Shown: positions 1 through 64,000 of the stretch, piece by piece | Position numbering within the stretch: the first letter of the stretch is position 1 | Layout of the letters: every line of letters starts with the position of its first letter | Assembly: GCA_965242865.1 (NCBI GenBank) | Contig: CBDETK010000013.1 | Coordinates: 2,752,001-2,816,000 of the forward strand | DNA length: 64,000 nucleotides | Origin: Candidatus Latescibacterota bacterium | GTDB lineage: Bacteria > Latescibacterota > UBA2968 > UBA8231 | Direction of reading: 5' to 3' | The notes under the pieces: generated by a model | Database searches by the model: none | The model's input: only the letters and a program-made list of their open reading frames with translations | What the model was told of the DNA's origin: nothing | Translations under genes and position numbers: made by a program

Positions 1-2
1 GG

Positions 3-164
3 TCCTTGACCGGCGGCCTGCTCTGCCGCAGCTTTTTTCTGTGGCTGATGTTCCAGAGAGCCACCGGATTGCCCCTGTATTCCACCCTTATTCTTCGACG
101 CAGTGACGTCGCGTACTTGTGGTCCGCTGGCGCGAGCCTAGTCCGTCTTATGGCAGCGCGATGA
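3..164 (+). CDS. Partial CDS (3' end) of a hydrophobic membrane protein, possibly a polysaccharide flippase
   Basis: Frame open from the window edge (SLTGGLLCRSFFLWLMFQRATGLPLYSTLILRRSDVAYLW...). Its TGA overlaps the ATG of the glycosyltransferase (ATGA). Product inferred from context. Confidence 0.5.
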   Translation, partial: SLTGGLLCRSFFLWLMFQRATGLPLYSTLILRRSDVAYLWSAGASLVRLMAAR

Positions 165-1288
165 GCATTAAAATTCTCTGCATCCTTCCCACCTTGACCG
201 ACACCCGCATCGCCCGTCGCATTGACATGCTCAACCGAGGCGGATTTGCCGTCGAGGCGGTCGCTTTTGAACGACGCCAGCGTTCGGGACGTCGGCCAGA
301 CTGCCCCATCCAGCGGTTGGGGCCGATTCCCCCCCGGAGATATGCCGCCAGAATAGGCAAGCTCCTCGCGGCAGTGCCCACGGTGAGGCGAGCGATTCGC
401 CGCAACGACGTCGTTTATGCTTTCAACTCGGACCTCGCGTTCCTCGCGGCTATTGCCGGCGCGGGATTCAACCGTCCCTTGGTGTTAGAGGTCGCAGACA
501 TTAAGGAGGTGCAGGTGGCTGGCGATTGGAGCGGCCGGGCGGTGCGGGTGCTGGAGAAGCTCGCCGTGGACCGCTGTAGTTTGTTGGTGCTTACAACGAG
601 CAGTTATCTGCCTTACTACCGGTGCTGGTTGGGCGCGAAAACCCCCAGCATGGTCATCGAAAACAAGCTGGACCCAGAGTTCGTCAAGTCAATACCTAAG
701 ATTGATCCGCCCGCCCCTGCCGCGATGGCCCGGCCCCTTCGGATCGGCTGGTTTGGCCGGCTGAGAGATGAGTGGACGATGCGGGTTCTGGAGGAGTTGA
801 CGAAGGCGGGGCCGCACCAGTACACAGCCGTTCTCGCCGGTACGCCCTCGCCGTTTTTGGAGGGTTTTTCCGCCCGAGTTGACAACAGCCCAAACATCGA
901 ATACCGCGGCGGGTACAGCTATCCCGAAGACCTGCCTGCTCTGTACCACAGCGTCGATCTAGTAATGGCGTGTTATCCGCCCGAGATTCCGCACGGCTGG
1001 TCCCAGTCGAGCCGGTACTATGAAGCCTGCTTATTCCGCAAGCCACTCATCGTGCGCGCCGGTTGTGCGGACGCCAGCGGTGTGCGAAAGCACGACATCG
1101 GCCTAGTTCTCGACGCGGTTGCCGTTGAGGAGGCCACCGCCGCCATCGGCGAAGTGCCACTGGAGGATTGGCGGCGGTGGCGAGATAATGCCGCTGCGGT
1201 GCCGCCGCCCGTCTATCTTTCTATCGGCGAAGTGGATGTCTTGGCGAGGGCCTTCGCCAACCTGCCGCCGAAGTCCGCAGGCCGCTGA
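161..1288 (+). CDS. GT-B glycosyltransferase (GT4/ExoL-like)
   Basis: N-terminal D-x-R-I-x-RR, IGWFGRLR, Y-x-Y-P-E-D-L-P-A-L-Y and R-Y-Y-E-A motifs resemble ExoL-type enzymes. Start placed at ATG 161. Confidence 0.8.
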   Translation: MSIKILCILPTLTDTRIARRIDMLNRGGFAVEAVAFERRQRSGRRPDCPIQRLGPIPPRRYAARIGKLLAAVPTVRRAIRRNDVVYAFNSDLAFLAAIAGAGFNRPLVLEVADIKEVQVAGDWSGRAVRVLEKLAVDRCSLLVLTTSSYLPYYRCWLGAKTPSMVIENKLDPEFVKSIPKIDPPAPAAMARPLRIGWFGRLRDEWTMRVLEELTKAGPHQYTAVLAGTPSPFLEGFSARVDNSPNIEYRGGYSYPEDLPALYHSVDLVMACYPPEIPHGWSQSSRYYEACLFRKPLIVRAGCADASGVRKHDIGLVLDAVAVEEATAAIGEVPLEDWRRWRDNAAAVPPPVYLSIGEVDVLARAFANLPPKSAGR

Positions 1289-1306
1289 TTGCGGTACAGG
1301 CGGAAT

Positions 1307-2848
1307 TCATGCTGCCCGCTCAATCTCCAACCCTCGCTTGAAGCTGAAACGCACGGACCACTCCCGGAGGCCGCGCTCCTTCGCGTAGATGCCAACGAGG
1401 GAGCCAGAGGCCGCCCACCAAATAGCGGTGTACTGAAAAGACCCGATGAGGGCATTGGGTTCCAACATCGCAGCCGTAAGGCCCGATAGTACGACGAGTC
1501 CCAACAGGGCAGCAACAAATCGGTTTTCCGAGGGGTCGTCGCGGTTTGCAACCAGCCTAAAAGCGATGAGCAGGATGAGTCCTGCCATAATCGTAAACCA
1601 AATCGGGGCGAGGACTCCGCAGTATGTCGTCCACTTGATCCACAGGTTGTGAATCTCGATTTCGGGCTTGCGATGTCCCCTGAGCAACACCTGCTCGAAT
1701 CCATATCCAAGAAAGGGCCGCTCGGCAATCCGTCCGAGGCCGATTTTGTACCCCTCAAACCGCGTGGTGCCGAGAGTGTCCAAGTTGGCTAAGAAACGGG
1801 GCAGTACGGAGGGTCTGGGTCGCTCTACGGCGGCGGGCTTGGGGCGGTCTGTGTCGGTCGGTCTGGGTCTGTCTGTCTCTATATGGACGGGTCTAGGTCT
1901 ATCCACGTCAGCGGGTCTGGGCTTATCTACGGCGGCTGGCTTGTGTGTGTCTGGGTCGGTCGATCTAAGTCTGTCTATATCGACTAGGGCCAAGAGGCGG
2001 TCCAGCCCTACGTGGCTGGAGCATGCTGGGTTTTGGCTAGAGACGATGATCCCACCGATCACTATTCCGGTGAGAATACCTGAGTAGGCCAACCATCTCG
2101 ACTGCCGCGGGAAGGCCAATATGGCGATTGAAACCGCTGAGATTAAAAAACCAGTGCGTCCGCCGGTCATAAATTGGCTGACAAAGAGGATGCTCGCCAA
2201 CGCGGCCCCCAGCATAGCCCGGTGCTCTTGCTTTAGTCTCCAATGCGTCCCCTCGCCCATCAGCAAGCCTATGCAGGGCAATAAGAGAATCAGGCTGATT
2301 GACCATTGCGTTGGGCTCGAGCCGAACCCTATGCTGTACGCCGGCCGCCAAAACTGGTCGCAGGGATTCGTCCAATTCGGTATCTTGGCGAGCGCACTCA
2401 CCAGCGCAAATGCGGCCAAGGGCAAAATTATCACTAGGGCGCGGGTGAGGATGACGGAGATGTTTTCGCCCTGACGCGCCAGATAGAAGAAGCACCACAT
2501 TAGCCCGGCGGCGTACCCGATGTCCATGACGAACATGACGTTTAGGACCACCGCTGGGGCTTGGACCACCCCGGGGGCCGACAGGAGGATCAGGGCCAAA
2601 AACCCCAGCGGCCCCAGGGCCCGCGCCGGCAGCCGGAGCTTGCCCGACAGCAGCGGTGGGATCAACACAACCGCTACCGCCGCTACCGCGAGCACGGCCT
2701 TGAACAGGTGCAGGTACTTGTCGCCAATCAAGTGATAGACCGGTGCCAAGCCCAGATACAGGCTGAGCAGCCAACTATTTCGGTGGTGGTTCACAGACAA
2801 CGGGAGGTGGCGGCTCACGAACAACGGGAGGCGGGGTAGCACTTGCAC
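1307..2848 (-). CDS. O-antigen ligase/polymerase (Wzy_C family) membrane protein
   Basis: Multiple TM helices, TGGRTG, R...ERPFLGYG and IHNLW motifs. Start uncertain. Confidence 0.8.
   Translation of the reverse strand: MQVLPRLPLFVSRHLPLSVNHHRNSWLLSLYLGLAPVYHLIGDKYLHLFKAVLAVAAVAVVLIPPLLSGKLRLPARALGPLGFLALILLSAPGVVQAPAVVLNVMFVMDIGYAAGLMWCFFYLARQGENISVILTRALVIILPLAAFALVSALAKIPNWTNPCDQFWRPAYSIGFGSSPTQWSISLILLLPCIGLLMGEGTHWRLKQEHRAMLGAALASILFVSQFMTGGRTGFLISAVSIAILAFPRQSRWLAYSGILTGIVIGGIIVSSQNPACSSHVGLDRLLALVDIDRLRSTDPDTHKPAAVDKPRPADVDRPRPVHIETDRPRPTDTDRPKPAAVERPRPSVLPRFLANLDTLGTTRFEGYKIGLGRIAERPFLGYGFEQVLLRGHRKPEIEIHNLWIKWTTYCGVLAPIWFTIMAGLILLIAFRLVANRDDPSENRFVAALLGLVVLSGLTAAMLEPNALIGSFQYTAIWWAASGSLVGIYAKERGLREWSVRFSFKRGLEIERAA
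1805..1990 (-). repeat. Imperfect tandem repeat encoding Pro/Arg/Asp-rich DRPRP-like units
   Basis: Protein segment PAAVDKPRPADVDRPRPVHIETDRPRPTDTDRPKPAAVERPRP, with repeated gggtct(g/a)gg in the DNA. Confidence 0.75.
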
Positions 2849-3106
2849 TGAATAGAACCGGTCTCAGAAGGAATTGCGACTACGAGAAAGCACCGCTACG
2901 CCGGCCAGCGGCGTCATTTGAATGATGTAGGCTTGCCATATCTGTAATTTTCGTTCAACAAATAATTACATACTCTTAGACCTAACAGTCAAGAACCCAA
3001 GTGCGCGCCCCCTACTGGAAAACGGCGTCCGTTCGGGTCGTTTTGCAAAAGTCCACCTCGCTCGATATGTTCTTCTAAATCCCGACTCTAAGCAGATTCG
3101 AGCAAT

Positions 3107-5371
3107 ATGACGAAAATTCGCAAGACCGTGCAGAGCTTGCTGGCAGCGTGGCTTCTCTGGGCCGGGTCGGCTCCGGCCGCGACCCTGAGCGGCTTTGTCA
3201 CCGATGCCGACAACGGCGAAGCCCTGAGCTTGGCCACGATCGTGGTGGAGGGGCTGCAACTCGGGGCGGTCAGCAACAACAGCGGCTACTACGCCGTCAA
3301 GCAAGTGCCGGCTGGCACCCACGTGGTGAGCACATCGCACATAGGCTACCAGACCCAGCGGGACACGTTGCGCTTTGGTGCCGACGAGGCCATGCGGCTC
3401 GATGTGGCGCTGGTGCCCAAGCCGGTGGATATTGGCGACGAGGTCTTAGTGGAGGCCGAGCGCAGCGAAGAGCTGGAGCAGGCCACCCAGAGCAGTTTTA
3501 TCTCTCTACAGGTCGAGCCGTTGCAGCAAATGCCGGCCATTGGCGAGGCCGATCTCCTCCGCAGCTTACAACTGCTGCCGGGCATCCAATCGGCTTCGGA
3601 TCTCAGCAGCGGCCTGTACGTGCGCGGCGGCGGCCCGGACCAAACGGCCATCCTGCTCGACAACATTCCCCTGTACAACCCCTCCCACCTCTTCGGCTTC
3701 TTCTCGACCTTCAACCCAGACGCCATCAAGGACGTCCAGCTATACAAAGGGGCCTACCCGGCCGCGTACGGCCGCACGCTCGGGGCGGTGCTCGACGTGA
3801 GCAATCGCGAGGGCAACCGACAGCGCTTCAGCGGCCGGGGCGGCGTCAGCCTAATCGCGAGCCGCTTGCTGGCCGAAGGCCCGGTGGGCCAAGGCTCGTG
3901 GATGATGGCCGGCCGCCGCACGTACCTAGAGCCTGTGCTCAGTGCCGTGCGCGCACGCGGAGTGGATATTCCGCTGAACTACTACTTCTACGACTTCAAC
4001 GGCAAAGTCAACCAGCGGTGGGGGGACGACACCTTTTCGGTCAGCACGTACTGGGGCCAAGACGATCTGCGGTTCGATTTCGCCGATACCGGCGAGGCGA
4101 CGGAAGAGGCTTTCGTCGATCTGCGCTGGGGCAACCGCGCCCTAACAACGCACTGGAAGCGGGTATTCTCGCCGGCCCTGTTCGGCCACTTTATGGCGGC
4201 TGGCTCGTCGTACGAAAGCATCCTCTCGTTCAGTTTCTTCGACACCCCCTTCCGCATCACCAACAGCATCCGCGATTTATCGCTCAAGGGGGACATCGAC
4301 TACTTCGCCCACCGCGACCACACCTTGTCCCTCGGGTTTTTGGCCACCCTCTTTGAGTTCCGCTTTGCCCAGTCCTTCAACCAACAAGACCAGTCCGATT
4401 TGCGCCAAGAGCCGGTGCTGCTTTCGGCATACATGCAGGACGAATGGCAGGCTGGGCCGCTCACGCGGCTGCGCCTCGGCGGGCGGGGAACGTACTTCAG
4501 CGTCGGCGACCGCCTACACTTCATGCCGCGGTTCTCCCTGAGCCGGATGCTCAGCGAAAAGGTCCGGCTCAAGGCCGCGGCCGGGATGTACCGCCAGTAC
4601 CTACAGTTGGTCACCACCGAAGCCTTTAGCGGCGGCGATTTTTGGGTGCCGCTCGACAGCACTGTGGAGCCGGGCCGCTCGTACCAGGGCGTGGTGGGGG
4701 CCGAGTGGACCCCGGTGCGGCGCTACCAACTCTCAGTGGAGGCGTACTACACGGACTTGGCCAACTTAGTGGTGCTAGACAACGCCGTGGCCGCGGACAG
4801 CGAGGATACGCGCTCGGACGACCTATTCAAGAGCGGGGGTAGCGGCTGGGCTGGCGGCCTAGAGGTCTTCTTGCAGCGCCGCACCGGGGCCCTCACCGGC
4901 TGGGTGGGCTATACCCTCGGCTGGACGCGGCGCACCTTCCCCGAATTGAACGAAGGGCGCACCTTCCCCCCCAAGTACGACCGCCGCCACGACCTATCCT
5001 TTGTGGTCTCTTATAAGGCGGGGAACTGGCGTTTGGGCTCGAACCTCGTATATGCCACCGGGCAGGCGTTCACGCCGGCCGCGGCCCGCTATACGCTGCG
5101 CGTGCCGACCACCGGCGTGGAGGAGGACTATGTGCTGCCGGCCCGGCGCAACAGCGCCCGCCTGCTGCCCTACCACCGCCTCGACGTCAGCTTCAGCCGC
5201 CAGTTCGGCTTGTGGGGGACCGACAGCGAGTTCTTCGTGCAGATATTCAATCTGTATAGCCGGCGCAACGAGTGGTTCGTGCAGTACGATGCGAACAATC
5301 CCGGCACCGAGCCGCAAGTGGTCCGGCAATTGCCCATCGTCCCCACGCTGGGCTTCAATTTCGCGTTTTGA
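3107..5371 (+). CDS. TonB-dependent receptor with N-terminal carboxypeptidase-regulatory-like domain
   Basis: Signal peptide, plug motifs VRGG..DQ and YKGAYPA, RLLPYHRLD, C-terminal Phe. Confidence 0.92.
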   Translation: MTKIRKTVQSLLAAWLLWAGSAPAATLSGFVTDADNGEALSLATIVVEGLQLGAVSNNSGYYAVKQVPAGTHVVSTSHIGYQTQRDTLRFGADEAMRLDVALVPKPVDIGDEVLVEAERSEELEQATQSSFISLQVEPLQQMPAIGEADLLRSLQLLPGIQSASDLSSGLYVRGGGPDQTAILLDNIPLYNPSHLFGFFSTFNPDAIKDVQLYKGAYPAAYGRTLGAVLDVSNREGNRQRFSGRGGVSLIASRLLAEGPVGQGSWMMAGRRTYLEPVLSAVRARGVDIPLNYYFYDFNGKVNQRWGDDTFSVSTYWGQDDLRFDFADTGEATEEAFVDLRWGNRALTTHWKRVFSPALFGHFMAAGSSYESILSFSFFDTPFRITNSIRDLSLKGDIDYFAHRDHTLSLGFLATLFEFRFAQSFNQQDQSDLRQEPVLLSAYMQDEWQAGPLTRLRLGGRGTYFSVGDRLHFMPRFSLSRMLSEKVRLKAAAGMYRQYLQLVTTEAFSGGDFWVPLDSTVEPGRSYQGVVGAEWTPVRRYQLSVEAYYTDLANLVVLDNAVAADSEDTRSDDLFKSGGSGWAGGLEVFLQRRTGALTGWVGYTLGWTRRTFPELNEGRTFPPKYDRRHDLSFVVSYKAGNWRLGSNLVYATGQAFTPAAARYTLRVPTTGVEEDYVLPARRNSARLLPYHRLDVSFSRQFGLWGTDSEFFVQIFNLYSRRNEWFVQYDANNPGTEPQVVRQLPIVPTLGFNFAF

Positions 5372-5401
5372 ATTGGATTCCCAACGGATAGGAGGACGAC
5401 C

Positions 5402-6334
5402 ATGCGCTATTTCTTTATCGCCCTGTGCCTAACGGCCTGCTCGGCCGAACGCCAGCCGGGGGATTTCTTCGGCGCGGTGGATGAGGACAGCGCGTGGGTG
5501 GTAGATGGGGTGCTGCTCGTGGACCAACCCCTGCCGCCCGTATTCGTGCGGCGCGTCCTACCGGCAAGCCAGCTCTATCGCCAGACTGCGGCCGGGGTGG
5601 CCGACGCCCGGGTGCAGGTTACGCAAGGGGCCCAGGTCTTTGAGTACGCGGCCGACGAGGATTGGCCCGGCCGCTATGTGCCCCCGCCAGCGGCCGCGCA
5701 GGTGGAGGCTCAGACCGAGTACCGGCTGGAAGTGGAGGTGGAGGGAAAGAAGGTGCAGGCCCAGACCACCACGCCGGACCGAGTGCGGGTGCGGGAGATG
5801 GTGTTGGTAGATGAGGAGACGCTAGAGACCCTGCGTGCGCTCAAGACCTTTGCCGCGGCCGGGGACGAGGTGTACACTGCGCCGGAGAATCAGCTCGTTT
5901 ATCGCGAGGACTTGCTCGAAATCCGCCTAGAGACCGCGGCCGTGGACGCGTACCAACTGGGCATGTTCGCCCTAGAACCCAATTTGAAATCCCTTGACGA
6001 CGATATACTGGACTTCTTCGACGAGAACGACCCCGAGGTCCTGCGCGCCAACCCGTCGCCGCCCCTAAGCGTGAGCGACGGCATCGTGCGGATGCCATGG
6101 CTCGCCGTGCTCTTTGCCGGGCGCACCATGGTAAAGGTGTACGCGCTCGACCACAACTGGTTCGAGTATGCCCGCTCCAGTTCCGACCGGCAGGAGCAGG
6201 GGGGCTTTGCCGGGGGGCTGGCCGGCGAAAATTTCGAGCGACCCTTCTTTGAGGTTGAGGGCGGCATCGGCCTGTTTGGTTCGGCGTCGGTGGATTCGGT
6301 GGGGTTTTCCGTCGTGCCGCGGTCGGACCTATAA
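5402..6334 (+). CDS. DUF4249-like lipoprotein, partner of the TonB receptor
   Basis: Lipobox LTAC, C-terminal VEGGIGLFGS, position directly after the receptor. Confidence 0.75.
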   Translation: MRYFFIALCLTACSAERQPGDFFGAVDEDSAWVVDGVLLVDQPLPPVFVRRVLPASQLYRQTAAGVADARVQVTQGAQVFEYAADEDWPGRYVPPPAAAQVEAQTEYRLEVEVEGKKVQAQTTTPDRVRVREMVLVDEETLETLRALKTFAAAGDEVYTAPENQLVYREDLLEIRLETAAVDAYQLGMFALEPNLKSLDDDILDFFDENDPEVLRANPSPPLSVSDGIVRMPWLAVLFAGRTMVKVYALDHNWFEYARSSSDRQEQGGFAGGLAGENFERPFFEVEGGIGLFGSASVDSVGFSVVPRSDL

Positions 6335-6335
6335 A

Positions 6336-6851
6336 TCAAGCAGGGCCTTCTTCTTCGGCCTGCGGCTTCCTCCCCGCTAGATCCCGATCCATCAGAAAGA
6401 GGCCGTCGCGGCTTTCGATGATCAGCTCCATATCGCTGACGATGTTGCGGACGATGGCCTCCTCCTCCACCTGCTCGTTGACGAACCACTGCATAAAGGT
6501 ATGCGTTGCGTGGTCGCGCTCGGCCAGGGCCTCATCTACGACCGCATAGATTCTCTTGCTCAAAGCCTGCTCGCTTGCGAGGGCGTATTTGAAGGCGTCC
6601 AGCGGCGAGTCCCACTCGTTGCGCGGCACCGCTAGGGCCTGCAAGCACACGCGGCCATCGCGGTCGTTGATAAAGGCGTAGATCCGTTCCGCGTGCATCA
6701 GCTCCTCTTGGTACTGAATTTTCATCCAGTGAGCGAACCCGTTGAGCTCTAGATCTTCGAAATAGGCCGCCAGCGACAAGTACGCATAGGCCGAGGCAAA
6801 CTCGGAGTTGAGCTGATTGTTGAGGGCTTGTTGTATTTTTTCGCTAAGCAT
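6336..6851 (-). CDS. ftnA: Non-heme ferritin
   Basis: Ferroxidase motifs EELMHA and FMQWFVNEQVEEE. Confidence 0.93.
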   Translation of the reverse strand: MLSEKIQQALNNQLNSEFASAYAYLSLAAYFEDLELNGFAHWMKIQYQEELMHAERIYAFINDRDGRVCLQALAVPRNEWDSPLDAFKYALASEQALSKRIYAVVDEALAERDHATHTFMQWFVNEQVEEEAIVRNIVSDMELIIESRDGLFLMDRDLAGRKPQAEEEGPA

Positions 6852-6865
6852 GGTTTGGTCCTTTC

Positions 6866-9214
6866 TCAGCGGTTTTCGGCCGCTTGTTTAAGTGCTCGAC
6901 TGCGCTCGTAGAATTCGGCTAAGTCCATTTCCTTGAGGAAGACGAGCCCCCGGGTGGCGCGAATTAGGGGGCTGGGGTGTTCGTGGAACCACTTGTGCCC
7001 GAGGCAGGTTTTGATCTTCTGGTACTGACTGACCTGTACCTGTTGCGCCAGCTCGGAAAAGGGGCCGTCGTGCTCGTAGCTGGGGAACGAGGCGTCGCGC
7101 TGGGAGATAAAGGTATTCATAAAAGCACTGTGCATGACCGAGAACATATTGAGCGAAACCGGCACGAAGATATTGGCTTCGCTCGGATCAAAGCGATACC
7201 ACACGTTGCGGTAGCCCCAGACCTTGATACCCGAGCGTCCGCTTTGCCGCTCGTAGCGGCGGAGGGCTTCGGTGATCACTTGTAGCACCTTGTAGTGCGT
7301 GTCCGGCCCGCTGGCCTCTGGGTCTAGGGCTACGCCGACCACGTCGGGTTCTACTTGCTTGAGGAGCGCGAGGACGGGCGGCACATCGCCTTCGAGCGTT
7401 GGCTCTTGCGTGAAGATGTCGCCGGTGTAAAAGCCGAGGCTCAGGTGTTTGACGCTGGCGCAGTCCCAGCCAAAATACCCCCAAAGACATTCGGCTTCCC
7501 ACTCGCGGCATTTGCCTTTGAGCATCTGGACCTCGGGCGCATCCTTTTGCCCCGGATAGCGGCTGGCAAAGTAAGCCTCCAGCTCCGCCAACCGGGCCTC
7601 AATGCCCGCGAGGTCCTCAACTCCGTACAGCGCGACGAGGTTCCGCAAAAAGCGCCGGGCCGCCCCCTCGTCGCACAAGAGCGGGTCGGCCGCGGCAATC
7701 CCGTCGAGGTACTGCCAAACATCGCGGTTGCGGCCGTTTTCGCAACGGGGATCAAAGTAGCCCTGCGCCCACAACGCAACGCACTCTGCGGTGGACAAAA
7801 AGTGCCGCAGCCGTTGCAAGTGATCCTCGATAAAGCGGTTGGTCACCGCCGTAAAACCGCCCGTAAAGCAGGCGAAGTAATGCACATTGGTCGCGTCGCG
7901 CACGTGGCGGACGATATAGGACAGGTAGCCCAGCATTAGGTCGTCGTGGTGCGGCTCGGTGTGCAGGAAGCGCGTAGCGGAAAGGGTCTGGGTGCCCCGC
8001 TCGATTTTGCCGACCAAGCGGTCGCGCACCATCCGCGTCAAGGCGTCAACCTGTTGGGGGCGTCGCTGCAAAAGCACCGCGCCCAACGCATCCCGCGCCA
8101 AGTCCTCCTCCGTCAGATCGACGACCTTTTTGCCCAAGCTACAGGCTAAGTCGATGACGATCTGCTCCACCATCTCGTCGTCCATGGCGGCCCGCTGCTG
8201 CCCGAGCACGAGCCGCCTCGCCCTGAGCGCCTTGGCCGCTCCCCGGGTGACGTAAAACCGCGCCATGGGCAGGCGGTGCAGCGCCGTGGCCGGGTAGCGC
8301 ACGTCGGGTGCTTGCTCAACCGCCGCGGCGACAATACCGGCCTTGGTCTCGCCCGCGGCAATGATCAGGGCACAGCAATCGGCATTGCCAACGATCGTGC
8401 CGAGGCCGATGGTGATGACCAGCCGCTGGCGCGCCACCTCAATGCCGCCCAAGTCGCTGGCGGCCGCGGCCTGCGTTTCGTAGTTGGTCGCCGTCAGCCG
8501 AGTCGTCGAAAAATGGTCTGAGCCGCGCACGTTAAAGCCGATGTGCCCGTCCGGGCCGATGCCGCCCAAGAAAAAGCCAATGCCCCCGAGGGCGCGGATT
8601 TGCTCCTCGTACTCTTGGCACCACTGGTCGATCCGGCGCAATGCGTCCTGCTGCACGCGCTCGAGCGAGGTGCGGGCGGCCCGATAGCGCAGCGAGAGAT
8701 CCACGGTGCCGTCGGGCCACACCTCGTCTAAGGTTTGGCCGGCTTGCAGGCCGATCGCGGCGCAGTTGATTCGCCGGGCCTTGGCCGGGTCCAAGCCAAA
8801 ACCATCGATGTAAAAGCGGTTTACATAAGCGTAGAAGCTGTTGTCCTGCCGAGGGTCAATCGGGTAAAATTCGTCAATTTGCACGAAGTGCAGGCTGCGC
8901 AGGTCCGGCTTGCGCAGGGGGTCAATGCCGGCCTCTTCGAGCTGGCAGCGGACCTCGGCCGAGTCCCAATGCCTCAGCAGCCGCTCGACCCAGCGGATAA
9001 AGTGCTCGGGGGTTTTGCCCGTCGGCAGCGAGACTACGCCGCCGGGGTGGTCTTGGGCCCATTCGATAAAGCGCATCGCCGCTAGCTTGCCGAGGGCCGG
9101 GAAGTGCTCGACCACAATGGTTTTGATGCGTTCGGTCGGGGGGTAGTGTGCCGCAAAAGGCGAGGCCGCGACGGCCCTGCGCTCGACCGCAGTCAGCGCT
9201 CCGGTATCGGTCAT
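6866..9214 (-). CDS. nagB: Glucosamine-6-phosphate deaminase fused to a PIG-L-like de-N-acetylase domain
   Basis: LPTGKTP, QIDEFYP and GIGPDGHIGFN (NagB); C-terminal EPHHDD and PDTH (PIG-L). Start placed at ATG 9214. Confidence 0.85.
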   Translation of the reverse strand: MTDTGALTAVERRAVAASPFAAHYPPTERIKTIVVEHFPALGKLAAMRFIEWAQDHPGGVVSLPTGKTPEHFIRWVERLLRHWDSAEVRCQLEEAGIDPLRKPDLRSLHFVQIDEFYPIDPRQDNSFYAYVNRFYIDGFGLDPAKARRINCAAIGLQAGQTLDEVWPDGTVDLSLRYRAARTSLERVQQDALRRIDQWCQEYEEQIRALGGIGFFLGGIGPDGHIGFNVRGSDHFSTTRLTATNYETQAAAASDLGGIEVARQRLVITIGLGTIVGNADCCALIIAAGETKAGIVAAAVEQAPDVRYPATALHRLPMARFYVTRGAAKALRARRLVLGQQRAAMDDEMVEQIVIDLACSLGKKVVDLTEEDLARDALGAVLLQRRPQQVDALTRMVRDRLVGKIERGTQTLSATRFLHTEPHHDDLMLGYLSYIVRHVRDATNVHYFACFTGGFTAVTNRFIEDHLQRLRHFLSTAECVALWAQGYFDPRCENGRNRDVWQYLDGIAAADPLLCDEGAARRFLRNLVALYGVEDLAGIEARLAELEAYFASRYPGQKDAPEVQMLKGKCREWEAECLWGYFGWDCASVKHLSLGFYTGDIFTQEPTLEGDVPPVLALLKQVEPDVVGVALDPEASGPDTHYKVLQVITEALRRYERQSGRSGIKVWGYRNVWYRFDPSEANIFVPVSLNMFSVMHSAFMNTFISQRDASFPSYEHDGPFSELAQQVQVSQYQKIKTCLGHKWFHEHPSPLIRATRGLVFLKEMDLAEFYERSRALKQAAENR

Positions 9215-9266
9215 TGCTTCGCTCCTTCGGCGCGGCCGCGCCTCCAACCTGTGAACGTGAGAAAAC

Positions 9267-10982
9267 CTACCACAACACCACAAAAAGCAGTACGCTGGCC
9301 ACGGCCAAATAGACCCCGATCCACACCCCCGGCCGCAAATACCACTTAGGACCATCCGCGCCGACCGCAAACGGATACTCCGGCCGGATGGGTGCTTCCA
9401 GCAGGGTTTTCTGCAACCAAGTGCAAGAGCCTTCCAGTTCCGCGATCCGCCGGGCCATTAGCGGGCGCAGTGCGGCCGGATCCTCGTGGCGGACGTAAAT
9501 CAGCCCGCGCAGCTCTTCGTCGCGCACGGGACCGCGCCGCCAGTCGATCAGCTTGGAAGCGATGAGCATGCTCGCCGCTGGCAGCACCAAGTTCCACAGG
9601 TAAGTCCACCACGTGTTCTGATACCACACCGGCAGGGGCCACTCGTAGAAGTCGGCCAAGAGCGCCGACAGCCCGTAGCCAAGCCCCACCAGCAAGCCGA
9701 CGATCCCGGTCTCGCGATGTACGCGCGTGAAAACCCCCATCAGAATGACCGTCATCAGGGGCACAGCAATGGCCCCAGCCAGCCGCAGGTAGAACAGCAG
9801 CATCCCCTTCTCGCCCAAAAAGGGCACATAGACAAAGCCCATCGCCAGAATAATTGGCACCAAGATCCGGCCTACCTTGGTGTAGTGGGCGTCCGTGGCG
9901 TCCTTGACCATGGTGCGCGCGTACACATTGCGGACAAAGAGCGAGGAAATGCCAATGCTAATGGAGTCAAAGGTCGAGTACCCAGCCGCCACCAGCCCGG
10001 CGACCACCAGCCCGACCAACCCGGCGGGCAGGTACTCTTTGATCATCAGTGGATAGGCTTGATCGACGATTTCCAAGCCGGGAAACTGCGCCCGCGCCAT
10101 CGGCCCCAAGCTGACGTTGAAAAACAGGCATATCGCCGTGGCGATGCTGGCCACCAGCGCGGCCATTTTGAAGTCCCACTCCGAGCGCGCGCCGAGGAAG
10201 CGGAGCGCCTCGTACTGGTTGACGACCGCGTACGTGGTCAACACCACTAAAAAGCCGAATATCACGATGAGAGGCGGCACCCCAGGGGGCGAATACCCCC
10301 CCACATGCAGCAGCGTATCCGCCAGCCCTTCTTCCACGGCCTCCAGCCGCGCCGTCACCCCTTCCCAGCCGCCCAGTCCCGAATAGACGAATCCCCAGAG
10401 TACAAAAGAGGCCACGAGCATTGCCGCGCTTTGCAACGCGTCGGTCAGCACCCCAGCGCGCAAGCCGCCGCGCACGATGTAGAGCGCCGAGCTGAGTGCC
10501 GCGCCCACCACCACCACCCAGCAAGTCGTCTCCTCGATTCCAGCGACGACGTTGAGGACTAAGAACATGGAAAAGAAGATGTTGCCCAGCACGTTGGTGC
10601 GCGATTGGACGTTGATCAAGACCGCTAGCAGGCGGGTCGCTGGCCCAAAGCGGAACTCCAGCCACTCGGCGTTGGTGAAAACCCCAGAGCGGTACATCGG
10701 CACGATGACGAAGAAGCTGAGTACGGTCCAGCCCACGGCAATGCCCAACCACCACTGCGCCAGTTGCGACAGCCCCAACTGATACGACCCGCCGACAATG
10801 CCGACGTAATCGCCGCTATCGACGGCCGTGCCAAACGCCGACAGCCCGATCACCCACCAAGGCATGGATTTGGCCGCGAGATACCAGTCAAAACTCTCCC
10901 CCTTGTTGCGGAAGGCAATCAGGCTGTAGGCGACGATGCCGCCGTTGAGGACCAGGACGACGGCCCAGTCTAAAGGGGTCAT
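9267..10982 (-). CDS. Sodium:solute symporter (SSS family)
   Basis: About 13-14 TMs; MPWWVIGLS, EWLEFRFG, GGLRAGVLTD, LPAGLVGL. Confidence 0.92.
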   Translation of the reverse strand: MTPLDWAVVLVLNGGIVAYSLIAFRNKGESFDWYLAAKSMPWWVIGLSAFGTAVDSGDYVGIVGGSYQLGLSQLAQWWLGIAVGWTVLSFFVIVPMYRSGVFTNAEWLEFRFGPATRLLAVLINVQSRTNVLGNIFFSMFLVLNVVAGIEETTCWVVVVGAALSSALYIVRGGLRAGVLTDALQSAAMLVASFVLWGFVYSGLGGWEGVTARLEAVEEGLADTLLHVGGYSPPGVPPLIVIFGFLVVLTTYAVVNQYEALRFLGARSEWDFKMAALVASIATAICLFFNVSLGPMARAQFPGLEIVDQAYPLMIKEYLPAGLVGLVVAGLVAAGYSTFDSISIGISSLFVRNVYARTMVKDATDAHYTKVGRILVPIILAMGFVYVPFLGEKGMLLFYLRLAGAIAVPLMTVILMGVFTRVHRETGIVGLLVGLGYGLSALLADFYEWPLPVWYQNTWWTYLWNLVLPAASMLIASKLIDWRRGPVRDEELRGLIYVRHEDPAALRPLMARRIAELEGSCTWLQKTLLEAPIRPEYPFAVGADGPKWYLRPGVWIGVYLAVASVLLFVVLW

Positions 10983-10986
10983 CGCA

Positions 10987-12024
10987 TCACGGAGCCGGCA
11001 GGTGGTAGCCGTCCTTGCCGACCTTTATCTTGGCCAAGATGCCCGGATTGTCGGGCGGGTCGCCCCCTCCGTAAGTGACGTAAAGCGTCTTGCTCTCCGC
11101 GCCGCGGCCAAACGCCACATTGGTCGGGACTTCGGGCGTGGGGATATAGGCCCGTTCGTCGCCCTGCGGCGAATACACGACAATGCCCGGGCGCGTCACA
11201 TCCCGCACCGCCACGTACAGATTGCCATCGATGTCGGCTACTAAGCCGTCCGGCCCGTCTTCGGGATAGTAATCGACCAGCACTTCGCGGAAGGTGGCCG
11301 TGCCATCGGCATGCAGGTCGTACGCCAACAGAGCCATGCGGCCCTTGTGCGCGGGAGTGCCTTCCAAGCGGAAGATCCCGGTATTGCCGTTGTCGTTGCT
11401 CACCACGTAGAGCGACTGTTGGTCCGGGGACACGCAAACGCCGTTGGGCTTGCCGGCGTCCGTGATGATCCGCTCGATGGTGCCGTCTGGGTCAATCCGG
11501 TACACCGCCATCACCGGCTGGTCGAGCGGCTCGTGCCCGAGGTAGCGCGGGTCGCTGAAGTAGATGCGGCCCTTTTCGTCGATGGAAATGTCGTTGGGAG
11601 CGTTAAAGGGCCGGCCCTCGTACAGCCCAGCGATGATCTCGGCCTTTCCGGTGGCCAAGTCAGTGCGCGTCACGCGCTGCCCCCCAAAGTCGGCACCCTC
11701 AGCGGCGATGAGCCGCCCCAGCGCGTCGAACTTGAGTCCGTTGGACATGCCGCTGGGCGAGCGGTAGATGGCGGTCTGGCCGGTCTGGGGATCGTAGCGC
11801 CAGATGTGCCCGGCCTGCATCCCCGAATCCTGAGAAAAGGTAATGTCGCTGAAGTAAACCGAGCCGTCTAGGGCCACGGCCGGCCCCTCGGAAAAGAAGG
11901 CGCCGTCGAAGAGCACTTCGAGTTCGGCCCCTGCGGGTATAATCGACGGATCGCCCGTCGGCTCTTGGGCGAAGGCCGTGCTGGCCACTAGAGCCAGCAC
12001 CATTGTGACGAGACGTTGCAGCAT
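10987..12024 (-). CDS. SMP-30/gluconolactonase family protein, secreted
   Basis: Signal peptide; EGP, NAPND, PNG, PDG and TNVAFG motifs. Confidence 0.92.
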   Translation of the reverse strand: MLQRLVTMVLALVASTAFAQEPTGDPSIIPAGAELEVLFDGAFFSEGPAVALDGSVYFSDITFSQDSGMQAGHIWRYDPQTGQTAIYRSPSGMSNGLKFDALGRLIAAEGADFGGQRVTRTDLATGKAEIIAGLYEGRPFNAPNDISIDEKGRIYFSDPRYLGHEPLDQPVMAVYRIDPDGTIERIITDAGKPNGVCVSPDQQSLYVVSNDNGNTGIFRLEGTPAHKGRMALLAYDLHADGTATFREVLVDYYPEDGPDGLVADIDGNLYVAVRDVTRPGIVVYSPQGDERAYIPTPEVPTNVAFGRGAESKTLYVTYGGGDPPDNPGILAKIKVGKDGYHLPAP

Positions 12025-12045
12025 GGTAGCTCTCCTTGGAAGTGG

Positions 12046-13578
12046 TTATTGGCCGCCAACCACGGCGTCGTACAGCCGCCGGACGCCTTGGAGATGCCCC
12101 GCCAAGACCGCCTCCAGCGGCTCGTCTAGTTCCATCAATTCGGCTAGAGTCTGGCGGGTGTCGGCCTCTTCGGGCACCGCATACACCGGCTGGGCCTCCT
12201 GAATTTGCAGCAAGTTTTCTAGCTGCCGCAAAAAGCGGTAGGCATCCGTTAGGGTGTGGGCGTCCTCTGCCGCGAGCAGGCCGGCCCGGCGCAAGCGCTC
12301 AAGCGCCATCAGGGTATTGTGGGCGCGGATTTGGGGATGGATATGGCCGTTGAGTAGCTGCAGGCACTGGACGATGAACTCGATGTCGCGGATGCCCCCG
12401 GGTTGTAGCTTGATGTTGTTTTCGCCGGCCCTAATCGCTATTTCGTCTTCGATGCGTTGCTTGACGCGGGCAATCTCTTGGCGCGGGTCCTCTGCGAAAT
12501 GGCTCGGAAAGACAAAAGGGGCCAGCATTTGGCGAAACTGTCGCCATATTTGGGTGGAGCCCGCGGCGCGCCGGGCCTTAATCAACATCTGGCGCTCCCA
12601 CAGCTCGCCCCGCTCCTCGTAGTAACTCAAGTAGCTGGCCAAGGGTTGCACTAAGGCCCCGTCGATGCCGTCGGGCCGCAGCCGCATGTCAACGCGATAA
12701 AAAAATCCCTCCTCGGTCATCGCGGTCAATAGCTGGATGAGCCGCTCGCCCAAGCGCCGGAAAAACTGGCCGTTATCAACGGAATAGCCATCGTGCGGCG
12801 CGCGCGTTTCGCCTTCTTCGTCGTAGATGAACAATAAATCGATATCCGAGCTGTAGTTGAGTTCTTGGCCGCCGTATTTGCCCAAGCCCACCACGCAAAA
12901 CTTGGCCGGCCGGCCGTGCTTGCCCAGCGGCCGCCCCCAGCGCTCCAGCAGCTCTTCCCAAGCCCATGTTAGGGCCTGATCTACGATCCCGTCGGCCAAG
13001 TCGGCCAGCTCGCGGCCGACCTGCCGCACATCTTTCACGCCCAGCACTTGGGCCGCGCCCAACCGCAGCAGTTCGCGCTGCTGGAATCGGTACAAGTCCG
13101 TTAGGGGATCGTCGCTGTCCGTCTCTTGGATTAGGGTGCGGCGCAGGGCGGACAGGGCCAGCGGCTGGCTCAGGTAGGGCGTCTCGTCGAGCAGCCAATA
13201 GAGGTGTGCCGGGGAGCGCATCAGTACGTCGGTCAAAAAGCCGCTGTACCCCAAGACTTGAGCCAACTGCTGCCCCAAGGCGGGGACGTCGTTGGTCCGG
13301 TGATGTAAGGCCGTTATCCCGCCCGTTCGCTCCAAGAATCGCTCCAGCCGCCGCAGGGCTTGGTCGGGCTGGACGGACCGGCTCACCGCCGCCAGCAGCG
13401 ACACCGGCGGATCTAAGGCATGGACTGGGCCGGCCAGATCGACCAACAGGTCCAGCCGCCGCAGGGCTTGATAGGGCTGATCAAAGCCCAGTTGGGCTAG
13501 GGTATGGCACGCTGGCCCGCTCGTTTCTTCAAAGACCCGGTGGGCTAGGCGTAGCGTATCTTGGAGCGCAGACATCAA
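12046..13578 (-). CDS. glnE: Half-length GlnE-like nucleotidyltransferase (one catalytic domain)
   Basis: GKYGGQELNYSSDIDL, RVDMRLRPDG, WERQMLIKAR and NIKL..GGIRDIEF motifs; only 510 aa. Confidence 0.8.
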   Translation of the reverse strand: MMSALQDTLRLAHRVFEETSGPACHTLAQLGFDQPYQALRRLDLLVDLAGPVHALDPPVSLLAAVSRSVQPDQALRRLERFLERTGGITALHHRTNDVPALGQQLAQVLGYSGFLTDVLMRSPAHLYWLLDETPYLSQPLALSALRRTLIQETDSDDPLTDLYRFQQRELLRLGAAQVLGVKDVRQVGRELADLADGIVDQALTWAWEELLERWGRPLGKHGRPAKFCVVGLGKYGGQELNYSSDIDLLFIYDEEGETRAPHDGYSVDNGQFFRRLGERLIQLLTAMTEEGFFYRVDMRLRPDGIDGALVQPLASYLSYYEERGELWERQMLIKARRAAGSTQIWRQFRQMLAPFVFPSHFAEDPRQEIARVKQRIEDEIAIRAGENNIKLQPGGIRDIEFIVQCLQLLNGHIHPQIRAHNTLMALERLRRAGLLAAEDAHTLTDAYRFLRQLENLLQIQEAQPVYAVPEEADTRQTLAELMELDEPLEAVLAGHLQGVRRLYDAVVGGQ

Positions 13579-13594
13579 AAACCTCCTTTAATGG

Positions 13595-14794
13595 TTACGT
13601 GCTGGGCGGCCACGGGTCTAGGCAAGCTCCGGTTGGGCGCGGCCCGGTGGGGCGCCATCTGAACGCATCGTAGGACTGGTATTCCACGGCCAACTGCGGC
13701 GTCTTCAGCCGCTTGTGGCCCTCATAGCGCGACGTCAGCGCCGCTTCGAGAATGCCGCTGGTCAGCAGGGTGCGCTCGACCGGATACTGGGCCTCGCCGC
13801 TCAGGAACATCTCTTCGACGTTGAGCGACAGATAGCTAAAATGGGCATGCGCCCCTTCCGGCCCGCCGTGCCCTTGAGCGTAGAACTCGCAGGCTTGAAC
13901 CTGTCCGCCGACCCGCGCCGCGTACGCCAAGTCGTGGACGTAGCCGTTGAGCAGCAACGCGGCCCCCCGCAGCCCGTCGCTGTATTCCACCACAAAAAGC
14001 GCGGGATTTTGGCAGTGTTCCTCCATCGTCCCCTCGGGCTTGTCGGCAATCGTCGCGCAGGCGGCCTCTGCCAGGTCCCGCGACCACAATCCCGCCTCGG
14101 CGGCCCGCCACACGGCCTCTCCCTCCAAACAGGTCACCGCGGCCACACCCGTCTCGCCGCCTCGCCGCCGCTCAACCATGCACTGGAGCACTTCAAGGGT
14201 GTGGAACCCGTAGATATCTAGCCCGGAAAACCCAATCGCCACGGCCTCCTCCACAGGGGTTTCCAACTCGTGCTCAACCCAAGGCTGCCGCCAACACACC
14301 GGCAGCGAAGACCCGCCCATAAACGCCGCCCCCACTGCCTGCGCCCGTTGGTACATCCACAGCGCATCGGCCCAGCTGTAGGACAAGTGCTTGTCGTTGA
14401 ACACCGGCACTCCCCGCTTCGACGTCGCCATCACCCCGCAGATTTGCTCCATAAAGTAGCGGCGCGGATAGAGCTGCTGCTCCTTCTCGTTCCAAGCGTA
14501 GTCGCCGTGCTCGCCAATGGACAGCACCCCATCCACCGCTAGCTCTCGCCCGCCCAAACACAGGGCCGCCGCAATGCTGTTAAAAATCGGCACCCCGTGT
14601 TCTTGGGCCATCGCCCGCCCGATGTCGTTTTCGGGGAATTGGTCGATGTACATAGACGCGATCGCAACCCTCGGCGCGAACAAGCCCTGGTCCGTGGGAA
14701 ATCCCTTGAGGAATTTGGAGACGATCACGTCGGCGTGCGATCGGGGGCGGTATTCCGTGATGATCGCCGCGATTTTCTTTTGGTCTGTCTTCAT
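13595..14794 (-). CDS. Conserved hypothetical protein, probable Gfo/Idh/MocA-like oxidoreductase
   Basis: IGEHGDY, VFNDKHL, GSSLP and YGFHTLE motifs. Confidence 0.6.
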   Translation of the reverse strand: MKTDQKKIAAIITEYRPRSHADVIVSKFLKGFPTDQGLFAPRVAIASMYIDQFPENDIGRAMAQEHGVPIFNSIAAALCLGGRELAVDGVLSIGEHGDYAWNEKEQQLYPRRYFMEQICGVMATSKRGVPVFNDKHLSYSWADALWMYQRAQAVGAAFMGGSSLPVCWRQPWVEHELETPVEEAVAIGFSGLDIYGFHTLEVLQCMVERRRGGETGVAAVTCLEGEAVWRAAEAGLWSRDLAEAACATIADKPEGTMEEHCQNPALFVVEYSDGLRGAALLLNGYVHDLAYAARVGGQVQACEFYAQGHGGPEGAHAHFSYLSLNVEEMFLSGEAQYPVERTLLTSGILEAALTSRYEGHKRLKTPQLAVEYQSYDAFRWRPTGPRPTGACLDPWPPST

Positions 14795-14798
14795 TCCG

Positions 14799-15761
14799 CT
14801 ACTTGGTCGCGGCCAACGCGGCCAACAACGCCTTGATGTACCCCACCGAATAAGCCAACCCCCGCGTCAAGGCCCCTTCGTCCCCTTCTAGCGCTGGAAT
14901 GTGGTCGGGATTGATGCACCCGTCGAAACCCACCCGCTCCAGTTCCAGTAGAATTTTGGCCATGTTCATGTCGCCGTCGTCGAGCAGGGTCTCCTCAAAT
15001 CCTCCGGCCGTGGCCAAGCTCCCGCGCACATTGCGCAAATGCACCATGAAGATCCGGCCCTTGCGCCCGTAGTTGTGAACCTCGTCGAGCACTAAGGGCA
15101 GGCCCCCAGCCTCGGCGCGGGTGCCGCAGCAGTAGAGATACCCAACTTGGCGGCTGGGAAAGGCGTCGATGACCTTGTGAAAGCCCAAGCCGCCCAGCGG
15201 CGTATCCGGCAGCGGCGAGTCCGAAGGATGGATCGCCAGCTTGATGTCGCGCTCTTCGGCAATGGGCACCAACCGCTCGTACACCGTGCAAAAGCGCGTC
15301 CACCATCTGTCGAGTGCCTCGGGCGAGGGCGGCCCTTGATCGCTTTCGGCCAAGCCGCGGCTCTCGGCCCGGTAGTGGTAGCCACCGCGGCGCGGCGAGT
15401 TCCAGCGGTGGAGCATCCAAGGGAATACGTCGCCGTGAAACCGCTGCCGTGCAATAGGCACCCCGGCCTCGGCAAAAACCGCCAACGCCGCGGCCGCGTT
15501 TTCCAGTTCCTGCTCGCCCTTGTCCTGCCCGGACATGAACGTTTCGGTTATATCCGGTAGGGTCACGCGGTTGATGTCTAGGCCCCAAGAGCGGATTTTT
15601 TTTCTTATCTTTAGCACGGCGTCCAAGTCGGGATAGCCCTGCTCTTTGACCCCGGGGAAGTAGTCGCCCGAGCCAAAGTCCAAACAATCGACCCCGAGCT
15701 GGGTGACGTAGCGCAGGTATGACTCCGACAAATCGCCGTGCCAAACGGATATTTTTAACAT
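14799..15761 (-). CDS. uxuA: Mannonate dehydratase family protein
   Basis: LAIHPSDSP, CCGT, HLRNVRG and PDHIP motifs. Start placed at ATG 15761. Confidence 0.8.
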   Translation of the reverse strand: MLKISVWHGDLSESYLRYVTQLGVDCLDFGSGDYFPGVKEQGYPDLDAVLKIRKKIRSWGLDINRVTLPDITETFMSGQDKGEQELENAAAALAVFAEAGVPIARQRFHGDVFPWMLHRWNSPRRGGYHYRAESRGLAESDQGPPSPEALDRWWTRFCTVYERLVPIAEERDIKLAIHPSDSPLPDTPLGGLGFHKVIDAFPSRQVGYLYCCGTRAEAGGLPLVLDEVHNYGRKGRIFMVHLRNVRGSLATAGGFEETLLDDGDMNMAKILLELERVGFDGCINPDHIPALEGDEGALTRGLAYSVGYIKALLAALAATK

Positions 15762-15865
15762 CGCTCGCCTCCTTTTGCGGGCACAAAATAGCCAAGTCCC
15801 CCCAATCCAACAAGCAGCACCGCCGCACCGCCGCACCGCCGCGCTTGCCCATAGGACCATAGAAC

Positions 15866-16276
15866 ATGCCAGCACCGCCTCCCGACTTCGCGCTCACCCT
15901 ATCCGTCCGCGACTACGAATGCGACCTGCAAGGCGTCGTCAACAACGCCGTGTACCAGAACTACCTCGAACACGCCCGCCACCAGTACTTGCACAGCCTC
16001 GGCCTCAGCTTTGCCCGATTCCACCAGCAGGGCCACGACTTGGTTCTCACCCGCGCAGAAATCGACTACAAGACGCCCCTCAGAAGCGGCGACCGCTTCA
16101 CGGTCGAGCTGCGCTTGGAGCGGGAGAGCCGCCTGCGCTTCTGCTTTGTGCAAGATATTTTCAGAGAAGCCGACAGCGCACACGTGCTGCACGGCCGCCT
16201 CATCGGCACCAGCCTCAACCGCGATGGGCAGCGCGGCTTTCCGCCTGAGCTAGAGGAACTTTTGGTGAACTGCTGA
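15866..16276 (+). CDS. Acyl-CoA thioesterase (YbgC/4HBT hot-dog fold)
   Basis: VRDYECDLQGVVNNAVY..YLEHAR motif. Confidence 0.9.
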   Translation: MPAPPPDFALTLSVRDYECDLQGVVNNAVYQNYLEHARHQYLHSLGLSFARFHQQGHDLVLTRAEIDYKTPLRSGDRFTVELRLERESRLRFCFVQDIFREADSAHVLHGRLIGTSLNRDGQRGFPPELEELLVNC

Positions 16277-16332
16277 ACTCCCTTAAAACGCCGAGCGGCG
16301 ATGTTCGGCTGAGCCAACAGGCCGGTCCGCCG

Positions 16333-16866
16333 GTGTTGGCGGCGGGACCAGCGGGGCTGCTGGCATTGGCACCGTTGATGCAGCCGGCCCCCGGACAGGC
16401 CGCCGAGGCGTGGCTGCGTCAATGCGTACAAGCGGTGCAAGCGCTGCCGCTGGCGGAGCCGGCGCGGGGCAATTTGGTCGGCGGCCTGTCGGTGCTTAGC
16501 GGGTTGATATACGCGCCCGAAACCATTGCAGCAATTCTTTCTCAGGAGGGGATCATGGACCTTATCCGCGAATCATCGTTTGCCCAACTTCTCACCCAAC
16601 AAGCCCGTGAGCAAGGGCTTGAGCAAGGCCGAGAAGAAGGGCTTGAGCAAGGGCTTGAGCAAGGGCTTGAGCAAGGGGGGCGAGAACGCGCCATTGAAGC
16701 TCTGCTCGATGTGCTGGAGATACGCTTTGCGCTCGGCGAGGCGGAACCGTTGGTCGCTCGCATACGAGACATCAGGGATTTGCAGCGTCTCAAGCAGTTG
16801 CATCGGGCAGCCATCCAGGTGCCCAGTCTTGAAGCCTTTGGACGCCTGTTAGACGGAGCCGAGTAG
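16333..16866 (+). pseudogene. Rpn/transposase_31-like gene remnant (C-terminal part only), with an internal ORF at 16555-16866
   Basis: Typical Rpn tail (LAPLM..., RESS, GLEQ repeats, LEIRF, LKQLHRAA). The N-terminal PD-(D/E)xK domain is absent. AGGAGG precedes ATG 16555. Confidence 0.7.
16609..16680 (+). repeat. 12-bp tandem repeat (GAGCAAGGGCTT, about 6 imperfect units) encoding EQGL
   Basis: Directly visible in the sequence. Confidence 0.9.
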
Positions 16867-17002
16867 GGGTGTGCCGCGTAATCTCATACTGAAGAAAGGA
16901 ATTGACCTTATGAAGTTGTTTAGACGCTGACGTGCAGGAAATACGGGTGCACGGCATCCGCTCAATTGCCATCCCCCGAAACCCTAGTTTTAAGAACGCC
17001 CC

Positions 17003-19558
17003 CTACCCCCTCGCCCAGTGGACCAACCCCATTTCCAAGGGATTTTGCAAGTCGGGATGCGACGGCACCACGCGCAGGGTATAGCCATACGAGCCAGCCA
17101 CGGCGCACGTGAAGGTGCCGGCGAAATGGTAGGTGCCGTCGCCGTTGCGCCCAGCCAATTCTAGCGGGTACACCTCGGTCTGGGCGAATTCGTGCTGGGC
17201 GTTGAGGCGGCCGGCGTAAATCTCAACGCGGACATCCTCGGGCGCGAGCTCGCCCAAGGCCACGGCGGCGCGCAACGGCACCTGCATCCCCACCTTGAGC
17301 AGCCGCGGAAATTCAGCATCCACCGCGCCGATCTGGACTTGCGCCCACTTGGAGCGCACGTGCGACTTCCAATGCGTCAGCCGCTGGACTCGCTCTCGGT
17401 CGGCCGCCAATTCCCCAAAGCGAGCCTGCCCGGGCAAGTAGAACCGCTCGACGTATTCGCGCACCATGCGGTGCGTGTTGTACTGCGGCGCGAGCTGGGC
17501 GATGGTCTCCTTCATGCGGGCGATCCAACCGCCGGGCAATCCGTCCGCCCCGCGCTGGTAAAAGAGGGGGATCACCTCGGTCTCTAGCAGATCGTAGAGC
17601 GAGTTGGACTCGACCTCGTCTTGGTAGTGGTCGTCGTCGTAGTCCTCGCCACGGCCAATGGTCCAGCCCGCGTGCCGGTCGCAGGCTTCGTCCCACCAGC
17701 CATCGAATACGCTGACGTTGAGCACGCCGTTGATCGCGGCCTTCATGCCAGACGTGCCCGAAGCCTCCAAGGGACGGCGGGGGTTGTTGAGCCAGACATC
17801 GCACCCTTGCACCAAGTAGCGGGCGAGGTTCATGTCGTAGTCTTGCAAAAAGAAAATCCGGCCATTAAAGGGGGCTTGCCGTGCGAGATGAACGACTTGG
17901 CGGATTAGCTCCTTGCCCGCGTCGTCGTGGGGGTGGGCCTTGCCGGCGAAGAGAATCTGCAAGGGCCGCTGCGCGTCGGAAAACAGGGCCTTGAGCCGCT
18001 CGAGCTGGCGGAAAATCAGGTTGCCGCGCTTGTACGTGGCAAAGCGGCGAGCAAAGCCAATGGTCAGCACCGCGGGGTCGAGCCGCACGAGGGCCTGTTC
18101 AATTTTGGCGGCTGGTGCCCCTTGGCCCAGCATCTGCTGGCGCAGGTGCTGGCGCGTCACGTCGATCAGCCGCTTGCGCCGGTGCTGGTGCGTGTCCCAC
18201 AACGCGCGGTCCGGGATGCGATAGACTGGGGCCCAGTCCCGCTCGTCGGCTGCGACAAGGCGCCAGACGTCGCCGAGATGGCGGTCCAACAGCTCGGCCA
18301 TTTCCAGCGAAACCCACGTGTGGAGATGGACGCCGTTGGTGACGTGGCCGATGGGAATTTCGTGCGCTGAAAAGTCGGGCCACAGGCCCTGCCATATCCG
18401 GCGGCTAACCGCGCCGTGCAGGCGGCTGACGCCATTGGCCCGGCCCGACAACCGGAGCGCCAAAACCGTCATGCAGAAGTCGGCGTGGAGGTCGCGGGGG
18501 TCCACCCGGCCCAAGCCGATAAATTCCTCGTGCGACAGGCCGAGCCACTCGCGGAAGTAGCCCAAGTGCGCCTCGACCAAGTCCGCGGGAAACCAGTCGT
18601 TGCCCGCCGCGACCGGGGTGTGCGTGGTGAACACATTGCCCACGATGCTGGCCTCGCGCGCCGTGGCAAACGAATAACCGTGCTCGGCCATGAGCCGACG
18701 AATCCGCTCCAGAGCCAAAAAGGCCGAGTGCCCCTCGTTGATGTGGCAGACGGTGGGTTCGACGCCCACGGCTTGGAGGGCGCGCAGGCCGCCGATGCCG
18801 AGGAGGATCTCCTGCCGGATGCGCATGGCTGCGTCGCCGCCGTAGAGGCGGGCGGTAATGTCGCGGTCGGCCGGGGCGTTTTCGTCGAGGTTGGTGTCGA
18901 GCAAATAGAGCCGCACTCGGCCCACCTGCACCTGCCAGAGCTGCGCCTGCACCAAGCCGTGGGCAAAGGGCACCTCAATGGTCAGGTGCGCTCCGTCGCG
19001 GGCGTGGACCGGCTGGACGGGCATCTGGAAGAAGTCGTTTTCCGGGTTTTGCTCTATCTGCCAGCCATCGGCGTTGAGGGCTTGGCGGAAATAGCCCTCG
19101 CGGTAGAGCAAGCCGACCCCGACGAGGGGGACGCCTAGGTCGCTCGCGGCCTTGAGGTGGTCGCCGGCGAGCACGCCCAAGCCACCGGAATAGATGCGGA
19201 GGCTCTCGGTCAGGCCGAATTCCGCCGAGAAGTACGCAACCTGTAACGGGCTCCCGCCGTGCGTCTGGCCAAACCACGTCGGTTGGGCCAAGTAGCTCTC
19301 GAACTGCTCGACGACGCGCTCGACGCGGCCCCGCAAGTGCTCGTCATCAACGAGGGCGTCGAGCTGGTCCGGCCGCAGGGAGGCCCAAAAGCGCAGGGGA
19401 TCGCGCTGGCTTTCGGTCCACGTTTTGGGGTCGATCTGGTAGAGGGTGCGGATGGTTTCCTTGCTCCAAGTCCACCAGAGGTTGTGCCCCAGTTCCCACA
19501 GCGGCGTCAGTGGCTCGGGCAGGGACGGAACGATGTTGAGGCGATATAGAGGTTTCAT
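17003..19558 (-). CDS. glgP: Alpha-glucan (glycogen) phosphorylase
   Basis: YSGGLGVLAGD, ARRFATYKR and the PLP motif EASGTSGMK. Confidence 0.96.
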   Translation of the reverse strand: MKPLYRLNIVPSLPEPLTPLWELGHNLWWTWSKETIRTLYQIDPKTWTESQRDPLRFWASLRPDQLDALVDDEHLRGRVERVVEQFESYLAQPTWFGQTHGGSPLQVAYFSAEFGLTESLRIYSGGLGVLAGDHLKAASDLGVPLVGVGLLYREGYFRQALNADGWQIEQNPENDFFQMPVQPVHARDGAHLTIEVPFAHGLVQAQLWQVQVGRVRLYLLDTNLDENAPADRDITARLYGGDAAMRIRQEILLGIGGLRALQAVGVEPTVCHINEGHSAFLALERIRRLMAEHGYSFATAREASIVGNVFTTHTPVAAGNDWFPADLVEAHLGYFREWLGLSHEEFIGLGRVDPRDLHADFCMTVLALRLSGRANGVSRLHGAVSRRIWQGLWPDFSAHEIPIGHVTNGVHLHTWVSLEMAELLDRHLGDVWRLVAADERDWAPVYRIPDRALWDTHQHRRKRLIDVTRQHLRQQMLGQGAPAAKIEQALVRLDPAVLTIGFARRFATYKRGNLIFRQLERLKALFSDAQRPLQILFAGKAHPHDDAGKELIRQVVHLARQAPFNGRIFFLQDYDMNLARYLVQGCDVWLNNPRRPLEASGTSGMKAAINGVLNVSVFDGWWDEACDRHAGWTIGRGEDYDDDHYQDEVESNSLYDLLETEVIPLFYQRGADGLPGGWIARMKETIAQLAPQYNTHRMVREYVERFYLPGQARFGELAADRERVQRLTHWKSHVRSKWAQVQIGAVDAEFPRLLKVGMQVPLRAAVALGELAPEDVRVEIYAGRLNAQHEFAQTEVYPLELAGRNGDGTYHFAGTFTCAVAGSYGYTLRVVPSHPDLQNPLEMGLVHWARG

Positions 19559-19573
19559 AGTTTAGTGTTGTTT

Positions 19574-20218
19574 TTATTTGCGATGGCCACGCTTGGATTG
19601 TAGATGAAAGTGGTACAACAGAAATAGAAAGAGTAAGGGCAAAAATAATAGCTTCAATTCTAATTCGGTTGGTTGGCGGTTGGCGACCTTGCGAGCCAGT
19701 TCGTAGCCGATGGTAGCTTCGACTTCGGCTTCGACAGAAGATAGCCACCATGTTACAAGCCCGAACATCAGTAGTACACCAAGCCCGCCGCCGAGAAGAA
19801 GTCCCCAAGCTACCCAACTAAAGTAGAAAGGAAGCGGAGTACGTTCATACATATTGACCACAGGGATTCCTATGGTTAATGAAAGGCCGATGATAGTAGA
19901 ACACAGTATCAGAACGAGGGCAGTAGAGAGCAACTTGTCCCGAAAATTATCTGCGGGAGGTACGTCATCGCGTAGTTCAGCTCCGGCCTTTTGGGCAACG
20001 CATCTTGCGTACCCTTGCAGACGCTTTGCTACAAAATAGATCAAAGCTAAAACGCTCTCGCGCGATAGCCATAACGACACATACAAAATGACTGCCGTTG
20101 CAGCCCAGTCGTCTAGGGGATATTCTACTAGCCAAAATGCGAACATCCACAGCGTGGTATGTGCGATGGCTAGCTTGAAATCTCTGACGGGAAGAAGGTT
20201 CTTTTTCATGGTATTCAC
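19574..20218 (-). CDS. Hypothetical multi-TM membrane protein (low GC)
   Basis: 4-5 hydrophobic segments; GTGA overlap with the upstream ORF. Confidence 0.6.
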   Translation of the reverse strand: MNTMKKNLLPVRDFKLAIAHTTLWMFAFWLVEYPLDDWAATAVILYVSLWLSRESVLALIYFVAKRLQGYARCVAQKAGAELRDDVPPADNFRDKLLSTALVLILCSTIIGLSLTIGIPVVNMYERTPLPFYFSWVAWGLLLGGGLGVLLMFGLVTWWLSSVEAEVEATIGYELARKVANRQPTELELKLLFLPLLFLFLLYHFHLQSKRGHRK

Positions 20219-20547
20219 TCTCCCTTCTCATGGCCCGGTTCACTAATGGAAGACTTGCGTAGGCTAGCGAGTATCAAGTCCCAAATATCCTTCAGGCTTG
20301 TTAATGCTGTTGCAACGGCCAATACGAGAATGGGCACAAGGACGACCGTCGAAGAAATACTTTTAACTGTTTCAGAGGCACCGAAAGATCCTAGTGCTGA
20401 GTCTATCAGCCAACTGAGACCTATATTGACGGCTAACAGAGCACCCCAAGACAGTGCCATGATAACTATGCGGACAATAATGTTAAAACACAACTGACCT
20501 AGCAGGATCGTCGAAGGATACAGTTTGACGAGAGAATGCCAGTCCAT
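20215..20547 (-). CDS. Hypothetical 2-TM membrane protein (low GC)
   Basis: Two hydrophobic helices; TAAGGA upstream; coupled to the next gene. Confidence 0.6.
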   Translation of the reverse strand: MDWHSLVKLYPSTILLGQLCFNIIVRIVIMALSWGALLAVNIGLSWLIDSALGSFGASETVKSISSTVVLVPILVLAVATALTSLKDIWDLILASLRKSSISEPGHEKGE

Positions 20548-20804
20548 TTATCGCAGCGTCCTTATTCCATCTCGAGACAGGACTCGCCCCGGCTCGAAGC
20601 TGGTGTCAGGTATCCTGCTGTGGCAGGCACCAGCCGCGAGGGGTTGGCTTCTTTAGGTTATTACTGAGCCTCTTAAAATAAAAAAGGAGCGCATCGCCCG
20701 TGTCAATCGCCGGAGTGTCGCCGCCACAATGTCCGTTCGGCGGGCAAACATTGCGCTAAATTTCTTCAAATCATAGACTTAGATAACTTTTTCAGGAGGA
20801 TTCT

Positions 20805-21815
20805 ATGGACGGTAAACCCCGTGTTCTCATCAGCGGCTTTGCCGACGAGGGGCCGGCCGACAAAAAGGCCGAAGCCCAGTTAGCCATGCTCGCGACGCTG
20901 GGCATGTCGCACTACAGCTTGCGCTTTGTGGATGTGGGGCAGGGCGTCAAAAACGCAATGCAGCTAACGCAGCCCGAAATCGCACGGCTGCGACAACTCC
21001 ACGGCGAATTTGGGATTGCAGTGGCCTCAATCGGCTCGCCGATTGGCAAGGTCAAGCTGCTCGATGGGGAAGACGGCTCGGCCAATGCCTATATCCCGTT
21101 TGACCAATACTTGCAACAGGATGTGCAGCGGGCCGTGGATCTGGCCGGCGAGTTTGAGACGCGGCTGATCCGCGGGTTCTCGTTTTACCCCCCCCGAGGC
21201 GAAGATCCAGCCGATTACGTGGAGCCGGCGGCCGAGCGGGTGGCGCGAATCGCCGAGGTTTGCCGTCGAGGCGGGGTCCTTTTTGGCCTAGAGGTCGAAG
21301 CCAACCTCGTCGGCCAAAACGGGCGGCTCCTCTACGAGCTCTACGAGCAGGTGGCCCACCCCAACCTGTGCCTGATTTTCGACGGCGGCAACCTGTCGAG
21401 CCAAAACTTCACCGCGGTTGAGACCCTAGCCGAGTATCGGGCGATGCGCGCGGGGATTGGCTGGATGCACATCAAGGATTACAAGATCGACCCGACCCTC
21501 CAATGGGAGGGCGTCGTGGACGAGGAACGGCTCAAAAACTTTGTGCCCGCCGACCGAGGAGACTCCGGGCACGAGGCCATATTGCGCGACTTCCGCACCC
21601 GCATCCCGGCCCTAGAGCGCGAGCTAAAGCAGAAGGGGGTGCCCGGCGTGTTCCTCGACCTAGAGCCGCACCTAAGAGGCGGCGGGCAGTTTGGCGGCGT
21701 CAGCGGCGTCGATGGGTTTGGGGTCGCGCTACGGGCGCTGCTCAACCTGCTCGACTACGTGGGCATCGGCTACGCGCTGACGGACTACGCGGCCATCGCC
21801 CGGCAGCGGGGCTAA
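20805..21815 (+). CDS. Sugar phosphate isomerase/epimerase (AP endonuclease 2 TIM barrel)
   Basis: ISGFADE, IGSPIGK, FDGGN, HIKD and LEPHL motifs; AGGAGG RBS. Confidence 0.88.
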   Translation: MDGKPRVLISGFADEGPADKKAEAQLAMLATLGMSHYSLRFVDVGQGVKNAMQLTQPEIARLRQLHGEFGIAVASIGSPIGKVKLLDGEDGSANAYIPFDQYLQQDVQRAVDLAGEFETRLIRGFSFYPPRGEDPADYVEPAAERVARIAEVCRRGGVLFGLEVEANLVGQNGRLLYELYEQVAHPNLCLIFDGGNLSSQNFTAVETLAEYRAMRAGIGWMHIKDYKIDPTLQWEGVVDEERLKNFVPADRGDSGHEAILRDFRTRIPALERELKQKGVPGVFLDLEPHLRGGGQFGGVSGVDGFGVALRALLNLLDYVGIGYALTDYAAIARQRG

Positions 21816-23041
21816 CGCCCTTGCGCCACCAGCTCCGCATGCCGCTTTTGGAAGGCCGCGCTGTTGTCGTCCTCAACCACCTGCAAGTCAACGCCCGGCT
21901 CAAACCCGGGAATGTTGCCCGCGTAGAAGGCCCGCTGATAGTGGGCTTCCGCGGTAAATTCCCACTCCCGCGTTTTGTAGCCACTCGGCCAAAACACGCG
22001 GAGAATGCGCTTTTGGGCCAAGTAGCGGTGCTTGGGCGTAGGCTCTGCGGGATTTACTCGGTAGGTTTCAATGGCCTCTTCATCCACAGAGACGCCCAAG
22101 CCGGGGCTGTCTGGCACCGGCATATAGCCATCGCGGACCTCGATAGGCTCTTGCAGCAGGTCGTCCTCCCATAGCTCGTGGCAGGTGATATAGGGCAGTT
22201 GGGCGTGTGAGAGCACCGCGCCGAGGTGAGCCGCATAAGCGGTGGTTAGGCCCGCGCCGACGAGCTGGAGCCAAAAGGGCTTGTTGTGGGCGGCCGCGAG
22301 GGTGGCGGTCCGCCGGGTCTCGGTCGCGCCGCTGCCGATGACGAAACCATCGCAGCAGTTGTTGCGCAGATACTGGTCTTGGTAGTGCTCGACAATGGGT
22401 TTGCGCACCCGCTCGCGCAAAATCCGCGCGCCATCTACGTCCGAGTGCAGGTAAAACGGGCTTTCGTACATGCCGACATTGGGGTTTTCGTCGAGTTTTT
22501 GCAGGATGAGCTCGGCCTTGGCTTGGTTGAGCAAGAAGCCGTTGAAATCGACGTCGAATTTGTAGTCGGCCGGGACGACCGTGGCGACCGCCTCGGTTTG
22601 ATCGATGATGTCGCGCCAAGGGCGGGCCTTCATCTTAAAGCAGGTGTACCCGCGCCTCAGCGATTCCTCGGCCTCGGCGACCCAGTCTTGCGGCGGCATA
22701 TCTATATCCCACCAAGATATGGGGCAGCGGTCGCGGAGCTTGACGCCGAGGAGCTCGTGGACGGGTACGCCGTTGTCTTGGGCCACTAGGTCGAGACAGG
22801 CCACTTGCGGGCCAAAGCCGATCTCGTCGCGGTGGATCAGGCTGGCCGGATTTTGCCCGACGAGGCCGTCGACCGACGGCTGGCCGTGGCTGTCGGCCCA
22901 GCCGACGAGGTCCTCGTCCGTCTCCAAGCGCACCATCCACACCCGCTCGTCGTGGGTGGAGGCGCGGTGCATGGCGCGGGTGACGTGCTCGGCGTAGAAG
23001 GGGATGTTGAGGGCAATGACTTCAGCGCGGGTGATCTTCAT
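21812..23041 (-). CDS. Mandelate racemase/muconate lactonizing enzyme (enolase superfamily)
   Basis: KMK, VDFN, ESP and PGLGV motifs. Start placed at ATG 23041. Confidence 0.85.
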   Translation of the reverse strand: MKITRAEVIALNIPFYAEHVTRAMHRASTHDERVWMVRLETDEDLVGWADSHGQPSVDGLVGQNPASLIHRDEIGFGPQVACLDLVAQDNGVPVHELLGVKLRDRCPISWWDIDMPPQDWVAEAEESLRRGYTCFKMKARPWRDIIDQTEAVATVVPADYKFDVDFNGFLLNQAKAELILQKLDENPNVGMYESPFYLHSDVDGARILRERVRKPIVEHYQDQYLRNNCCDGFVIGSGATETRRTATLAAAHNKPFWLQLVGAGLTTAYAAHLGAVLSHAQLPYITCHELWEDDLLQEPIEVRDGYMPVPDSPGLGVSVDEEAIETYRVNPAEPTPKHRYLAQKRILRVFWPSGYKTREWEFTAEAHYQRAFYAGNIPGFEPGVDLQVVEDDNSAAFQKRHAELVAQGR

Positions 23042-23152
23042 GGGGGCCTCCGAGGGTGATGGGTCATGGGCTGATGGACAGAAAGACACGTAAAAATTCG
23101 CTGGCGAGCAACCGCTAATTTAATCTAACGCAACGCAAGGAAAGGTAACGCC

Positions 23153-24652
23153 ATGAACGAGACGTATAAAGCCTTTGTAGAACGCCTCCACGAGTTGGCC
23201 GACCTAGGCCACGCGCAGGGGCTGATGCACTGGGACCAAGAGACGTACATGCCGCGGCGCGGCGCGGCCATGCGGGCCAGAGCGCTGGGCACCTTGGCCG
23301 GTCTGTGCCACGAGCGGCTCACGGCCCCAGCGTTGGTCGCGCTCGTCGCCGAGCTCAAGGACGCGGACCTAACGGGTGACGCGGCCGTCAACGTCCGCGA
23401 AATCGACCGCCAGCAGAGCCGCTCGCTCAAGCTGCCCAAGGAGCTGGTCGTCGAACTGAGCCAGACCGAGTCTTTGGGGCACGAGGCTTGGATTGAGGCG
23501 CGCAAAAAATCGGACTTCGCGCTCTTCCGGCCTTGGCTGGAGAAAATCGTCGCGCTCAAAAAGGAGGTGGCCGAGCGAGTCGGGTACGAAGGCTCGATGT
23601 ACAACGCGCTGCTCGACGAGTACGAGCCTTATGCGCGGGCCGAGGAGATCGCCCCGGTCTTTGACCAGCTCAAAGCGCAGCTCGTGCCGCTCGTCGAGCA
23701 GATCGTCGCCGCCGGGCAGCATCCGGCGCGGGGCGTGCTCGACCAAGCATACCCCATTGAGCAACAGGAGCTTTTGGGACGGCAGGTGTTAGCGGACCTG
23801 GGCTTTGACTTACAGGCCGGGCGGCTCGACTTGGCGGTGCATCCCTTTTGCTCGGGCACGTCCCGCGACGATGTGCGGCTGACGACGCGCTACAATGCCG
23901 ATTGGCTGCCCGGCGCACTCTTTGGCACCATCCACGAGGCCGGGCACGGGCTGTACGAACAGGGCCTGCCCGCCGACGCCAGCGGCACCCCGGCCGGCCA
24001 GAGCGTCTCGTTGGGGATTCACGAGTCGCAATCGCGGTTGTGGGAAAACATGGTCGGCCGCAGCAAAGCCTTTTGGACGCATTACCTGCCCAAGCTGCGT
24101 ACGCTTTTTCCCCAGCAGCTCAGCGCAGTCGATTTGGACGCCTTTTACGCCGAGGTCAACCAAGTGGAGCCATCCCTGATTCGGGTCGAGGCCGACGAGG
24201 TGACGTACAACCTCCACATCCTGCTGCGCTTTGAACTGGAGTGCGACCTAATTGAGGGGCGGGTTGCCGTGGCCGAGCTGCCGGCCGCGTGGAACGAGCG
24301 GATGGAGCAATACTTGGGCATCCGCCCGGGCGACGATGCCAGCGGTGTGCTCCAAGACACGCACTGGTCCTGCGGCCTGCTGGGCTATTTTCCGACCTAC
24401 GCGCTGGGCAACCTGTACGCGGCCCAGTTTTTTCACCAAGCCCACCAAGACTTGCCCGACCTCGAAGCGCAGATCGCGCAGGGTACTTTCGGGCCGCTCA
24501 AGACTTGGCTCAACGAAAAAATTCACGCCCGCGGCGCACGGGTGACGGCCAGCGAATTGGTCGAGGAGGTGACGGGCGCGAAGCTAAGTGCCGATTGCTT
24601 CATCGCCTATTTGCAGGAGAAGTTCGGTGCGCTCTACGGCCTCAGCCGATGA
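23153..24652 (+). CDS. Carboxypeptidase M32
   Basis: HPF, HEAGH, HESQS, IRVEADE and GYFPTY motifs. Confidence 0.95.
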   Translation: MNETYKAFVERLHELADLGHAQGLMHWDQETYMPRRGAAMRARALGTLAGLCHERLTAPALVALVAELKDADLTGDAAVNVREIDRQQSRSLKLPKELVVELSQTESLGHEAWIEARKKSDFALFRPWLEKIVALKKEVAERVGYEGSMYNALLDEYEPYARAEEIAPVFDQLKAQLVPLVEQIVAAGQHPARGVLDQAYPIEQQELLGRQVLADLGFDLQAGRLDLAVHPFCSGTSRDDVRLTTRYNADWLPGALFGTIHEAGHGLYEQGLPADASGTPAGQSVSLGIHESQSRLWENMVGRSKAFWTHYLPKLRTLFPQQLSAVDLDAFYAEVNQVEPSLIRVEADEVTYNLHILLRFELECDLIEGRVAVAELPAAWNERMEQYLGIRPGDDASGVLQDTHWSCGLLGYFPTYALGNLYAAQFFHQAHQDLPDLEAQIAQGTFGPLKTWLNEKIHARGARVTASELVEEVTGAKLSADCFIAYLQEKFGALYGLSR

Positions 24653-25670
24653 CCTGCCACAGGAGCCGGAGCTGGTTCGCGCCGAGAATTTTGCGGATCT
24701 CGGCTTCGGCGTAGCCGCGGGCGGCCAAGCCCACCGCAATGTCCGGGAGGCAGGTCGCGTCTTTCAAGAGCAAGCCGCCGCCGTCAAAGTCCGACCCCAA
24801 GCCGACGTGGTCGATGCCGGCGACCGCGACCGCGTGGTCAATGTGGTCGAGCAGGCCAGCGAAGGTGGGGGTGTGCGCGTCGATGAAGTCCGGGACAAAG
24901 GTGATGCTCACGACCCCGCCGTTTTCGGCGAGGGCGCGCAATTGCTCGTCGCGGAGGTTGCGCGGGTGCTCGCAGAGGGCGCGGCAGCAGCTATGGGTGG
25001 CCACAAAGGGAGCTTGGGCCGCTCGAACCACGTCCCAAAAGCCCGGCTCGTTGAGGTGGGAGACATCAACGATCATGCCTAGCGCGTTCATCTGCGCGAG
25101 TAGCTGGCGGCCAAAGCCGGTCAGACCGCCTCCGCCTGCGACCTCGCAGCCGTCGCCAGCCCACGAGCGGGTGCTGTGGGTGAGGGTCATGGCGCGGACG
25201 CCCAGCCGATAGAGCAGCGGCAGAACGTGGGGGCTTTGCTCCAGCGCATCGCTGTTTTCCACCGCCAGGATGGCCGCCAACTGGCCCTCGGCGCGGGCGC
25301 GCTCCACGTCAGCCGCGCAGTGGGCCACGACAATGCCCCCGCTGTGCTCTTCCACTTCTCGCAGAAAATAGCCCAAGGCGTCCATGCAGTAGAGCAAGTG
25401 ATTGCTCCAAGGGCGGGTGCAGTCCACCGCGAAAAACGCCGCGTCTAGCCCGCCCTCCCGCGCCTTGGGCAAGTCGAGCTGGACGCCGTCGCCCAGCGGC
25501 TGGTACTGGCGCAAGTACGCGACCGCCCCCTCGCGCTGGCGGAAGTCAACGCGCTGGGTGCCGCCTAAAGACATGCCCCGGCGGATCAGGGCGACGATGC
25601 TGTCGTTGTGCGCGTCGATGACGAAAGAGTCGCGGTGGAGGCGACGGGCGGTTTGTTCGTCCATTGGCAT
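24642..25670 (-). CDS. Membrane dipeptidase (M19)
   Basis: DAHND, DVSH, THS, RN and GSDFDG motifs. ATG 25670 follows AAGAGGTG. Confidence 0.92.
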   Translation of the reverse strand: MPMDEQTARRLHRDSFVIDAHNDSIVALIRRGMSLGGTQRVDFRQREGAVAYLRQYQPLGDGVQLDLPKAREGGLDAAFFAVDCTRPWSNHLLYCMDALGYFLREVEEHSGGIVVAHCAADVERARAEGQLAAILAVENSDALEQSPHVLPLLYRLGVRAMTLTHSTRSWAGDGCEVAGGGGLTGFGRQLLAQMNALGMIVDVSHLNEPGFWDVVRAAQAPFVATHSCCRALCEHPRNLRDEQLRALAENGGVVSITFVPDFIDAHTPTFAGLLDHIDHAVAVAGIDHVGLGSDFDGGGLLLKDATCLPDIAVGLAARGYAEAEIRKILGANQLRLLWQVIG

Positions 25671-25678
25671 TGTTGCGT

Positions 25679-26359
25679 TCACCTCTTATTTAGCGTCTCC
25701 AGCCGACAAAGCCATGCGGCGAAATGCGTACACTTCAATCGCAAGGTAGGCAATCCGATCTTCTCCGCAACAATAGGTGCCGCAGATACTTTCATTCGCT
25801 CGTATTCCGGTATCGCGCCGATAATTCGCTTGGATGGGGCTGTGTTTTCTCCGTCGTTGATGAGCTCTGGCGAATCAAAACGTGCGACCATATCGACAAG
25901 TCGCTGTATTCCAGTGCTGTTGTCAAACTGTGAGTCGAGTTTCTGAGGATCGGACAGGAGTAAAGCCTCGAACTCGTGAAGCTGAAAATGCGGGATAAAG
26001 CGCCGATCAGAAATGTCTGCTGCCAGAGCGTTCTCCAATACCTCAACCCGTCCGTAGGGGTTGGATGTCTGCTGCGCGTCTTTGTAGCCCGGAAAATTCG
26101 TCGGCAGACCGTACACGTCGAACATGGTTGTGAAACGCACATCCGAATTCCGATCTTCCCTTATCCAAGCATTGATATCATTCCTCGCCTTCTCATAATT
26201 CTTAATCCCTCCACGATGCTTAATGTTGCGCCTCCGACTCGTCAGGACACAGCGAGCCCGCGCCCAGACCTCACGCCCGGCTAGATACGGACTTAGGATC
26301 TGTTTCACAAACGCTTCTTCGGTCTGCCCTTCAACAATGAAATTCAGTCTGATAGCCAC
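25679..26359 (-). CDS. DUF4276 family protein (TOPRIM-like effector)
   Basis: VEGQTE, D.YG, HEFEALL, PELIND and APSKR motifs. GTG start overlaps the ATPase TAG. Confidence 0.85.
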   Translation of the reverse strand: MAIRLNFIVEGQTEEAFVKQILSPYLAGREVWARARCVLTSRRRNIKHRGGIKNYEKARNDINAWIREDRNSDVRFTTMFDVYGLPTNFPGYKDAQQTSNPYGRVEVLENALAADISDRRFIPHFQLHEFEALLLSDPQKLDSQFDNSTGIQRLVDMVARFDSPELINDGENTAPSKRIIGAIPEYERMKVSAAPIVAEKIGLPTLRLKCTHFAAWLCRLETLNKR

Positions 26360-27465
26360 TATGGTCGCCCTCCGAGCACGTTCTTTTCCCACAACTCGGA
26401 AAGCGAATAGTCTTCGATCCACTCTTCAAGGGCCTCGGCGTCTAGCTGCCTGAAAGTAGAACTGCGGCCTTCGCGCTCGACGACGACGATATCCTCCGGC
26501 TCAAAGCAATCGACTAGTGCCGTGGATTGCGTTGCGACGATGACTTGGACCTTGGTCGATGCAGCACGTATCAAACCGCTGACGATGTTAATAGCGTAGG
26601 GATGCAATCCGAGTTCTGGCTCATCAAGGAGCAAAACGTCCGGCAAATCCCGTTCTGGCTGCAACAGAAGGGTGACTAGCGATATGACCCGCAACATGCC
26701 ATCCGACGCCTGCGACACACTGAACACCTGATCGCTGTTGCGCTCGCGCCAGTTCAGGAGAAGACGATTGTACTGTGGTTCTAACGCGAAATTAGAAAAG
26801 AAAGGCAGGATCAACCGAATGGTATCTACGATCCGCTGATAGCACCTGTTGTCGTACTCCTGCAAGCGAAACAGGACAGGCGCGATATTGGCAGCGTCCT
26901 CCTTTAACCATCGGTTATCATCCATATACCACTTCTCGCGTATGCGAGCCGTGTCCGACGTGTTGTGGAATTGGTACACGACGATTTTTTGCAGGAGATC
27001 TCGAATGAAGCGAGCAGTCACGTCTTGGTTGGCCTTAACGAGAAGTTGTGGAGCGAGATGTCCGGCCCCTGTTTCGCGCCATGGCGCAAGAGTAGAGTAA
27101 TTATTGCTAGAGAATCGGTATCGCTCGTCCGCGAAAACCAACGTATCGCCTGCCGCATAAAACAGCCGAAACGCGTACTGATTCGCGCCCGAATCGGTCT
27201 CAATCGTCAGCTCGGTCTCAATCTCTCGAGTTTTAGCTGGGCCATCGTGCAAAAAGGTGCTGGCACCGCCTTGCTGACCCACGTAAAGCTGAAGATGGTC
27301 CGGGTCTGATAACGCCCAACTTATCATGCGAAAGAAGGAGATAAAGTTGGATTTTCCAGCACCGTTGGGGCCAATGAGCACGGTCAAGGGACGCGGCTTG
27401 AACTCCTTCAGTTCTCGAATGGTCTTGAACCCTTTGAGGGTTATCGCATCAAGCCTGTTTCTCAT
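26359..27465 (-). CDS. ABC-type AAA_15/AAA_21 ATPase
   Basis: GPNGAGKS, SDG, LDEPELGLHP and TQS motifs. Confidence 0.9.
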   Translation of the reverse strand: MRNRLDAITLKGFKTIRELKEFKPRPLTVLIGPNGAGKSNFISFFRMISWALSDPDHLQLYVGQQGGASTFLHDGPAKTREIETELTIETDSGANQYAFRLFYAAGDTLVFADERYRFSSNNYSTLAPWRETGAGHLAPQLLVKANQDVTARFIRDLLQKIVVYQFHNTSDTARIREKWYMDDNRWLKEDAANIAPVLFRLQEYDNRCYQRIVDTIRLILPFFSNFALEPQYNRLLLNWRERNSDQVFSVSQASDGMLRVISLVTLLLQPERDLPDVLLLDEPELGLHPYAINIVSGLIRAASTKVQVIVATQSTALVDCFEPEDIVVVEREGRSSTFRQLDAEALEEWIEDYSLSELWEKNVLGGRP

Positions 27466-27524
27466 AGTCTATTCCAGCGAAATTTGTCGGGCACATCTTC
27501 GTAGGCTTGGACTTTTGCCGAGAA

Positions 27525-27576
27525 GTCGTTCCCGCGAAAGAACGTCACTCCGTGCCCCGACACGGGGCAGGAATCC
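27525..27576. repeat. REP-like palindrome (GTCATTCCCGCGAAAGCGGGAATCC type) interrupted by a second hairpin
   Basis: GTCGTTCCCGCGAAAG-[27 bp including CTCCGTG...CACGGGG]-CAGGAATCC; an intact copy lies at 53669. Confidence 0.6.
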
Positions 27577-27578
27577 CG

Positions 27579-28574
27579 TTATAGAGCAGCGGCCATGTAC
27601 TCGTCGAAGTCGAGTACAACGCCTTGCTCTGACGAGGTGCCCAAGGCGTTGATCAGGCCCACAGTAGCTAAATTGCGCGAGCCTGAGAAGGGCGGCTCCA
27701 CGCCGTGGAGCACAAAGTCGCGGAAGCCGTCTAAGAGGACTTCTTCGGGATGAGGGTTTTCGTCCATGGGGATGATCTCGTCGCGGTCGGCACCGGGCCG
27801 ACGGATCGCCAAGCCGCCAGAGACTTCTTCGACCGTGCCCTGCTCGCAGTCGAGCCGCCAGCTCGAGCCGCCTTTGTGGGTGGCGAAGGTGCATTGGAAG
27901 TTGAACGTGGTGCCGTTGTGGAACTCGATCCAGCCGTCAATAGCCGCGCCGCCGCTATACGGACTCCAAGGCGGGTTGAAGCTGTGGCAGAACAGCCGCC
28001 GCGGCTCAGCGTCGAGCAGGTGGCGCAATTGATCGAAGTCGTGGATGCCGCGCTCCCACAAATAGGCGTGCTGGTCCGCCCCCGAATGATGCACCCGCGG
28101 ACGCCAGCCGTATTTGGTCATCAAGCCAAAGGAAGGCCGGCCCAACTCGCCGCTTTGCAGCAAGCGGCGGATGGTGAGGACCGGCGGATAGTAGCGGGCG
28201 TTTTGGGTAACGGCGACCTTGAGGTCGCGCTCGGTTGCCTCGGCGACGATTTGCCGCGCTTGGCCGAGGCCTTTGGTAAAAGGCTTTTCGACCAGTACGT
28301 GCTTGCCAGCGCGCACTGCCTCCAAGCACTGGCCGGCGTGCAGGTCGGGCGGCGTAATGACCACTACGGCGTCCGCGTCAACAGCTTGCAGGGCGTGGGC
28401 GAGCGTAGAAAAACACGCTTCTTCGCCTAGGCCGGTCGTCTGGCGCGCCGCGGCGAGGTTCTCTGCGCTAACATCAACTAAGGCGACGGCCTTAAAGTCC
28501 GTGCGGTCGCGGAAGCGGTTTAGGGGCCAGCGGCCGCGGCCACCGGCTCCTAGGTGGATCGTGCGAATCGTCAT
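27579..28574 (-). CDS. Gfo/Idh/MocA oxidoreductase
   Basis: GAGGRG, VEKP and GIHDFD motifs; ATGA overlap with pepA. Confidence 0.9.
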   Translation of the reverse strand: MTIRTIHLGAGGRGRWPLNRFRDRTDFKAVALVDVSAENLAAARQTTGLGEEACFSTLAHALQAVDADAVVVITPPDLHAGQCLEAVRAGKHVLVEKPFTKGLGQARQIVAEATERDLKVAVTQNARYYPPVLTIRRLLQSGELGRPSFGLMTKYGWRPRVHHSGADQHAYLWERGIHDFDQLRHLLDAEPRRLFCHSFNPPWSPYSGGAAIDGWIEFHNGTTFNFQCTFATHKGGSSWRLDCEQGTVEEVSGGLAIRRPGADRDEIIPMDENPHPEEVLLDGFRDFVLHGVEPPFSGSRNLATVGLINALGTSSEQGVVLDFDEYMAAAL

Positions 28575-30058
28575 GATGGGCTCCAGTCGAGGGCAAGTTG
28601 GGTCAACAAGCGCACGCCAATGCCAACGCCGCCGCGCGGCACGTAAGGTTTGGCCTTTTCGCACCAAGCGGTCCCGGCGATGTCGAGGTGCGCCCACGAG
28701 TACGAGGCAAATTCGGCCAACAGCGCTGCGGCCGTACTGGCACCGGCTGGCCGACCGCCTGAATTTTTCATGTCGGCGATGTCGCTGTCGATCTGATCGC
28801 GGTGCTCGGGCCACACCGGCAGCCGCCAGAGCCGCTCGCCAGTGTGCTCGCCGGCGGCGAGCAGCCGCTCGGCTAAGGCGTCGTCGTTGGCAAACAGGCC
28901 CGAAGCATGGGGGCCCAGCGCGGCGACACAAGAGCCGGTGAGGGTGGCCAGATCGACGACCGCGGCCGGCTCGTAGCGGGTGGCGTACGCGAGCGCATCG
29001 GCCAAGACGAGGCGGCCCTCGGCGTCTGTGCTGACGATCTCAATGGTCTTGCCCGCGAGGGTTTGCAGCACGTCGTCTGGACGAAAGGCGGTGCTGGAGG
29101 GCATGTTCTCTGCGGCGGCGATTAGGCCGACGACCCGCCGCTTGAGCCCGAGTGCGGCCACCGCCTGCATCGCGCCCAAAACGGCCGCGGCCCCGGACAT
29201 GTCGGTTTTCATCGTGCGGATGCCCTCGACGGTCTTGAGCGATAGGCCGCCGCTGTCAAAGGTGATGCCCTTGCCGACAAACACCAGCGGTTCCCCCTTG
29301 GGGGGGCCGTGTTCGAGGACGATGAACCGCGGCTTGTTGGCACTGCCTTGGCCAACGGCCAACAGGGCACCCATCCCCAGCCGAGCCAAGCCTTTCGCGC
29401 CGAAAACCCGACAGCGCAGGTCGTGGGTTTTGGCTAGGCGGCGGGCCGTGTGGGCCAAGTAGGCCGGGGTGACCTCGCGGCCGGGGTGGTTCACCAAGTC
29501 GCGGGCGAAGCAGGTGGCCTCTGCCAAGGCGCGGCCGCGCCGCACTCCGCGCCGCGCCTCTTTGAGCTTCGCCGAGTCGAACTCTACGATGTGCAGCTTG
29601 GCCAGCGACTGCGGGTGGGGTTGCGAGCGGTACTCGTCAAAGCGATAGGCTGCCAACAGCGATGCTTCGGCCACTGCTTGCGCGGCCGGCTCAACGGGCA
29701 GGTTGCCCGCGCCCGTGCCGTGGAGAATGGTGGCCGCGCTTTGGCCGCCCAAGCGACCGAGGGTGCCGATGGCCATGCCCGCGGCGCGGCGCGCCCTTTC
29801 GAGGTCAAAGCCCTCTCGCTCGCCCAAGCCGACGACGAGGACGCGCCGGGCTGGGATTTGGCCATGCGAGTACAGCAGCAGGGTTTGTCCGGCCTTGCCC
29901 TCAAAGTCGCCCAAGTCAATGGCCGCTGAGATTTGGCCGCCGAGGGCTTGGTCAACCGCACCCGTAGCCCCGCCGGGACGCGCTCCGGCAAAGAGATTGA
30001 CTACGAGGACGTCCGCGTCCTGTTTCTGAATGGCCCCCTGTATTACTTTAATATCCAT
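28571..30058 (-). CDS. pepA: Leucyl aminopeptidase (M17)
   Basis: GKGITFDSGG, MKTDMSG, TDAEGRL and ATLTG motifs. Confidence 0.95.
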   Translation of the reverse strand: MDIKVIQGAIQKQDADVLVVNLFAGARPGGATGAVDQALGGQISAAIDLGDFEGKAGQTLLLYSHGQIPARRVLVVGLGEREGFDLERARRAAGMAIGTLGRLGGQSAATILHGTGAGNLPVEPAAQAVAEASLLAAYRFDEYRSQPHPQSLAKLHIVEFDSAKLKEARRGVRRGRALAEATCFARDLVNHPGREVTPAYLAHTARRLAKTHDLRCRVFGAKGLARLGMGALLAVGQGSANKPRFIVLEHGPPKGEPLVFVGKGITFDSGGLSLKTVEGIRTMKTDMSGAAAVLGAMQAVAALGLKRRVVGLIAAAENMPSSTAFRPDDVLQTLAGKTIEIVSTDAEGRLVLADALAYATRYEPAAVVDLATLTGSCVAALGPHASGLFANDDALAERLLAAGEHTGERLWRLPVWPEHRDQIDSDIADMKNSGGRPAGASTAAALLAEFASYSWAHLDIAGTAWCEKAKPYVPRGGVGIGVRLLTQLALDWSPS

Positions 30059-30210
30059 ACCATTAACGTTTAGTTCGTGGTGGGAAGTACGTGGTCATTA
30101 ACCACTAACCACTATCCGTACTACTGTCAAGAATGGATCACGCCGCCCTGTAGGCGATCTCAGCACCTTCCTGCGCCACGCCTACGCGCTAAAACCCACG
30201 GAGGAACCCA

Positions 30211-30555
30211 ATGCAGCACTTCGGCCTAACCATTGAGCTAAAGGACGATCCCGAACTGATCGCCCAGTACAAGGCATACCACGCCGACCCTTGGCCCGAG
30301 CCGCTTCAGGGCCTAGCCGAGATCGGCATCACCGACATGAAAATTTTTCTCTTGGGGCAGCGAATGTTCATGTACATGACCGCCACCGACGAATTCGATC
30401 CCGTCCGCGACTTTCCGCGCTATGTCGAGCAGAACCCCAAGGCGAAGGAGTGGGACGAGCTGATGCGGACCTTTCAGCAGCCGGTGCCCGAGGCTACAGA
30501 GGGGGAGTGGTGGGCCAACATGGAACTCGTGTTTGACTTGCAATTGCACGTCTGA
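30211..30555 (+). CDS. L-rhamnose/L-fucose mutarotase family protein
   Basis: Y..YH...WPE motif, GI..M.IF; GGAGG RBS. Confidence 0.85.
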   Translation: MQHFGLTIELKDDPELIAQYKAYHADPWPEPLQGLAEIGITDMKIFLLGQRMFMYMTATDEFDPVRDFPRYVEQNPKAKEWDELMRTFQQPVPEATEGEWWANMELVFDLQLHV

Positions 30556-30652
30556 GAGGCCGTGAGACATGTTGGCTGGCGTGCGGTGCCATAGCAATTG
30601 AGCACTTCAAACGCGCTTTGTAAAAACGCAAATTTCGCACAGGAGATTTTCT

Positions 30653-31408
30653 ATGACCAAGGGACGAGTCGCCGGCAAGGCGGCCATTGTAACGGGCGCG
30701 GCTTCGGGAATTGGCGAAGCTACCGCGCAGGTTCTGGCGCGCGAAGGTGCGTCCGTGTGCGTCGCGGATGTCAACGCCGAGGGCGGCCAGCAGGTCGTCG
30801 ATGCAATCAAGGCCAGCGGCGGCGAGGCCATCTTCGCACGCACCGACGTGGGCGAGGCCGCCGAGGTTATTGAGATGTTTGAGCGGACTCAAGCCGCCTT
30901 TGGCCGCGTGGACATCGTCCACAACAACGCAATATGGTTCCGCCACGGCCCGGCGACCGAGCTCGACGAAAGGGATTGGGACGGGACCTTAAACATCGGC
31001 TTGAAGGCGATTTTCCTCGCCGCCAAATACGGCATCCCGGTCATGCGCAAAACCGGGGGCGGAGTGATTATCAACACCGGCTCGGTACATTCGCTGGTCA
31101 GCTTTGCCACGGCCACGGCCTACGACGCGGCCAAGGCCGGCGTGTTGGGCCTGACGCGGACCCTCGCGATTGACTACGGGCCGGACATCCGCGTCTGCGC
31201 CGTGCTGCCCGGGGCCATTCTGACGCCCTTGTGGAAGGGAGTCTCCGAGCGAGAACAGCAGCACTATGCCAACATGGTCCCCGCCAAGCGGCTAGGCACT
31301 GGCGAGGACATCGCCAACGCCGTGCTGTTCCTCGCCTCGGACGAGGCGTCCTTTATCACCGGAACCGCCCTGACCGTAGATGGCGGGATGCTGGCGAGGA
31401 CCGAGTAG
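30653..31408 (+). CDS. Short-chain dehydrogenase/reductase
   Basis: TGAASGIG, NNA and YDAAK motifs. Confidence 0.93.
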   Translation: MTKGRVAGKAAIVTGAASGIGEATAQVLAREGASVCVADVNAEGGQQVVDAIKASGGEAIFARTDVGEAAEVIEMFERTQAAFGRVDIVHNNAIWFRHGPATELDERDWDGTLNIGLKAIFLAAKYGIPVMRKTGGGVIINTGSVHSLVSFATATAYDAAKAGVLGLTRTLAIDYGPDIRVCAVLPGAILTPLWKGVSEREQQHYANMVPAKRLGTGEDIANAVLFLASDEASFITGTALTVDGGMLARTE

Positions 31409-32554
31409 ATGGCCAAGCCAGCCGTCAAACCGCAAAACCCCTGCTTTTCCTCGGGTCCGTGCGCCAAGCGTCCCAAGTGGAGCTGGGCCGCGTTGGCCGA
31501 CGCCGCCCTCGGGCGCTCGCACCGCTCGGCGCAAGGGCGGGCCAAGCTACAGGAGGTCATCGAGCGGTCGCGGGTGCTACTGGGGGTGCCGGCCGATTAC
31601 CGCATCGGGGTGGTGCCGGGTTCGGATACCGGGGCCGTGGAGATGTGCCTGTGGTCGCTGTTGGGTGCCCGAGGCGTTGATGTGCTGGCTTGGGAAAGCT
31701 TCAGCCGGGGATGGGCGACGGATATTGTCCAACACTTGCGGCTAGAGGATGTGCGCGTCTTTGACGCCGATTTCGGAGAACTGCCCGACTTGTCCGCGAT
31801 CGATGGCGACCGCGACGTGGTTTTTGCGTGGAACGGCACGACCTCTGGGGTGAAGGTGCCCGATGGCGCGTGGATCGCCGCCGACCGCGCCGGCCTGACC
31901 ATCTGCGATGCAACGTCCGCGGTCTTTGCCGTGGACCTGCCGTGGGAAAAGCTCGACGTAGTCACGTACTCTTGGCAAAAGGTCCTAGGCGGCGAGGCCG
32001 CGCACGGAATGCTCGTCCTGAGTCCGCGGGCGGTCGAGCGGCTCGTTAGCTTCACGCCGCCTTGGCCCATACCCAAACTCTTCCGCCTGACCCAAGGCAG
32101 CCAACTCAACGAGGCACTGTTTAGGGGCGACACCATCAACACGCCTTCCCTGCTGTGCGTGGAAGACGCGGTCGACGGGCTGCGCTGGGCCGAGCGCATC
32201 GGCGGCTTGCCCGAACTCGTGCGACGCACCCAGGCCAACCTCGCGGTGCTAGCGCAGTGGGAAGCGGCGCGCGAGTGGATCGCGTTTTTGCCGGTGCGCC
32301 CAGCAACTCGTTCTAGCACGTCGATTTGCCTGCGGATCGACGATGCGCGGTATGCAGGCTTGGGCGAGGATGAGCAGCGAGCAAAGGTCAAACAAATGGT
32401 CGCCGCGCTGGAAGCTGAAGGCGTGGCCTACGACATCAACGGGTACCGCGCCGCCCCTCCCGGCCTGCGGATCTGGGGCGGAGGTACGGTGGAAACCAGC
32501 GACATTGAAGCACTGGTCCCGTGGCTGGATTGGGCGTGGGCCGAGGCGACATGA
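31409..32554 (+). CDS. serC: Phosphoserine aminotransferase (Methanosarcina/alphaproteobacterial type)
   Basis: [28 protein letters not shown] and TINTPS motifs. Confidence 0.92.
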
Positions 32555-32556
32555 AG

Positions 32557-33117
32557 TCAGCCCAACAGGTCGGCGGCCGCCAGTGTTAGGCCGGCGATGG
32601 TTGGCGAAGAGAAGGTGGCGTCGGCTGGGACTTGGGTGCGCTGCTGGTAGGCATGGCCTTGGGGATGGGCGTACACCTCAAGGCAGCGTTCTTGCAGGTC
32701 GATCAGCCACATTTCGGGAATCCCGGCCTGCGCGTAGAGCGGGACCTTGACCGCGCGGTCGTAACTGGCCGACGTGTCGGCGACTTCGACCGCCAGCAGC
32801 ACATCGCCGGCCGCCGGATGAGCCGTTGCGTAAAAGTCGGCGCGGGGCCGGAGCAATACTAAATCGGGTTCCGGCTCGGAGTACGCGTCGAGGGCGATGG
32901 GGTCTTGGACGCCGAGCAGCATGGAATCCCCGACCATTTTTCCCAGCCTCAGATTGAGGCGTTTTACACAAGCGGCGTGTTGGCTGCCAATGGGGCTCAT
33001 GGCGACGATCTGCCCGGCGATAAGCTCAACGCGGTCCTCCTCGGTAAGGATGTCGGCCTCGGCCATGCGATAGTATTCGCCGACCGTGAAGGCGCGACCC
33101 TGCAACTGGGTGGTCAT
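32557..33117 (-). CDS. Uma2 family endonuclease-fold protein, copy A
   Basis: ELI.G, PEPD, VEVADTS and DR..K..LYA..GIPE motifs; ATGA coupling. Confidence 0.9.
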   Translation of the reverse strand: MTTQLQGRAFTVGEYYRMAEADILTEEDRVELIAGQIVAMSPIGSQHAACVKRLNLRLGKMVGDSMLLGVQDPIALDAYSEPEPDLVLLRPRADFYATAHPAAGDVLLAVEVADTSASYDRAVKVPLYAQAGIPEMWLIDLQERCLEVYAHPQGHAYQQRTQVPADATFSSPTIAGLTLAAADLLG

Positions 33118-33686
33118 AGCCGCTGGCACCCCAACAGGTCGGCGGCCCCCAGTGTTAGACCGGCGATGGTCGGCGAGGTGAAGTTCGCGTTGGCTGGGAC
33201 TTGGGTGTGCTGCTGGTAGGCATGGCCTTGAGGATGGGCGTACACCTCAAGGCAGCGTTCTTGCAGATCGATCAGCCACACTTCGGGAATCCCGGCCTGC
33301 GCGTAGAGCGGCACCTTGACCGCACGGTCGTAGCTGGCCGACGTGTCGGCGACTTCGACCGCCAGCAGCACATCGCCAGCCGCTGGATGAGCCGCCGCGT
33401 AAAAGTCGGCGCGGGGACGGAGCAATACTAAGTCGGGTTCCGGTTCGGAGTACGCGTCGAGGGCGATGGGGCTTTGCACGCGCACGATGAAAGCTGGCCC
33501 CGGCGGGCGATGCAGTAAGCCGTTGAGCCGATCGACGCAAGCGGCGTGTTGGCTGCCAATGGGGCTCATGGCGACGATCTGCCCGGCGATAAGCTCAACG
33601 CGGTCCTCCTCGGTAAGGATGTCGGCCTCGGCCATGCGATAGTATTCGCCGACCGTGAAGGCGCGACCCTGCGGCTGGGTGGTCAT
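33114..33686 (-). CDS. Uma2 family endonuclease-fold protein, copy B
   Basis: Near-identical tandem paralog of copy A. Confidence 0.9.
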   Translation of the reverse strand: MTTQPQGRAFTVGEYYRMAEADILTEEDRVELIAGQIVAMSPIGSQHAACVDRLNGLLHRPPGPAFIVRVQSPIALDAYSEPEPDLVLLRPRADFYAAAHPAAGDVLLAVEVADTSASYDRAVKVPLYAQAGIPEVWLIDLQERCLEVYAHPQGHAYQQHTQVPANANFTSPTIAGLTLGAADLLGCQRL

Positions 33687-33692
33687 GGGGTG

Positions 33693-35093
33693 CTACGGCC
33701 CCTTTTTGTCCGCTGCCTGCAAGCGGTCTGCCGCACCCACCGAGCCGATGTGCAGGGTGTCGTACGCCTGTTGCGAAGTCTCAAACGGCCCCTCGTGCGT
33801 TTTTGAGCCATGCCATTGCAAATTGGTGTACATTGGGTTGGTCGCGCCCGTCTCCCGCTCGCGCTGGGCGATCCAAGCCTCCATCCGCTCCTTCAAGGCA
33901 GCCGCGATCGCCGGCTCTTTCTTGGCCAAGTTTTTCAGCTCCAGCGGATCGGCGACCAAGTTGTAGAGCTCGGCTTCGGGCTTGAAGTGAAAGTCCGGCT
34001 CTAGCGCGACCATCAGCTTCCACTCCGGGGTGCGCCAGCCGTGCTTGCGCATCCAAGTGCATTCGGTGATGTAAAAGTCCGAGTAGTTGGAAGCCTTGCG
34101 GCCCGCGATCAGGGGCAGCAGCGACTGGCCGTCGAATGCGATGTCCGTGCGGATGTTGAGGAGCTTGAGTACGGTGGGAACCAAGTCTTGGTGCAGCGCG
34201 ATGCCCGCGACGCGCTTGCCGGCGGGCAACTTGCCGGGCAGGCGCATGATCAGCGGCACGTGCAGCGTGTTTTCGTAGAGACCGTGGTGGTCGTACCAGC
34301 ATTCGTGCTCGTACAAGGTCTCGCCGTGATCGCCGTTGATGACGATTAAGGTGTTGTCGCTCAAGCCCAACTCCTCGACGCGGGTGAGGATGCGCTGAAT
34401 GCAGGCGTCCATATAGGCGATGGCCCCGTCGTACTGGGCATCCACGTAGTGGCGGTCGCGCACCCCGGGCGGCATCCAATCGGCGAAGAAGTCGCAAAAG
34501 GGCTTGAAGCGAAACACCGGCTCCATGCTCTCGTTTTTGGGGTCGAATTCGTCGCCGCTGTAAAACATCCGCTCAAAGGGGGCCGGCGGCAGATAGGGGG
34601 CGTGCGGGTCCATGTGGCGCAAGAAGAGGAAGAAAGGCTTCTTCGAGCGCGCGAGCCGCTCTAGCTCGGGGAGGGCGACTTGGTTGAGGTTTTCGGCCTT
34701 GGGGCTACGGCCTTCGGCAAAGGAACCCCAACTTGGGTAATCCAAATAGCGGCTAAAGCCCCGCGAACTTGGGTTGCCCGTGAAGCCGACGCACGAGGTG
34801 TTGTAGCCGCTTCGGCGGAGGATCTCGGGCAGGGTGCGGAGCTTTTTGGGCAGGCCGCCTCGGTGGCGCAGGGCCACGACGCTAGTGCCGAAGCAGTCGA
34901 GGCCGGTGAGCATGGAGGCGTAGGCCGAAGTCGTGGGAATGTGGGCCGAGTAGTTCTTTTCAAAGAGCACGGCGGCGGCGGCAAAGCGGTCGATGTGGGG
35001 CGTGGTCTGGCGGTGGTAGCCATAGCAGCTTAGGTGATCGGCGCGCAGGCTGTCGATGCCTAAGATAATGACATTGGTCTTTTTGGCTGGCAT
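33693..35093 (-). CDS. Sulfatase-like hydrolase (alkaline phosphatase superfamily) with a non-canonical active-site motif
   Basis: IDSLRADH, DPH.PY, DHGE and ELYNL..DP.E motifs; TTSAYASMLTG replaces CxPxR. Confidence 0.85.
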   Translation of the reverse strand: MPAKKTNVIILGIDSLRADHLSCYGYHRQTTPHIDRFAAAAVLFEKNYSAHIPTTSAYASMLTGLDCFGTSVVALRHRGGLPKKLRTLPEILRRSGYNTSCVGFTGNPSSRGFSRYLDYPSWGSFAEGRSPKAENLNQVALPELERLARSKKPFFLFLRHMDPHAPYLPPAPFERMFYSGDEFDPKNESMEPVFRFKPFCDFFADWMPPGVRDRHYVDAQYDGAIAYMDACIQRILTRVEELGLSDNTLIVINGDHGETLYEHECWYDHHGLYENTLHVPLIMRLPGKLPAGKRVAGIALHQDLVPTVLKLLNIRTDIAFDGQSLLPLIAGRKASNYSDFYITECTWMRKHGWRTPEWKLMVALEPDFHFKPEAELYNLVADPLELKNLAKKEPAIAAALKERMEAWIAQRERETGATNPMYTNLQWHGSKTHEGPFETSQQAYDTLHIGSVGAADRLQAADKKGP

Positions 35094-35135
35094 TAGATCC
35101 TCTCGATTTGGGGTAGGGATTGGAAGGCAGGAGGG

Positions 35136-35549
35136 CTATTGGAGGACCGCGCCCGGCCACTGATCGTCGCTGGCCGTTACGTCCACGGTAATGCCGTCTG
35201 GGTCTTCGACCTTGAAGGCCCCTTCGCGGATGTCGTGGACATCAATCGGCTCTTTGCCGTCCAAGCCATCGGAAAAAATTTCATAGCCCATCTCCAACAG
35301 GCGCCGACCGGCCTCTGCGAGGTCGGGCACTCGCACGCCGATGTGGAGGTAGTCGAGCATCCCGCTGACGTGCGGGGGGCGGCTCGGGCCGTGGTGCTGG
35401 AAAACTCGGAAGTTGTGGTGGCCGTCGCTGAGGTCGTAGCAACTCCCGTGGGTCGAGACCACGGGCAGGCCGAGGCCATCGCGCCAAAAGCGAATAGTCT
35501 TTTCGAGGTCTGTGGCCCGGACGCCAATGTGGACGAGTACCGTACTCAT
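35136..35549 (-). CDS. VOC/glyoxalase family protein
   Basis: HIGVR twice, FWRDGLGL and DPDG motifs. Confidence 0.85.
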   Translation of the reverse strand: MSTVLVHIGVRATDLEKTIRFWRDGLGLPVVSTHGSCYDLSDGHHNFRVFQHHGPSRPPHVSGMLDYLHIGVRVPDLAEAGRRLLEMGYEIFSDGLDGKEPIDVHDIREGAFKVEDPDGITVDVTASDDQWPGAVLQ

Positions 35550-35702
35550 GGCTTTTCTCCTTTCTCGTAGGCTTGCAGCCATATTAGTCCCCATAATCTA
35601 ATAAACAAATCACCGTGCGACACTATCGCGTTTGCTGGCCGCGATCTTCATTTGTTTAATTGTGCTTTAATAGAAATTTATTAAGCTGAAAAAGTTTTTT
35701 TA

Positions 35703-35715
35703 TATCAATAAGTTA
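35703..35715 (+). promoter_or_regulatory. IHF-consensus site
   Basis: TATCAATAAGTTA matches WATCAANNNNTTR and follows an A/T tract. Confidence 0.55.
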
Positions 35716-35776
35716 TTGTTTTTTGGCCAGATGGGAAAATCCCGGTAAAATGGGGCGAAAAAAAGGGGCCGATTTC

Positions 35777-35805
35777 TTGACTTCTACACAAATGTTTACT
35801 ATCTT
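35777..35805 (+). promoter_or_regulatory. Sigma70-type promoter with a palindromic operator in the spacer
   Basis: TTGACT-17 bp-TATCTT; the spacer contains TACAC-AAAT-GTTTA. Confidence 0.6.
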
Positions 35806-35856
35806 TTTGTGCAGGTAATTTCGCTATCTCATCTAACCTTGCCCAAAAGGAAAGTT

Positions 35857-36066
35857 ATGCCGCCTATCGCAAAAGACCGCATCGAACGCGCTGCGCGCAT
35901 ATATGCCAGCAACCACGACGCCGGCTCGGCCTTGGGCATTGCCCCGGGCAGCTTCAGCCGCCTCTGCCGTCGCTACGGCATCGAGACGCCCCAAGCGCGC
36001 AAGCGCCGTCAGCGCAGCGAGTGGAAGCAGGATTATCTCAGCCTGCACAACCAAAAGGAGCAGTAA
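35857..36066 (+). CDS. Small HTH (Fis-like) DNA-binding protein
   Basis: [21 protein letters not shown] fits a Fis-type HTH; AAGGA RBS; basic tail. Confidence 0.65.
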
Positions 36067-36067
36067 T

Positions 36068-36484
36068 ATGTCGAGTCTCAACAAGGTTTTACTCATCGGC
36101 AACTTGGGGTCTGATCCCGAGACGCGCTTTACCCCCAGCGGCGCACAGGTTGCCAACTTCAGCTTGGCCACCAGCGAGTCGTGGAACGACAAGAACGGGC
36201 AGCGCCAAGAGCGCACCGAGTGGCATCGCATCGTCTTGTGGCAGCGCCTCGCCGAAATCGCTGGTCAGTACCTAAAAAAGGGCAGCAAAATTTACATTGA
36301 GGGCAAGCTGCAAACGCGCTCTTGGGAAGATCAGCAGGGCCATAAGCGTCAGACCACAGAAGTCGTCGCCAGCACCATGAAAATGCTCGGCGCAGAGCGG
36401 CCCGCCGAGGCCGCTGCGGAAAACGGCCACGCCCACGCCGCCACGCCAGCGGCCGGTCCCAACGGCGACGATCTGCCCTTCTAG
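36068..36484 (+). CDS. ssb: Single-stranded DNA-binding protein
   Basis: [21 protein letters not shown] and C-terminal DDLPF. Confidence 0.96.
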
Positions 36485-36575
36485 CCGCGGTCGAGTTGAC
36501 GCTTGGGCGAGATGTATTAGCTTGGGTCGCGGTCCGCAAAGGATGCGCGGCCATTTTTTACGAAACGGAGCAACC

Positions 36576-37412
36576 ATGGCGTTTGAACTCAACGCACCGA
36601 GCAAGATAAAGAGCATAACGAGCGCGTACACCGGTCCGCGGTTTCGCGACGGGCGGCCCAAAGTCGATGGCGATGTCGTCGAGCGGATGAAGCGGGTGAC
36701 CATTGAGGAAGCCTGGGGGGTGCTGATGGGCAAGGGGCATTCGTTCCAGTTTGAAGGCGACTGGATCAACCTGCATCCCAGCCGGGTGCTCGTCGGCCGC
36801 GCAGTGACGGCCCGCTACATCCCGCACCGGCCCGACTTCGACGGCGTCGTGCAGGCCGAAGGCGAGCGGCACGGTCGGATCGGCGGTCAGAATAGCTGGG
36901 TCATCGACACCTTGGGTGCCGACGACGTATTGGTCGTCGATCTGTTCGGCAAGGTGCTGCGCGGGACCTTTATCGGCGACAATCTCGGCACGGCGATCGC
37001 GGCCAACACCGGCGGGACGGGCCTGATCGTCGATGGCGGCATCCGCGACGATCACCGCGTGCGCAAGCTGCCGATCAACGTGCTCTGTAAAGGGCTGCAT
37101 CCCTCGGCAATCGGCGAAGTGACCATGGCCGAGATCAACGGCCCGGTGCGCGTAGGGGCCGCGACCTGTATGCCGGGCGATGTCGTGCTGGCGACCCCCA
37201 CGGGCGCGATTTTCGTGCCGCCGCAATACGCCCGCGAAGTCGTGGAGTCCTCCGAAAACACTCGCCTGCGCGACTATTGGGGCAAGAAGAGCATTGCCGA
37301 CGGCCGCTACACGCCCGGAGAGGTGGATCGCAAGTGGTCGCCTACGATGGAAAAGGAATTCGCCAAGTGGCAGAAAACGGCTGACACCGAGGCGATTTTC
37401 GCCGAATTATAG
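36576..37412 (+). CDS. RraA/HMG aldolase family protein
   Basis: GRAVT, IGDNL, DGGIRD and PGDVV motifs. Confidence 0.88.
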   Translation: MAFELNAPSKIKSITSAYTGPRFRDGRPKVDGDVVERMKRVTIEEAWGVLMGKGHSFQFEGDWINLHPSRVLVGRAVTARYIPHRPDFDGVVQAEGERHGRIGGQNSWVIDTLGADDVLVVDLFGKVLRGTFIGDNLGTAIAANTGGTGLIVDGGIRDDHRVRKLPINVLCKGLHPSAIGEVTMAEINGPVRVGAATCMPGDVVLATPTGAIFVPPQYAREVVESSENTRLRDYWGKKSIADGRYTPGEVDRKWSPTMEKEFAKWQKTADTEAIFAEL

Positions 37413-37540
37413 AAATGGGCGAGGCCAATACAGAGGCCCCGGCCCGCTGTCGGACGGATGCTTCCATTGCCGTAGAAGTACGCAGGTTGCGGCTTCTGTG
37501 TTTAGGCTTTTATTTAACGACGGCAAAGAACCTACAATCA

Positions 37541-37604
37541 GGGGCGGCCCCCCGTGCCTGCCCGTTAGAATCCCGTTGGGGCAGGCCCCCGTGCCTGCCC
37601 GTTA
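37541..37604. repeat. Two direct copies of a REP-like palindrome GGGGC(A/G)G(G/C)CCCCCGTGCCTGCCCGTTA
   Basis: Copies at 37541-37567 and 37578-37604. Confidence 0.7.
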
Positions 37605-37728
37605 CAGCGGCCCACTTGGGGTTGGCGAATGAACGAGACGATGATTAAGCATTTCATATCAGGCAGGGGCCTTGCTGTGGGGCAAAACCCTGTTGGGTGC
37701 TTGGATTCATCGTCAAATTTAATGTGTC

Positions 37729-37768
37729 GTAAGTCCTTGAAAAACAACGACTTACCCCCCCCCCCCCC
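37729..37768. repeat. Inverted repeat GTAAGTC.TTG-AAAAA-CAA.GACTTAC followed by a C14 homopolymer
   Basis: Directly visible in the sequence. Confidence 0.8.
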
Positions 37769-38146
37769 GAAAATTCTCCGCTAGCACCAAGCACTAAACT
37801 CTCTACTTTTCTGCATAGGCCGACGGATCGTGCGCGGCTGTTGGGCGTCGCGTCGGTCTGGCCGCACGACCCCAAACCGCACACGGCCGGTCGGCCTTCG
37901 TCTGTACGCCGTGTACGTAGGCTGGGGCCTATCCAAAGTACCGCCCTAGGGCGAGCCCGGCCGCGCCATTCCCTTCTTCCTCACGATACGACCCACCACT
38001 CGCCTTCCAAAGAGCGCGGGCATCCTGTCCTCGTCGAAGGCGAGACGCCCTCCAGCCCGGATTCACCGAGAACAGCAGAAAAGGCGTTCGCAAAGTAGGG
38101 GGTCGTGTACTCAGTCCTTCTTCCAACCCATACAAAGGAGCAAAAA

Positions 38147-39793
38147 ATGTCTTCGTTGAAATCTATGAAAACCCTGTTTGCGTTCGTCCTTTTGGGCATC
38201 GTCGCTACTTGGACGGGCTGCTCAGACTCCGCGCCGGTGGCCTCTCGGCCAGCCGGCAAAGCCACCTGTTCCTTGTGCGAGTTCTTGGGCGACGACGCCT
38301 ACACCGCTACCGACGGGCTGCCCGCCCCCGAAAGCCCTGACACCACCCAAACCGACGCCGACGCCGACGCCGATAGCACCGAGACCGACGCTGACGCTGA
38401 CAGCACCCAATCGGCCACCGTGGAGTTTGCCGACGCCAATCTGGAGCGGGCGGTGCGAGAGGCACTGGATCGCCCGCAAGGGACCCTGACCCCGGCCGAC
38501 TTGGCGGCCCTAACCGAACTTGACGCCAGCTATAAAAACATTGAGAGCGTGGCCGGCCTCGAACACGCAACGGCCCTGACAACACTATATCTGCGAGGCA
38601 ACGCGATTACCGATGTGCAGCCGTTGGCCCGCTTGACCAACCTTCAAACGTTGTCGCTGTGGGGGAACAAGGTGGCGGATGCGAGTCCGCTGGCCAGCCT
38701 GATCAGCTTGCGCACGCTGGATATGTGGGGCAACGCGATTACCGACGTGCAGCCGTTAGCGAGCCTAACGAACCTGCAATGGCTCCAGCTAGGAGACAAC
38801 GCGATTGCGGATATCAGTCCCTTGGCGAGCCTGACCAACCTGCAATGGCTGGGCGTGATGGAAAACGCCCTCAGCCAGCACGAGGCCAACCAACAACTCG
38901 CCGCCGCAATCGCAAGCGGCCTCCGCGTCGTAGCGGTACTAGAAAAATACCGCCGCGTCGAAACCGTCCAAGTCTATCCAGAACCGGAACCGACGGGACC
39001 AGTGCCCGCCCTATACTTTACGGACTCTGGCACGAATACGATAAAGCGTGCCAACCTAAATGGCACAGGCGTCCAAGACCTCACCACCGTGGACATGCAA
39101 TTGATTAATCCAACGGGCATCGCGCTGGATTTGACGGGCGGAAAGATGTACTGGGTAGACTGGGGCTCGCATAAAGTTCAGCGTGCCAACCTAAATGGCA
39201 CAGGCGTCCAAGACCTCGTCACGAGATTGGATGTTCCATCGCGCATCGCGCTGGATGTGGTGGGCGGAAAGATGTACTGGACGGAATGGGGCCCGGATCA
39301 TATTCAGTGGGCCGATCTGGATGGCCGAAACGACGAACCCATCGTCACAGGATTGAATAATCCAATAGGCATCGCGCTGGATTTGACGGGCGAAAAGATG
39401 TACTGGGCGGAATTTGGCGCGGGTACTATAAAGCGGGCCAATCTGGATGGCCAAAACGACGAACTCCTCGTCTCAGGATTGACTAATCCAGCGGGCATCG
39501 CGCTGGATTTGGTGAACAAAAACAAAAAGATATACTGGACGGAACAAAACGTGAATACGGGTACTATAAAGCGGGCCGATCTGGATGGCCAAAACGACGA
39601 ACTCCTCGTCTCAGGATTGAATAGTCCAATAGGCATCGAGCTGGATTTGACGGGCAAAAAGATGTACTGGACAACGGCCTCTGGCGTGGGTACTAGTACT
39701 ATAAAGCGGGCCGATCTGGATGGTCAAAACGACGAACTCCTCGTCATCACGGGATTGCAGACGCCAACGGACATCGCGTTAGGTATTCGGTAG
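38147..39793 (+). CDS. Lipoprotein with internalin-like LRRs and a YWTD (LDL-receptor class B) beta-propeller
   Basis: Lipobox WTGC, 22-aa LxxLxLxxNxIxDxxPL repeats, six YFTD/YWVD/YWTE-type repeats; AAGGAG RBS. Confidence 0.9.
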   Translation: MSSLKSMKTLFAFVLLGIVATWTGCSDSAPVASRPAGKATCSLCEFLGDDAYTATDGLPAPESPDTTQTDADADADSTETDADADSTQSATVEFADANLERAVREALDRPQGTLTPADLAALTELDASYKNIESVAGLEHATALTTLYLRGNAITDVQPLARLTNLQTLSLWGNKVADASPLASLISLRTLDMWGNAITDVQPLASLTNLQWLQLGDNAIADISPLASLTNLQWLGVMENALSQHEANQQLAAAIASGLRVVAVLEKYRRVETVQVYPEPEPTGPVPALYFTDSGTNTIKRANLNGTGVQDLTTVDMQLINPTGIALDLTGGKMYWVDWGSHKVQRANLNGTGVQDLVTRLDVPSRIALDVVGGKMYWTEWGPDHIQWADLDGRNDEPIVTGLNNPIGIALDLTGEKMYWAEFGAGTIKRANLDGQNDELLVSGLTNPAGIALDLVNKNKKIYWTEQNVNTGTIKRADLDGQNDELLVSGLNSPIGIELDLTGKKMYWTTASGVGTSTIKRADLDGQNDELLVITGLQTPTDIALGIR

Positions 39794-39924
39794 TCATGGA
39801 GGTTCACCTGCCCGGCTTGCATGGCGTTGAGGCGACGGGCTAAGGAGCCGAGCGGGAAGGACAGCGACCGCCTCTACGGCTTGTTCAAAACGCCCCAAGG
39901 TAGAATTTGCGGAGCAGACCGCTT

Positions 39925-40215
39925 CTAAGGAAAAAGTTTCAGGATCCCTATAATCAGAGTCGCAGCAAAGACAATTCCGCCGATCACTCCCCCCAAGAAC
40001 CAGACCTTTAACTTTGGGATCTCTTCTTTGAGGGCGAGGTGTTTGATCTCGATTTTGAGCTCTTGCACTGCCTCTTTGGTGGCGAGGTATTTGAGGTGGG
40101 TCTCCAATGCCGAAAGACGCTTTTCAGTGTCGCGCCCATTGCCGCGTCCGCTTTCATTGACCGGAACTTCTGGCTCTGCTCGATTCGCATCCTCCTGCGG
40201 CCTCTGTGTGTTCAT
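39925..40215 (-). CDS. Small coiled-coil protein with C-terminal TM (DUF1640/XhlA-like)
   Basis: EKRLSALE, LATKE/LALKE repeat and a terminal hydrophobic helix; ATGA coupling. Confidence 0.65.
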   Translation of the reverse strand: MNTQRPQEDANRAEPEVPVNESGRGNGRDTEKRLSALETHLKYLATKEAVQELKIEIKHLALKEEIPKLKVWFLGGVIGGIVFAATLIIGILKLFP

Positions 40216-40484
40216 ACTTGCTCCTCGGCTTGGCTGAGCCAGTCCCAAAGCGAGCGGGAGGTGAATCCGGCATAATGACCATTCAGCCTAAAAACAACGC
40301 CACTAGCCTCCTCAATGCGGTTTTCTCCCTTGATTCCCACAGAAACCGCGACGTTTTCCGCAATGAAGTCGCTCTGCACGAGAAAACAGGTCTCCGTCAT
40401 TTTATAGGCGGTTGGATACTCTTCGCGGATTCGCTTAGCCACCTCATCGTTCGTCTCCCTCAAGATGATGGCAAACATACTCAT
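40212..40484 (-). CDS. Small hypothetical protein, probable ferredoxin-like (Cas2/VapD-like) fold
   Basis: Beta-alpha-beta-beta-alpha-beta pattern ending YAG....LWDWL; GGAGG RBS. Confidence 0.6.
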   Translation of the reverse strand: MSMFAIILRETNDEVAKRIREEYPTAYKMTETCFLVQSDFIAENVAVSVGIKGENRIEEASGVVFRLNGHYAGFTSRSLWDWLSQAEEQV

Positions 40485-40537
40485 CGGACTATTGACCTCC
40501 TCTTAGCAACAGATCGGGTGGTTCGCTTTTCTCGCCG

Positions 40538-41626
40538 CTAGCGCGCTAGCCAAGCACTGAAGTGCTCGTTCATCTCGTCCATGTTGTCTCGCCACCAACG
40601 CCAGTCGTTGTGTAGCGCACCCGCCACGTTGGCAGGGGCTGTGGGCATGTGCGGGGCCATCTTTTCGCCGGTCTCGGCGTGGACCGAGATCAGCTCCAGA
40701 CCCGATTTACGCGCCGGCGCGTAGGCGATGAAGCGGCCCACCCCGGCCATGGACTGTGGCCGAGCCGCAAAGGCGAGGAACTTGCGCGCGGCCTCCAAAT
40801 TCGGCGCACCCGCCGCGATGACGAGCTGGCCGGTGTCTAGCACTTGGCCATCCCAGACGATGGTAAACGGCTGCTTTTCCAAAATTTGTGCATTGAAGAT
40901 GCGCCCGTTGTACGCGGTGGTCATCACCACTTCGCGATCGGCGAGCATCTGCGGCGGCTGCGCGCCCGCCTCCCACCAAACCACCTGATCCTTGATGGTG
41001 TCGAGCTTGCGGAATGCGCGGCTGACGCCCTCGGGCGTGGCGAGCGTGGCGTACACCTCCTCGCGGGGCACTCCGTCGGCCATTAGAGCGAACTCCAAGT
41101 TTACGGCCGGTACGCGCCGCATCCCGCGCCGGCCCGGGAACGCCTCTAAGTCGAAAAAGTCGGCGATGGTCTCTGGTTTGCGCTCCTTAAAATGGTCTGA
41201 GTGGTACGCATAGATGGTCGAATAAAACAACGTGCCGAGGCCGCATTCGCCCATAGTTTCCGGGTAAAAGTCGTCCTCCGGGGCTTCGCCATTTGCCCCC
41301 AGCGGCAGTTCAAAGTCCAAGACCTCGAGCAGGCCCTCGTCGCAGCCGGTCATGGCATCGGCGACCTCCATATCTATCACGTCCCAATGCACGGCCCCCG
41401 CATCCACTTGGGCGCGCAGCTGGGCGAGGCCGCCGTTGTAGTCCTCCAAGCGAACTTCAATGCCCGTCTCGGCCGTAAACGCCTCGTGATAGCCTTTTGT
41501 GCAGGCCCGCGCATAGGAACCGCCCCAAGACACCACGGTCAGGTATTCCGCGTTGGCCGCCACAGACCCCAGCAGCGCGACCAACGCACCCGCCCGAGCC
41601 AACCTATTGAACCGAGTTAAACGCAT
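40538..41626 (-). CDS. ABC transporter substrate-binding protein (polyamine/PotD-like), orphan
   Basis: Signal peptide; SWGGSY, DFFD...FPG.R, LEFALMADGV and YNGR motifs. Confidence 0.9.
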   Translation of the reverse strand: MRLTRFNRLARAGALVALLGSVAANAEYLTVVSWGGSYARACTKGYHEAFTAETGIEVRLEDYNGGLAQLRAQVDAGAVHWDVIDMEVADAMTGCDEGLLEVLDFELPLGANGEAPEDDFYPETMGECGLGTLFYSTIYAYHSDHFKERKPETIADFFDLEAFPGRRGMRRVPAVNLEFALMADGVPREEVYATLATPEGVSRAFRKLDTIKDQVVWWEAGAQPPQMLADREVVMTTAYNGRIFNAQILEKQPFTIVWDGQVLDTGQLVIAAGAPNLEAARKFLAFAARPQSMAGVGRFIAYAPARKSGLELISVHAETGEKMAPHMPTAPANVAGALHNDWRWWRDNMDEMNEHFSAWLAR

Positions 41627-41634
41627 AGTACAAC

Positions 41635-42273
41635 TTACCTCCTGTTGGGTTGCGGCGTGACGCGCAGGTAGGGCTTAACCGCGGTGAAGCCCTGGGGAAA
41701 TTTCTCGGCGGCTTCCTCGTCCGAGAGGGCCGGGACCACGATGCAGTCGTCGCCGTCTTGCCAGTTGGCCGGGGTGGCGACCGAGTAATTAGCCGTCAGT
41801 TGCAGCGAGTCGATCACGCGCAAAATTTCGTCGAAATTGCGGCCGGTCGAGGCTGGGTAGGTCAGCGTCAGCTTGACCTTTTTATCGGGACCGATGACGA
41901 AAACCGAGCGCACGGTCATGTTGTCGAGCGCGTTGGGGTGAATCATATCGTAGAGCTGGGCGACCTTGCGCTCGGGATCGGCGATCAGGGGGAAGCCTAC
42001 CGCGGCGTTTTGGGTCTCGTTGATGTCGGCGATCCAGCCCTCGTGGTCGTCAACCGAGTTGACGCTCAAGGCGATGATTTTGACGCCGCGCTTTTTGAAC
42101 TGCTCTTCAATGTTGGCCACTGCCCCTAACTCTGTGGTGCAGACCGGCGTGAAGTCGGCGGGGTGGGAAAAGAGCACGCCCCAAGAATCCCCGAGCCATT
42201 CGTGAAAGTTGATGGGACCCGCGGTGGTTGCCGCGCTAAAATCCGGGGCTTCGTCGCCCAGTTGGATAGCCAT
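41635..42273 (-). CDS. 1-Cys peroxiredoxin (Prx6)
   Basis: FSHPADFTPVCTTE, YPASTGRNFDE and TPANW motifs. Confidence 0.95.
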   Translation of the reverse strand: MAIQLGDEAPDFSAATTAGPINFHEWLGDSWGVLFSHPADFTPVCTTELGAVANIEEQFKKRGVKIIALSVNSVDDHEGWIADINETQNAAVGFPLIADPERKVAQLYDMIHPNALDNMTVRSVFVIGPDKKVKLTLTYPASTGRNFDEILRVIDSLQLTANYSVATPANWQDGDDCIVVPALSDEEAAEKFPQGFTAVKPYLRVTPQPNRR

Positions 42274-42347
42274 GACGGTTCTCCTTAGTTCCTACTGTGA
42301 GAGGGTTTGTACGCGAAGTATTGAATTTAATAGTTGCGTGGCCCTCG

Positions 42348-43175
42348 TCAATTGGCCGCCAAAAGCCGCTTGAGATAGCGGGCGCTCTCGCAGACAGCGG
42401 CTTCAGTGCCCAGGGCGGCCGAAGCCTGATGGACCGTTACGTAGCCCTCGTACCCGACCGCGTACAGCGCGTCGATTAGCGGCGGAAAGCGAATGCCCCC
42501 TTCTTCCCACAAGGGAATTTGGCGGAACCGCACCTCGCCGCGGCACCAGGTGGCGAGGGCGTCTGGCCCATCGGCGGTCAAGACCTGATTTTGCAGATAC
42601 ACATTGAACAGGTGCGGCGCGAGGCGGCCGATGGCAGCGAGCGCGTAAGGCTGGCCGCATAGCTCTAGGTTGGCTGGTTCGTAGATCAGGCCAAAATTGG
42701 GGCGGCCAATGCGCGCCAAGGCTTGCAGCGAGCGGTCGATTTCCTCGAACAGACTGCGGGTGTGGCACTGGTGGGCTAGGCGCGTGTCGCGCTCGGCGGC
42801 TTCGTCGGCCGCCCGACGGGCCCAAGCGATATCATCGTCTTTTTTTAAGCAGACGCGCAGCAGGGGAGCGCCGAGCTGTTCGGCCAGATCGAGATAGGGC
42901 GTTATATTGCGGAGGGCGTCCGGCCCTTGGTCGGAGTTTTCGGGGATGGGGAAGTCGCCGGTGAGCATGGAGACAGCCAGCGAGTAGCGGCCGAGCAGGG
43001 CGCGGGCCGCAGCAACCGTGGCTGGCGGGCTGTGCGTACCCACCTGCGAGGCGCGCATACACAGGGCTTCGTACCCGTGCTCAACGGCGAGGATGGCCAA
43101 TTGTTCGAGCGTCATATTGGCTTCGCGCTTGGCGTGGAATTTTTCGGCGACGCGGACCGATAGCGAGAGTTGCAT
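42348..43175 (-). CDS. Sugar phosphate isomerase/epimerase TIM-barrel protein
   Basis: AP endonuclease 2-like layout (HQCH, YEPAN, GYEGYVTV) with degenerate metal ligands. Confidence 0.75.
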   Translation of the reverse strand: MQLSLSVRVAEKFHAKREANMTLEQLAILAVEHGYEALCMRASQVGTHSPPATVAAARALLGRYSLAVSMLTGDFPIPENSDQGPDALRNITPYLDLAEQLGAPLLRVCLKKDDDIAWARRAADEAAERDTRLAHQCHTRSLFEEIDRSLQALARIGRPNFGLIYEPANLELCGQPYALAAIGRLAPHLFNVYLQNQVLTADGPDALATWCRGEVRFRQIPLWEEGGIRFPPLIDALYAVGYEGYVTVHQASAALGTEAAVCESARYLKRLLAAN

Positions 43176-43254
43176 GGGGCCTCGAGGTTGCGGGGGTTGG
43201 CGGCCTGCTTTAGGGAACTACACGTAATTTGCACAAAGAAAGGATGCAAAACCA

Positions 43255-44115
43255 ATGAGAGCGATTCGCGCAACGTGGATTGCAGTCGTCGCCGGCTGGC
43301 TGGCGGTTCCAGCCCAAGCTTGGTGGGGAGATGGACACGGGATTCTGACTGCGGGGGCGGTGCTGACCCTGCCGGAGGAGATGCCCGCTTTCTTTCGCCA
43401 AGGTGGCACCATGGCCAGCCACGTGGTCTTCGATCCAGATCTGTTTAAGAATCGCCGCACCCCCTTGCTCAGCCACGCCGAGCACGGAGAACACTATTTC
43501 GATCTAGAGTACCTCGAAGGGCGAGCGATTCCAACCAAGCGTTTTGACTTTATCGCCTTGTGCTTTGAGCTACAACTCGATCCGCCCCGGGTCGGGATGG
43601 CCCCCTACGCCATCGCCGAGTGGACGGAGCGGCTCGCCGTGGCCTTTGCCGAGCATCGCCAGTGGCCGGAGAACGAGGCGATTCAGCAGAAATGCCTCGT
43701 CTATGCGGGCATTCTCGCCCACTATGCCGAAGACGTTTGCCAGCCCCTGCACACGACCCGGGACTTCGACGGCAAGGAGCAGGCGGACGGCACGGTTATA
43801 GGCAAAGGGATCCACGAACAAGTGGATTCAGCGGTGGAGCGGCTCGGGTTTGCGCCCGAGGATTTGGCGGCTGAGCAGGACATTGTAGCCTTTGATTCGA
43901 CGATGAGGGCCATCGTCGCCCAGATCAAAGAAAGCAATTGGCGGGTGGGAGAGGTGTACGAGCTGCTGGGCCACTGGGAGGACGACAGCGACGCCCGCGT
44001 CCGCGCCTTGACCCTGGCGTTGGGCCGCACGGCCGTGCGCTTTACGGCCTCGCTCTACCTAACGGCTTGGCGCCAGTCTGCTGAAATTCGCTTGCCGCGG
44101 TGGTTGCAGCGCTGA
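43255..44115 (+). CDS. Secreted S1/P1 nuclease / Zn-dependent phospholipase C family protein
   Basis: Signal peptide followed by WW...H; HYFD, HY.ED..QPLH and IHE..D motifs. Confidence 0.85.
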   Translation: MRAIRATWIAVVAGWLAVPAQAWWGDGHGILTAGAVLTLPEEMPAFFRQGGTMASHVVFDPDLFKNRRTPLLSHAEHGEHYFDLEYLEGRAIPTKRFDFIALCFELQLDPPRVGMAPYAIAEWTERLAVAFAEHRQWPENEAIQQKCLVYAGILAHYAEDVCQPLHTTRDFDGKEQADGTVIGKGIHEQVDSAVERLGFAPEDLAAEQDIVAFDSTMRAIVAQIKESNWRVGEVYELLGHWEDDSDARVRALTLALGRTAVRFTASLYLTAWRQSAEIRLPRWLQR

Positions 44116-44118
44116 GGG

Positions 44119-44922
44119 TCAGTCGTTTATGCCCGAAGTTCGGACGGCTGGGCGGACTTGGCCCCCGTGTTCGGCGAGCCAAGCGCGGAAAAATTGCAAC
44201 ACGGCTTCGCCGTCGCCCTGCTGGCGTTGCTTCCGCTGAATGAGCCACAGCTCGATCTCGACGCTGCGCAGGTCCGGGTTTAGCCCTCGGGCTTGGGGGC
44301 TGCCGCGGAAGCGCGCAAAATTCGGCTGCGCCTTGTAAAACGAGATCGCGTCGCTGTTCTGGAGGAGATCGGAGACGATGATGAGACGGCGCGGCACCTG
44401 GCGCCGTTTGGTGCTCTGGAAATGCTTTATGGCAAGCGACTGCACCGACTCCATGATCGGCGACGATTTCGCCTCTTTATTCGTGAGCAGCTTTCGAAGC
44501 TCCTCTTCTAAAGGGGCGCGAAATTTCTGCTGCCAGTTGCGCCGCATGATCGCCTCGGATTGCGTGAGGTGATCGACGTTGTCCGGGTCGCCGGGACTAC
44601 AGACCTTGATGATCGGGTCGAGGCTGCCGCCATGCGTGGGGTCCACCGCAAAAAGGCTGAGCTCGTGATTTTCCTCGATTTCGTCGAGCAAGTTCCAGAT
44701 CCGATGCTCCAGATCGGACTTGGTGGTGGGCAAGAACGAATCCGTGCGGTCGAGCAGAATTGCCGTAATCGCCGAAGGCCCCTCCGACCGGCAAAGGGTC
44801 TTGGGGTCGCGCTCGACCGCCGAGGGCTTTAGCCACACGGAAACGAGCAAGATAACGACGACCCCCGCGATCATTGAGCCGCCTACGATCTTTTTTGTCG
44901 CTAGCTTGCTTTTACCCATCAA
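44119..44922 (-). CDS. Membrane-anchored vWA-like protein
   Basis: N-terminal TM, AILLDRTDS (MIDAS-like), SPIME and IIVSDLLQNS. Confidence 0.7.
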   Translation of the reverse strand: MMGKSKLATKKIVGGSMIAGVVVILLVSVWLKPSAVERDPKTLCRSEGPSAITAILLDRTDSFLPTTKSDLEHRIWNLLDEIEENHELSLFAVDPTHGGSLDPIIKVCSPGDPDNVDHLTQSEAIMRRNWQQKFRAPLEEELRKLLTNKEAKSSPIMESVQSLAIKHFQSTKRRQVPRRLIIVSDLLQNSDAISFYKAQPNFARFRGSPQARGLNPDLRSVEIELWLIQRKQRQQGDGEAVLQFFRAWLAEHGGQVRPAVRTSGIND

Positions 44923-46328
44923 CTTTCGTCCTGATCGTCCCTCGCGCTATCCGGCTGCCGCCGATGCGGGGCCAACGGCCTCAATTCCTCGCTGCCCATA
45001 TCGTACTGATTGTGCAGTTCCTTCACGCCGTTATCAATTCTTATCTCCGCGGCGCTGGTAATTTTCAAGATCTCCTCGCGCGTCAGCATGGCCTTGGGCA
45101 AACTGGTGTCGATGGGGGTTCTCATTATTTGCCAAGACTTCTTAAAGCGCTCGGGGGCTTCTCCGTCTCGCATCGCCCGGTTGGTATCGCGGTAGAGCTT
45201 GAGCAAGTGGTTGCCCGTGTGCTCAAGGTGCTCTAAGTGGTCGGCGAACGATTTGATGAGGCGGCGATGGTCGTCGATGATGGAGTCGTGTTGGCGCCCG
45301 GCGAGCAAGATGTTTTGCTTGATGTCCTCCAACGCCTGCACCGCCTCATTCGACGTTTTCTTCAATCCCTTTAGGTTGTCCTGATAGAGCGCGTTGTATG
45401 CGTCGTCCGCCTCCGCGAATACGCGCGCGCACTTTGCGTACCCCGGATAGCGGTCATCCCACAGGATTCCATCGATAAAGCTAATGATCGCAAAGAGGAA
45501 TCCCATAAAGAACAAGATCCACGATTGGAAGTCCTCTAGGTTCAATGGGTTCTCGCCGAAAGCGGCGATGGCGAGCTTCCCCCCTTGGTCGAGCACCGTG
45601 CCCGTTGTTTCTCGATAGTGCGCCACCATCAGGTTGAAAAACAACGCAAAGCCGATGAACACCCCGGCGCCGAGAATGCCCACGGACTTTCGGCCCCAGT
45701 GGAGGTGATTGAAATTGGTGACGAGGACGCCGAGCAAAAAGGCAATACCTAAATTGACAAACGAGATGACAACCGCCTCCGTGTACGCGCCGAACAGCCC
45801 AAACTCATTGCCCTTTGCCAGAAAGGAGGCATTGCCAAACGTCTCAATGAGAAAGAGCACGGCGATGATGCCTATGTTAAATATCTTATCGTCCCAACTG
45901 CGGGGCTGGGGCTCGCGGCTGAGGCCATTTTGCTCCTTAAATTGCTGCAAGTCTTCTTTTTTGCGGCGCAGGTCCTGTTGCTCGCGGCTCAACTCCACGA
46001 TGGCCTTATCGACGTGCTGATCGAACTCCGCACGTTGCTTGGCCGTTTCGAGCTCAATGGAGCTTAATTGCTCGCGGAAATCGAGCGCGACGAGACGCTC
46101 TCGGTATGCCTTTAGCGTACTCTCGCACACCTTTTGCGCCTGTGCTTGCGCGCTTTCAATTAGCCCGATGACCTTGCGTTCTGTGGGGTCGAGATCGTCC
46201 TCTGCACTGTCTAATGCGGGCCGCCCCCGCCGCGCGTTCCTCTGGCTATCCTCTACGATATGCAGATCTTCGGCGACCTTGTTGGTGTCAATTTTCTCAA
46301 ACGGGTCGGTGTGAAGTTCGTCCGTCAT
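44919..46328 (-). CDS. 4-TM membrane protein with flanking coiled coils
   Basis: Heptad-rich N- and C-terminal regions, four TMs, DDRYPGY; stop overlaps the next start. Confidence 0.75.
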   Translation of the reverse strand: MTDELHTDPFEKIDTNKVAEDLHIVEDSQRNARRGRPALDSAEDDLDPTERKVIGLIESAQAQAQKVCESTLKAYRERLVALDFREQLSSIELETAKQRAEFDQHVDKAIVELSREQQDLRRKKEDLQQFKEQNGLSREPQPRSWDDKIFNIGIIAVLFLIETFGNASFLAKGNEFGLFGAYTEAVVISFVNLGIAFLLGVLVTNFNHLHWGRKSVGILGAGVFIGFALFFNLMVAHYRETTGTVLDQGGKLAIAAFGENPLNLEDFQSWILFFMGFLFAIISFIDGILWDDRYPGYAKCARVFAEADDAYNALYQDNLKGLKKTSNEAVQALEDIKQNILLAGRQHDSIIDDHRRLIKSFADHLEHLEHTGNHLLKLYRDTNRAMRDGEAPERFKKSWQIMRTPIDTSLPKAMLTREEILKITSAAEIRIDNGVKELHNQYDMGSEELRPLAPHRRQPDSARDDQDES

Positions 46329-46444
46329 CGCACACTGCTCCTCACTTACAGCGTCTTTTGGGAGGAAAGGCTGGGGATCGAGGGGATGTATTAAAGATAG
46401 GCATAACTGCGATTTTCGCATCCCTATTCTTTAATGCTCAACCC

Positions 46445-47578
46445 TCAAAGCACCACCCTAAACCCCTCTCGATCCTCCAGGCCCTGCGCGAAGATGCGCG
46501 GGTCGATGTCGAGGCCCGCGCCGAGCGTGTCGGGCACGTGCAGGACGGAAGCGGCGAGCCGCCAGCCATCCGCGATCAGCCCGGGCATGGTAGCCGGCGC
46601 GGCTTCAAGCAGGCAGAAGTTGGGGATGGAAGCGGCGAAATGGGCGTGGTGAAAGCGCTCGATGTAAGACCCCCAGCAGTGAGGAGCGCAGAGCGCGTTC
46701 CACTGCTCCAGACGCGCCGCAGTGCTCCGCCACCACGTCAGGCCCATGGCGCGAAAATCGTGCTGCACCACATCGATAAACCCCTTTTCTACCAAGTCAA
46801 AAAAGTACGGCGGTGGTGCAAACTCCCCGTCGGCAACGAGCGTGTCCCAGTCGTTTGCGACGATGTGCTCCTTCAGGGCTTGGTTGAGCGGGGCGTCTTC
46901 GGCAAAAGGCTCCTCAAACCAGTAGATGCCCACGTCCGCGCAAGCGTCCAACAGGGCCAAGGCCGTGTTGAGCGTATTGCCCATGTTGGCGTCGATGAGC
47001 ACCTTGGCCTGCGGCCCGGCGGCTTCGCGCACTGTGCGGATGACCAACTCGTCGCGTTGGAGACCCTCGTCCGGGGGCATCCAGCGCGCGCCGCGCCCGA
47101 CCTTGATCTTGAAGTGCAAATAGCCGTGCTCGTGGCCGGTGGCGACTTCGCCGCGGAAGATGTCCTTGACTTGGTCCTCATCGGTGGCTGCCAAATCGTC
47201 GATGTAAATCGAGCCATCGTACACTTCGACCGCGCGTTTGCCGCGAGCGCCGAGCAGGCGGTACAGCGGCAACTCCATCATCCGCGCCACCAAATCCCAG
47301 AGCGGCAGGTCGAGGGCGCGGCCCGCGGGCCGGCAGCCGTCGGGGAGTTGGAAGAGATCGCCGATTTCCTTGCCGAGGAGTGCCCGCGCCTCGGCCTCGC
47401 CAATGCGGGACCAACCCAAGCCCCAAGCCCCGCCATCCGTGCGGACCCGGACCACGGGATCCGCGATTTGCTCGCCGTGCGCGGGAATGCGGGCGTTGAA
47501 GCCGATGTAGCGCGGCCGGGTGCCGCGCAGAACGCATTTTTCAATACAAGTAATTTTCCCCTTGGGGACTTCGTGCAT
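46445..47578 (-). CDS. Mandelate racemase/enolase superfamily protein
   Basis: KIKVG, IDAN, FEEP, ADGE and PHCWG motifs; GAGGAG precedes ATG 47578. Confidence 0.88.
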   Translation of the reverse strand: MHEVPKGKITCIEKCVLRGTRPRYIGFNARIPAHGEQIADPVVRVRTDGGAWGLGWSRIGEAEARALLGKEIGDLFQLPDGCRPAGRALDLPLWDLVARMMELPLYRLLGARGKRAVEVYDGSIYIDDLAATDEDQVKDIFRGEVATGHEHGYLHFKIKVGRGARWMPPDEGLQRDELVIRTVREAAGPQAKVLIDANMGNTLNTALALLDACADVGIYWFEEPFAEDAPLNQALKEHIVANDWDTLVADGEFAPPPYFFDLVEKGFIDVVQHDFRAMGLTWWRSTAARLEQWNALCAPHCWGSYIERFHHAHFAASIPNFCLLEAAPATMPGLIADGWRLAASVLHVPDTLGAGLDIDPRIFAQGLEDREGFRVVL

Positions 47579-47753
47579 GGCCAAGCTCCTCATCAAGGCG
47601 GGGGCAAGACGCCCTCGCCGTTCCACAATCGGATCACCGGGAGGCTCAATAATACAAGGGCGTCGTTGGGTGTCAAACGGCGTCCCGGACTTGCGGATTG
47701 CCGCGGACCGCAAGAAGTTATCCGCACAAAAGCGAGCAGGAGACCGAGCAATC

Positions 47754-48284
47754 ATGTCGAGCAAGGGTGAACGACCCGATTGGAACGAGTATTACATGCG
47801 CATCGCCATGGCGGTCCGGGTGCGCGCCAACTGCACGGGCAACCGCATTGGAGCCATCTTGGTGCAGAACGACCGGATCATTTCGACCGGCTACAACGGC
47901 ACTCCGCACAACATGGTCAACTGCCTCGACGGCGGGTGCGACCGCTGTGCTCGCCGCGACCTGTACCCTTCGGGCAAGGACTACGATTTGTGCATCTGCG
48001 TCCACGCCGAGCAAAACGCCCTGCTGTCGGCGGCCCGGTTTGGCATCGCGACCGAAGGAGCGGTGATGTACTCGACGATGCGCCCTTGCTTTGGCTGCGC
48101 CAAAGAAATCCTCCAAGCCAAAATTCACGCGGTGTATTATCTACACGATTGGATTTATCCCGACGCCGAGCGGCAGGCCAGCTACGCTGAGCTATTGTCG
48201 TTTATTCCCGGGGGCGTGTGGCCCGTGGCGATGGACGACTCGGACGCGACTTGGGCCGTCTCCAACTTGCGCCAAGACGGGTGA
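47754..48284 (+). CDS. dCMP deaminase (ComEB-like)
   Basis: RPDWNEYYM, TGYNG, HAEQNA and PCFGC motifs. Confidence 0.92.
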   Translation: MSSKGERPDWNEYYMRIAMAVRVRANCTGNRIGAILVQNDRIISTGYNGTPHNMVNCLDGGCDRCARRDLYPSGKDYDLCICVHAEQNALLSAARFGIATEGAVMYSTMRPCFGCAKEILQAKIHAVYYLHDWIYPDAERQASYAELLSFIPGGVWPVAMDDSDATWAVSNLRQDG

Positions 48285-48360
48285 GGATGCGGCTCGTCAA
48301 TCCGTTAATCCGCTGGCCGCGGCCATACCCCGATAATTGCTTGAAACCAGCAATCCAAAT

Positions 48361-48825
48361 ATGAAAGCACGTATCTACAGCGACACCTCCGTGATTGGAG
48401 GGTGCGAGGACGATGAGTGGCGCGAGCATTCCATTCGATTGATGGCGTGCTTTGTCAAGGGGGACTATGTGCTGGTGCTCTCTGATCTCACCATTCAAGA
48501 ACTTGCAGCAGCCCCGAATGAAGTGCATGCTCACCTTGCTACGGTGCCGGAGGAACACATCGAGGTTCTTCGTCTCGGCACGGAGTCACAGGAACTCGCA
48601 GACGCCTATATATCCGAAGGGATCATCAGCAGGCGTATGCGGGCAGACGCTCAACACATCGCCATGGCCACTGTTGCCCGCGTGAACGTGCTTGTGAGTT
48701 GGAACTTCCAACACATCGTGAATCTGCATCGGATCCATGGCTACAATTCCGTGAATCTCCGTCGTGGCTACTTGACCCTCGAAATTCGCTCTCCGCGAGA
48801 GGTTTTAAGAGATATATATGACTGA
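48361..48825 (+). CDS. PIN-domain protein (toxin)
   Basis: IYSDTSVIG, E, DAQHIAMA and SWNFQHIVN motifs. Confidence 0.88.
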   Translation: MKARIYSDTSVIGGCEDDEWREHSIRLMACFVKGDYVLVLSDLTIQELAAAPNEVHAHLATVPEEHIEVLRLGTESQELADAYISEGIISRRMRADAQHIAMATVARVNVLVSWNFQHIVNLHRIHGYNSVNLRRGYLTLEIRSPREVLRDIYD

Positions 48826-49030
48826 TAAAAAGAAAAAATTCGATTCCGTTGAGATGATGCGCTCGATTCGGGCCAAACTTTCGGTTCAGATCGAAGGGAT
48901 GACACGCGAAGAGGAACTCAATTGGCTCGCATCGCAGGAACTCAAAGATCCATTCTTGGAGCGTCTCCGCAGGAAGGCGGCCCAACAAAGTACGGCGGCG
49001 GGCCAAACTCTCCGCGGCGCAGGCGCGTGA
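48818..49030 (+). CDS. Small protein, putative antitoxin downstream of the PIN gene
   Basis: KKFDSVEMMRSIR motif typical of genes following this PIN subfamily; overlapping start. Confidence 0.7.
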   Translation: MTDKKKKFDSVEMMRSIRAKLSVQIEGMTREEELNWLASQELKDPFLERLRRKAAQQSTAAGQTLRGAGA

Positions 49031-49054
49031 GGCCGCGGCCATACCCCGATAATC

Positions 49055-50116
49055 ATGCCCACCTTTTCCATTGAACACTTGCGCCAAGTCGGCGCAGCCA
49101 TCTTCGCGGCAGCCGGTGCGCCCCCCGCAGCGGCCGAGGTCGTCGCCGAGCTGCTGGCCGATGCCAATGCCGTGGGGCACGACTCGCACGGCGTCATCCG
49201 AATCCCCCAATACATAAGCACCATTGAAAAGGGCGAGATCGTTCCCCACGCCGAGGTTGAAGTGGTGCGCCAGACGGCCGCGGCGGCCGTGCTCGACGGG
49301 CACTGGGGGTTTGGCCAAGTCGTGATGAACCAAGCGGTGGAGATGGGTTTGGAACGCGCCAGCCACTGCGGGGTCGCGGCCATAACCGTCAAAAACTCCA
49401 ACCACATCGGGCGGCTCGGCAGCTATGTGGAGCGCGTCGCCACGGCGAACATGATCGGCCTGCTCTGCGCCAACTCGCACGGCGGCGGGGCCAGCGTGGC
49501 TCCTTGGGGCGGCATCGCCGGGCGCTTGGGCACCAACCCGCTGGCCGGCGGCTGGCCAGACGGAGAGGGCGGAGCGCTCGTGCTGGACATCACGACCAGC
49601 GTGGTGGCCGAGGGCAAGGTGCGAGTCAAGCGCAATCGCGGCGAGCCGGTCCCCGAGGGATGGATCATCGACGCGGCCGGCCAGCCATCGACCGATCCCG
49701 CGGATTTTTACGACGAGCCGCGTGGCAGCCTCTTGCCCTTTGGCGGCGTCATGGGCCACAGGGGCTACGGGCTCGGAGTCGTGGTGGAGTTGTTGGGCGG
49801 GGCGCTGAGTGGGGCGGGTTGTGCGCGGGGCCGGAAGGCGCGGATCGGCAACGGCTGCTTTTTGCTGGTCATCGACATTGGGCACTTTCAGCCGCTAGCC
49901 GAGTACGCGGCCCAAGTGCGGGCGTTCGCGGCCTATCTGCGGGCCTCGCCCAAGGCCGCTGGCGTGGCCGCCATCCTGCTGCCCGGAGAGTTGGAAAAGC
50001 GCGCACGGCAGCAGCGGCAGGCCGGGGTGGTCGTCGAGGAAGAGACTTGGCGGCAAATCCTAGATTGCGCCCAGCGAGTGGGTGCTACCCTACCGAGTAT
50101 CAAGGAGCTTACCTAA
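49055..50116 (+). CDS. Ldh_2 family oxidoreductase (malate/L-lactate/ureidoglycolate dehydrogenase-like)
   Basis: GHDSHG, HIGRLG, GTNP, LDITTS and LPGE motifs. Confidence 0.92.
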   Translation: MPTFSIEHLRQVGAAIFAAAGAPPAAAEVVAELLADANAVGHDSHGVIRIPQYISTIEKGEIVPHAEVEVVRQTAAAAVLDGHWGFGQVVMNQAVEMGLERASHCGVAAITVKNSNHIGRLGSYVERVATANMIGLLCANSHGGGASVAPWGGIAGRLGTNPLAGGWPDGEGGALVLDITTSVVAEGKVRVKRNRGEPVPEGWIIDAAGQPSTDPADFYDEPRGSLLPFGGVMGHRGYGLGVVVELLGGALSGAGCARGRKARIGNGCFLLVIDIGHFQPLAEYAAQVRAFAAYLRASPKAAGVAAILLPGELEKRARQQRQAGVVVEEETWRQILDCAQRVGATLPSIKELT

Positions 50117-50145
50117 GTACACGACACTAGCGGCCCGCCTTCCAA

Positions 50146-50172
50146 GGATCGAGGGCGGGACACCCTCGATCC
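50146..50172. repeat. REP-like hairpin GGATCGAGGG-CGGGACA-CCCTCGATCC
   Basis: Perfect 10-bp stem; related degenerate palindromes at about 38014-38053. Confidence 0.6.
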
Positions 50173-50357
50173 CAGGCGCATCGGGAACGACAGCAATTGT
50201 TAAAGCCTGACATCCGCCAGCGAACTCAAGCTACTCAACCGCAACGCCGATCCGACTTCAGCCTTTCATCTTGCTCGCCGTGCCCCCTTCCCCTAAACTG
50301 TCATTCGACAATTGGACGCGCCCTTAACCGACAATCAGCCGCTAATCCAACCGACAA

Positions 50358-51605
50358 ATGGACGCTGACCGATCCCTGTTTCCCCGCTCGCTGGCCCCCG
50401 TCCTCCGCGAGGCTTTGGCCGATACGCCGGTGGTCTGTCTGCTCGGACCGCGGCAAAGTGGGAAAACTACGCTCGTTCAGCAACTCGCGCCGGACCGTGC
50501 ATTCGTCAGCTTGGACGAGCACAATTACTACCAGACCGCCGGTGCCGACCCAGACGGGTTCGTCGCCAGTCTGCCGGAGGCGGTGACCGTGGACGAAGTG
50601 CAACGGGTGCCGGTGCTGCTCTCGGCTATCAAGTGCGCTGTGGATCGGGACCGCCGGCCCGGGCGTTTCCTGCTGACCGGCTCGGCCAATCTACTGCTGG
50701 TGCCGACCGTTACCGAATCGTTGGCGGGACGGATGGAAATGGCGCAGTTGTACCCATTGACCGAATCAGAAAAAGCGCGTCAGCCCGGGTGCTTCCTCCG
50801 CGACTTGTTGAGCGGTGCGCTCAAACCGGGTATCCGGCCCGAAGCGGAGCCTGCTGGTCTATCGCTGGCCGAGCGATTGGTAGCTGGCGGCTATCCCGAG
50901 CCGTTGACCCGGACGTCCAGCCGCGCCCGGCAATGGCACCGGCAGTATCTCCGCAGCATCGTCGAGCGGGATGTGCAAGATGTGGCGCGGGTGAGGGATG
51001 CGCACGAATTGGCTCGCTTGCTCGAACTGCTGGCCCAGCGCAACGCCGCACTATTGAACACCTGCAATCTGGCCAACAGCCTCGGCCTGCACCGGGCGAC
51101 CGTAGAACACTACATCGCTGTACTCGAGCGGCTCTTTCTGGTGCGACGCTTGCCCGCGTGGCACCGCAATCCGGCCAAGCGACTCGTCAAAACACCGAAG
51201 ATCCATCTACTCGATAGCGGGCTGGCGGCGACCCTCGCCGATCTGACTGCGGCCGATTGGCTCGACCATCGGGACCGCATGGGGCATCTACTGGAGTCTT
51301 TTGTGGTGCAGCAACTCATGGCCCAAGCCACGTGGACAGAGCCGGATTTGCGTTTCTGGCACTATCGCGACAAGGATCGGGTGGAGGTCGATGTAGTGCT
51401 TACTCGGGGTCGGAAGACTTGGGGTATTGAGGTCAAAGCCGCCGGGGCACTCGCCGCCAAAGATGGGCGAGGGCTTGTGCGGCTGGCCGATCGCTGTGGC
51501 CGAGATTTCGAGTCCGGGGTGCTGCTCTACGCCGGCCGTGACCGACTCCCGTTGGCCGACGAGCGCATACTCGCCGTGCCGCTGAGCGAGTTGTGGGAGC
51601 GGTAG
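50358..51605 (+). CDS. AAA_14 ATPase with DUF4143 and C-terminal PD-(D/E)xK-like domain
   Basis: GPRQSGKT, DEVQ, LTGS, GGYP, DSG and EVD...IEVK motifs. Confidence 0.92.
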   Translation: MDADRSLFPRSLAPVLREALADTPVVCLLGPRQSGKTTLVQQLAPDRAFVSLDEHNYYQTAGADPDGFVASLPEAVTVDEVQRVPVLLSAIKCAVDRDRRPGRFLLTGSANLLLVPTVTESLAGRMEMAQLYPLTESEKARQPGCFLRDLLSGALKPGIRPEAEPAGLSLAERLVAGGYPEPLTRTSSRARQWHRQYLRSIVERDVQDVARVRDAHELARLLELLAQRNAALLNTCNLANSLGLHRATVEHYIAVLERLFLVRRLPAWHRNPAKRLVKTPKIHLLDSGLAATLADLTAADWLDHRDRMGHLLESFVVQQLMAQATWTEPDLRFWHYRDKDRVEVDVVLTRGRKTWGIEVKAAGALAAKDGRGLVRLADRCGRDFESGVLLYAGRDRLPLADERILAVPLSELWER

Positions 51606-51750
51606 GGCACGAACCGGCGGGTCTTTGTACATTCTATGAGGCAGGCGATCGGCGCGTGGCCGCCCGCTGCCTAGACTGCACGGCACTGCGGAGATTGAGA
51701 ACCGACAAAAGAGATGGGAACGCTCAGGTGCTAGAGAGAGGTATCACTCC

Positions 51751-53133
51751 ATGGACGAGATAACACTCAAGAACTTCCGCTGCTTCCGCGAAGAGCAGAC
51801 CGCCCGCCTCGCGCCGCTGACGCTACTCGTTGGCGAAAATAGTACGGGCAAGACTTCTTTCATGGCGATGATTCGGGCACTGTGGGATGTCGCCTATGGG
51901 CGTCAGGCACCGGATTTTAAGAAAGCTCCTTACGATCTGGGTAGTTTCGACGAAATTGCCCACTACCGAGGGGGCAGGGGAGGCAGGGCCGAGACCTTTG
52001 AGGCTGGGTTTAAGGTCGCCCCAAGATCTGTGCGCCGGAAAAGACGACACACCACCCCTAACAACCAACCCTATCTTTTTGAGATGACTTTCAAGAAAAA
52101 GGGGACCGTACCTATCCCTGTGAATATGCGGCTTTCTAACCAAGATGCTTGGGTCGAGAGCCTGTTTGAAGATCAGTCTTGGCAGATCAGTTTCGGAACA
52201 TCCAGAGGGGTTTGGAAGTCTCCCGATGGCTTCCGAGACCGATTAGATGCCGATCTCGACCTGAACCACCCGATATGGCTCTTTTACTACTATCTAATAG
52301 ATCGGAAGATGGTTGGAAATCAAGAAAGTGAAACAGCCCCAATCACATTTCAAGATTCTGAGTTGCTTACTGATAAAGATTGGGAACTAATCAACCAACT
52401 TATTAGGGTTCACAGACAGAGGAATTTTGAATATCATAGACGGCAGCCATACGCTAGTGCTCCGGTCCGCTCCAAGCCGCGCAGAACCTATGATCCCGCT
52501 CGTTGGTCACCGGATTCTGAGGGCGAATACGTTCCCATGTATCTCGCCGACTTGTACTTCCAAGACCAGCGCAGTTGGACAGAAATGAAAAAGGCTCTAG
52601 AGAGCTTTGGGCAAGCTGCTGGTCTCTTTGATAAAATCTCCATTAAACCGCTGGGGAGAAGGTCCAGTGAACCTTTTCAAGTGCAGGTCAGGAAATTCGA
52701 TGGCGGATTAAAAGGTCCACAGCGCAACCTGATCGACGTCGGCTATGGCGTCAGCCAGATGTTGCCCGTAATAACCGATCTGTTGCGTCATAATGCACCA
52801 CCTATGTTTCTGTTACAGCAGCCAGAAGTGCATCTTCACCCTAGTGCTCAGGCGGCTCTCGGCAGCTTGTTTTGCGAAGTTGCCAATCCGGGTCGGCAAT
52901 TGATAATCGAGACCCACAGCGACCACTTGCTCGACCGGGTGCGGATGGACGTGCGCGACGGCACAACGCCGTTGAAACCCGACGATGTGTCCATTCTGTT
53001 CTTTGAGCGCGGCGGTCTGGATGTGCATATTCACTTGCTCCAAATCGACGAAGAGGGAAACATCTTGGACGCACCCGATGGCTACCGACAGTTCTTCATG
53101 GAAGAAACGGCGAGGTCTTTATGGAAGAGATAG
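51751..53133 (+). CDS. ABC-type AAA_15 ATPase with DUF3696-like C-terminus
   Basis: GENSTGKT, DVGYGVSQ, QQPEVHLHP and ETHS motifs. Confidence 0.88.
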   Translation: MDEITLKNFRCFREEQTARLAPLTLLVGENSTGKTSFMAMIRALWDVAYGRQAPDFKKAPYDLGSFDEIAHYRGGRGGRAETFEAGFKVAPRSVRRKRRHTTPNNQPYLFEMTFKKKGTVPIPVNMRLSNQDAWVESLFEDQSWQISFGTSRGVWKSPDGFRDRLDADLDLNHPIWLFYYYLIDRKMVGNQESETAPITFQDSELLTDKDWELINQLIRVHRQRNFEYHRRQPYASAPVRSKPRRTYDPARWSPDSEGEYVPMYLADLYFQDQRSWTEMKKALESFGQAAGLFDKISIKPLGRRSSEPFQVQVRKFDGGLKGPQRNLIDVGYGVSQMLPVITDLLRHNAPPMFLLQQPEVHLHPSAQAALGSLFCEVANPGRQLIIETHSDHLLDRVRMDVRDGTTPLKPDDVSILFFERGGLDVHIHLLQIDEEGNILDAPDGYRQFFMEETARSLWKR

Positions 53134-53151
53134 TCTATAGGAACCTGAAGA

Positions 53152-53619
53152 ATGTGTGCCATTGTTGACGCCAACGTCGCATCTGAGGTATTTGGTTCTA
53201 AGCCACCGCCAGCAGGAGAGAAGTTCTTTGAATGGCTCAACAAAGGAAATGGCCGGTTGGTGGTCGGCGGCAAGCTGCTTGAGGAACTTGAAAAGAGTTT
53301 GGCGGATTTCAGACGCTGGGGACAGCAGGCTCAGATTGCTGGAAGAATGAGAGTCGTAAATAAAAGAGAAGTTGACGCAAGGACGGAGCAGATCCAGCGT
53401 GAGGATGCAATCAGTTCCGATGATCCACATGTCATTGCCTTGGCTCAAGTCAGCGGAGCCCGGCTGTTGTACTCGAATGATGGCGACTTACAGAAGGATT
53501 TCAGAAACGGAGAACTGATTGACGATCCCCGCGGTAAAGTTTATTCGACACGTAGGAATAAGAGCTTCCAGCACAGTCACGACAAGCTGCTAAAAAACAA
53601 AAAGTTATGCCGTCGATGA
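53152..53619 (+). CDS. PIN-like domain protein
   Basis: IVDANV, SDDPHVIALA and LYSNDGDL acidic residues. Confidence 0.75.
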   Translation: MCAIVDANVASEVFGSKPPPAGEKFFEWLNKGNGRLVVGGKLLEELEKSLADFRRWGQQAQIAGRMRVVNKREVDARTEQIQREDAISSDDPHVIALAQVSGARLLYSNDGDLQKDFRNGELIDDPRGKVYSTRRNKSFQHSHDKLLKNKKLCRR

Positions 53620-53668
53620 TTTGGGGCTAAAGCCCTACGCTGCTATAGCCATCCTACATCATTCAAGA

Positions 53669-53695
53669 CTGGATTCCCGCTTTCGCGGGAATGAC
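53669..53695. repeat. REP-like palindrome CTGGATTCCCGCTTTCGCGGGAATGAC
   Basis: ATTCCCGC-TTTC-GCGGGAAT stem-loop. Confidence 0.75.
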
Positions 53696-53773
53696 GCCTC
53701 GTAAGCAAAAAACAGTGCCGATGAACGTTCCATGCTTTCAAGTCACTTAGGACTGTTATAGGACACGAAAATT

Positions 53774-55777
53774 ATGCAAAAACTCATTGCTAACGACCCA
53801 GAGACGCGCTCGGCGGACATGGTGGCTGATAACATCAAACACCTGAAGACCCTGTTTCCCGAAGCCGTTGCCGAGGACAAGATCGACTTCGAGGTGCTCA
53901 GGCAGCTGCTGGGCGGCGAGATCGCCGATCGCGAGGAGAAGTACGGCCTCAACTGGCACGGCAAGTGCCGGGCGCGGCAGCTTGCTCTGACGCCTTCGAC
54001 CGGCACTCTGCGCCCCTGCCCGGAGGAAAGCGTCGATTGGGAAACGACGCAAAACCTGATGATCGAGGGCGACAACCTAGAGGTGCTCAAGCTGTTGCAG
54101 AAGAGCTACGCTGGGAAGGTGAAGCTGATTTACATTGACCCGCCGTACAACACGGGGAAGGACTTCGTCTATCCCGACGACTACCGGGATAGCATGCGGA
54201 ATTATCAGAAGTTGACGGGACAGACCGGCGACGATAACCGAAAGTTGTCGTCGAATACGGAGGCATCGGGACGGTTCCACACGGACTGGCTGAACATGAT
54301 GTATCCACGGCTGAAGTTGGCGCGGAATCTACTGACATCCGATGGAGCTATTTTCGCATCAATAGACGAAATGGAGCATACGCGCCTTCGAGTAGCAATG
54401 GACGAAATTTTCGGTCAAGAGAACTTTGTTGCCGACATGGTGTGGGCAGCAGGCCGCAAGAATGATTCAAAGCTTATCTCCGTATCTCACGAATATATCG
54501 TTTGTTACGTGCGCGATCATGGACACCTGCGCGAGCAAAAAATTTTGTGGAGACAGCGAAAAAAAGGACTCGAAGATATATACGCGCAATACAAAAAAAT
54601 CAATAGACAATACGGCGATGACTTTGCGGCAATGACCAAGGCATTGAAGCGGTGGTATAGGGACCTGCCTGATAGTCATCCGGCAAAGGCACACAAACAC
54701 TATTCTCAGGTTGACAGGCGAGGTATTTACTTTCGTGACAATATCTCATGGCCAGGTGGTGGAGGCCCGAAATACGAAGTTCTGCACCCCGTTACAAAAA
54801 AACCTGTAATGGTTCCATCGCGAGGTTGGATGACGAGTGACCCTATAAAAATGAAAAACTGGATCGATGAAGACCTCGTCCACTTTGGACGAGACGAAAC
54901 AGGTGTGCCCTGTATCAAATCGTACCTTGTGGACAGAGAATATCAAGTGCCGTATAGTGTTTTCTACCAAGATGGAAGATCCGCTTTTAAGCGACTGCGT
55001 TCCTTGATGGGAGCACCCTGTTTTGATCACCCTAAAGATGAAAATATGCTTCAAGAAATCGTCGGCATGATGACTTCCAAAGACGACATTTGCTTAGACT
55101 GCTTTGCCGGTTCAGGTACGTTCTACCATTCCGTCACGGCTCAGAACGCCTTGGATGGAGGGAAGCGACGTTGTTTATTGGTCCAACTCCCGGAACGCCT
55201 CGATCCAAGTATTAAGGAGCAGAAAATTGCCGCAGAATACTGTGATTCCATTGGTAAGCCCCGCACCATAGCGGAGTTGACGAAAGAGCGTCTTCGCCGT
55301 ACGGGAAGCAAGATCAAGGAAGCGAATCCGCAATTCACGGGCGACCTCGGCTTCCGCGTCTTCAAACTGGGCACGTCCAACATCCACGCTTGGGAGCCGG
55401 ATGGCGACGACCTAAAACAGACGCTACTCGACAGCATCGACCACATCAAATCGGATCGAACCCAAGACGACATCCTCTACGAGTTGCTACTCAAGCTCGG
55501 CCTCGACTTGTGCGTCCCCGTCGAGACCCGGACCATCGCGGGCAAGGCCGTGCGTTCCATCGGGGCCGGCACGTTGATCTCCTGCCTCGACGAGCACATC
55601 GCCCGCAAGGAAGTCGATTCGCTGGCCCTCGGCATGGCTGATTGGCACAAGCAACTCGAACCTACGGGCGACGCCACGGTGATTTTCCGCGACAGTGCCT
55701 TTGAGGACGATGTGGCTAAGACGAACTTGGCGGCCATTCTGGAGCAGCACGGTCTCGGCAACGTGCGGAGTCTATAA
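53774..55777 (+). CDS. mod: Type III R-M methyltransferase Mod, copy 1
   Basis: EGDNLEVLK, IYIDPPY, WLNMMYPRL, HPK and FAGSGT (beta-class order). Confidence 0.93.
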   Translation: MQKLIANDPETRSADMVADNIKHLKTLFPEAVAEDKIDFEVLRQLLGGEIADREEKYGLNWHGKCRARQLALTPSTGTLRPCPEESVDWETTQNLMIEGDNLEVLKLLQKSYAGKVKLIYIDPPYNTGKDFVYPDDYRDSMRNYQKLTGQTGDDNRKLSSNTEASGRFHTDWLNMMYPRLKLARNLLTSDGAIFASIDEMEHTRLRVAMDEIFGQENFVADMVWAAGRKNDSKLISVSHEYIVCYVRDHGHLREQKILWRQRKKGLEDIYAQYKKINRQYGDDFAAMTKALKRWYRDLPDSHPAKAHKHYSQVDRRGIYFRDNISWPGGGGPKYEVLHPVTKKPVMVPSRGWMTSDPIKMKNWIDEDLVHFGRDETGVPCIKSYLVDREYQVPYSVFYQDGRSAFKRLRSLMGAPCFDHPKDENMLQEIVGMMTSKDDICLDCFAGSGTFYHSVTAQNALDGGKRRCLLVQLPERLDPSIKEQKIAAEYCDSIGKPRTIAELTKERLRRTGSKIKEANPQFTGDLGFRVFKLGTSNIHAWEPDGDDLKQTLLDSIDHIKSDRTQDDILYELLLKLGLDLCVPVETRTIAGKAVRSIGAGTLISCLDEHIARKEVDSLALGMADWHKQLEPTGDATVIFRDSAFEDDVAKTNLAAILEQHGLGNVRSL

Positions 55778-55856
55778 ACACCGCTAAAGTTGATGGTTCG
55801 CCATCCCATTCCCTTCTGATGAGGGGCGAATGACGAAAAGGTAAGGAGATAGGACG

Positions 55857-56096
55857 ATGCCTAATGACAGAGCATGGAACGAGACGCTGATTGAAAGAAA
55901 CGTGACGTACCATATTGAGTTCGATGGGCGGCTCTTCCTCATTGAAAACGTCCCGGCACGAGTCAATGTCGAGACGGGTGAAAGGCATTTCTCACCGGAG
56001 ACCGTTGAGCACTTGCAGCAAGCGGTGTGGGACCAATGCCGCCCCGTTCGCACCATTGAGACGCCGGTTTATGATTATGCAAAAACTCATTGCTAA
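55857..56096 (+). CDS. YgiT-type zinc-finger-like protein lacking the Cys ligands
   Basis: IENVPARV..ETGE..FSPETV motif; TAAGGAG RBS; 3' end overlaps the mod2 start. Confidence 0.8.
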   Translation: MPNDRAWNETLIERNVTYHIEFDGRLFLIENVPARVNVETGERHFSPETVEHLQQAVWDQCRPVRTIETPVYDYAKTHC

Positions 56097-58026
56097 CGAC
56101 CCAGAGACGCGCTCGGCGGACATGGTGGCTGATAACATCGAGCACCTAAAGGCCCTGTTTCCCGAAGCCGTTGCCGAGGACAAGATCGACTTCGAGGTGC
56201 TCAAGCAACTGCTGGGCGACGAGGTAGAAGATCGCGAGGAGAAGTACGGCCTCAACTGGCACGGCAAGCACCGGGCGCGGCAGCTTGCCCTGACGCCTTC
56301 GACCGGCACCCTGCGCCCCTGCCCAGAGGAAAGCGTCGATTGGGACACGACGCAAAACCTGATGATCGAGGGCGACAACCTAGAGGTGCTCAAGCTGTTG
56401 CAGAAGAGCTACGCCGGAAAGGTGAAGCTGATTTACATTGACCCGCCGTACAACACGGGGAAGGACTTCGTCTATCCCGACGATTATCGGGACAGTATGC
56501 GGAATTATCAGAAGTTGACAGGGCAGACGGATGGACAGAACGGCAAGGTGTCGTCGAACACGGAGACATCGGGACGGTTCCACACGGACTGGCTAAACAT
56601 GATGTATCCACGCTTGAAGGTAGCAAGGAATTTGCTAACAAGTGACGGTATAATACTCATATCCATAGGGGACGAGGAGTTGCACAATCTGCGAGTCGTC
56701 TGTGACGAAATTTTTGGCTACGAAAATTTTTGTGGCACCTTTATATGGGAAAAAAAGAAGAAACCTTCTTTTTTGGATCGGAACATGGGTACAGTCACGG
56801 ATTACATTGTCGCCTATGCAAAAGACCGTTCACAATCTCCGGCCTTTACAACTGGGTCGGTCGAAAAAGAAAAGAAATATCCCTTTAACAATGCGGGCAA
56901 CAACATGGCCGTGTTGGAATTTCCAGCGGCAAGCGTGACCTTCGGGATTAACGATCAGATCGTTACAGCCCAAGACATGTCTGAGGGGAACATCAAGACC
57001 GTGTTGCTCGACGATGTTCACATTGTAAAAGGGAGAAACAGCAATGCTTTTCGGCTACTTGGTGAATGGCGGTACTCGCAAGCCAAACTCAACGAATTCG
57101 TAGCTGCCAACGCAGATATTCTTATCAGCAGGGTTCCGTTTCGTCCCAACTACGTGAATCAGTCGGGCGACGAGAAAAAGATAGCGAACCTTCTTTCCTA
57201 CAGAATCAACGCTGTTCAGACCAACGAAGATGCCACTCAGCAAACACGAGAAATTTTTGGCGCGGATGTTGTCTCCTATCCCAAGCCGGAAGGCTTGCTC
57301 AAGTACTTGATAAGGGCCGTTTCGCGGGAGGACGATATTATTTTGGATTTTTTTGCCGGCTCAGGGACGACAGCTTCGGGCGTCTGGAGGCAAAATGCTG
57401 AAGATTCGTGCTCGCGGCGCTTCATCTTAGTGCAGTTGCCCCAACCGCTCGATACGAAAGACCAGGCTCAGGTGGTTGGGGCCGATTTCTGCGACCAAAT
57501 TGGACGATCCCGCAACTTAGCGGAGTTGACGAAAGAGCGACTACGCAGATCCGCGAAACAAATCGCAAAAGAGACACCGCTTTTCGCAGGCGACTTTGGC
57601 TTTTTAGTCCTCAAGCTCGCGACCTCAAACATTCAATCTTGGATCACCAAATCTGAAAATCTCGAGCAATCCATCCTTGACCATGTAGAAAATATAAAGA
57701 AAGGCCGAACCGACTACGACCTCCTTTTTGAACTCATGTTGAAGATGGGTCTCGATCTCTGTGTTTCCATCGAATCGCGAGTGATTGCAGGAAGGACTGT
57801 GTACTCAATCGGTGCTGGAATACTGTTTGCCTGCTTTGAGCATGATCTTGTACAAGAAGAAGCTCAGCAACTCGGATTCGGCATCTCGGCGTGGCAAAAA
57901 GAACAGTCTCCGGCCAGTGAAAGCACCGTTATCTTTCGAGACAGCGGCTTTGTTGACGATAGAGCAAAGCTAAATCTAACCGCCGCCCTAGAGCAGTCCG
58001 GCGTGACAAATATCAGGAGTCTTTAA
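56077..58026 (+). CDS. mod: Type III R-M methyltransferase Mod, copy 2 (different TRD)
   Basis: DPPY, YPKP and DFFAGSGT motifs. Start placed at ATG 56077 by homology to copy 1. Confidence 0.93.
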   Translation: MQKLIANDPETRSADMVADNIEHLKALFPEAVAEDKIDFEVLKQLLGDEVEDREEKYGLNWHGKHRARQLALTPSTGTLRPCPEESVDWDTTQNLMIEGDNLEVLKLLQKSYAGKVKLIYIDPPYNTGKDFVYPDDYRDSMRNYQKLTGQTDGQNGKVSSNTETSGRFHTDWLNMMYPRLKVARNLLTSDGIILISIGDEELHNLRVVCDEIFGYENFCGTFIWEKKKKPSFLDRNMGTVTDYIVAYAKDRSQSPAFTTGSVEKEKKYPFNNAGNNMAVLEFPAASVTFGINDQIVTAQDMSEGNIKTVLLDDVHIVKGRNSNAFRLLGEWRYSQAKLNEFVAANADILISRVPFRPNYVNQSGDEKKIANLLSYRINAVQTNEDATQQTREIFGADVVSYPKPEGLLKYLIRAVSREDDIILDFFAGSGTTASGVWRQNAEDSCSRRFILVQLPQPLDTKDQAQVVGADFCDQIGRSRNLAELTKERLRRSAKQIAKETPLFAGDFGFLVLKLATSNIQSWITKSENLEQSILDHVENIKKGRTDYDLLFELMLKMGLDLCVSIESRVIAGRTVYSIGAGILFACFEHDLVQEEAQQLGFGISAWQKEQSPASESTVIFRDSGFVDDRAKLNLTAALEQSGVTNIRSL

Positions 58027-58029
58027 CCG

Positions 58030-59037
58030 ATGACCAATCACCTCCCTACAGGGTCTTTCTCAACATGGAAGGTAGCTGAGTTTAGGGACTCGCTAAATTC
58101 GACGTTGAAGGAAGATCGAAAAAAAGGAGACGCGCAGCTACGTCTCTATTTTTACGCCGTAACGAAGCGAGGATGGGATGAAATTCGCACGAGCACTTTG
58201 AGCTGGATGAGATTCGATCGGCGTCGTAAAGTATTCGCGTATGTTGGAACGGATCATGCGATCACAGATCCGGAAGGATTGAAAGCCATGGCTGATGACG
58301 GCGTCACTGTTCGCCTTATGAGCAACTATCGGGGCGTATTTCATCCGAAGGTTGTATGGCTCGATCACTCTACACGATGCCGAGTGTGGATTGGTAGTAA
58401 CAATCTCACTCGCGATGGACTGATCAACAACATCGAATTTGCCGCGATGATCCAGTCAGACGACGCTCCTCAAGAACTTAGAAAATGGGCTGATGAGATT
58501 CACGCAGGAAGCATTACACTGACGGAGGATAACCTAAGTTCCTATCGAAATGAGCGTCATAAGTTCGAGAGAGCACACATGCGAGCCGGGATGGCAACAT
58601 TTACTTGGTGTTTGAAGCGCGAGCCGCCCGCTGCAAAGCGATCTGTTGCTAAGGTCGATCTTATCGTCGAGGTTATGCCCAAGGAGACTGGGGCTGGCGG
58701 CAAACATATTCAGATCCCTATCCAAGCGGCAAAAGAATTTTTCAAACTCAGCGGTTCCAGAAAAGTTACTCTGACCGAAAAGAACAACAGGCGGTCGAAA
58801 CGCGAATTAACAATGACGTTATTTCCAAACCGTACTGTCCGGCTCGTCATCAATGAATTGGAATACCGCGATCGCCCATGCGTTGTTCTCTTTCATAGAA
58901 CGGGCTCAGACCGATACCAGTTTGAAATCATTCCCGAATCTATTTTTCCGACTCGATACAGAAGTCTGCTCGCGCTCTGTGACCGCCAGACACATCCCAA
59001 GAGCAGACGCTGGGGCATCGTAAAAAACGCACCATGA
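58030..59037 (+). CDS. PLD-family (BfiI/NgoFVII-like) endonuclease with a C-terminal putative DNA-binding domain
   Basis: FHPK....GSNNLT..G...NIE single-HxK motif; ATGA overlap with res. Confidence 0.8.
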   Translation: MTNHLPTGSFSTWKVAEFRDSLNSTLKEDRKKGDAQLRLYFYAVTKRGWDEIRTSTLSWMRFDRRRKVFAYVGTDHAITDPEGLKAMADDGVTVRLMSNYRGVFHPKVVWLDHSTRCRVWIGSNNLTRDGLINNIEFAAMIQSDDAPQELRKWADEIHAGSITLTEDNLSSYRNERHKFERAHMRAGMATFTWCLKREPPAAKRSVAKVDLIVEVMPKETGAGGKHIQIPIQAAKEFFKLSGSRKVTLTEKNNRRSKRELTMTLFPNRTVRLVINELEYRDRPCVVLFHRTGSDRYQFEIIPESIFPTRYRSLLALCDRQTHPKSRRWGIVKNAP

Positions 59038-61991
59038 AACTCCACTTTGAACCCAACCTCGACTACCAACTCCAAGCCATTGAAGCAGTCTGCGACCTGT
59101 TTCGCGGCCAAGAGGTCTGCCGCTCCGAATTCACAGTCGTACGCAATGCGGCGGATGCTCAGGCTGGCCTCGGCTTTGCAGAAAGCGATCTGGGCACCGG
59201 CAATCGCCTAAACCTGCCCGATGAGGAGATATTCGCCAATCTCAACGATGTCCAACTCCGCAACGGCTTGCTTCCTTCGGCCTCCTTGGATTCGGGCGAT
59301 TTCACCGTGGAGATGGAGACCGGCACCGGCAAGACCTATGTGTACCTACGCACCATCTTCGAGCTAAACAAACGCTACGGCTTCACCAAGTTCGTCATCG
59401 TCGTGCCGTCGGTCGCCATCAAGGAGGGCGTGTACAAGTCGCTCCAGATCACCGCCGACCACTTCCGGGCACTCTACTCGGGCACGCCCTTTGAATACTT
59501 CCTCTACGACTCGGCCAAACTCGGTCAAGTGCGAAACTTTGCCACCAGTCCGCAGATTCAGATCATGGTGGTAACGGTTGGTGCTATTAACAAAAGGGAC
59601 GTCAACAACCTCTATAAGGACAGCGAGAAGACGGGCGGCGAAAAGCCGATTGACCTAATCCGGGCCACGCGCCCCATCCTGATCGTCGATGAGCCGCAGA
59701 GCGTAGATGGTGGTTTGCAGGGGCGCGGTAGAGAAGCCCTCGGCGCCATGAATCCCCTCTGCACGCTGCGCTACTCGGCGACACACGCCGACGAGCACCA
59801 GATGGTCTATCGGCTCGACGCGGTAGATGCCTACGAGCGCAAGCTGGTCAAGCAAATCGAGGTAGCATCGGCGACCGTCGAAGACGCCCACAACAAGCCC
59901 TACGTCCGCCTAGTGTCAACGCGCAACTTGCGCGGCACGATCCGCGCCAGGGTCGAACTCGATGTCGAAACGGCGACTGGGATCCGGCGGCGGGAAGTCG
60001 CGGTCCAAGATGGAGACGATCTCGAACAAACCACCAAACGTGCGATCTACCACAATTGCCGCATCGGCGAAATTCGCGTCAAAAAGGGCGACGAATTCGT
60101 CGAGTTGCGCGTACCCGGCGGCGAACACTTTCTCCGGCTGGGAGAAGCCTACGGCGACGTGGATGCGCTCGCTGTCCAGCGCGAGATGATTCGCCGCACC
60201 ATTCGCGAGCACTTCGACAAAGAGAAGCACCTGCGCCCGCAAGGGGTCAAGGTGCTCAGTCTGTTTTTCATCGATGCGGTAGATCGCTACCGGCAGTACG
60301 ACCACGCGGGTCAGCCGGTCAAGGGCGACTACGCCCAGATTTTTGAGGAAGAGTATCGGCGTCTCTCCACGCATCCAGACTACCAGCACCTCTTTGACAA
60401 CGCGCGCGTCGAGGATGTCCACAACGGCTACTTCTCCATCGACAAAAAGGGGGGCTGGACAGATACCGCCGAGAACAACCAGCCCCAGCGCGACAACGCC
60501 GAGCGAGCTTACAACCTGATCATGCGGGACAAAGAGAAGCTCCTGAGCCTAGAGACGCCGCTCAAGTTCATCTTCTCGCACTCAGCCCTGCGCGAAGGCT
60601 GGGACAACCCCAACGTCTTTCAACTATGTACGCTCCGCACCATTCGCACCGAGCGGGAGCGGAGGCAGACCATCGGGCGCGGCCTGCGCCTGTGCGTCAA
60701 TCAAAAAGGCGAGCGGCAACGCGGCTTCGGGGTCAATACGCTCACGGTCATTGCTACGGAGAGCTACGAAGAATTTGCCGAGAACCTCCAGCAGGAAATC
60801 GAGACCGACACCGGCATCCGCTTCGGCGTCGTAGAGGCGCACCAGTTTGCGGCCATTCCGGTCATCGGCACGGATGGACAGACGACGGCTCTCGGTTCCG
60901 CAGCGTCGAAGAATTTGTGGGACCATCTGAAAGCAGAGGGATATATCGACGCGACCGGGCGAATCGAGGACGCGCTCCGAGCGGCCCTCAAGGACGATAC
61001 CTTCAGCGTACCCGAGGAATTCGTCGATCAGCGTCGAGAGATCGCCAAGGTGCTACGCAAATTCGCCGGGCGTCTAACCATCAAAAACGCCGACGAGCGC
61101 CGCTCAATTCGCCCGCGCCGCGCCGTGCTCCACAGCCAAGAGTTCAGGGCGCTGTGGGACCGCATCAAACACAAGACCACGTACCGCGTCGAGTTCGATA
61201 ACCGAGCCCTGCTCGCACAGTGCATCAAAGCACTGGACGATGCCCCGCCGATCCCTCGTCCCCGGCTCCAGTGGCGCAAGGCCGACATCGCCATCGGCCA
61301 ATCAGGAGTCGAGGCGACCGAACGCGCGGGGGCAGCCTTAGTGGGGCTGGACGAAGCCGAGATAGAGCTACCCGATGTGCTCACTGAGCTTCAGGACCGG
61401 ACGCAACTCACGCGCCGCAGCATACAGCGCATCCTCTGTGCGACCGAACGCCTCGCCGATTTCGAGCGAAACCCGCAACCATTCATCGAACTCGCCGCGC
61501 AAGCCATCAACCGCTGCAAGCGTCTCGCCTTGGTCGATGGCGTCAAGTACCAGCGTCTCGGCGACGAGTGCTACTATGCACAGAAGCTCTTTGAAAACGA
61601 GGAACTAACCGGCTATCTGAAGAACGTACTTTCGGACACGACGAAGTCCGTGTACGATCAGGTCGTGTACGACTCCGAAACGGAGAAATCCTTTGCCGAG
61701 CAGTTGGAGAACAACACTGAGGTCAAGGTGTACGCCAAGCTGCCGGGATGGTTCACGGTGCCGACGCCGCTTGGAAGCTATAACCCAGACTGGGCCGTGT
61801 TCGTGGAGAAAGACGGAGGCGAGCGGCTGTATTTTGTAGTCGAAACGAAAGCCAGCCTGTTCGCCAGCGATCTCCGCGATGCCGAAAGAGCCAAGATCGA
61901 GTGTGGCAAGGCGCACTTTGCCGCACTCACCGTGAGCGAGTCGCCGGTGCATTACCAAACGGCCCGCTCCCTAGAAGACGTATCCTGTTGA
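59034..61991 (+). CDS. res: Type III R-M restriction subunit Res
   Basis: METGTGKT, DEPQ, YSATH, LREGWDNPN, QTIGRGLR and PDW...VETK motifs. Confidence 0.95.
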   Translation: MKLHFEPNLDYQLQAIEAVCDLFRGQEVCRSEFTVVRNAADAQAGLGFAESDLGTGNRLNLPDEEIFANLNDVQLRNGLLPSASLDSGDFTVEMETGTGKTYVYLRTIFELNKRYGFTKFVIVVPSVAIKEGVYKSLQITADHFRALYSGTPFEYFLYDSAKLGQVRNFATSPQIQIMVVTVGAINKRDVNNLYKDSEKTGGEKPIDLIRATRPILIVDEPQSVDGGLQGRGREALGAMNPLCTLRYSATHADEHQMVYRLDAVDAYERKLVKQIEVASATVEDAHNKPYVRLVSTRNLRGTIRARVELDVETATGIRRREVAVQDGDDLEQTTKRAIYHNCRIGEIRVKKGDEFVELRVPGGEHFLRLGEAYGDVDALAVQREMIRRTIREHFDKEKHLRPQGVKVLSLFFIDAVDRYRQYDHAGQPVKGDYAQIFEEEYRRLSTHPDYQHLFDNARVEDVHNGYFSIDKKGGWTDTAENNQPQRDNAERAYNLIMRDKEKLLSLETPLKFIFSHSALREGWDNPNVFQLCTLRTIRTERERRQTIGRGLRLCVNQKGERQRGFGVNTLTVIATESYEEFAENLQQEIETDTGIRFGVVEAHQFAAIPVIGTDGQTTALGSAASKNLWDHLKAEGYIDATGRIEDALRAALKDDTFSVPEEFVDQRREIAKVLRKFAGRLTIKNADERRSIRPRRAVLHSQEFRALWDRIKHKTTYRVEFDNRALLAQCIKALDDAPPIPRPRLQWRKADIAIGQSGVEATERAGAALVGLDEAEIELPDVLTELQDRTQLTRRSIQRILCATERLADFERNPQPFIELAAQAINRCKRLALVDGVKYQRLGDECYYAQKLFENEELTGYLKNVLSDTTKSVYDQVVYDSETEKSFAEQLENNTEVKVYAKLPGWFTVPTPLGSYNPDWAVFVEKDGGERLYFVVETKASLFASDLRDAERAKIECGKAHFAALTVSESPVHYQTARSLEDVSC

Positions 61992-62026
61992 TCCTATTCC
62001 CGATTCACCACCCAAAGGAACCCACC

Positions 62027-63517
62027 ATGACCGACCGCCCCAACGTCCTCGTAATAATGACCGACCAGCAGCGCGCCACAGCCAGCCATCTCTACGGCAA
62101 CACCTTTTGTCAAACCCCGTCGATGGAACGCCTAGCGGCCGACGGGGTGCTCTTTGAGAATGCAATTACCCCGCACCCGCTTTGCGCGCCCGCGCGGATC
62201 TCGTTTTGGACTTCGCAATTTCCCCATTCGCACGGAGGTCGGCGCAACCAGACCTTGATGCCGGCCGGGGCCGAGCACGCTTGGCAGCTCTGGAAGGCGG
62301 CTGGCTACGCCACGGGCTTGATCGGCAAAAATCACTGCTTCGATCGGGAGGAAGACTTGGCGCTTTTCGACGTGTGGAATGCCTTTACCCACGGCGGGCG
62401 CGCCGAGGGGCCGCAGACGCGAGGCATGGACTGGTTCCGGCCGGAATCAGGGCGTCGCAAGGTCGCGGCCGAGCATCGCCAACTCGCCCATCAGAATCCC
62501 CGCTTTAGCTATGGCACCTCCGAGTTGCCGCTAGAGGACCACTCAACCGGCCTAATCGCCGGGCAGACGACGCGCTTTCTCGAAAAGCATCGAGACCAGC
62601 CCTTTGCCCTGTGGGTTTCCTTTCCCGACCCGCACGAGCCGTGGCTGTGCCCAGCCGAGTACGCGGCCTTGTTTCCGCCCACAGCCATTGACCTGCCCGC
62701 TTGGCGCGACGGCGAATTTGACGACGAGCGCGCCCCCGAGCGCAACCGCGTACTCTACCAAATGCTGGGCGTGCGCCGCGATCCGCCCGAAGACCTCTAC
62801 GGCGTCATGGCCTCGTACTTTGGCATGGTGCGCTTTATCGACGACGCGCTCGGCCAGATACTCGACAAGCTCGACGAATTGGGTTTGCGGGAGCAGACGA
62901 TTGTGGTCTTTTGCTCGGACCACGGCGACTTCATGGGCGAACACGCCATGCAGTGCAAGGGCGGGGTCTTCTACGACAGCCTGACGTGCGTGCCCTTGAT
63001 CGTCTCTTGGCCCGGGCAGGTGGCCGCCGGGGTGCGCGACCGGAGCATGGCCAATCTAATCGACGTGGTGCCGACGCTGTTGCACTTGCAGGGACTGGAG
63101 CAGCCGCGCTCCATGCACGGGACGCCGTTGCCCACCGCGACGAAGGCCGCGCCCCGGGCCGCGACCTTTTCCGAATACGGCAGCGGCGGGCCGCTCTTTA
63201 CCATGGCCGACTTGCAAAAGCTACCTCAACCTTGGGGACGCAAGACCTTGATCGACACCTTGCAGTGGCGCGAGGCGGCTGGCCGGTGCAAGATGGTCCG
63301 CACCCGCGAATGGAAGTACGTCCACGACCCCATGGGCGACCGCGACGAACTCTACGACCTCGTCGCCGACCGCGGCGAGTTGGTCAATGTGATCGACGAG
63401 GAGTCACACCGCGACGTCCTCGCAGACCTGCGCCAGCGGCTGGCCGACTGGAGCATCAACACCGAAGATGGTCGCCCGGTGCCCTTGCCCGACCGCGCCC
63501 ACTACGAGCTGGCCTGA
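62027..63517 (+). CDS. Cys-type sulfatase
   Basis: TDQQR, LCAPAR (CxPxR), GKNH, DPH and SDHGD motifs. Confidence 0.92.
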   Translation: MTDRPNVLVIMTDQQRATASHLYGNTFCQTPSMERLAADGVLFENAITPHPLCAPARISFWTSQFPHSHGGRRNQTLMPAGAEHAWQLWKAAGYATGLIGKNHCFDREEDLALFDVWNAFTHGGRAEGPQTRGMDWFRPESGRRKVAAEHRQLAHQNPRFSYGTSELPLEDHSTGLIAGQTTRFLEKHRDQPFALWVSFPDPHEPWLCPAEYAALFPPTAIDLPAWRDGEFDDERAPERNRVLYQMLGVRRDPPEDLYGVMASYFGMVRFIDDALGQILDKLDELGLREQTIVVFCSDHGDFMGEHAMQCKGGVFYDSLTCVPLIVSWPGQVAAGVRDRSMANLIDVVPTLLHLQGLEQPRSMHGTPLPTATKAAPRAATFSEYGSGGPLFTMADLQKLPQPWGRKTLIDTLQWREAAGRCKMVRTREWKYVHDPMGDRDELYDLVADRGELVNVIDEESHRDVLADLRQRLADWSINTEDGRPVPLPDRAHYELA

Positions 63518-63781
63518 CGCTTGACACTCGTGCGACATGACCCATCCCGACGCTATGAAAGGCTAACAGTGATGACACCAAGTCGAGAATTAGCAACGAT
63601 CCAAAAGGTTGATCTTAGCATAGAAACCGAACGCGAAGACGACGGGCGCTGGATTGCCGAAATCGTCGAGATATCCGGTGCGGTGGCCTATGGCGCGACC
63701 GTTGAGGAGGCCTCCGCAAAGGTCCAAGCACTCGCCCTGCGCATCTTGGCGGAACGCCTTGATGTAGCTGACGCTTGACAC
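63514..63781. mobile_element. HicB-like mini-insertion flanked by 14-bp perfect direct repeats
   Basis: CTGACGCTTGACAC at 63514-63527 and 63768-63781. Confidence 0.65.
63572..63778 (+). CDS. Short HicB-like antitoxin, orphan
   Basis: IETEREDDGRWIAEI....GAVAYG.T.EEA..KVQALALR motif. Start uncertain. No hicA nearby. Confidence 0.75.
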   Translation: MTPSRELATIQKVDLSIETEREDDGRWIAEIVEISGAVAYGATVEEASAKVQALALRILAERLDVADA

Positions 63782-63804
63782 CATCGGCGCACCGCTGGTA
63801 TTTT
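63775..63804 (+). promoter_or_regulatory. Sigma70 promoter with extended -10
   Basis: TTGACA-18 bp-TATTTT, with TG one base upstream of the -10. Confidence 0.6.
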
Positions 63805-63811
63805 ATACGCC

Positions 63812-63919
63812 ATGATTTCTGCTATGCACACAGTCGCGTTCGCAGCGTATCCCAGCGGATTTCCGTCGGGGCCGACGGCTTCCCCTACCCCTACTACGAC
63901 ATGGATATGCGCCGGATAG
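63812..63919 (+). CDS. Putative Thr-rich attenuator leader peptide (35 aa)
   Basis: MISAMHTVAFAAYPSGFPSGPTASPTPTTTWICAG, located between the promoter and the terminator. Confidence 0.6.
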   Translation: MISAMHTVAFAAYPSGFPSGPTASPTPTTTWICAG

Positions 63920-63948
63920 CGACGGACTAAAATTTATTGCAACCTTTC

Positions 63949-63981
63949 CCCGCTGTCGGCCGCGATGACAGCGGGTTTTTT
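63949..63981 (+). terminator. Rho-independent terminator (attenuator)
   Basis: CCCGCTGTC-loop-GACAGCGGG-TTTTTT, followed by GAGGAG for a gene beyond the window. Confidence 0.85.
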
Positions 63982-64000
63982 CGTGCCGAGGAGTGCGTCA

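Follow-up and report, generated by a model that had tools for sequence, protein, structure and literature searches.

The locus described here is a Type III restriction-modification operon which carries a second mod gene and an embedded gene for a PLD nuclease. It lies in the window, the whole analysed stretch of 64,000 nucleotides from a Candidatus Latescibacterota bacterium. What appears to be new, on comparison of related loci, is that Mods adjacent to this PLD gene are restricted to two TRD types; the PLD add-on seems tied to particular methylase specificities.

Type III systems consist of one mod and one res; an asymmetric site is hemimethylated, and cutting requires ATP and a pair of unmodified sites in inverse orientation. 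They are usually viewed as two-gene machines in which the TRD of the Mod sets the specificity of methylation as well as that of cutting, and TRDs are therefore shuffled freely. A conserved three-gene form, with a second nuclease that has a DNA-binding domain of its own placed between mod and res, would bridge Type III systems and the PLD-type enzymes of the Type IIS and NgoAVII/CglI kinds, and its genomic signature would be TRDs that stop changing.

Gene order, methylases and Res

Five intact open reading frames (mod1, a YgiT-like frame, mod2, PLD and res) run in the same direction on the + strand. mod1 (53774–55777; 667 aa) encodes a complete Type III Mod, a beta-class N6-adenine methyltransferase with a TRD of 'type C'; the locus start given by the preliminary description, 53771, lies 3 nt upstream of its ATG. 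The YgiT-like frame (55857–56096; 79 aa) occupies the joint between the two methylase genes. mod2 (56077–58026; 649 aa) encodes a Type III Mod with a TRD of 'type A', the type which accompanies the PLD gene. The open frame of mod2 reaches back as far as a TTG at 55915, yet its similarity to mod1 and the relatives begins at the ATG at 56077, a start which overlaps the YgiT-like frame by 20 nt. The mod2 stop codon, TAA at 58024–58026, is separated by 3 nt from the start of the PLD gene (58030–59037; 335 aa), whose own stop overlaps the res ATG as ATGA. The product of res (59034–61991; 985 aa) is a Type III Res, in which a SF2 helicase-like ATPase is followed by a PD-(D/E)xK endonuclease at the C-terminus. 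The gene order and couplings of the preliminary description are thus borne out.

The tandem arrangement of the two mod genes is real and no assembly artefact, because contigs of several runs bridge the joint. The 3′ end of mod1, the YgiT-like frame and the 5′ end of mod2 are spanned by contigs from runs X1 and X2 with 0 differences, and a contig from run X5, which belongs to another study, bridges 55653–56138 with 13 differences. A promoter and terminator scan of 51500–62500 gave counts no higher than those of shuffled sequences (8 versus 6.1 and 18 versus 12.8) and placed no terminator between mod1 and mod2.

The YgiT-like frame matches TIGR03831 with an E-value of 2.7e-4 (21.1 bits, cut-off 20.2) and contains no zinc-finger cysteines. 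Copies with 76–92% identity occur in 17 of 30 genomes of the same genus. At one of these loci, L068, the copy is preceded by a DUF4258 ORF (Pfam E 1.1e-19); the window contains no such toxin ORF, and homology stops exactly at the mod2 ATG. Judged by these similarities, the frame is the remnant of a DUF4258-YgiT toxin-antitoxin pair, i.e. an orphan antitoxin at a recombination joint, and no component of the operon as had been supposed.

Both Mods show the features of the Type III class: matches to Pfam N6_N4_Mtase (E 1.9e-26 for mod1) and to PADLOC MTase_III PDLC03634 (E 2.6e-212 for mod1, 1.1e-209 for mod2), DPPY as motif IV, an FxGxG motif I (CFAGSGTF in mod1, FFAGSGTT in mod2) and a central TRD. 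They are 79% identical over residues 1–251 and 48% identical over the C-terminal 269 residues, and the first 300 nt of their genes are 94% identical. Their central regions are not alignable (15% global identity). The motif reading and this failed alignment uphold the earlier statement that both proteins have intact DPPY and FAGSGT motifs and unrelated central regions. Over its full length, Mod1 shares 79% identity with the only Mod of L071, a plain mod-res locus, and the two proteins have the unusual GSGTF motif in common; identity between Mod1 and the upstream Mod of L045 is 69%. Mod2 is 92% identical to the Mod of L001. Tandem Repeats Finder detected no simple repeats in either mod gene and hence gave no sign of phase variation.

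Res has both elements of a Type III endonuclease subunit, the SF2 helicase motifs and the C-terminal PD-(D/E)xK endonuclease, as already claimed from its motifs. Pfam reports ResIII, DEAD and RE_endonuc (E 2.8e-38) and no Z1 domain, and PADLOC REase_III PDLC03647 covers the full length with 1353.8 bits. The motifs GTGKT, DEPQ and YNPDW...VVETK (PD...ExK) are present, and all 19 Res proteins compared have these motifs. Since helicase and PD..ExK motifs are kept in every PLD-linked Res (11/11), as they are in the PLD-less ones (8/8), the PLD protein is no substitute for the Res nuclease.

The PLD-B3 protein

The PLD gene product is predicted to combine a HKD nuclease of the BfiI/R.NgoAVII kind with a DNA-binding domain that is B3-like. 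The protein matches PLDc_2 (E 9.8e-8) and carries a single set of catalytic motifs in its N-terminal domain, HxK (H105, K107) and GSNN (122–125). Among 21 homologues H105 is invariant, K107 is nearly invariant and G122, S123, N124 and N125 are conserved. An AF2 model (pLDDT 80.8) found BfiI (2c1l_A) as its best Foldseek match, over the full length and with an E-value of 1.8e-13. In VIA comparisons, the N-terminal domain resembles the PLD domain of SauUSI (Z 17.0) and Nuc (1byr, Z 12.9). Residues 207–335 resemble the C-terminal domain of BfiI with DNA (3zi5_A; Z 12.3, rmsd 2.9, 125 aligned residues) and further B3-like domains, namely those of the LlaJI.R1 N-domain (6c5d_B, Z 11.5), UbaLAI (5o63_B, Z 8.9) and EcoRII-N (3hqf_A, Z 8.8). 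R.NgoAVII (4rct_A) was also recovered (Foldseek E 1.1e-6; VIA Z 10.3 over 246 aligned residues), so that the PLD plus B3-like build of the NgoAVII/CglI R subunit is predicted in the window protein as well. The BfiI likeness proposed earlier therefore extends, at the level of the model, to both domains, including the comparison of the C-terminal domain with the B3-like domain of BfiI. Sequence comparison with PDB entries is far less telling: phmmer returned 0 matches for the protein, and the family profile gave marginal ones only (SauUSI, E 0.0016; BfiI, E 0.015, N-domain only).

In an excerpt of PMC4081073, BfiI is described as a PLD enzyme which needs no metal and whose dimer has one active site. 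R.CglI and R.NgoAVII are presented, in part of PMC5737866, as PLD+B3 subunits acting with a SF2 ATPase, and PMC4267654 also deals with the NgoAVII/CglI mechanism.

The PLD gene contains a variable segment. This segment, at 58367–58814 (+ strand; approximately residues 113–261), has 62–79% nucleotide identity to L001 against 85–98% for the remainder of mod2-PLD-res. A run X5 contig carries an in-frame deletion of 552 nt, 58244–58795, which covers most of this segment. A complex prediction for Mod2 with the PLD protein scored 0.00, a value which says nothing for or against an interaction.

Related loci and TRD types

Searches for the PLD family yielded 314 homologues and, at E ≤ 1e-30, 63 representatives, and flanking genes were read at 37 fetched PLD loci. 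The order mod-PLD-res, or mod-PLD ending at a contig end, was found at 23 of these 37, in five phyla; the synteny proposed as a check thus shows mod-PLD-res to be a module conserved across phyla, a conserved add-on. At the remaining loci with readable flanks the PLD gene always adjoins an N6A methyltransferase or a SF2 helicase. The same PLD family also occurs beside DrmMI/Type IIG-like methylases, and L010 has a PLD relative beside DrmMI-like methylases and a DrmD-like helicase.

No name for this arrangement was met with. PADLOC, NCBIfam and Pfam name the Type III parts only, and a search of the literature (REBASE and supplements outside it) returned no account of mod-PLD-res, nor of tandem Type III mods with a common res. 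Defence-system finders would, as the PADLOC result illustrates, call the locus plain Type III and miss the PLD gene. MANTIS (Gao_RL) was considered as a possible identity and set aside; the preprint describes a different four-gene system.

Relatives of the operon that have no PLD gene encode Res proteins 68–86% identical to that of the window, and their slot between mod and res is filled by HicAB, by a TIR protein or by nothing. Across related loci, with or without PLD, this slot holds HicA-HicB in L066, L067 and L069, a TIR-AAA protein with HicB in L068, PLD with HicB in L002, and PLD with an AIG2-like gene in L005 and L031. In the same genus, the site reads AAA_15-PIN-mod-...-res-sulfatase in L066 and L068, and mod2-PLD-res-sulfatase, without the AAA_15-PIN pair, in L001. 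The Res tree does not follow the presence of the PLD gene, at least 3 changes being forced. The Type III part evidently lives without PLD, as the gene comes and goes across the Res tree, appears frameshifted in L012 and has an internal deletion in X5.

Of the 18 distinct PLD-linked loci of the window's family whose TRD could be read, 16 encode just one Mod; since most mod-PLD-res loci are of this kind, two Mods are unnecessary for licensing the PLD nuclease. Two-Mod forms nevertheless recur. In L045/L046 a type C Mod lies directly upstream of the type A Mod which abuts PLD, with the two mods 15 nt apart, and the PLD and Res proteins are 48% and 72% identical to those of the window. Mere dual specificity gives no account of this recurrence of the same C and A pair. 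A third two-Mod PLD locus, L009, is built on another Mod backbone, and its second TRD is not of type C.

The TRDs themselves are distributed unevenly. The 18 PLD-linked loci comprise 9 with type A and 9 with type B, whereas each of 8 PLD-less relatives has a type of its own (8 types); the loci are related, and the independence of these counts is overstated because the B-linked PLDs form one clade. Type A occurs with 64–94% identity in the window, L001–L004, L012, L035, L037 and L045, and at 47–53% identity in L009, L049 and L050, where the Mod next to PLD is built on a different Type III backbone family (PDLC03636/03648). Of 66 PLD-linked pairs, 34 have a TRD in common, with Res identity as low as 65%; of 28 PLD-less pairs 0 do, even at 88–95% Res identity. 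Types C and A also each occur alone, in a plain mod-res locus with one Mod and no PLD gene, namely L071 (Res 78% identical to that of the window) and L069 (84%). Furthermore, the PLD tree tracks the type of the adjacent methylase (5 label changes versus 13.6 when shuffled; 0 of 200 shuffles match).

Because PLD-adjacent Mods have only two TRD types and TRD A recurs in a second backbone, these comparisons suggest that the PLD protein reads DNA itself and depends on methylation by the TRD type of the adjacent Mod. The same two facts lend weight to the broader proposal of a Type III/IIS hybrid; its two-Mod, opposite-strand form, as stated, finds no support. The columns which best separate A-linked from B-linked PLDs by a soft divergence score are 221, 243, 261, 222, 118, 225 and 218. 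Six of these seven fall in the B3-like domain and cluster at 218–225, 243 and 261, a pattern indistinguishable from shared ancestry given that the B-linked PLDs are one clade. Identity of the C-terminal domain by TRD type separates the groups no more than that of the N-terminal domain. A strict search for positions fixed differently between the groups returned none in the C-terminal domain, where 48 positions are conserved across both; on these grounds the B3-like domain may instead bind DNA without sequence preference. It is also odd, if the segment 58367–58814 sets specificity, that it has been exchanged between the window and L001 with TRD A unchanged (94% identical).

Mechanistic readings and known systems

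In our preferred reading, to which we give about an even chance, the locus is a Mod2 and Res operon with two add-ons, combining dual specificity, a methylation-protected PLD nuclease and a locked TRD. The Type III operon occupies a variable defence hot spot of the genus, just upstream of a sulfatase gene. One add-on is the gene for the predicted BfiI/R.NgoAVII-like nuclease, translationally coupled between mod2 and res. The other is mod1, a second complete mod with an unrelated TRD, which a rearrangement would have joined upstream, leaving the orphan YgiT-type antitoxin behind. Mod1 and Mod2 would each hemimethylate their own asymmetric site and each recruit the single Res for ATP-triggered Type III restriction, so that one Res would act at two specificities. 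The PLD protein would dimerise to form one active site, as in single-HKD nucleases, bind DNA via its own B3-like domains and make a second cut requiring neither metal nor ATP; its target in host DNA would be shielded by methylation from Mods of the Mod2 type (TRD A).

According to an excerpt of PMC4081073, specificity tends to be immutable in restriction enzymes whose R and M recognition are separate. We propose that here, too, the TRD is no longer swappable once nuclease recognition is separate from methylase recognition; such locking would explain two TRD types in PLD-linked Mods and free change in PLD-less relatives. Since both TRD types of the window are found as sole Mods of plain mod-res loci, two specificities sharing one Res are the simplest reading of the tandem. 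The second model of the preliminary description, one Res serving two specificities, fits better than its first, in which two Mods on opposite strands license the PLD nuclease. The tandem would offer a natural test of whether one Res serves two specificities.

A bolder version appears possible, if somewhat doubtful: the PLD-B3 protein would be a sequence-reading Type IIS-like nuclease licensed by Type III one-strand methylation, and PLD and TRD would form a specificity-locked cassette which travels as a unit from one Type III backbone to another and to sites beside DrmMI-like methylases. Where a locus has two Mods (window, L045/L046, L009), the second would cover the opposite strand or give the shared Res a further, unlocked specificity. 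If true, the cassette would freeze the specificity of a Type III system that could otherwise be re-targeted freely, and would enforce it doubly. It would also furnish a testable case of a cell tolerating a site-reading nuclease under one-strand methylation, a question which PMC4081073 leaves unsettled for MmeI-type enzymes.

Other readings have to be weighed against these. The PLD gene could be an autonomous passenger, a stand-alone defence nuclease or a back-up one in a recombination-prone mod-res slot with no functional tie to the Type III genes. The varied contents of this slot, the patchy presence of PLD on the Res tree, its in-frame deletion in X5 and the occurrence of the family beside DrmMI/Type IIG-like methylases are all compatible with a passenger, and parts of PMC12839542 describe auxiliary nucleases of BREX-type loci as back-ups. 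We nevertheless regard this as unlikely, since PLD abuts an N6A methyltransferase or a SF2 helicase at every locus with readable flanks and is coupled at its start to mod2 and at its stop to res. Moreover, if PLD were a passenger, the neighbouring TRD would not be confined to two types, and TRD A would not have followed PLD into a second backbone.

The remaining alternatives concern mod1. Mod1 and Mod2 might methylate opposite strands of one asymmetric site, so that sites would stay at least hemimethylated after replication and a BfiI-like nuclease would be tolerable. The appeal of such a pair is that one-strand methylation leaves unmethylated daughter sites, a problem unsolved for MmeI-type enzymes in the excerpted text of PMC4081073; C upstream of A recurs in L045/L046, and L009 adds a two-Mod PLD locus in another backbone. 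The second TRD of L009 is of a different type, however, and the prevalence of single-Mod loci, the sole Mods of L071 and L069 and the toxin-antitoxin remnant at the joint, which points to a rearrangement and not to a designed pair, make this quite improbable. Least probable of all is that mod1 is a functionless left-over of an older mod-res system that has since had its res exchanged, and that Mod2, PLD and Res alone are at work. The window does look like a join of the L066/L068 and L001 arrangements with a toxin-antitoxin remnant between them. Yet mod1 is open over its full length (667 aa) and encodes both DPPY and FAGSGT, its product resembles the sole and presumably working Mod of L071, and a type C Mod stands in the same place in L045. 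In X5, too, the covered stretch of mod1 (54285–55682) is kept as matching nucleotides with 26 differences, while the PLD core is lost.

Several known systems share parts of the preferred architecture, the Mod2 and Res operon with its two add-ons. With DISARM DrmC and other auxiliary HKD nucleases it has in common an extra PLD/HKD gene in a locus of methylase and helicase. The window PLD differs by its predicted B3-like domain, which typical DrmC proteins are not known to have. It matches DrmC models weakly (PADLOC E 3.1e-7; NCBIfam DISARM_DrmC_I, 24.9 bits against a cut-off of 133). Neither DrmA nor DrmB was matched among the eight ORFs scanned at 50358–61991, and membership in DISARM is ruled out on these two grounds.

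BfiI and the window PLD share a predicted two-domain build, an N-terminal Nuc-like single-HKD domain and a C-terminal B3-like domain. BfiI, a stand-alone Type IIS enzyme which cuts specific sites without metal or ATP, is protected by two strand-specific methylases. The window protein has 13–14% sequence identity to it, and its activity and specificity are putative; its gene does not stand alone with Type II methylases of its own, but is embedded in an ATP-dependent Type III operon with a Type III Mod and Res as neighbours and no Type II methylase.

The NgoAVII/CglI systems (M; R, PLD+B3; N/H, a DEAD-Z1 ATPase) likewise place a PLD-B3 fusion beside a methyltransferase and a SF2 ATPase. Their M genes encode cytosine-5 methylases, whereas the window methylase is a Type III N6A Mod. 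Their ATPase is a nuclease-less DEAD-Z1 protein; that of the window is a complete Type III Res, which brings a nuclease (RE_endonuc) along and has no Z1.

Closest are the Type III systems EcoP15I and EcoP1I, with which the operon shares a beta-class N6-adenine Mod with a central TRD, a Res combining SF2 and PD-(D/E)xK parts, and mod upstream of res. Unlike these, it has two mods with unrelated TRDs for one res and a PLD-B3 gene coupled between mod and res, and its PLD-linked members appear restricted to two TRD types.

Operon organization and predicted nuclease fold

Five co-directional open frames occupy the + strand at 53.7-62.0 kb of the window, in the order given in the preliminary description. 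The first, mod1 (53774-55777, 667 aa), is followed by a YgiT-like ORF (55857-56096, 79 aa), by mod2 (56077-58026, 649 aa), whose ATG was chosen by homology and falls within the last part of the YgiT ORF, by the PLD gene (58030-59037, 335 aa) and by res (59034-61991, 985 aa). The close coupling claimed for the last three genes is confirmed: 3 nt separate the mod2 stop from the PLD start, and a single ATGA holds both the stop of PLD and the start of res. GC content is 0.48-0.55 over ~52-59.5 kb versus 0.60-0.68 across most of the flanking DNA.

Mod1 and Mod2 both belong to the Type III methyltransferases (Pfam N6_N4_Mtase; PADLOC MTase_III PDLC03634, E 2.6e-212 and 1.1e-209, respectively) with DPPY and FAGSGT motifs. 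The two proteins share 79% identity in residues 1-251 and 48% in the C-terminal 269 residues, and the first 300 nt of their genes are 94% identical; the central target recognition regions (TRDs) are unrelated (15% global identity), as had been claimed. Res is a full Type III Res (PADLOC REase_III PDLC03647, 1353.8 bits; Pfam ResIII, DEAD, RE_endonuc) and holds the reported helicase and nuclease motifs (GTGKT, DEPQ and PD...ExK). The tandem of mod1 and mod2 is real, because contigs of three sequencing runs bridge the mod1/YgiT/mod2 joint. Those of X1 and X2 span the mod1 3′ end to the mod2 5′ end with 0 differences, and one of X5, a run from another study, spans 55653-56138 with 13 differences.

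The PLD protein matches Pfam PLDc_2 (E 9.8e-8) and, below threshold, the NgoFVII N-terminal PLD family. Its family is compact and full-length: searches returned 314 homologues at E<=0.001, and the best 120 of these share 47-100% identity and have ~335 aa. At E<=1e-30 it comprises 63 cluster representatives among 1.84 billion. Across an alignment of 21 members H105 never varies and K107 hardly does, and GSNN (122-125) and many C-terminal residues are also kept. Sequence-level similarity to solved proteins is marginal. The AF2 model has two domains (pLDDT 80.8), and its first-ranked Foldseek match is full-length BfiI (2c1l_A, E 1.8e-13); R.NgoAVII and the BfiI recognition domain are matched as well. 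According to VIA, the N-domain resembles the SauUSI PLD domain (Z 17.0) and Nuc (Z 12.9). The C-terminal part (residues 207-335) superimposes on the DNA-bound BfiI C-terminal domain, its B3-like part (3zi5_A, Z 12.3, rmsd 2.9, 125 aligned), and further on LlaJI.R1-N (Z 11.5), UbaLAI B3 (Z 8.9) and EcoRII-N (Z 8.8). On the predicted model, the earlier designation ‘BfiI-like’ holds for both domains.

Conservation and genomic setting

Loci containing relatives of the PLD gene were fetched from genomes (13) and metagenomes (24), and the window proteins were mapped onto each. The search for synteny shows that mod-PLD-res is conserved: window-family mod, PLD and res occur in that order in 21 of the 37 loci, and two more (L006, L033) show mod-PLD up to the contig end. 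According to record titles, the arrangement is found in Latescibacterota, Pseudomonadota, Actinomycetota, Saccharimonadota and Myxococcota. In four loci (L009, L042, L049, L050) the PLD gene precedes a shorter Type III Mod, itself followed in L009 and L050 by a PDLC03648-family Res; the gene order of L009 is ASCH-SNF2, Abi_2, PLD, Mod, Mod, Res. The gene lies directly 3′ of a gamma-class Eco57I/MmeI/DrmMI-like methylase (1144-1451 aa, or cut) in six loci (L010, L011, L036, L039, L047, L041) and 3′ of a ResIII helicase in one (L048); three are too short to read (L044, L051, L053). L010 (Nitrospinales) also holds a DrmD-like SNF2 helicase. Beside its PLD-B3 gene lies a second small PLD-domain ORF (10096-10617, 173 aa), with an SNF2 helicase matching the PADLOC ‘HKD+Snf2’ model just 3′ of it (10806-13496); this pair may be a split HKD-helicase.

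Within the phylum of the window, the PLD family occurs in 2 of 168 genomes searched, including G000, the window's own. A single-protein search of 40 relatives gave only weak partial matches to PLD; nine of them encode a Res 67-86% identical to that of the window. Flanks were fetched for eight (G028, which starts inside res, was left out), and PLD is absent from all eight. Their mod/res junction is occupied by HicA-HicB in L066 (4586-5049), L067 (4489-4952) and L069 (7427-7893, HicA cut), by a TIR-AAA protein (827 aa, 4859-7342) and then HicB in L068, and by no gene in L070, L071, L072 and L061. In L068 the full mod comes after a truncated second one, of which only the 5′ end (residues 1-83) is present. 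Extra genes are found in this slot in PLD-linked loci too: HicB in L002 and an AIG2-like gene in L005/L031. A tree of 20 full-length Res, built without partial Res and near-copies, intermixes PLD-linked and PLD-less systems; its well-supported branches require three or more changes. Since all 19 Res checked keep their nuclease motifs, the PLD is an addition to the Res nuclease, not a replacement.

Two disrupted copies also point to the PLD being optional. A contig of X5, from a strain ~98-99% identical to the window, joins 58243 to 58796; this 552-nt in-frame deletion (58244-58795) removes ~codons 72-255, so that the catalytic core is lost together with half of the B3-like domain, and keeps mod2 and res. 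In L012 (9001-9992) the PLD gene is split between two frames, with overlapping matches to query 3-111 and 98-331, apparently through a frameshift or a sequencing error, and the rest of mod-PLD-res is intact.

The locus is one chromosomal hot spot with changing content, because its flanks are common to same-genus loci. The sulfatase gene 3′ of res is shared by the window, L001, L066, L067, L068 and L069 (95-96% aa). Genes for an AAA_15/AAA_21 ATPase (51751-53133; PADLOC NsnB E 6.7e-48, also AriA/GajA/PtuA-like) and, 19 nt further, a PIN-domain protein (53152-53619, 155 aa) precede mod1, and also mod in L066 and L068 (61%; 69-79%); the pair may be a separate two-gene defence module. L001 is without mod1, YgiT and this pair. 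Its mod2-PLD-res matches the window at 85-98% nt identity except for the segment 58367-58814, in the middle of the PLD gene only, at 62-79%, which looks like allelic exchange or fast evolution. In this genus the YgiT-like gene is genuine and multi-copy, with copies 76-92% identical in 17 of 30 genomes. In L068 it lies 3′ of a DUF4258 ORF downstream of res; in the window this ORF is missing, and the mod2 ATG is the exact point where homology ends. The arrangement in the window thus resembles a resident ‘AAA_15-PIN-mod...’ joined to ‘mod2-PLD-res’, and an orphan antitoxin marks the joint.

Several further elements surround the operon. A DUF4143/AAA_14 ATPase lies at 50358-51605 (PADLOC PDC-S01, E 6.2e-154); its C-terminus (…PLADERI.AVPLSELWER) also occurs as a fragment immediately 3′ of res in L068, suggesting that the hot spot was rearranged in the past. 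Between PIN and mod1, an intergenic palindromic element (53644-53700; GGATTCCCGC...GCGGGAATGAC) is single-copy in the window. In X2 its summed contig depth reaches ~1.5e5 with many loose ends, and for this reason it is a high-copy repeat in those metagenomes. G000 also holds a second, more distant Type III pair lacking a PLD gene (contig C13, ~512100-516750; 55% Mod identity over the N-terminal part, 44% Res identity) and, in the ~35 kb downstream of the window, several more Mod-like methylases.

Two Mods and a specificity-linked nuclease

We sorted the TRDs of 28 Mods into types. Type A (159 aa as cut) is found in window mod2, L001-L004, L012, L035, L037, the PLD-adjacent Mod of L045 and PLD-less L069, and type B (139 aa) in L005-L008, L013, L030, L034, L040 and L043. 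Type C (179 aa) comprises window mod1, the upstream Mod of L045 (70%) and the sole Mod of PLD-less L071 (73%; 79% to mod1 over the whole protein). Because types A and C each also stand as the single Mod in ordinary mod-res loci (Res identity to that of the window 84% and 78%, respectively), the simplest reading of these comparisons is that two specificities share one Res. The nearest kin of the non-TRD parts of mod1 pair with such Res proteins too. The other model of the preliminary description, that Mod1 and Mod2 mark opposite strands of one site and so license the nuclease, is improbable. It is kept alive by the C-then-A tandem, unexplained by dual specificity, which recurs in L045/L046 (PLD 48%, Res 72% identical to the window's; mods 15 nt apart, no YgiT); L009, too, has two TRDs in its PLD-Mod-Mod-Res. 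Against it stand the sole-Mod occurrences of types A and C and the single Mod of 16 of 18 distinct PLD-linked loci (near-copies L031~L005, L052~L007, L038~L035, L046~L045 and L039~L036 counted once), from which it follows that the PLD does not need two Mods.

Among the eight PLD-less relatives all TRDs differ (0/28 pairs of the same type), even at 88-95% Res identity; the 12 PLD-linked loci with full Res have types A and B only, and 34/66 pairs agree, even where Res identity falls to 65%. The PLD-adjacent Mods of L009, L049 and L050 have another backbone (PDLC03636), yet their TRD is type A (47-53% over ~156 aa, E 1e-50 to 1e-57); that of L042 is a weak type A relative (29%). In a 30-row tree of PLD proteins, from which L012, near-copies and fragments were excluded, the adjacent-methylase label needs 5 changes versus 13.6 after shuffling; the B-linked PLDs group in a single clade (88/82), and the L009 and L045 PLDs are sisters. 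The PLD therefore travels with the TRD, not with the Res or the Mod backbone.

Plain Type III systems use a single TRD for methylation and restriction alike, which makes its exchange safe; a nuclease with its own DNA-reading domain ends this freedom. The same reasoning is usually offered for why separate R and M enzymes are immutable (PMC4081073). This locking of PLD-linked TRDs is our main argument that the PLD-B3 protein may read DNA itself and rely on TRD-A or TRD-B methylation, with the caveat that the loci are related. Columns 221, 243, 261, 222, 118, 225 and 218, mostly in the B3-like domain, best separate A- from B-linked PLDs; 48 C-domain positions are common to both, and the segment exchange between window and L001 came without TRD change, which are further caveats to this argument.

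Comparison with known systems

Neither the mod-PLD-res order nor tandem Type III mods with one res came up in any paper of our literature search, run outside REBASE and supplements. The locus is a Type III system with two additions, a second Mod and a conserved BfiI-like nuclease linked to specificity; its working mechanism is one that we infer. The initial interpretation is supported in part: the BfiI-like PLD and the conserved gene order are confirmed, one Res with two specificities is the better fit, and a need of the PLD for two Mods is not supported. Auxiliary HKD nucleases have been proposed in BREX-type systems (PMC12839542), and DISARM DrmC matches the window PLD weakly. BfiI is the nearest solved structure to the PLD protein. 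The nearest described systems are NgoAVII and CglI, which combine a methylase, an R subunit (PLD + B3) and an SF2 ATPase (PMC5737866; PMC4267654; PMC4267653) and whose R2H2 assembly is described as having one active site (PMC5737866). The window departs from these systems in its ATPase, a complete Type III Res that brings a nuclease of its own, in its methylase, a Type III Mod, and in having two Mods.

Follow-up and report, generated by a model that had tools for sequence, protein, structure and literature searches.

A Type III restriction-modification locus in which two intact methyltransferase genes stand in tandem before a single restriction gene (order mod1 - ygiT - mod2 - PLD - res) was found in the 64,000-nt stretch of DNA analysed here, hereafter the window. 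We consider it likely, with a probability of about 0.7, that the tandem is the trimmed remainder of two allelic Type III cassettes, stacked through an accidental joint, a leftover that proved long-lived. It would be a clear natural example of a restriction system gaining a second specificity by the stacking of alleles of one locus, and keeping it for a long time. A dedicated switch, as had been proposed in the original prediction, is unlikely, and the locus carries a warning for annotation: long direct repeats where neighbouring mod genes begin are not enough to diagnose a switch. Type III systems recognise an asymmetric target, methylate one of its strands, and need two inversely oriented sites for cleavage. 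The features of the locus are the following.

53671..53695, + strand: REP-like hairpin element, upstream of mod1 and outside the repeat
53771..54312, + strand: repeat copy 1, comprising 3 nt before the ATG and codons 1-180 of mod1
53774..55777, + strand: mod1, intact Type III N6-adenine methyltransferase subunit, 667 aa
55809..55856, + strand: leader of a former toxin-antitoxin operon, from comparison with the relative G023
55857..56096, + strand: YgiT-type zinc-finger ORF, 79 aa, an orphan antitoxin-like gene between mod1 and mod2
56073..56080, + strand: illegitimate joint between the ygiT 3' end and a mod 5' end, seen when the window, G023, copy 1 and G046 are compared
56074..56615, + strand: repeat copy 2, the equivalent part of mod2
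56077..58026, + strand: mod2, intact Type III Mod, 649 aa
58030..59037, + strand: PLD gene, 335 aa, with an N-terminal HKD/PLD nuclease domain and a C-terminal B3-like DNA-binding domain
59034..61991, + strand: res, Type III restriction subunit, 985 aa, with an SF2 helicase and a C-terminal endonuclease domain

Genes and direct repeat

Both Mods have DPPY at aa 122, before the recognition domain, and FAGSG after it (aa 444 in Mod1, 426 in Mod2), which is the arrangement of beta-class N6-adenine methyltransferases, and neither frame contains an internal stop. Matches to the PADLOC MTase_III model had E values of 2.6e-212 and 1.1e-209, and Mod1 aligned to the EcoP15I Mod (4zcf_A) with an E value of 1.3e-73. 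The start of mod2 was set at the ATG by homology to mod1 and to relatives; an upstream TTG at 55915 is the alternative in the ORF list. The recognition domains of the two Mods (about 54313-55250 in mod1) are unrelated, and their C-termini are 48-50% identical. The sole res of the locus lies 3' of both mods on the same strand, its start overlapping the end of the PLD gene by 4 nt. Its product has the SF2 helicase core and C-terminal endonuclease domain of a Type III Res (Pfam ResIII, DEAD and RE_endonuc; PADLOC REase_III, E value of 0 over 1-983), while its match to NCBIfam PRK15483 (E 3.8e-112) scored 376 bits, below the 564-bit cut-off of that model.

A direct repeat of about 540 bp at the 5' ends of both mods, with an offset of 2303 bp, had been announced in the original prediction. 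Pairwise alignment and a position count bore this out, with 502 of 542 bases identical (92.6%). Each copy starts 3 nt 5' of the mod ATG and ends past the WLNMMYPR codons, where identity falls off as sharply as had been claimed, from 84% to 61%. A repeat search of 50000-64000 returned a single direct-repeat family (53771-54070 and 56074-56373, spacing 2303) and no inverted repeat of 30 nt or more. The copies are similar rather than identical: perfect runs reach 68 nt, followed by runs of 66, 65 and 51 nt, and identity segment by segment is 97, 91, 98 and 84%, then 61% in 54301-54430. Differing positions amount to 40 in 542 (7.4%) and reach 16% in the last 120 bp; of the differing codons among the 180 in common, 18 are synonymous and 14 non-synonymous. 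The 3' segment of copy 2 (equivalent to 54181-54300), 84% identical to copy 1, is 61-82% identical to the sequences of the nine relatives compared. By alignment to 4zcf_A, and from the domain description drawn from PMC4490356, the repeat covers the N-terminal dimerisation domain of Mod and the first half of its methyltransferase domain. The predicted composition was likewise found on measurement: GC is 0.57-0.58 in the repeat, 0.467 in the AT-richer centre of mod1 and 0.596 at its host-like 3' end (window, 0.601), and it is low in the mod2 recognition domain (0.456), the mod2 3' part (0.498) and the PLD gene (0.489), with res at 0.594.

The joint, the relatives and the proposed origin

The 1761-bp segment between the copies holds only the mod1 recognition domain, the mod1 C-terminus and ygiT, whose last codons lie inside copy 2 and whose stop is 17 nt beyond the mod2 ATG. 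In the relative G023, the order is res, a 65-bp 3' fragment of a DUF4143 gene, a DUF4258 ORF, a YgiT ORF and a sulfatase gene. Homology of the window to this DUF4258-ygiT unit stops at 56080, inside TATGC (56076-56080), a microhomology common to both parental sequences at the ygiT/mod joint. The DUF4258 toxin gene, 106 aa long in G023, is cleanly deleted in the window at about 55838-55841. In a second relative, G042, the ygiT-like gene also lies downstream of res and adjoins the sulfatase gene. Neither this illegitimate joint at the left end of copy 2 nor the place of ygiT and DUF4258 in relatives was part of the original prediction.

When 132 genomes of the class were searched with the N-terminus, two full-length, highly similar adjacent copies were found only in the present genome, and each of the 8 loci cut out around res orthologues had one full mod. 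Two intact tandem mods before one res were present in 2 of 80 metagenome loci of the same family (L091 and L115), which speaks for the viability of two Mods with one Res. The sister species G046 has DUF4143, a PIN remnant, a single mod orthologous to mod2 (92% aa), PLD (74%), res (91%) and sulfatase. Window segments 53759-54335 and 56074-63527 both align to its locus (L029) from about 6034-6045 onward, and it corresponds to a single-mod form with a copy-1-type upstream flank and a mod2 body. A 113-bp stretch missing from G046 contains the REP-like element, which accounts for the very high read depth at 53671..53695. In a maximum-likelihood tree, copies 1 and 2 are sisters (98/95) inside a clade with G046 (99/98); they have 5 derived sites in common, against 1 and 1 for the alternative groupings. 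The G046 N-terminus is a patchwork, agreeing with copy 1 at 23 sites and with copy 2 at 18 and standing alone at 18, so that more recombination must have occurred in its history than a simple model allows.

The mods themselves are mosaics, with a breakpoint at conserved methyltransferase motifs. Their N-terminus is closest to G046 and follows the species, while the mod1 recognition domain is closest to G029, a genome of another family whose mod is mod1-type (79%); nucleotide identity of mod1 to this other-family genome is 89% at the start of the recognition domain and 80% in the N-terminus. In G007 the mod is of the mod2 type, at 80% aa along its full length. The C-terminal domain of Mod1 is of the type usual in the genus, being 82-87% identical to its counterparts in G002, G013 and G023, whose Res are 87% identical to the present one. 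Relics of second cassettes were found in other genomes of the genus: an extra 83-aa mod N-terminal fragment in G023, a 5' piece of res next to the sulfatase gene in G002 and G013, and, in G042, a 5' piece of res that precedes a broken mod. Frameshifted mods occur in G042, G096 and G085, and broken res genes in G042 and G096.

We propose that the repeat is the conserved 5' coding region common to two allelic Type III mod genes that now stand in tandem, and that the site between the DUF4143 ATPase gene and the sulfatase gene is a hotspot for the exchange, stacking and erosion of Type III cassettes. A genus-type cassette (mod1 ... res, with the DUF4258-ygiT pair) would have been joined head to tail with a mod2-PLD-res cassette. 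The joining itself, visible at the TATGC where the ygiT 3' end meets the mod start, was illegitimate, with one end probably anchored by homology. Later, as comparison with the relatives shows, the upstream cassette lost its res and toxin genes, leaving the order mod1 - ygiT - mod2 - PLD - res, and the tandem has lasted long enough for the copies to diverge, by 3-16% depending on the segment. A foreign TRD/PLD block joined to a copy of the resident mod N-terminus had been proposed originally; the mosaic part of that proposal agrees with the sister N-termini, the unrelated recognition domains, the low-GC block and the mod-PLD-res unit, but either cassette may have been the resident one. Set against the sister genome, the tandem formally amounts to an insertion whose target duplication is long (542 bp). 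The data would be explained about equally well if, instead of an insertion in the present lineage, the G046 lineage had descended from a tandem ancestor and undergone deletion between the repeats.

Persistence of the tandem and rival readings

Contigs from 3 of 4 public sequencing runs, belonging to two studies, connect the mod1 recognition domain, by way of ygiT, to the 5' end of mod2 (X13, 54280-56173; X1, 54280-56121; X10, 54153-56103, just 30 nt beyond the joint). Contig depths of mod1 and mod2 were equal in two of the three informative runs, at 165.7 and 161.8 in X10 (flanks 130-193), and 10.5 and 10.7 in X1 (flanks 10.5-14). In X13, the mod1 contig had a depth of 196.9, compared to 94.7 for mod2-PLD and 92.7 for the upstream flank, a two-fold difference that falls outside the stacked-cassette model and may come from further strains in which the locus is arranged differently. 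In two other runs, strains that are about 2% diverged kept the mod1-ygiT-mod2 joint, and the only indel reported in them within 54280-56121 is intergenic, at 55788. Ten mod1 differences were listed for these strains (of about 40 in the contig), 5 of them synonymous and the other 5 changing 4 codons, a small sample that leans towards constraint.

On balance, and judging from sequence, we favour the view that both Mods methylate, and that the system would have two specificities because both are able to serve the single Res. In EcoP15I (PMC4490356), one Mod contacts Res through its C-terminal and methyltransferase domains. The 5' region encoding the dimerisation interface is nearly the same in the two genes, which therefore raises the question whether the two Mods share one Res or pair together. 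Alternatively, mod1 could be a neutral relic of an eroded cassette with no role in restriction, silent or an orphan methylase unable to pair with Res, in a tandem simply not lost yet. The upstream cassette has indeed decayed, having lost res, the DUF4143 fragment and the toxin gene, Type III genes of the same family are often broken in relatives (G042, G096, G085), and promoter and terminator scans found sites no more numerous than in shuffled sequence. Nevertheless, mod1 is complete at 667 aa and has both catalytic motifs, no indel in it is reported from two strain variants of about 2% divergence, and half of its few listed strain differences are synonymous; moreover, its type of C-terminal domain accompanies a near-identical Res in three species of the genus. 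We regard the relic as an unlikely alternative.

Much less probable is a working recombinational switch, in which frequent crossing-over between the repeats would pop out mod1 and ygiT as a 2.3-kb circle and so produce mixed one-mod and two-mod cells with two methylomes. The geometry is correct, as had been predicted: perfect runs of 51-68 nt are available for RecA-type recombination, and a crossover would remove 2303 bp, taking away the mod1 recognition domain and C-terminus together with ygiT, so that a mod2-type gene stays behind. The predicted product, with the mod1 upstream flank and N-terminus followed by the mod2 recognition domain, PLD and res, is the form present in G046. The copies, being sisters, must also have had their sequence in common, or exchanged it, at some time, and in X1 the depth of two short contigs within the repeat is roughly doubled (23.7 and 21.2, versus 10.5); where differences from copy 1 are listed, 5 of 8 show the copy-2 base, a possible trace of conversion between copies. 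However, a 2303-bp skip was absent from the contigs of the 4 runs, which is weak evidence, contigs losing rare variants such that circles or rare deletions are invisible there; the only joint listed, from 53695 to 59675 in X1, has 22 nt on one side and begins in the REP-like element. The equal depths of mod1 and mod2 in X10 and X1 also speak against a switch. Frequent exchange would have kept the copies nearly identical, yet they are 7.4% diverged, and 16% in the last 120 bp; frequent deletion would have erased the tandem, yet strains about 2% apart retain it. Deletion would be irreversible, because the circle lacks any means of replicating or integrating. No recombinase, integrase, invertase or transposase was detected by Pfam in the 9 ORFs of 50358-63517, inverted repeats are absent, and a regex scan of the mods found no homopolymer above 7 nt and no 2-7-nt unit at 4 or more copies (TRF reported only two 20-nt two-copy arrays, both in res). 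The original prediction was thus right that simple-sequence repeats and an invertase are missing, and right about what recombination could excise, but population-level methylome variation by a switch is not borne out. Under the stacked-cassette reading, the repeats can undergo general homologous recombination, and the resulting loss would rather be one-way and rare.

It is also very doubtful that the 2303-bp unit (recognition domain, C-terminus, ygiT and one mod N-terminus) is a mobile specificity cassette, leaving as a circle and entering other resident mods by single crossing-over. Were it one, the mod 5' region would act as an attachment site, one Res would gain and shed specificities with no recombinase, and, the family being widely spread and conserved at the N-terminus, any of its resident mods could be a target.

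Finally, a false tandem stitched from two strain alleles of one mod locus, conceivable for a metagenome-derived genome of 13 contigs from samples with related strains, and named in the original prediction as what would overturn it, is ruled out for practical purposes by the tandem-specific ygiT-mod joint in contigs of three runs from two studies and by the full flank depth of mod1 and mod2 in X10 and X1, where two alternative alleles should each show only a complementary part of it.

Comparison with known systems

Tandem mod-mod-res loci have been described before. Type III loci with several mods and a single res are found in Mycoplasma agalactiae 5632 (MAGa1570/MAGa1580, PMC9465063) and M. 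hyorhinis SK76 (PMC13736764), and M. bovis PG45 has three mods and one res (bioRxiv 10.64898/2026.05.01.722158). The present locus resembles them in having at least two full-length, paralogous, co-oriented mods in tandem before one res, with conserved ends and a differing centre. It differs in the AG or GA simple-sequence repeats that switch the mycoplasma mods on and off, of which it has none, and in the foreign small gene between its mods. The mycoplasma paralogues, moreover, are about 65-70% identical overall, whereas here the first 180 codons are 93% identical and the C-termini 48-50%. The tract of simple-sequence repeats in the mod frame that marks a phasevarion is absent from both genes.

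Insertion of restriction-modification genes with long target duplication was reportedly noted by Nobusato et al. in 2000. Repeats of up to 417/423 bp are given for such insertions by Furuta, Abe and Kobayashi 2010 (PMC2853133). Here too both copies align to one sequence in G046 that has no insert, the repeat is hundreds of bp long (above 30 bp), and neither a transposase or integrase gene nor any other mobile element is present. The insertions as defined in that report contain R and M genes, whereas the insert here has only a mod recognition domain, C-terminus and ygiT; the duplicated "target" is moreover coding sequence that completes a second mod in frame, unlike the cases presented there. 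According to Furuta and Kobayashi 2012 (PMC3467074), homologous recombination at conserved flanks moves recognition domains between Type III mods, and in Haemophilus a hypervariable mod centre goes with a conserved res (PMC1557822). The mosaic mods, with a species-type N-terminus and, in mod1, a recognition domain like that of another family, recall these cases, but the cases described swap one domain for another, while here both alleles stand side by side.

Type I switches rely on duplicated hsdS genes, inverted repeats and a recombinase (PMC10123105). The likeness lies in duplicated, specificity-bearing sequence with common repeats. As outlined in that source, hsdS switches are reversible and combine inverted repeats between expressed and silent, partial copies with, as a rule, a site-specific recombinase. 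The present locus has direct repeats and two complete genes, a recombinase was looked for there and not found, and deletion is the sole outcome.

The PLD gene has the domain layout of BfiI and of the NgoAVII R-protein, and no account of a PLD nuclease gene conserved between mod and res was found in the literature searched. A mod-PLD-res unit is present in 9 of 14 genome loci, from several phyla. Beside the main finding, this BfiI/NgoAVII-like gene between mod and res, in many phyla, is the more unusual feature of the locus.

The tandem mod genes and their 5′ repeat

A repeat search over 50000–64000 returned one family of direct repeats, whose copies start 2303 bp apart at 53771 and 56074; it detected no inverted repeats in this interval. 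Pairwise alignment and direct counting placed the limits at 53771–54312 (copy 1) and 56074–56615 (copy 2), with 502 of 542 positions identical (92.6%), and each copy begins 3 nt 5′ of an ATG. The original prediction of a direct repeat at both mod 5′ ends, at a 2303-bp offset, is thus borne out. The “DNA identity” that it described does end right after the WLNMMYPR codons, where mod1/mod2 identity is 61% over the next 130 bp, but the copies are similar rather than identical: four consecutive segments score 97, 91, 98 and 84%, and the longest perfect runs are 68, 66, 65 and 51 nt.

Features of the locus (profile searches; for mod1 and mod2, also pairwise comparison)
Upstream neighbours: DUF4143/AAA_14 gene, AAA_15/AAA_21 ATPase gene, PIN-domain gene
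53774–55777: mod1, full-length Type III Mod (methyltransferase/recognition subunit), 667 aa
55857–56096: YgiT-type zinc-finger ORF between mod1 and mod2, 79 aa, its last codons within repeat copy 2
56077–58026: mod2, full-length Type III Mod, 649 aa
58030–59037: PLD-domain gene, 3′ of mod2, 335 aa
59034–61991: res, the sole Type III restriction subunit gene of the locus
Downstream neighbour of res: sulfatase gene

DPPY and FAGSG are present in both Mods, which are 93% identical over aa 1–180, have unrelated recognition domains and are 48% identical over their last 269 aa. According to the alignment of Mod1 with EcoP15I Mod and the available part of PMC4490356, the 180 residues in common span the N-terminal domain and reach halfway through the methyltransferase domain. 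In the EcoP15I structure, as that part describes it, the N-terminal domain and the methyltransferase part make up the Mod dimer, and the C-terminal domain contacts Res together with the methyltransferase domain; this C-terminal domain, Res-contacting by the same alignment, differs between Mod1 and Mod2. GC measurement confirmed the earlier description of an AT-richer centre in mod1, host-like GC again at the mod1 3′ end, and a continuous lower-GC block from the mod2 recognition domain to res. Tandem-repeat and pattern scans detected no simple-sequence repeats in mod1 or mod2, in keeping with the original prediction of variation without them. Promoter and terminator scans of 53100–59200 gave sites no more numerous than in shuffled sequence.

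The upstream genes (50358–53619) resemble defence genes as well: PADLOC candidate PDC-S01 is matched by the DUF4143/AAA_14 protein (E 6e-154), and NsnB by the AAA_15/AAA_21/DUF3696 ATPase (E 7e-48), after which comes a 155-aa PIN-domain protein. Between these genes and mod1, an element at 53646–53758 contains a REP-like hairpin, GGATTCCCGC-N4-GCGGGAATGAC, at 53671–53695. At up to 2 mismatches the genome holds 98 copies of it (50 forward, 48 reverse) versus 0 for a reversed control, and it is responsible for read-depth peaks as high as 120,000 in public runs. The hairpin lies inside a 113-bp stretch missing at this place in the sister species, G046.

The tandem in public runs and in relatives

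Four public runs containing the stretch were compared, all as contigs, which cannot reveal rare variants. In three of them, a single contig links the mod1 recognition domain, ygiT and the mod2 5′ end.

Contigs crossing the ygiT-mod2 joint
54280–56173: run X13
54280–56121: run X1
54153–56103: run X10, reaching just 30 nt beyond the joint

Contig depth was equal for mod1, mod2 and the flanks in X10 and X1, which argues against two alternative strain alleles. Together with the joint-crossing contigs, this contradicts the idea that the tandem is a chimeric assembly of two such alleles. X1 and X13 represent strain variants, with about 40 differences per 1.85 kb, and the sole indel listed within 54280–56121 is intergenic, at 55788. 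No joint skipping 2303 bp is listed in the four runs, a weak negative given that contigs are blind to rare variants. The sole listed joint, from 53695 to 59675 with a 22-nt side, starts in the REP-like element and is most likely repeat noise. Depth was uneven in X13: the mod1-ygiT contig (54280–56173) stood at 196.9, twice the 94.7 of the mod2-PLD contig (56743–58947) and the 92.7 measured for the upstream flank, with the res contigs deeper still (318–497). Such unevenness hints that strains arranged differently at this locus co-exist. An exact-match scan of metagenome contigs with the 27-nt ygiT/mod joint gave 0 matches.

When all 31 genomes of the genus and 132 of the class were searched with the first 185 Mod residues, two full-length, highly similar mod copies side by side were found in this genome only; one relative, G023, has an additional 83-aa mod N-terminal fragment. 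Res orthologues in genus and class are 69–86% identical (amino acids) among full-length matches, and each of eight loci cut out around them has one full mod. Genus members share a site layout that runs from DUF4143 through res to the sulfatase gene. The mod of G007 is of mod2 type (80% over its whole length) and that of G029, from another family, of mod1 type (79%); next to this Res lineage, the mod2 type is found in just two closely related genomes, so that any Res positions co-varying with the two Mod C-terminal types could not be told apart from the effect of close kinship. Two intact tandem mods before one res were also present in 2 of 80 metagenome loci of this Type III family (L091 and L115), the DNA of their N-termini being just 45–83% identical when compared in 90-nt windows. 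Frameshifts or internal deletions affect Type III genes of the family in several relatives, namely mod and res in G042 and G096, and mod in G085.

The sister species G046 (locus L029) was found by a search with the PLD protein. Its locus comprises DUF4143, an 89-bp PIN remnant, a single mod2-type mod (92%), PLD (74%), res (91%) and the sulfatase gene. Window segments 53759–54335 (copy 1 and its upstream flank) and 56074–63527 both align to one G046 sequence, so that G046 has exactly the single-mod form expected from a crossover between the repeats. It could equally be a starting form for insertion. In the available part of PMC2853133, insertion with long target duplication is the name for restriction-modification genes lying between long direct repeats, both of which match a single copy in a related genome.

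History of the repeat copies and of the site

A maximum-likelihood tree of the N-terminal DNA pairs copy 1 with copy 2 as sisters (98/95), in a clade that includes G046 (99/98). With ancestral bases taken from six further genomes, 5 derived sites are common to both copies and 1 to each alternative pairing. Hence copy 1 and copy 2 had sequence in common later than the split from G046; conversion could explain this, as could an origin of both alleles in a single species. That conversion alone made the copies similar is unproven, since donor and recipient alleles of one species would also give sisters. Since then, differences have accumulated at 40 of the 542 positions, 25 of them at third codon positions, and the differing codons are synonymous in 18 cases and non-synonymous in 14. 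The last 120 bp of copy 2 have no close relative (61–82%), and the G046 N-terminus is a patchwork of copy-1-like and copy-2-like sites. This divergence, the patchwork and the strain variants that keep the tandem point to an old, stable arrangement with occasional recombination; it does not look like frequent exchange or deletion between the copies. Of the proposed variation by repeat recombination, the predicted single-mod form is thus found in G046, but frequent deletion or exchange is disfavoured by the 7.4% divergence, the retained tandem and the lack of a 2303-bp skip in contigs.

Relatives also bear on how the tandem arose. In G023, res is followed by a 65-bp copy of the DUF4143 3′ end, a 106-aa DUF4258 ORF, a 78-aa YgiT ORF and the sulfatase gene; ygiT adjoins the sulfatase gene in G042 too. 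The window matches the G023 DUF4258-ygiT unit at 55809–55844 and 55838–56080, and the DUF4258 toxin ORF is absent between the two stretches. The match stops inside TATGC (56076–56080), which is also the start of every mod compared (T-ATG-C). This ending bears the signature of an illegitimate, microhomology-mediated joint, by which the end of one cassette was linked to the beginning of another. At the same site, further genomes of the genus retain remains of a second cassette: a res 5′ fragment adjoins the sulfatase gene in G002 and G013, another lies ahead of the broken mod in G042, and the G023 mod fragment is such a relic too. The 230 bp between that fragment and the full mod of G023 have no match in the window or in six other loci compared. 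The slot between mod and res is variable, with PLD in this genome and G046, hicA/hicB in G002 and G013, hicB with truncated hicA in G007, and an 827-aa TIR-NTPase gene followed by hicB in G023 (cargo at L021 4302–4765, L022 4489–4952, L024 9927–10393 and L023 7359–10250). From the toxin-antitoxin joint, the second-cassette relics and the variable slot, we conclude that the site acts as a hotspot for the exchange, stacking and erosion of Type III cassettes, and that the present structure is a trimmed stack.

The 65-bp copy of the DUF4143 3′ end (window 51543–51607; 94–95% identical) lies 3′ of res in three genus genomes (L021 1030–1094, L022 1303–1367, L023 13375–13439), so that in these genomes a long target duplication encloses the AAA15-PIN-mod-res block as well.

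Function of the two Mods and the PLD protein

The locus has two intact mods and one res, and switch hardware is absent. We infer that both Mods are made, each methylating its own targets. That both can arm the single Res appears slightly more probable than the contrary. The Mod1 C-terminal domain is 82–87% identical to those of three genus species whose Res is 87% identical to this Res, and that of Mod2 is the type adjoining the G046 Res (91% identical to this Res). The near-identity of the N-terminal domains might also allow mixed Mod1-Mod2 dimers. If the repeats recombined by a crossover, the mod1 specificity would be lost together with ygiT. In Type III systems, Mod provides target recognition for cleavage and methylation alike, so this loss should be tolerated; it would not be reversible.

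Tandem mods before one res, as here, are described in mycoplasmas, where simple-sequence repeats, lacking here, do the switching (available parts of PMC9465063, bioRxiv 10.64898/2026.05.01.722158 and PMC13736764). In Helicobacter, mods have been described as mosaics whose recognition domains are mobile (PMC3467074, likewise in part). The present locus is a combination of these known features, tandem mods, mosaic mods and long target duplication.

A model of the PLD protein (pLDDT 83) matches BfiI over its full length (E 5e-13) and also has matches to the NgoAVII R-protein and to the DNA-recognition domain of BfiI. The protein thus combines a PLD nuclease domain with a B3-like DNA-binding domain. 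CglI and NgoAVII are, in the available part of their descriptions, three-gene systems of methylase, BfiI-like R-protein and helicase. The PLD protein may be the third component of a Type III subfamily. A literature search found no description of such a protein inside Type III operons, and the mod-PLD-res arrangement may merit separate study. Its family comprises 314 proteins at E ≤ 0.001 among 1181 candidates scored. Of 14 genome loci in several phyla, 9 have the PLD gene between a mod and a res of this Type III family, and at one further PLD locus the contig ends after the gene (window 58030–59037; loci L031–L038, L042 and L044).
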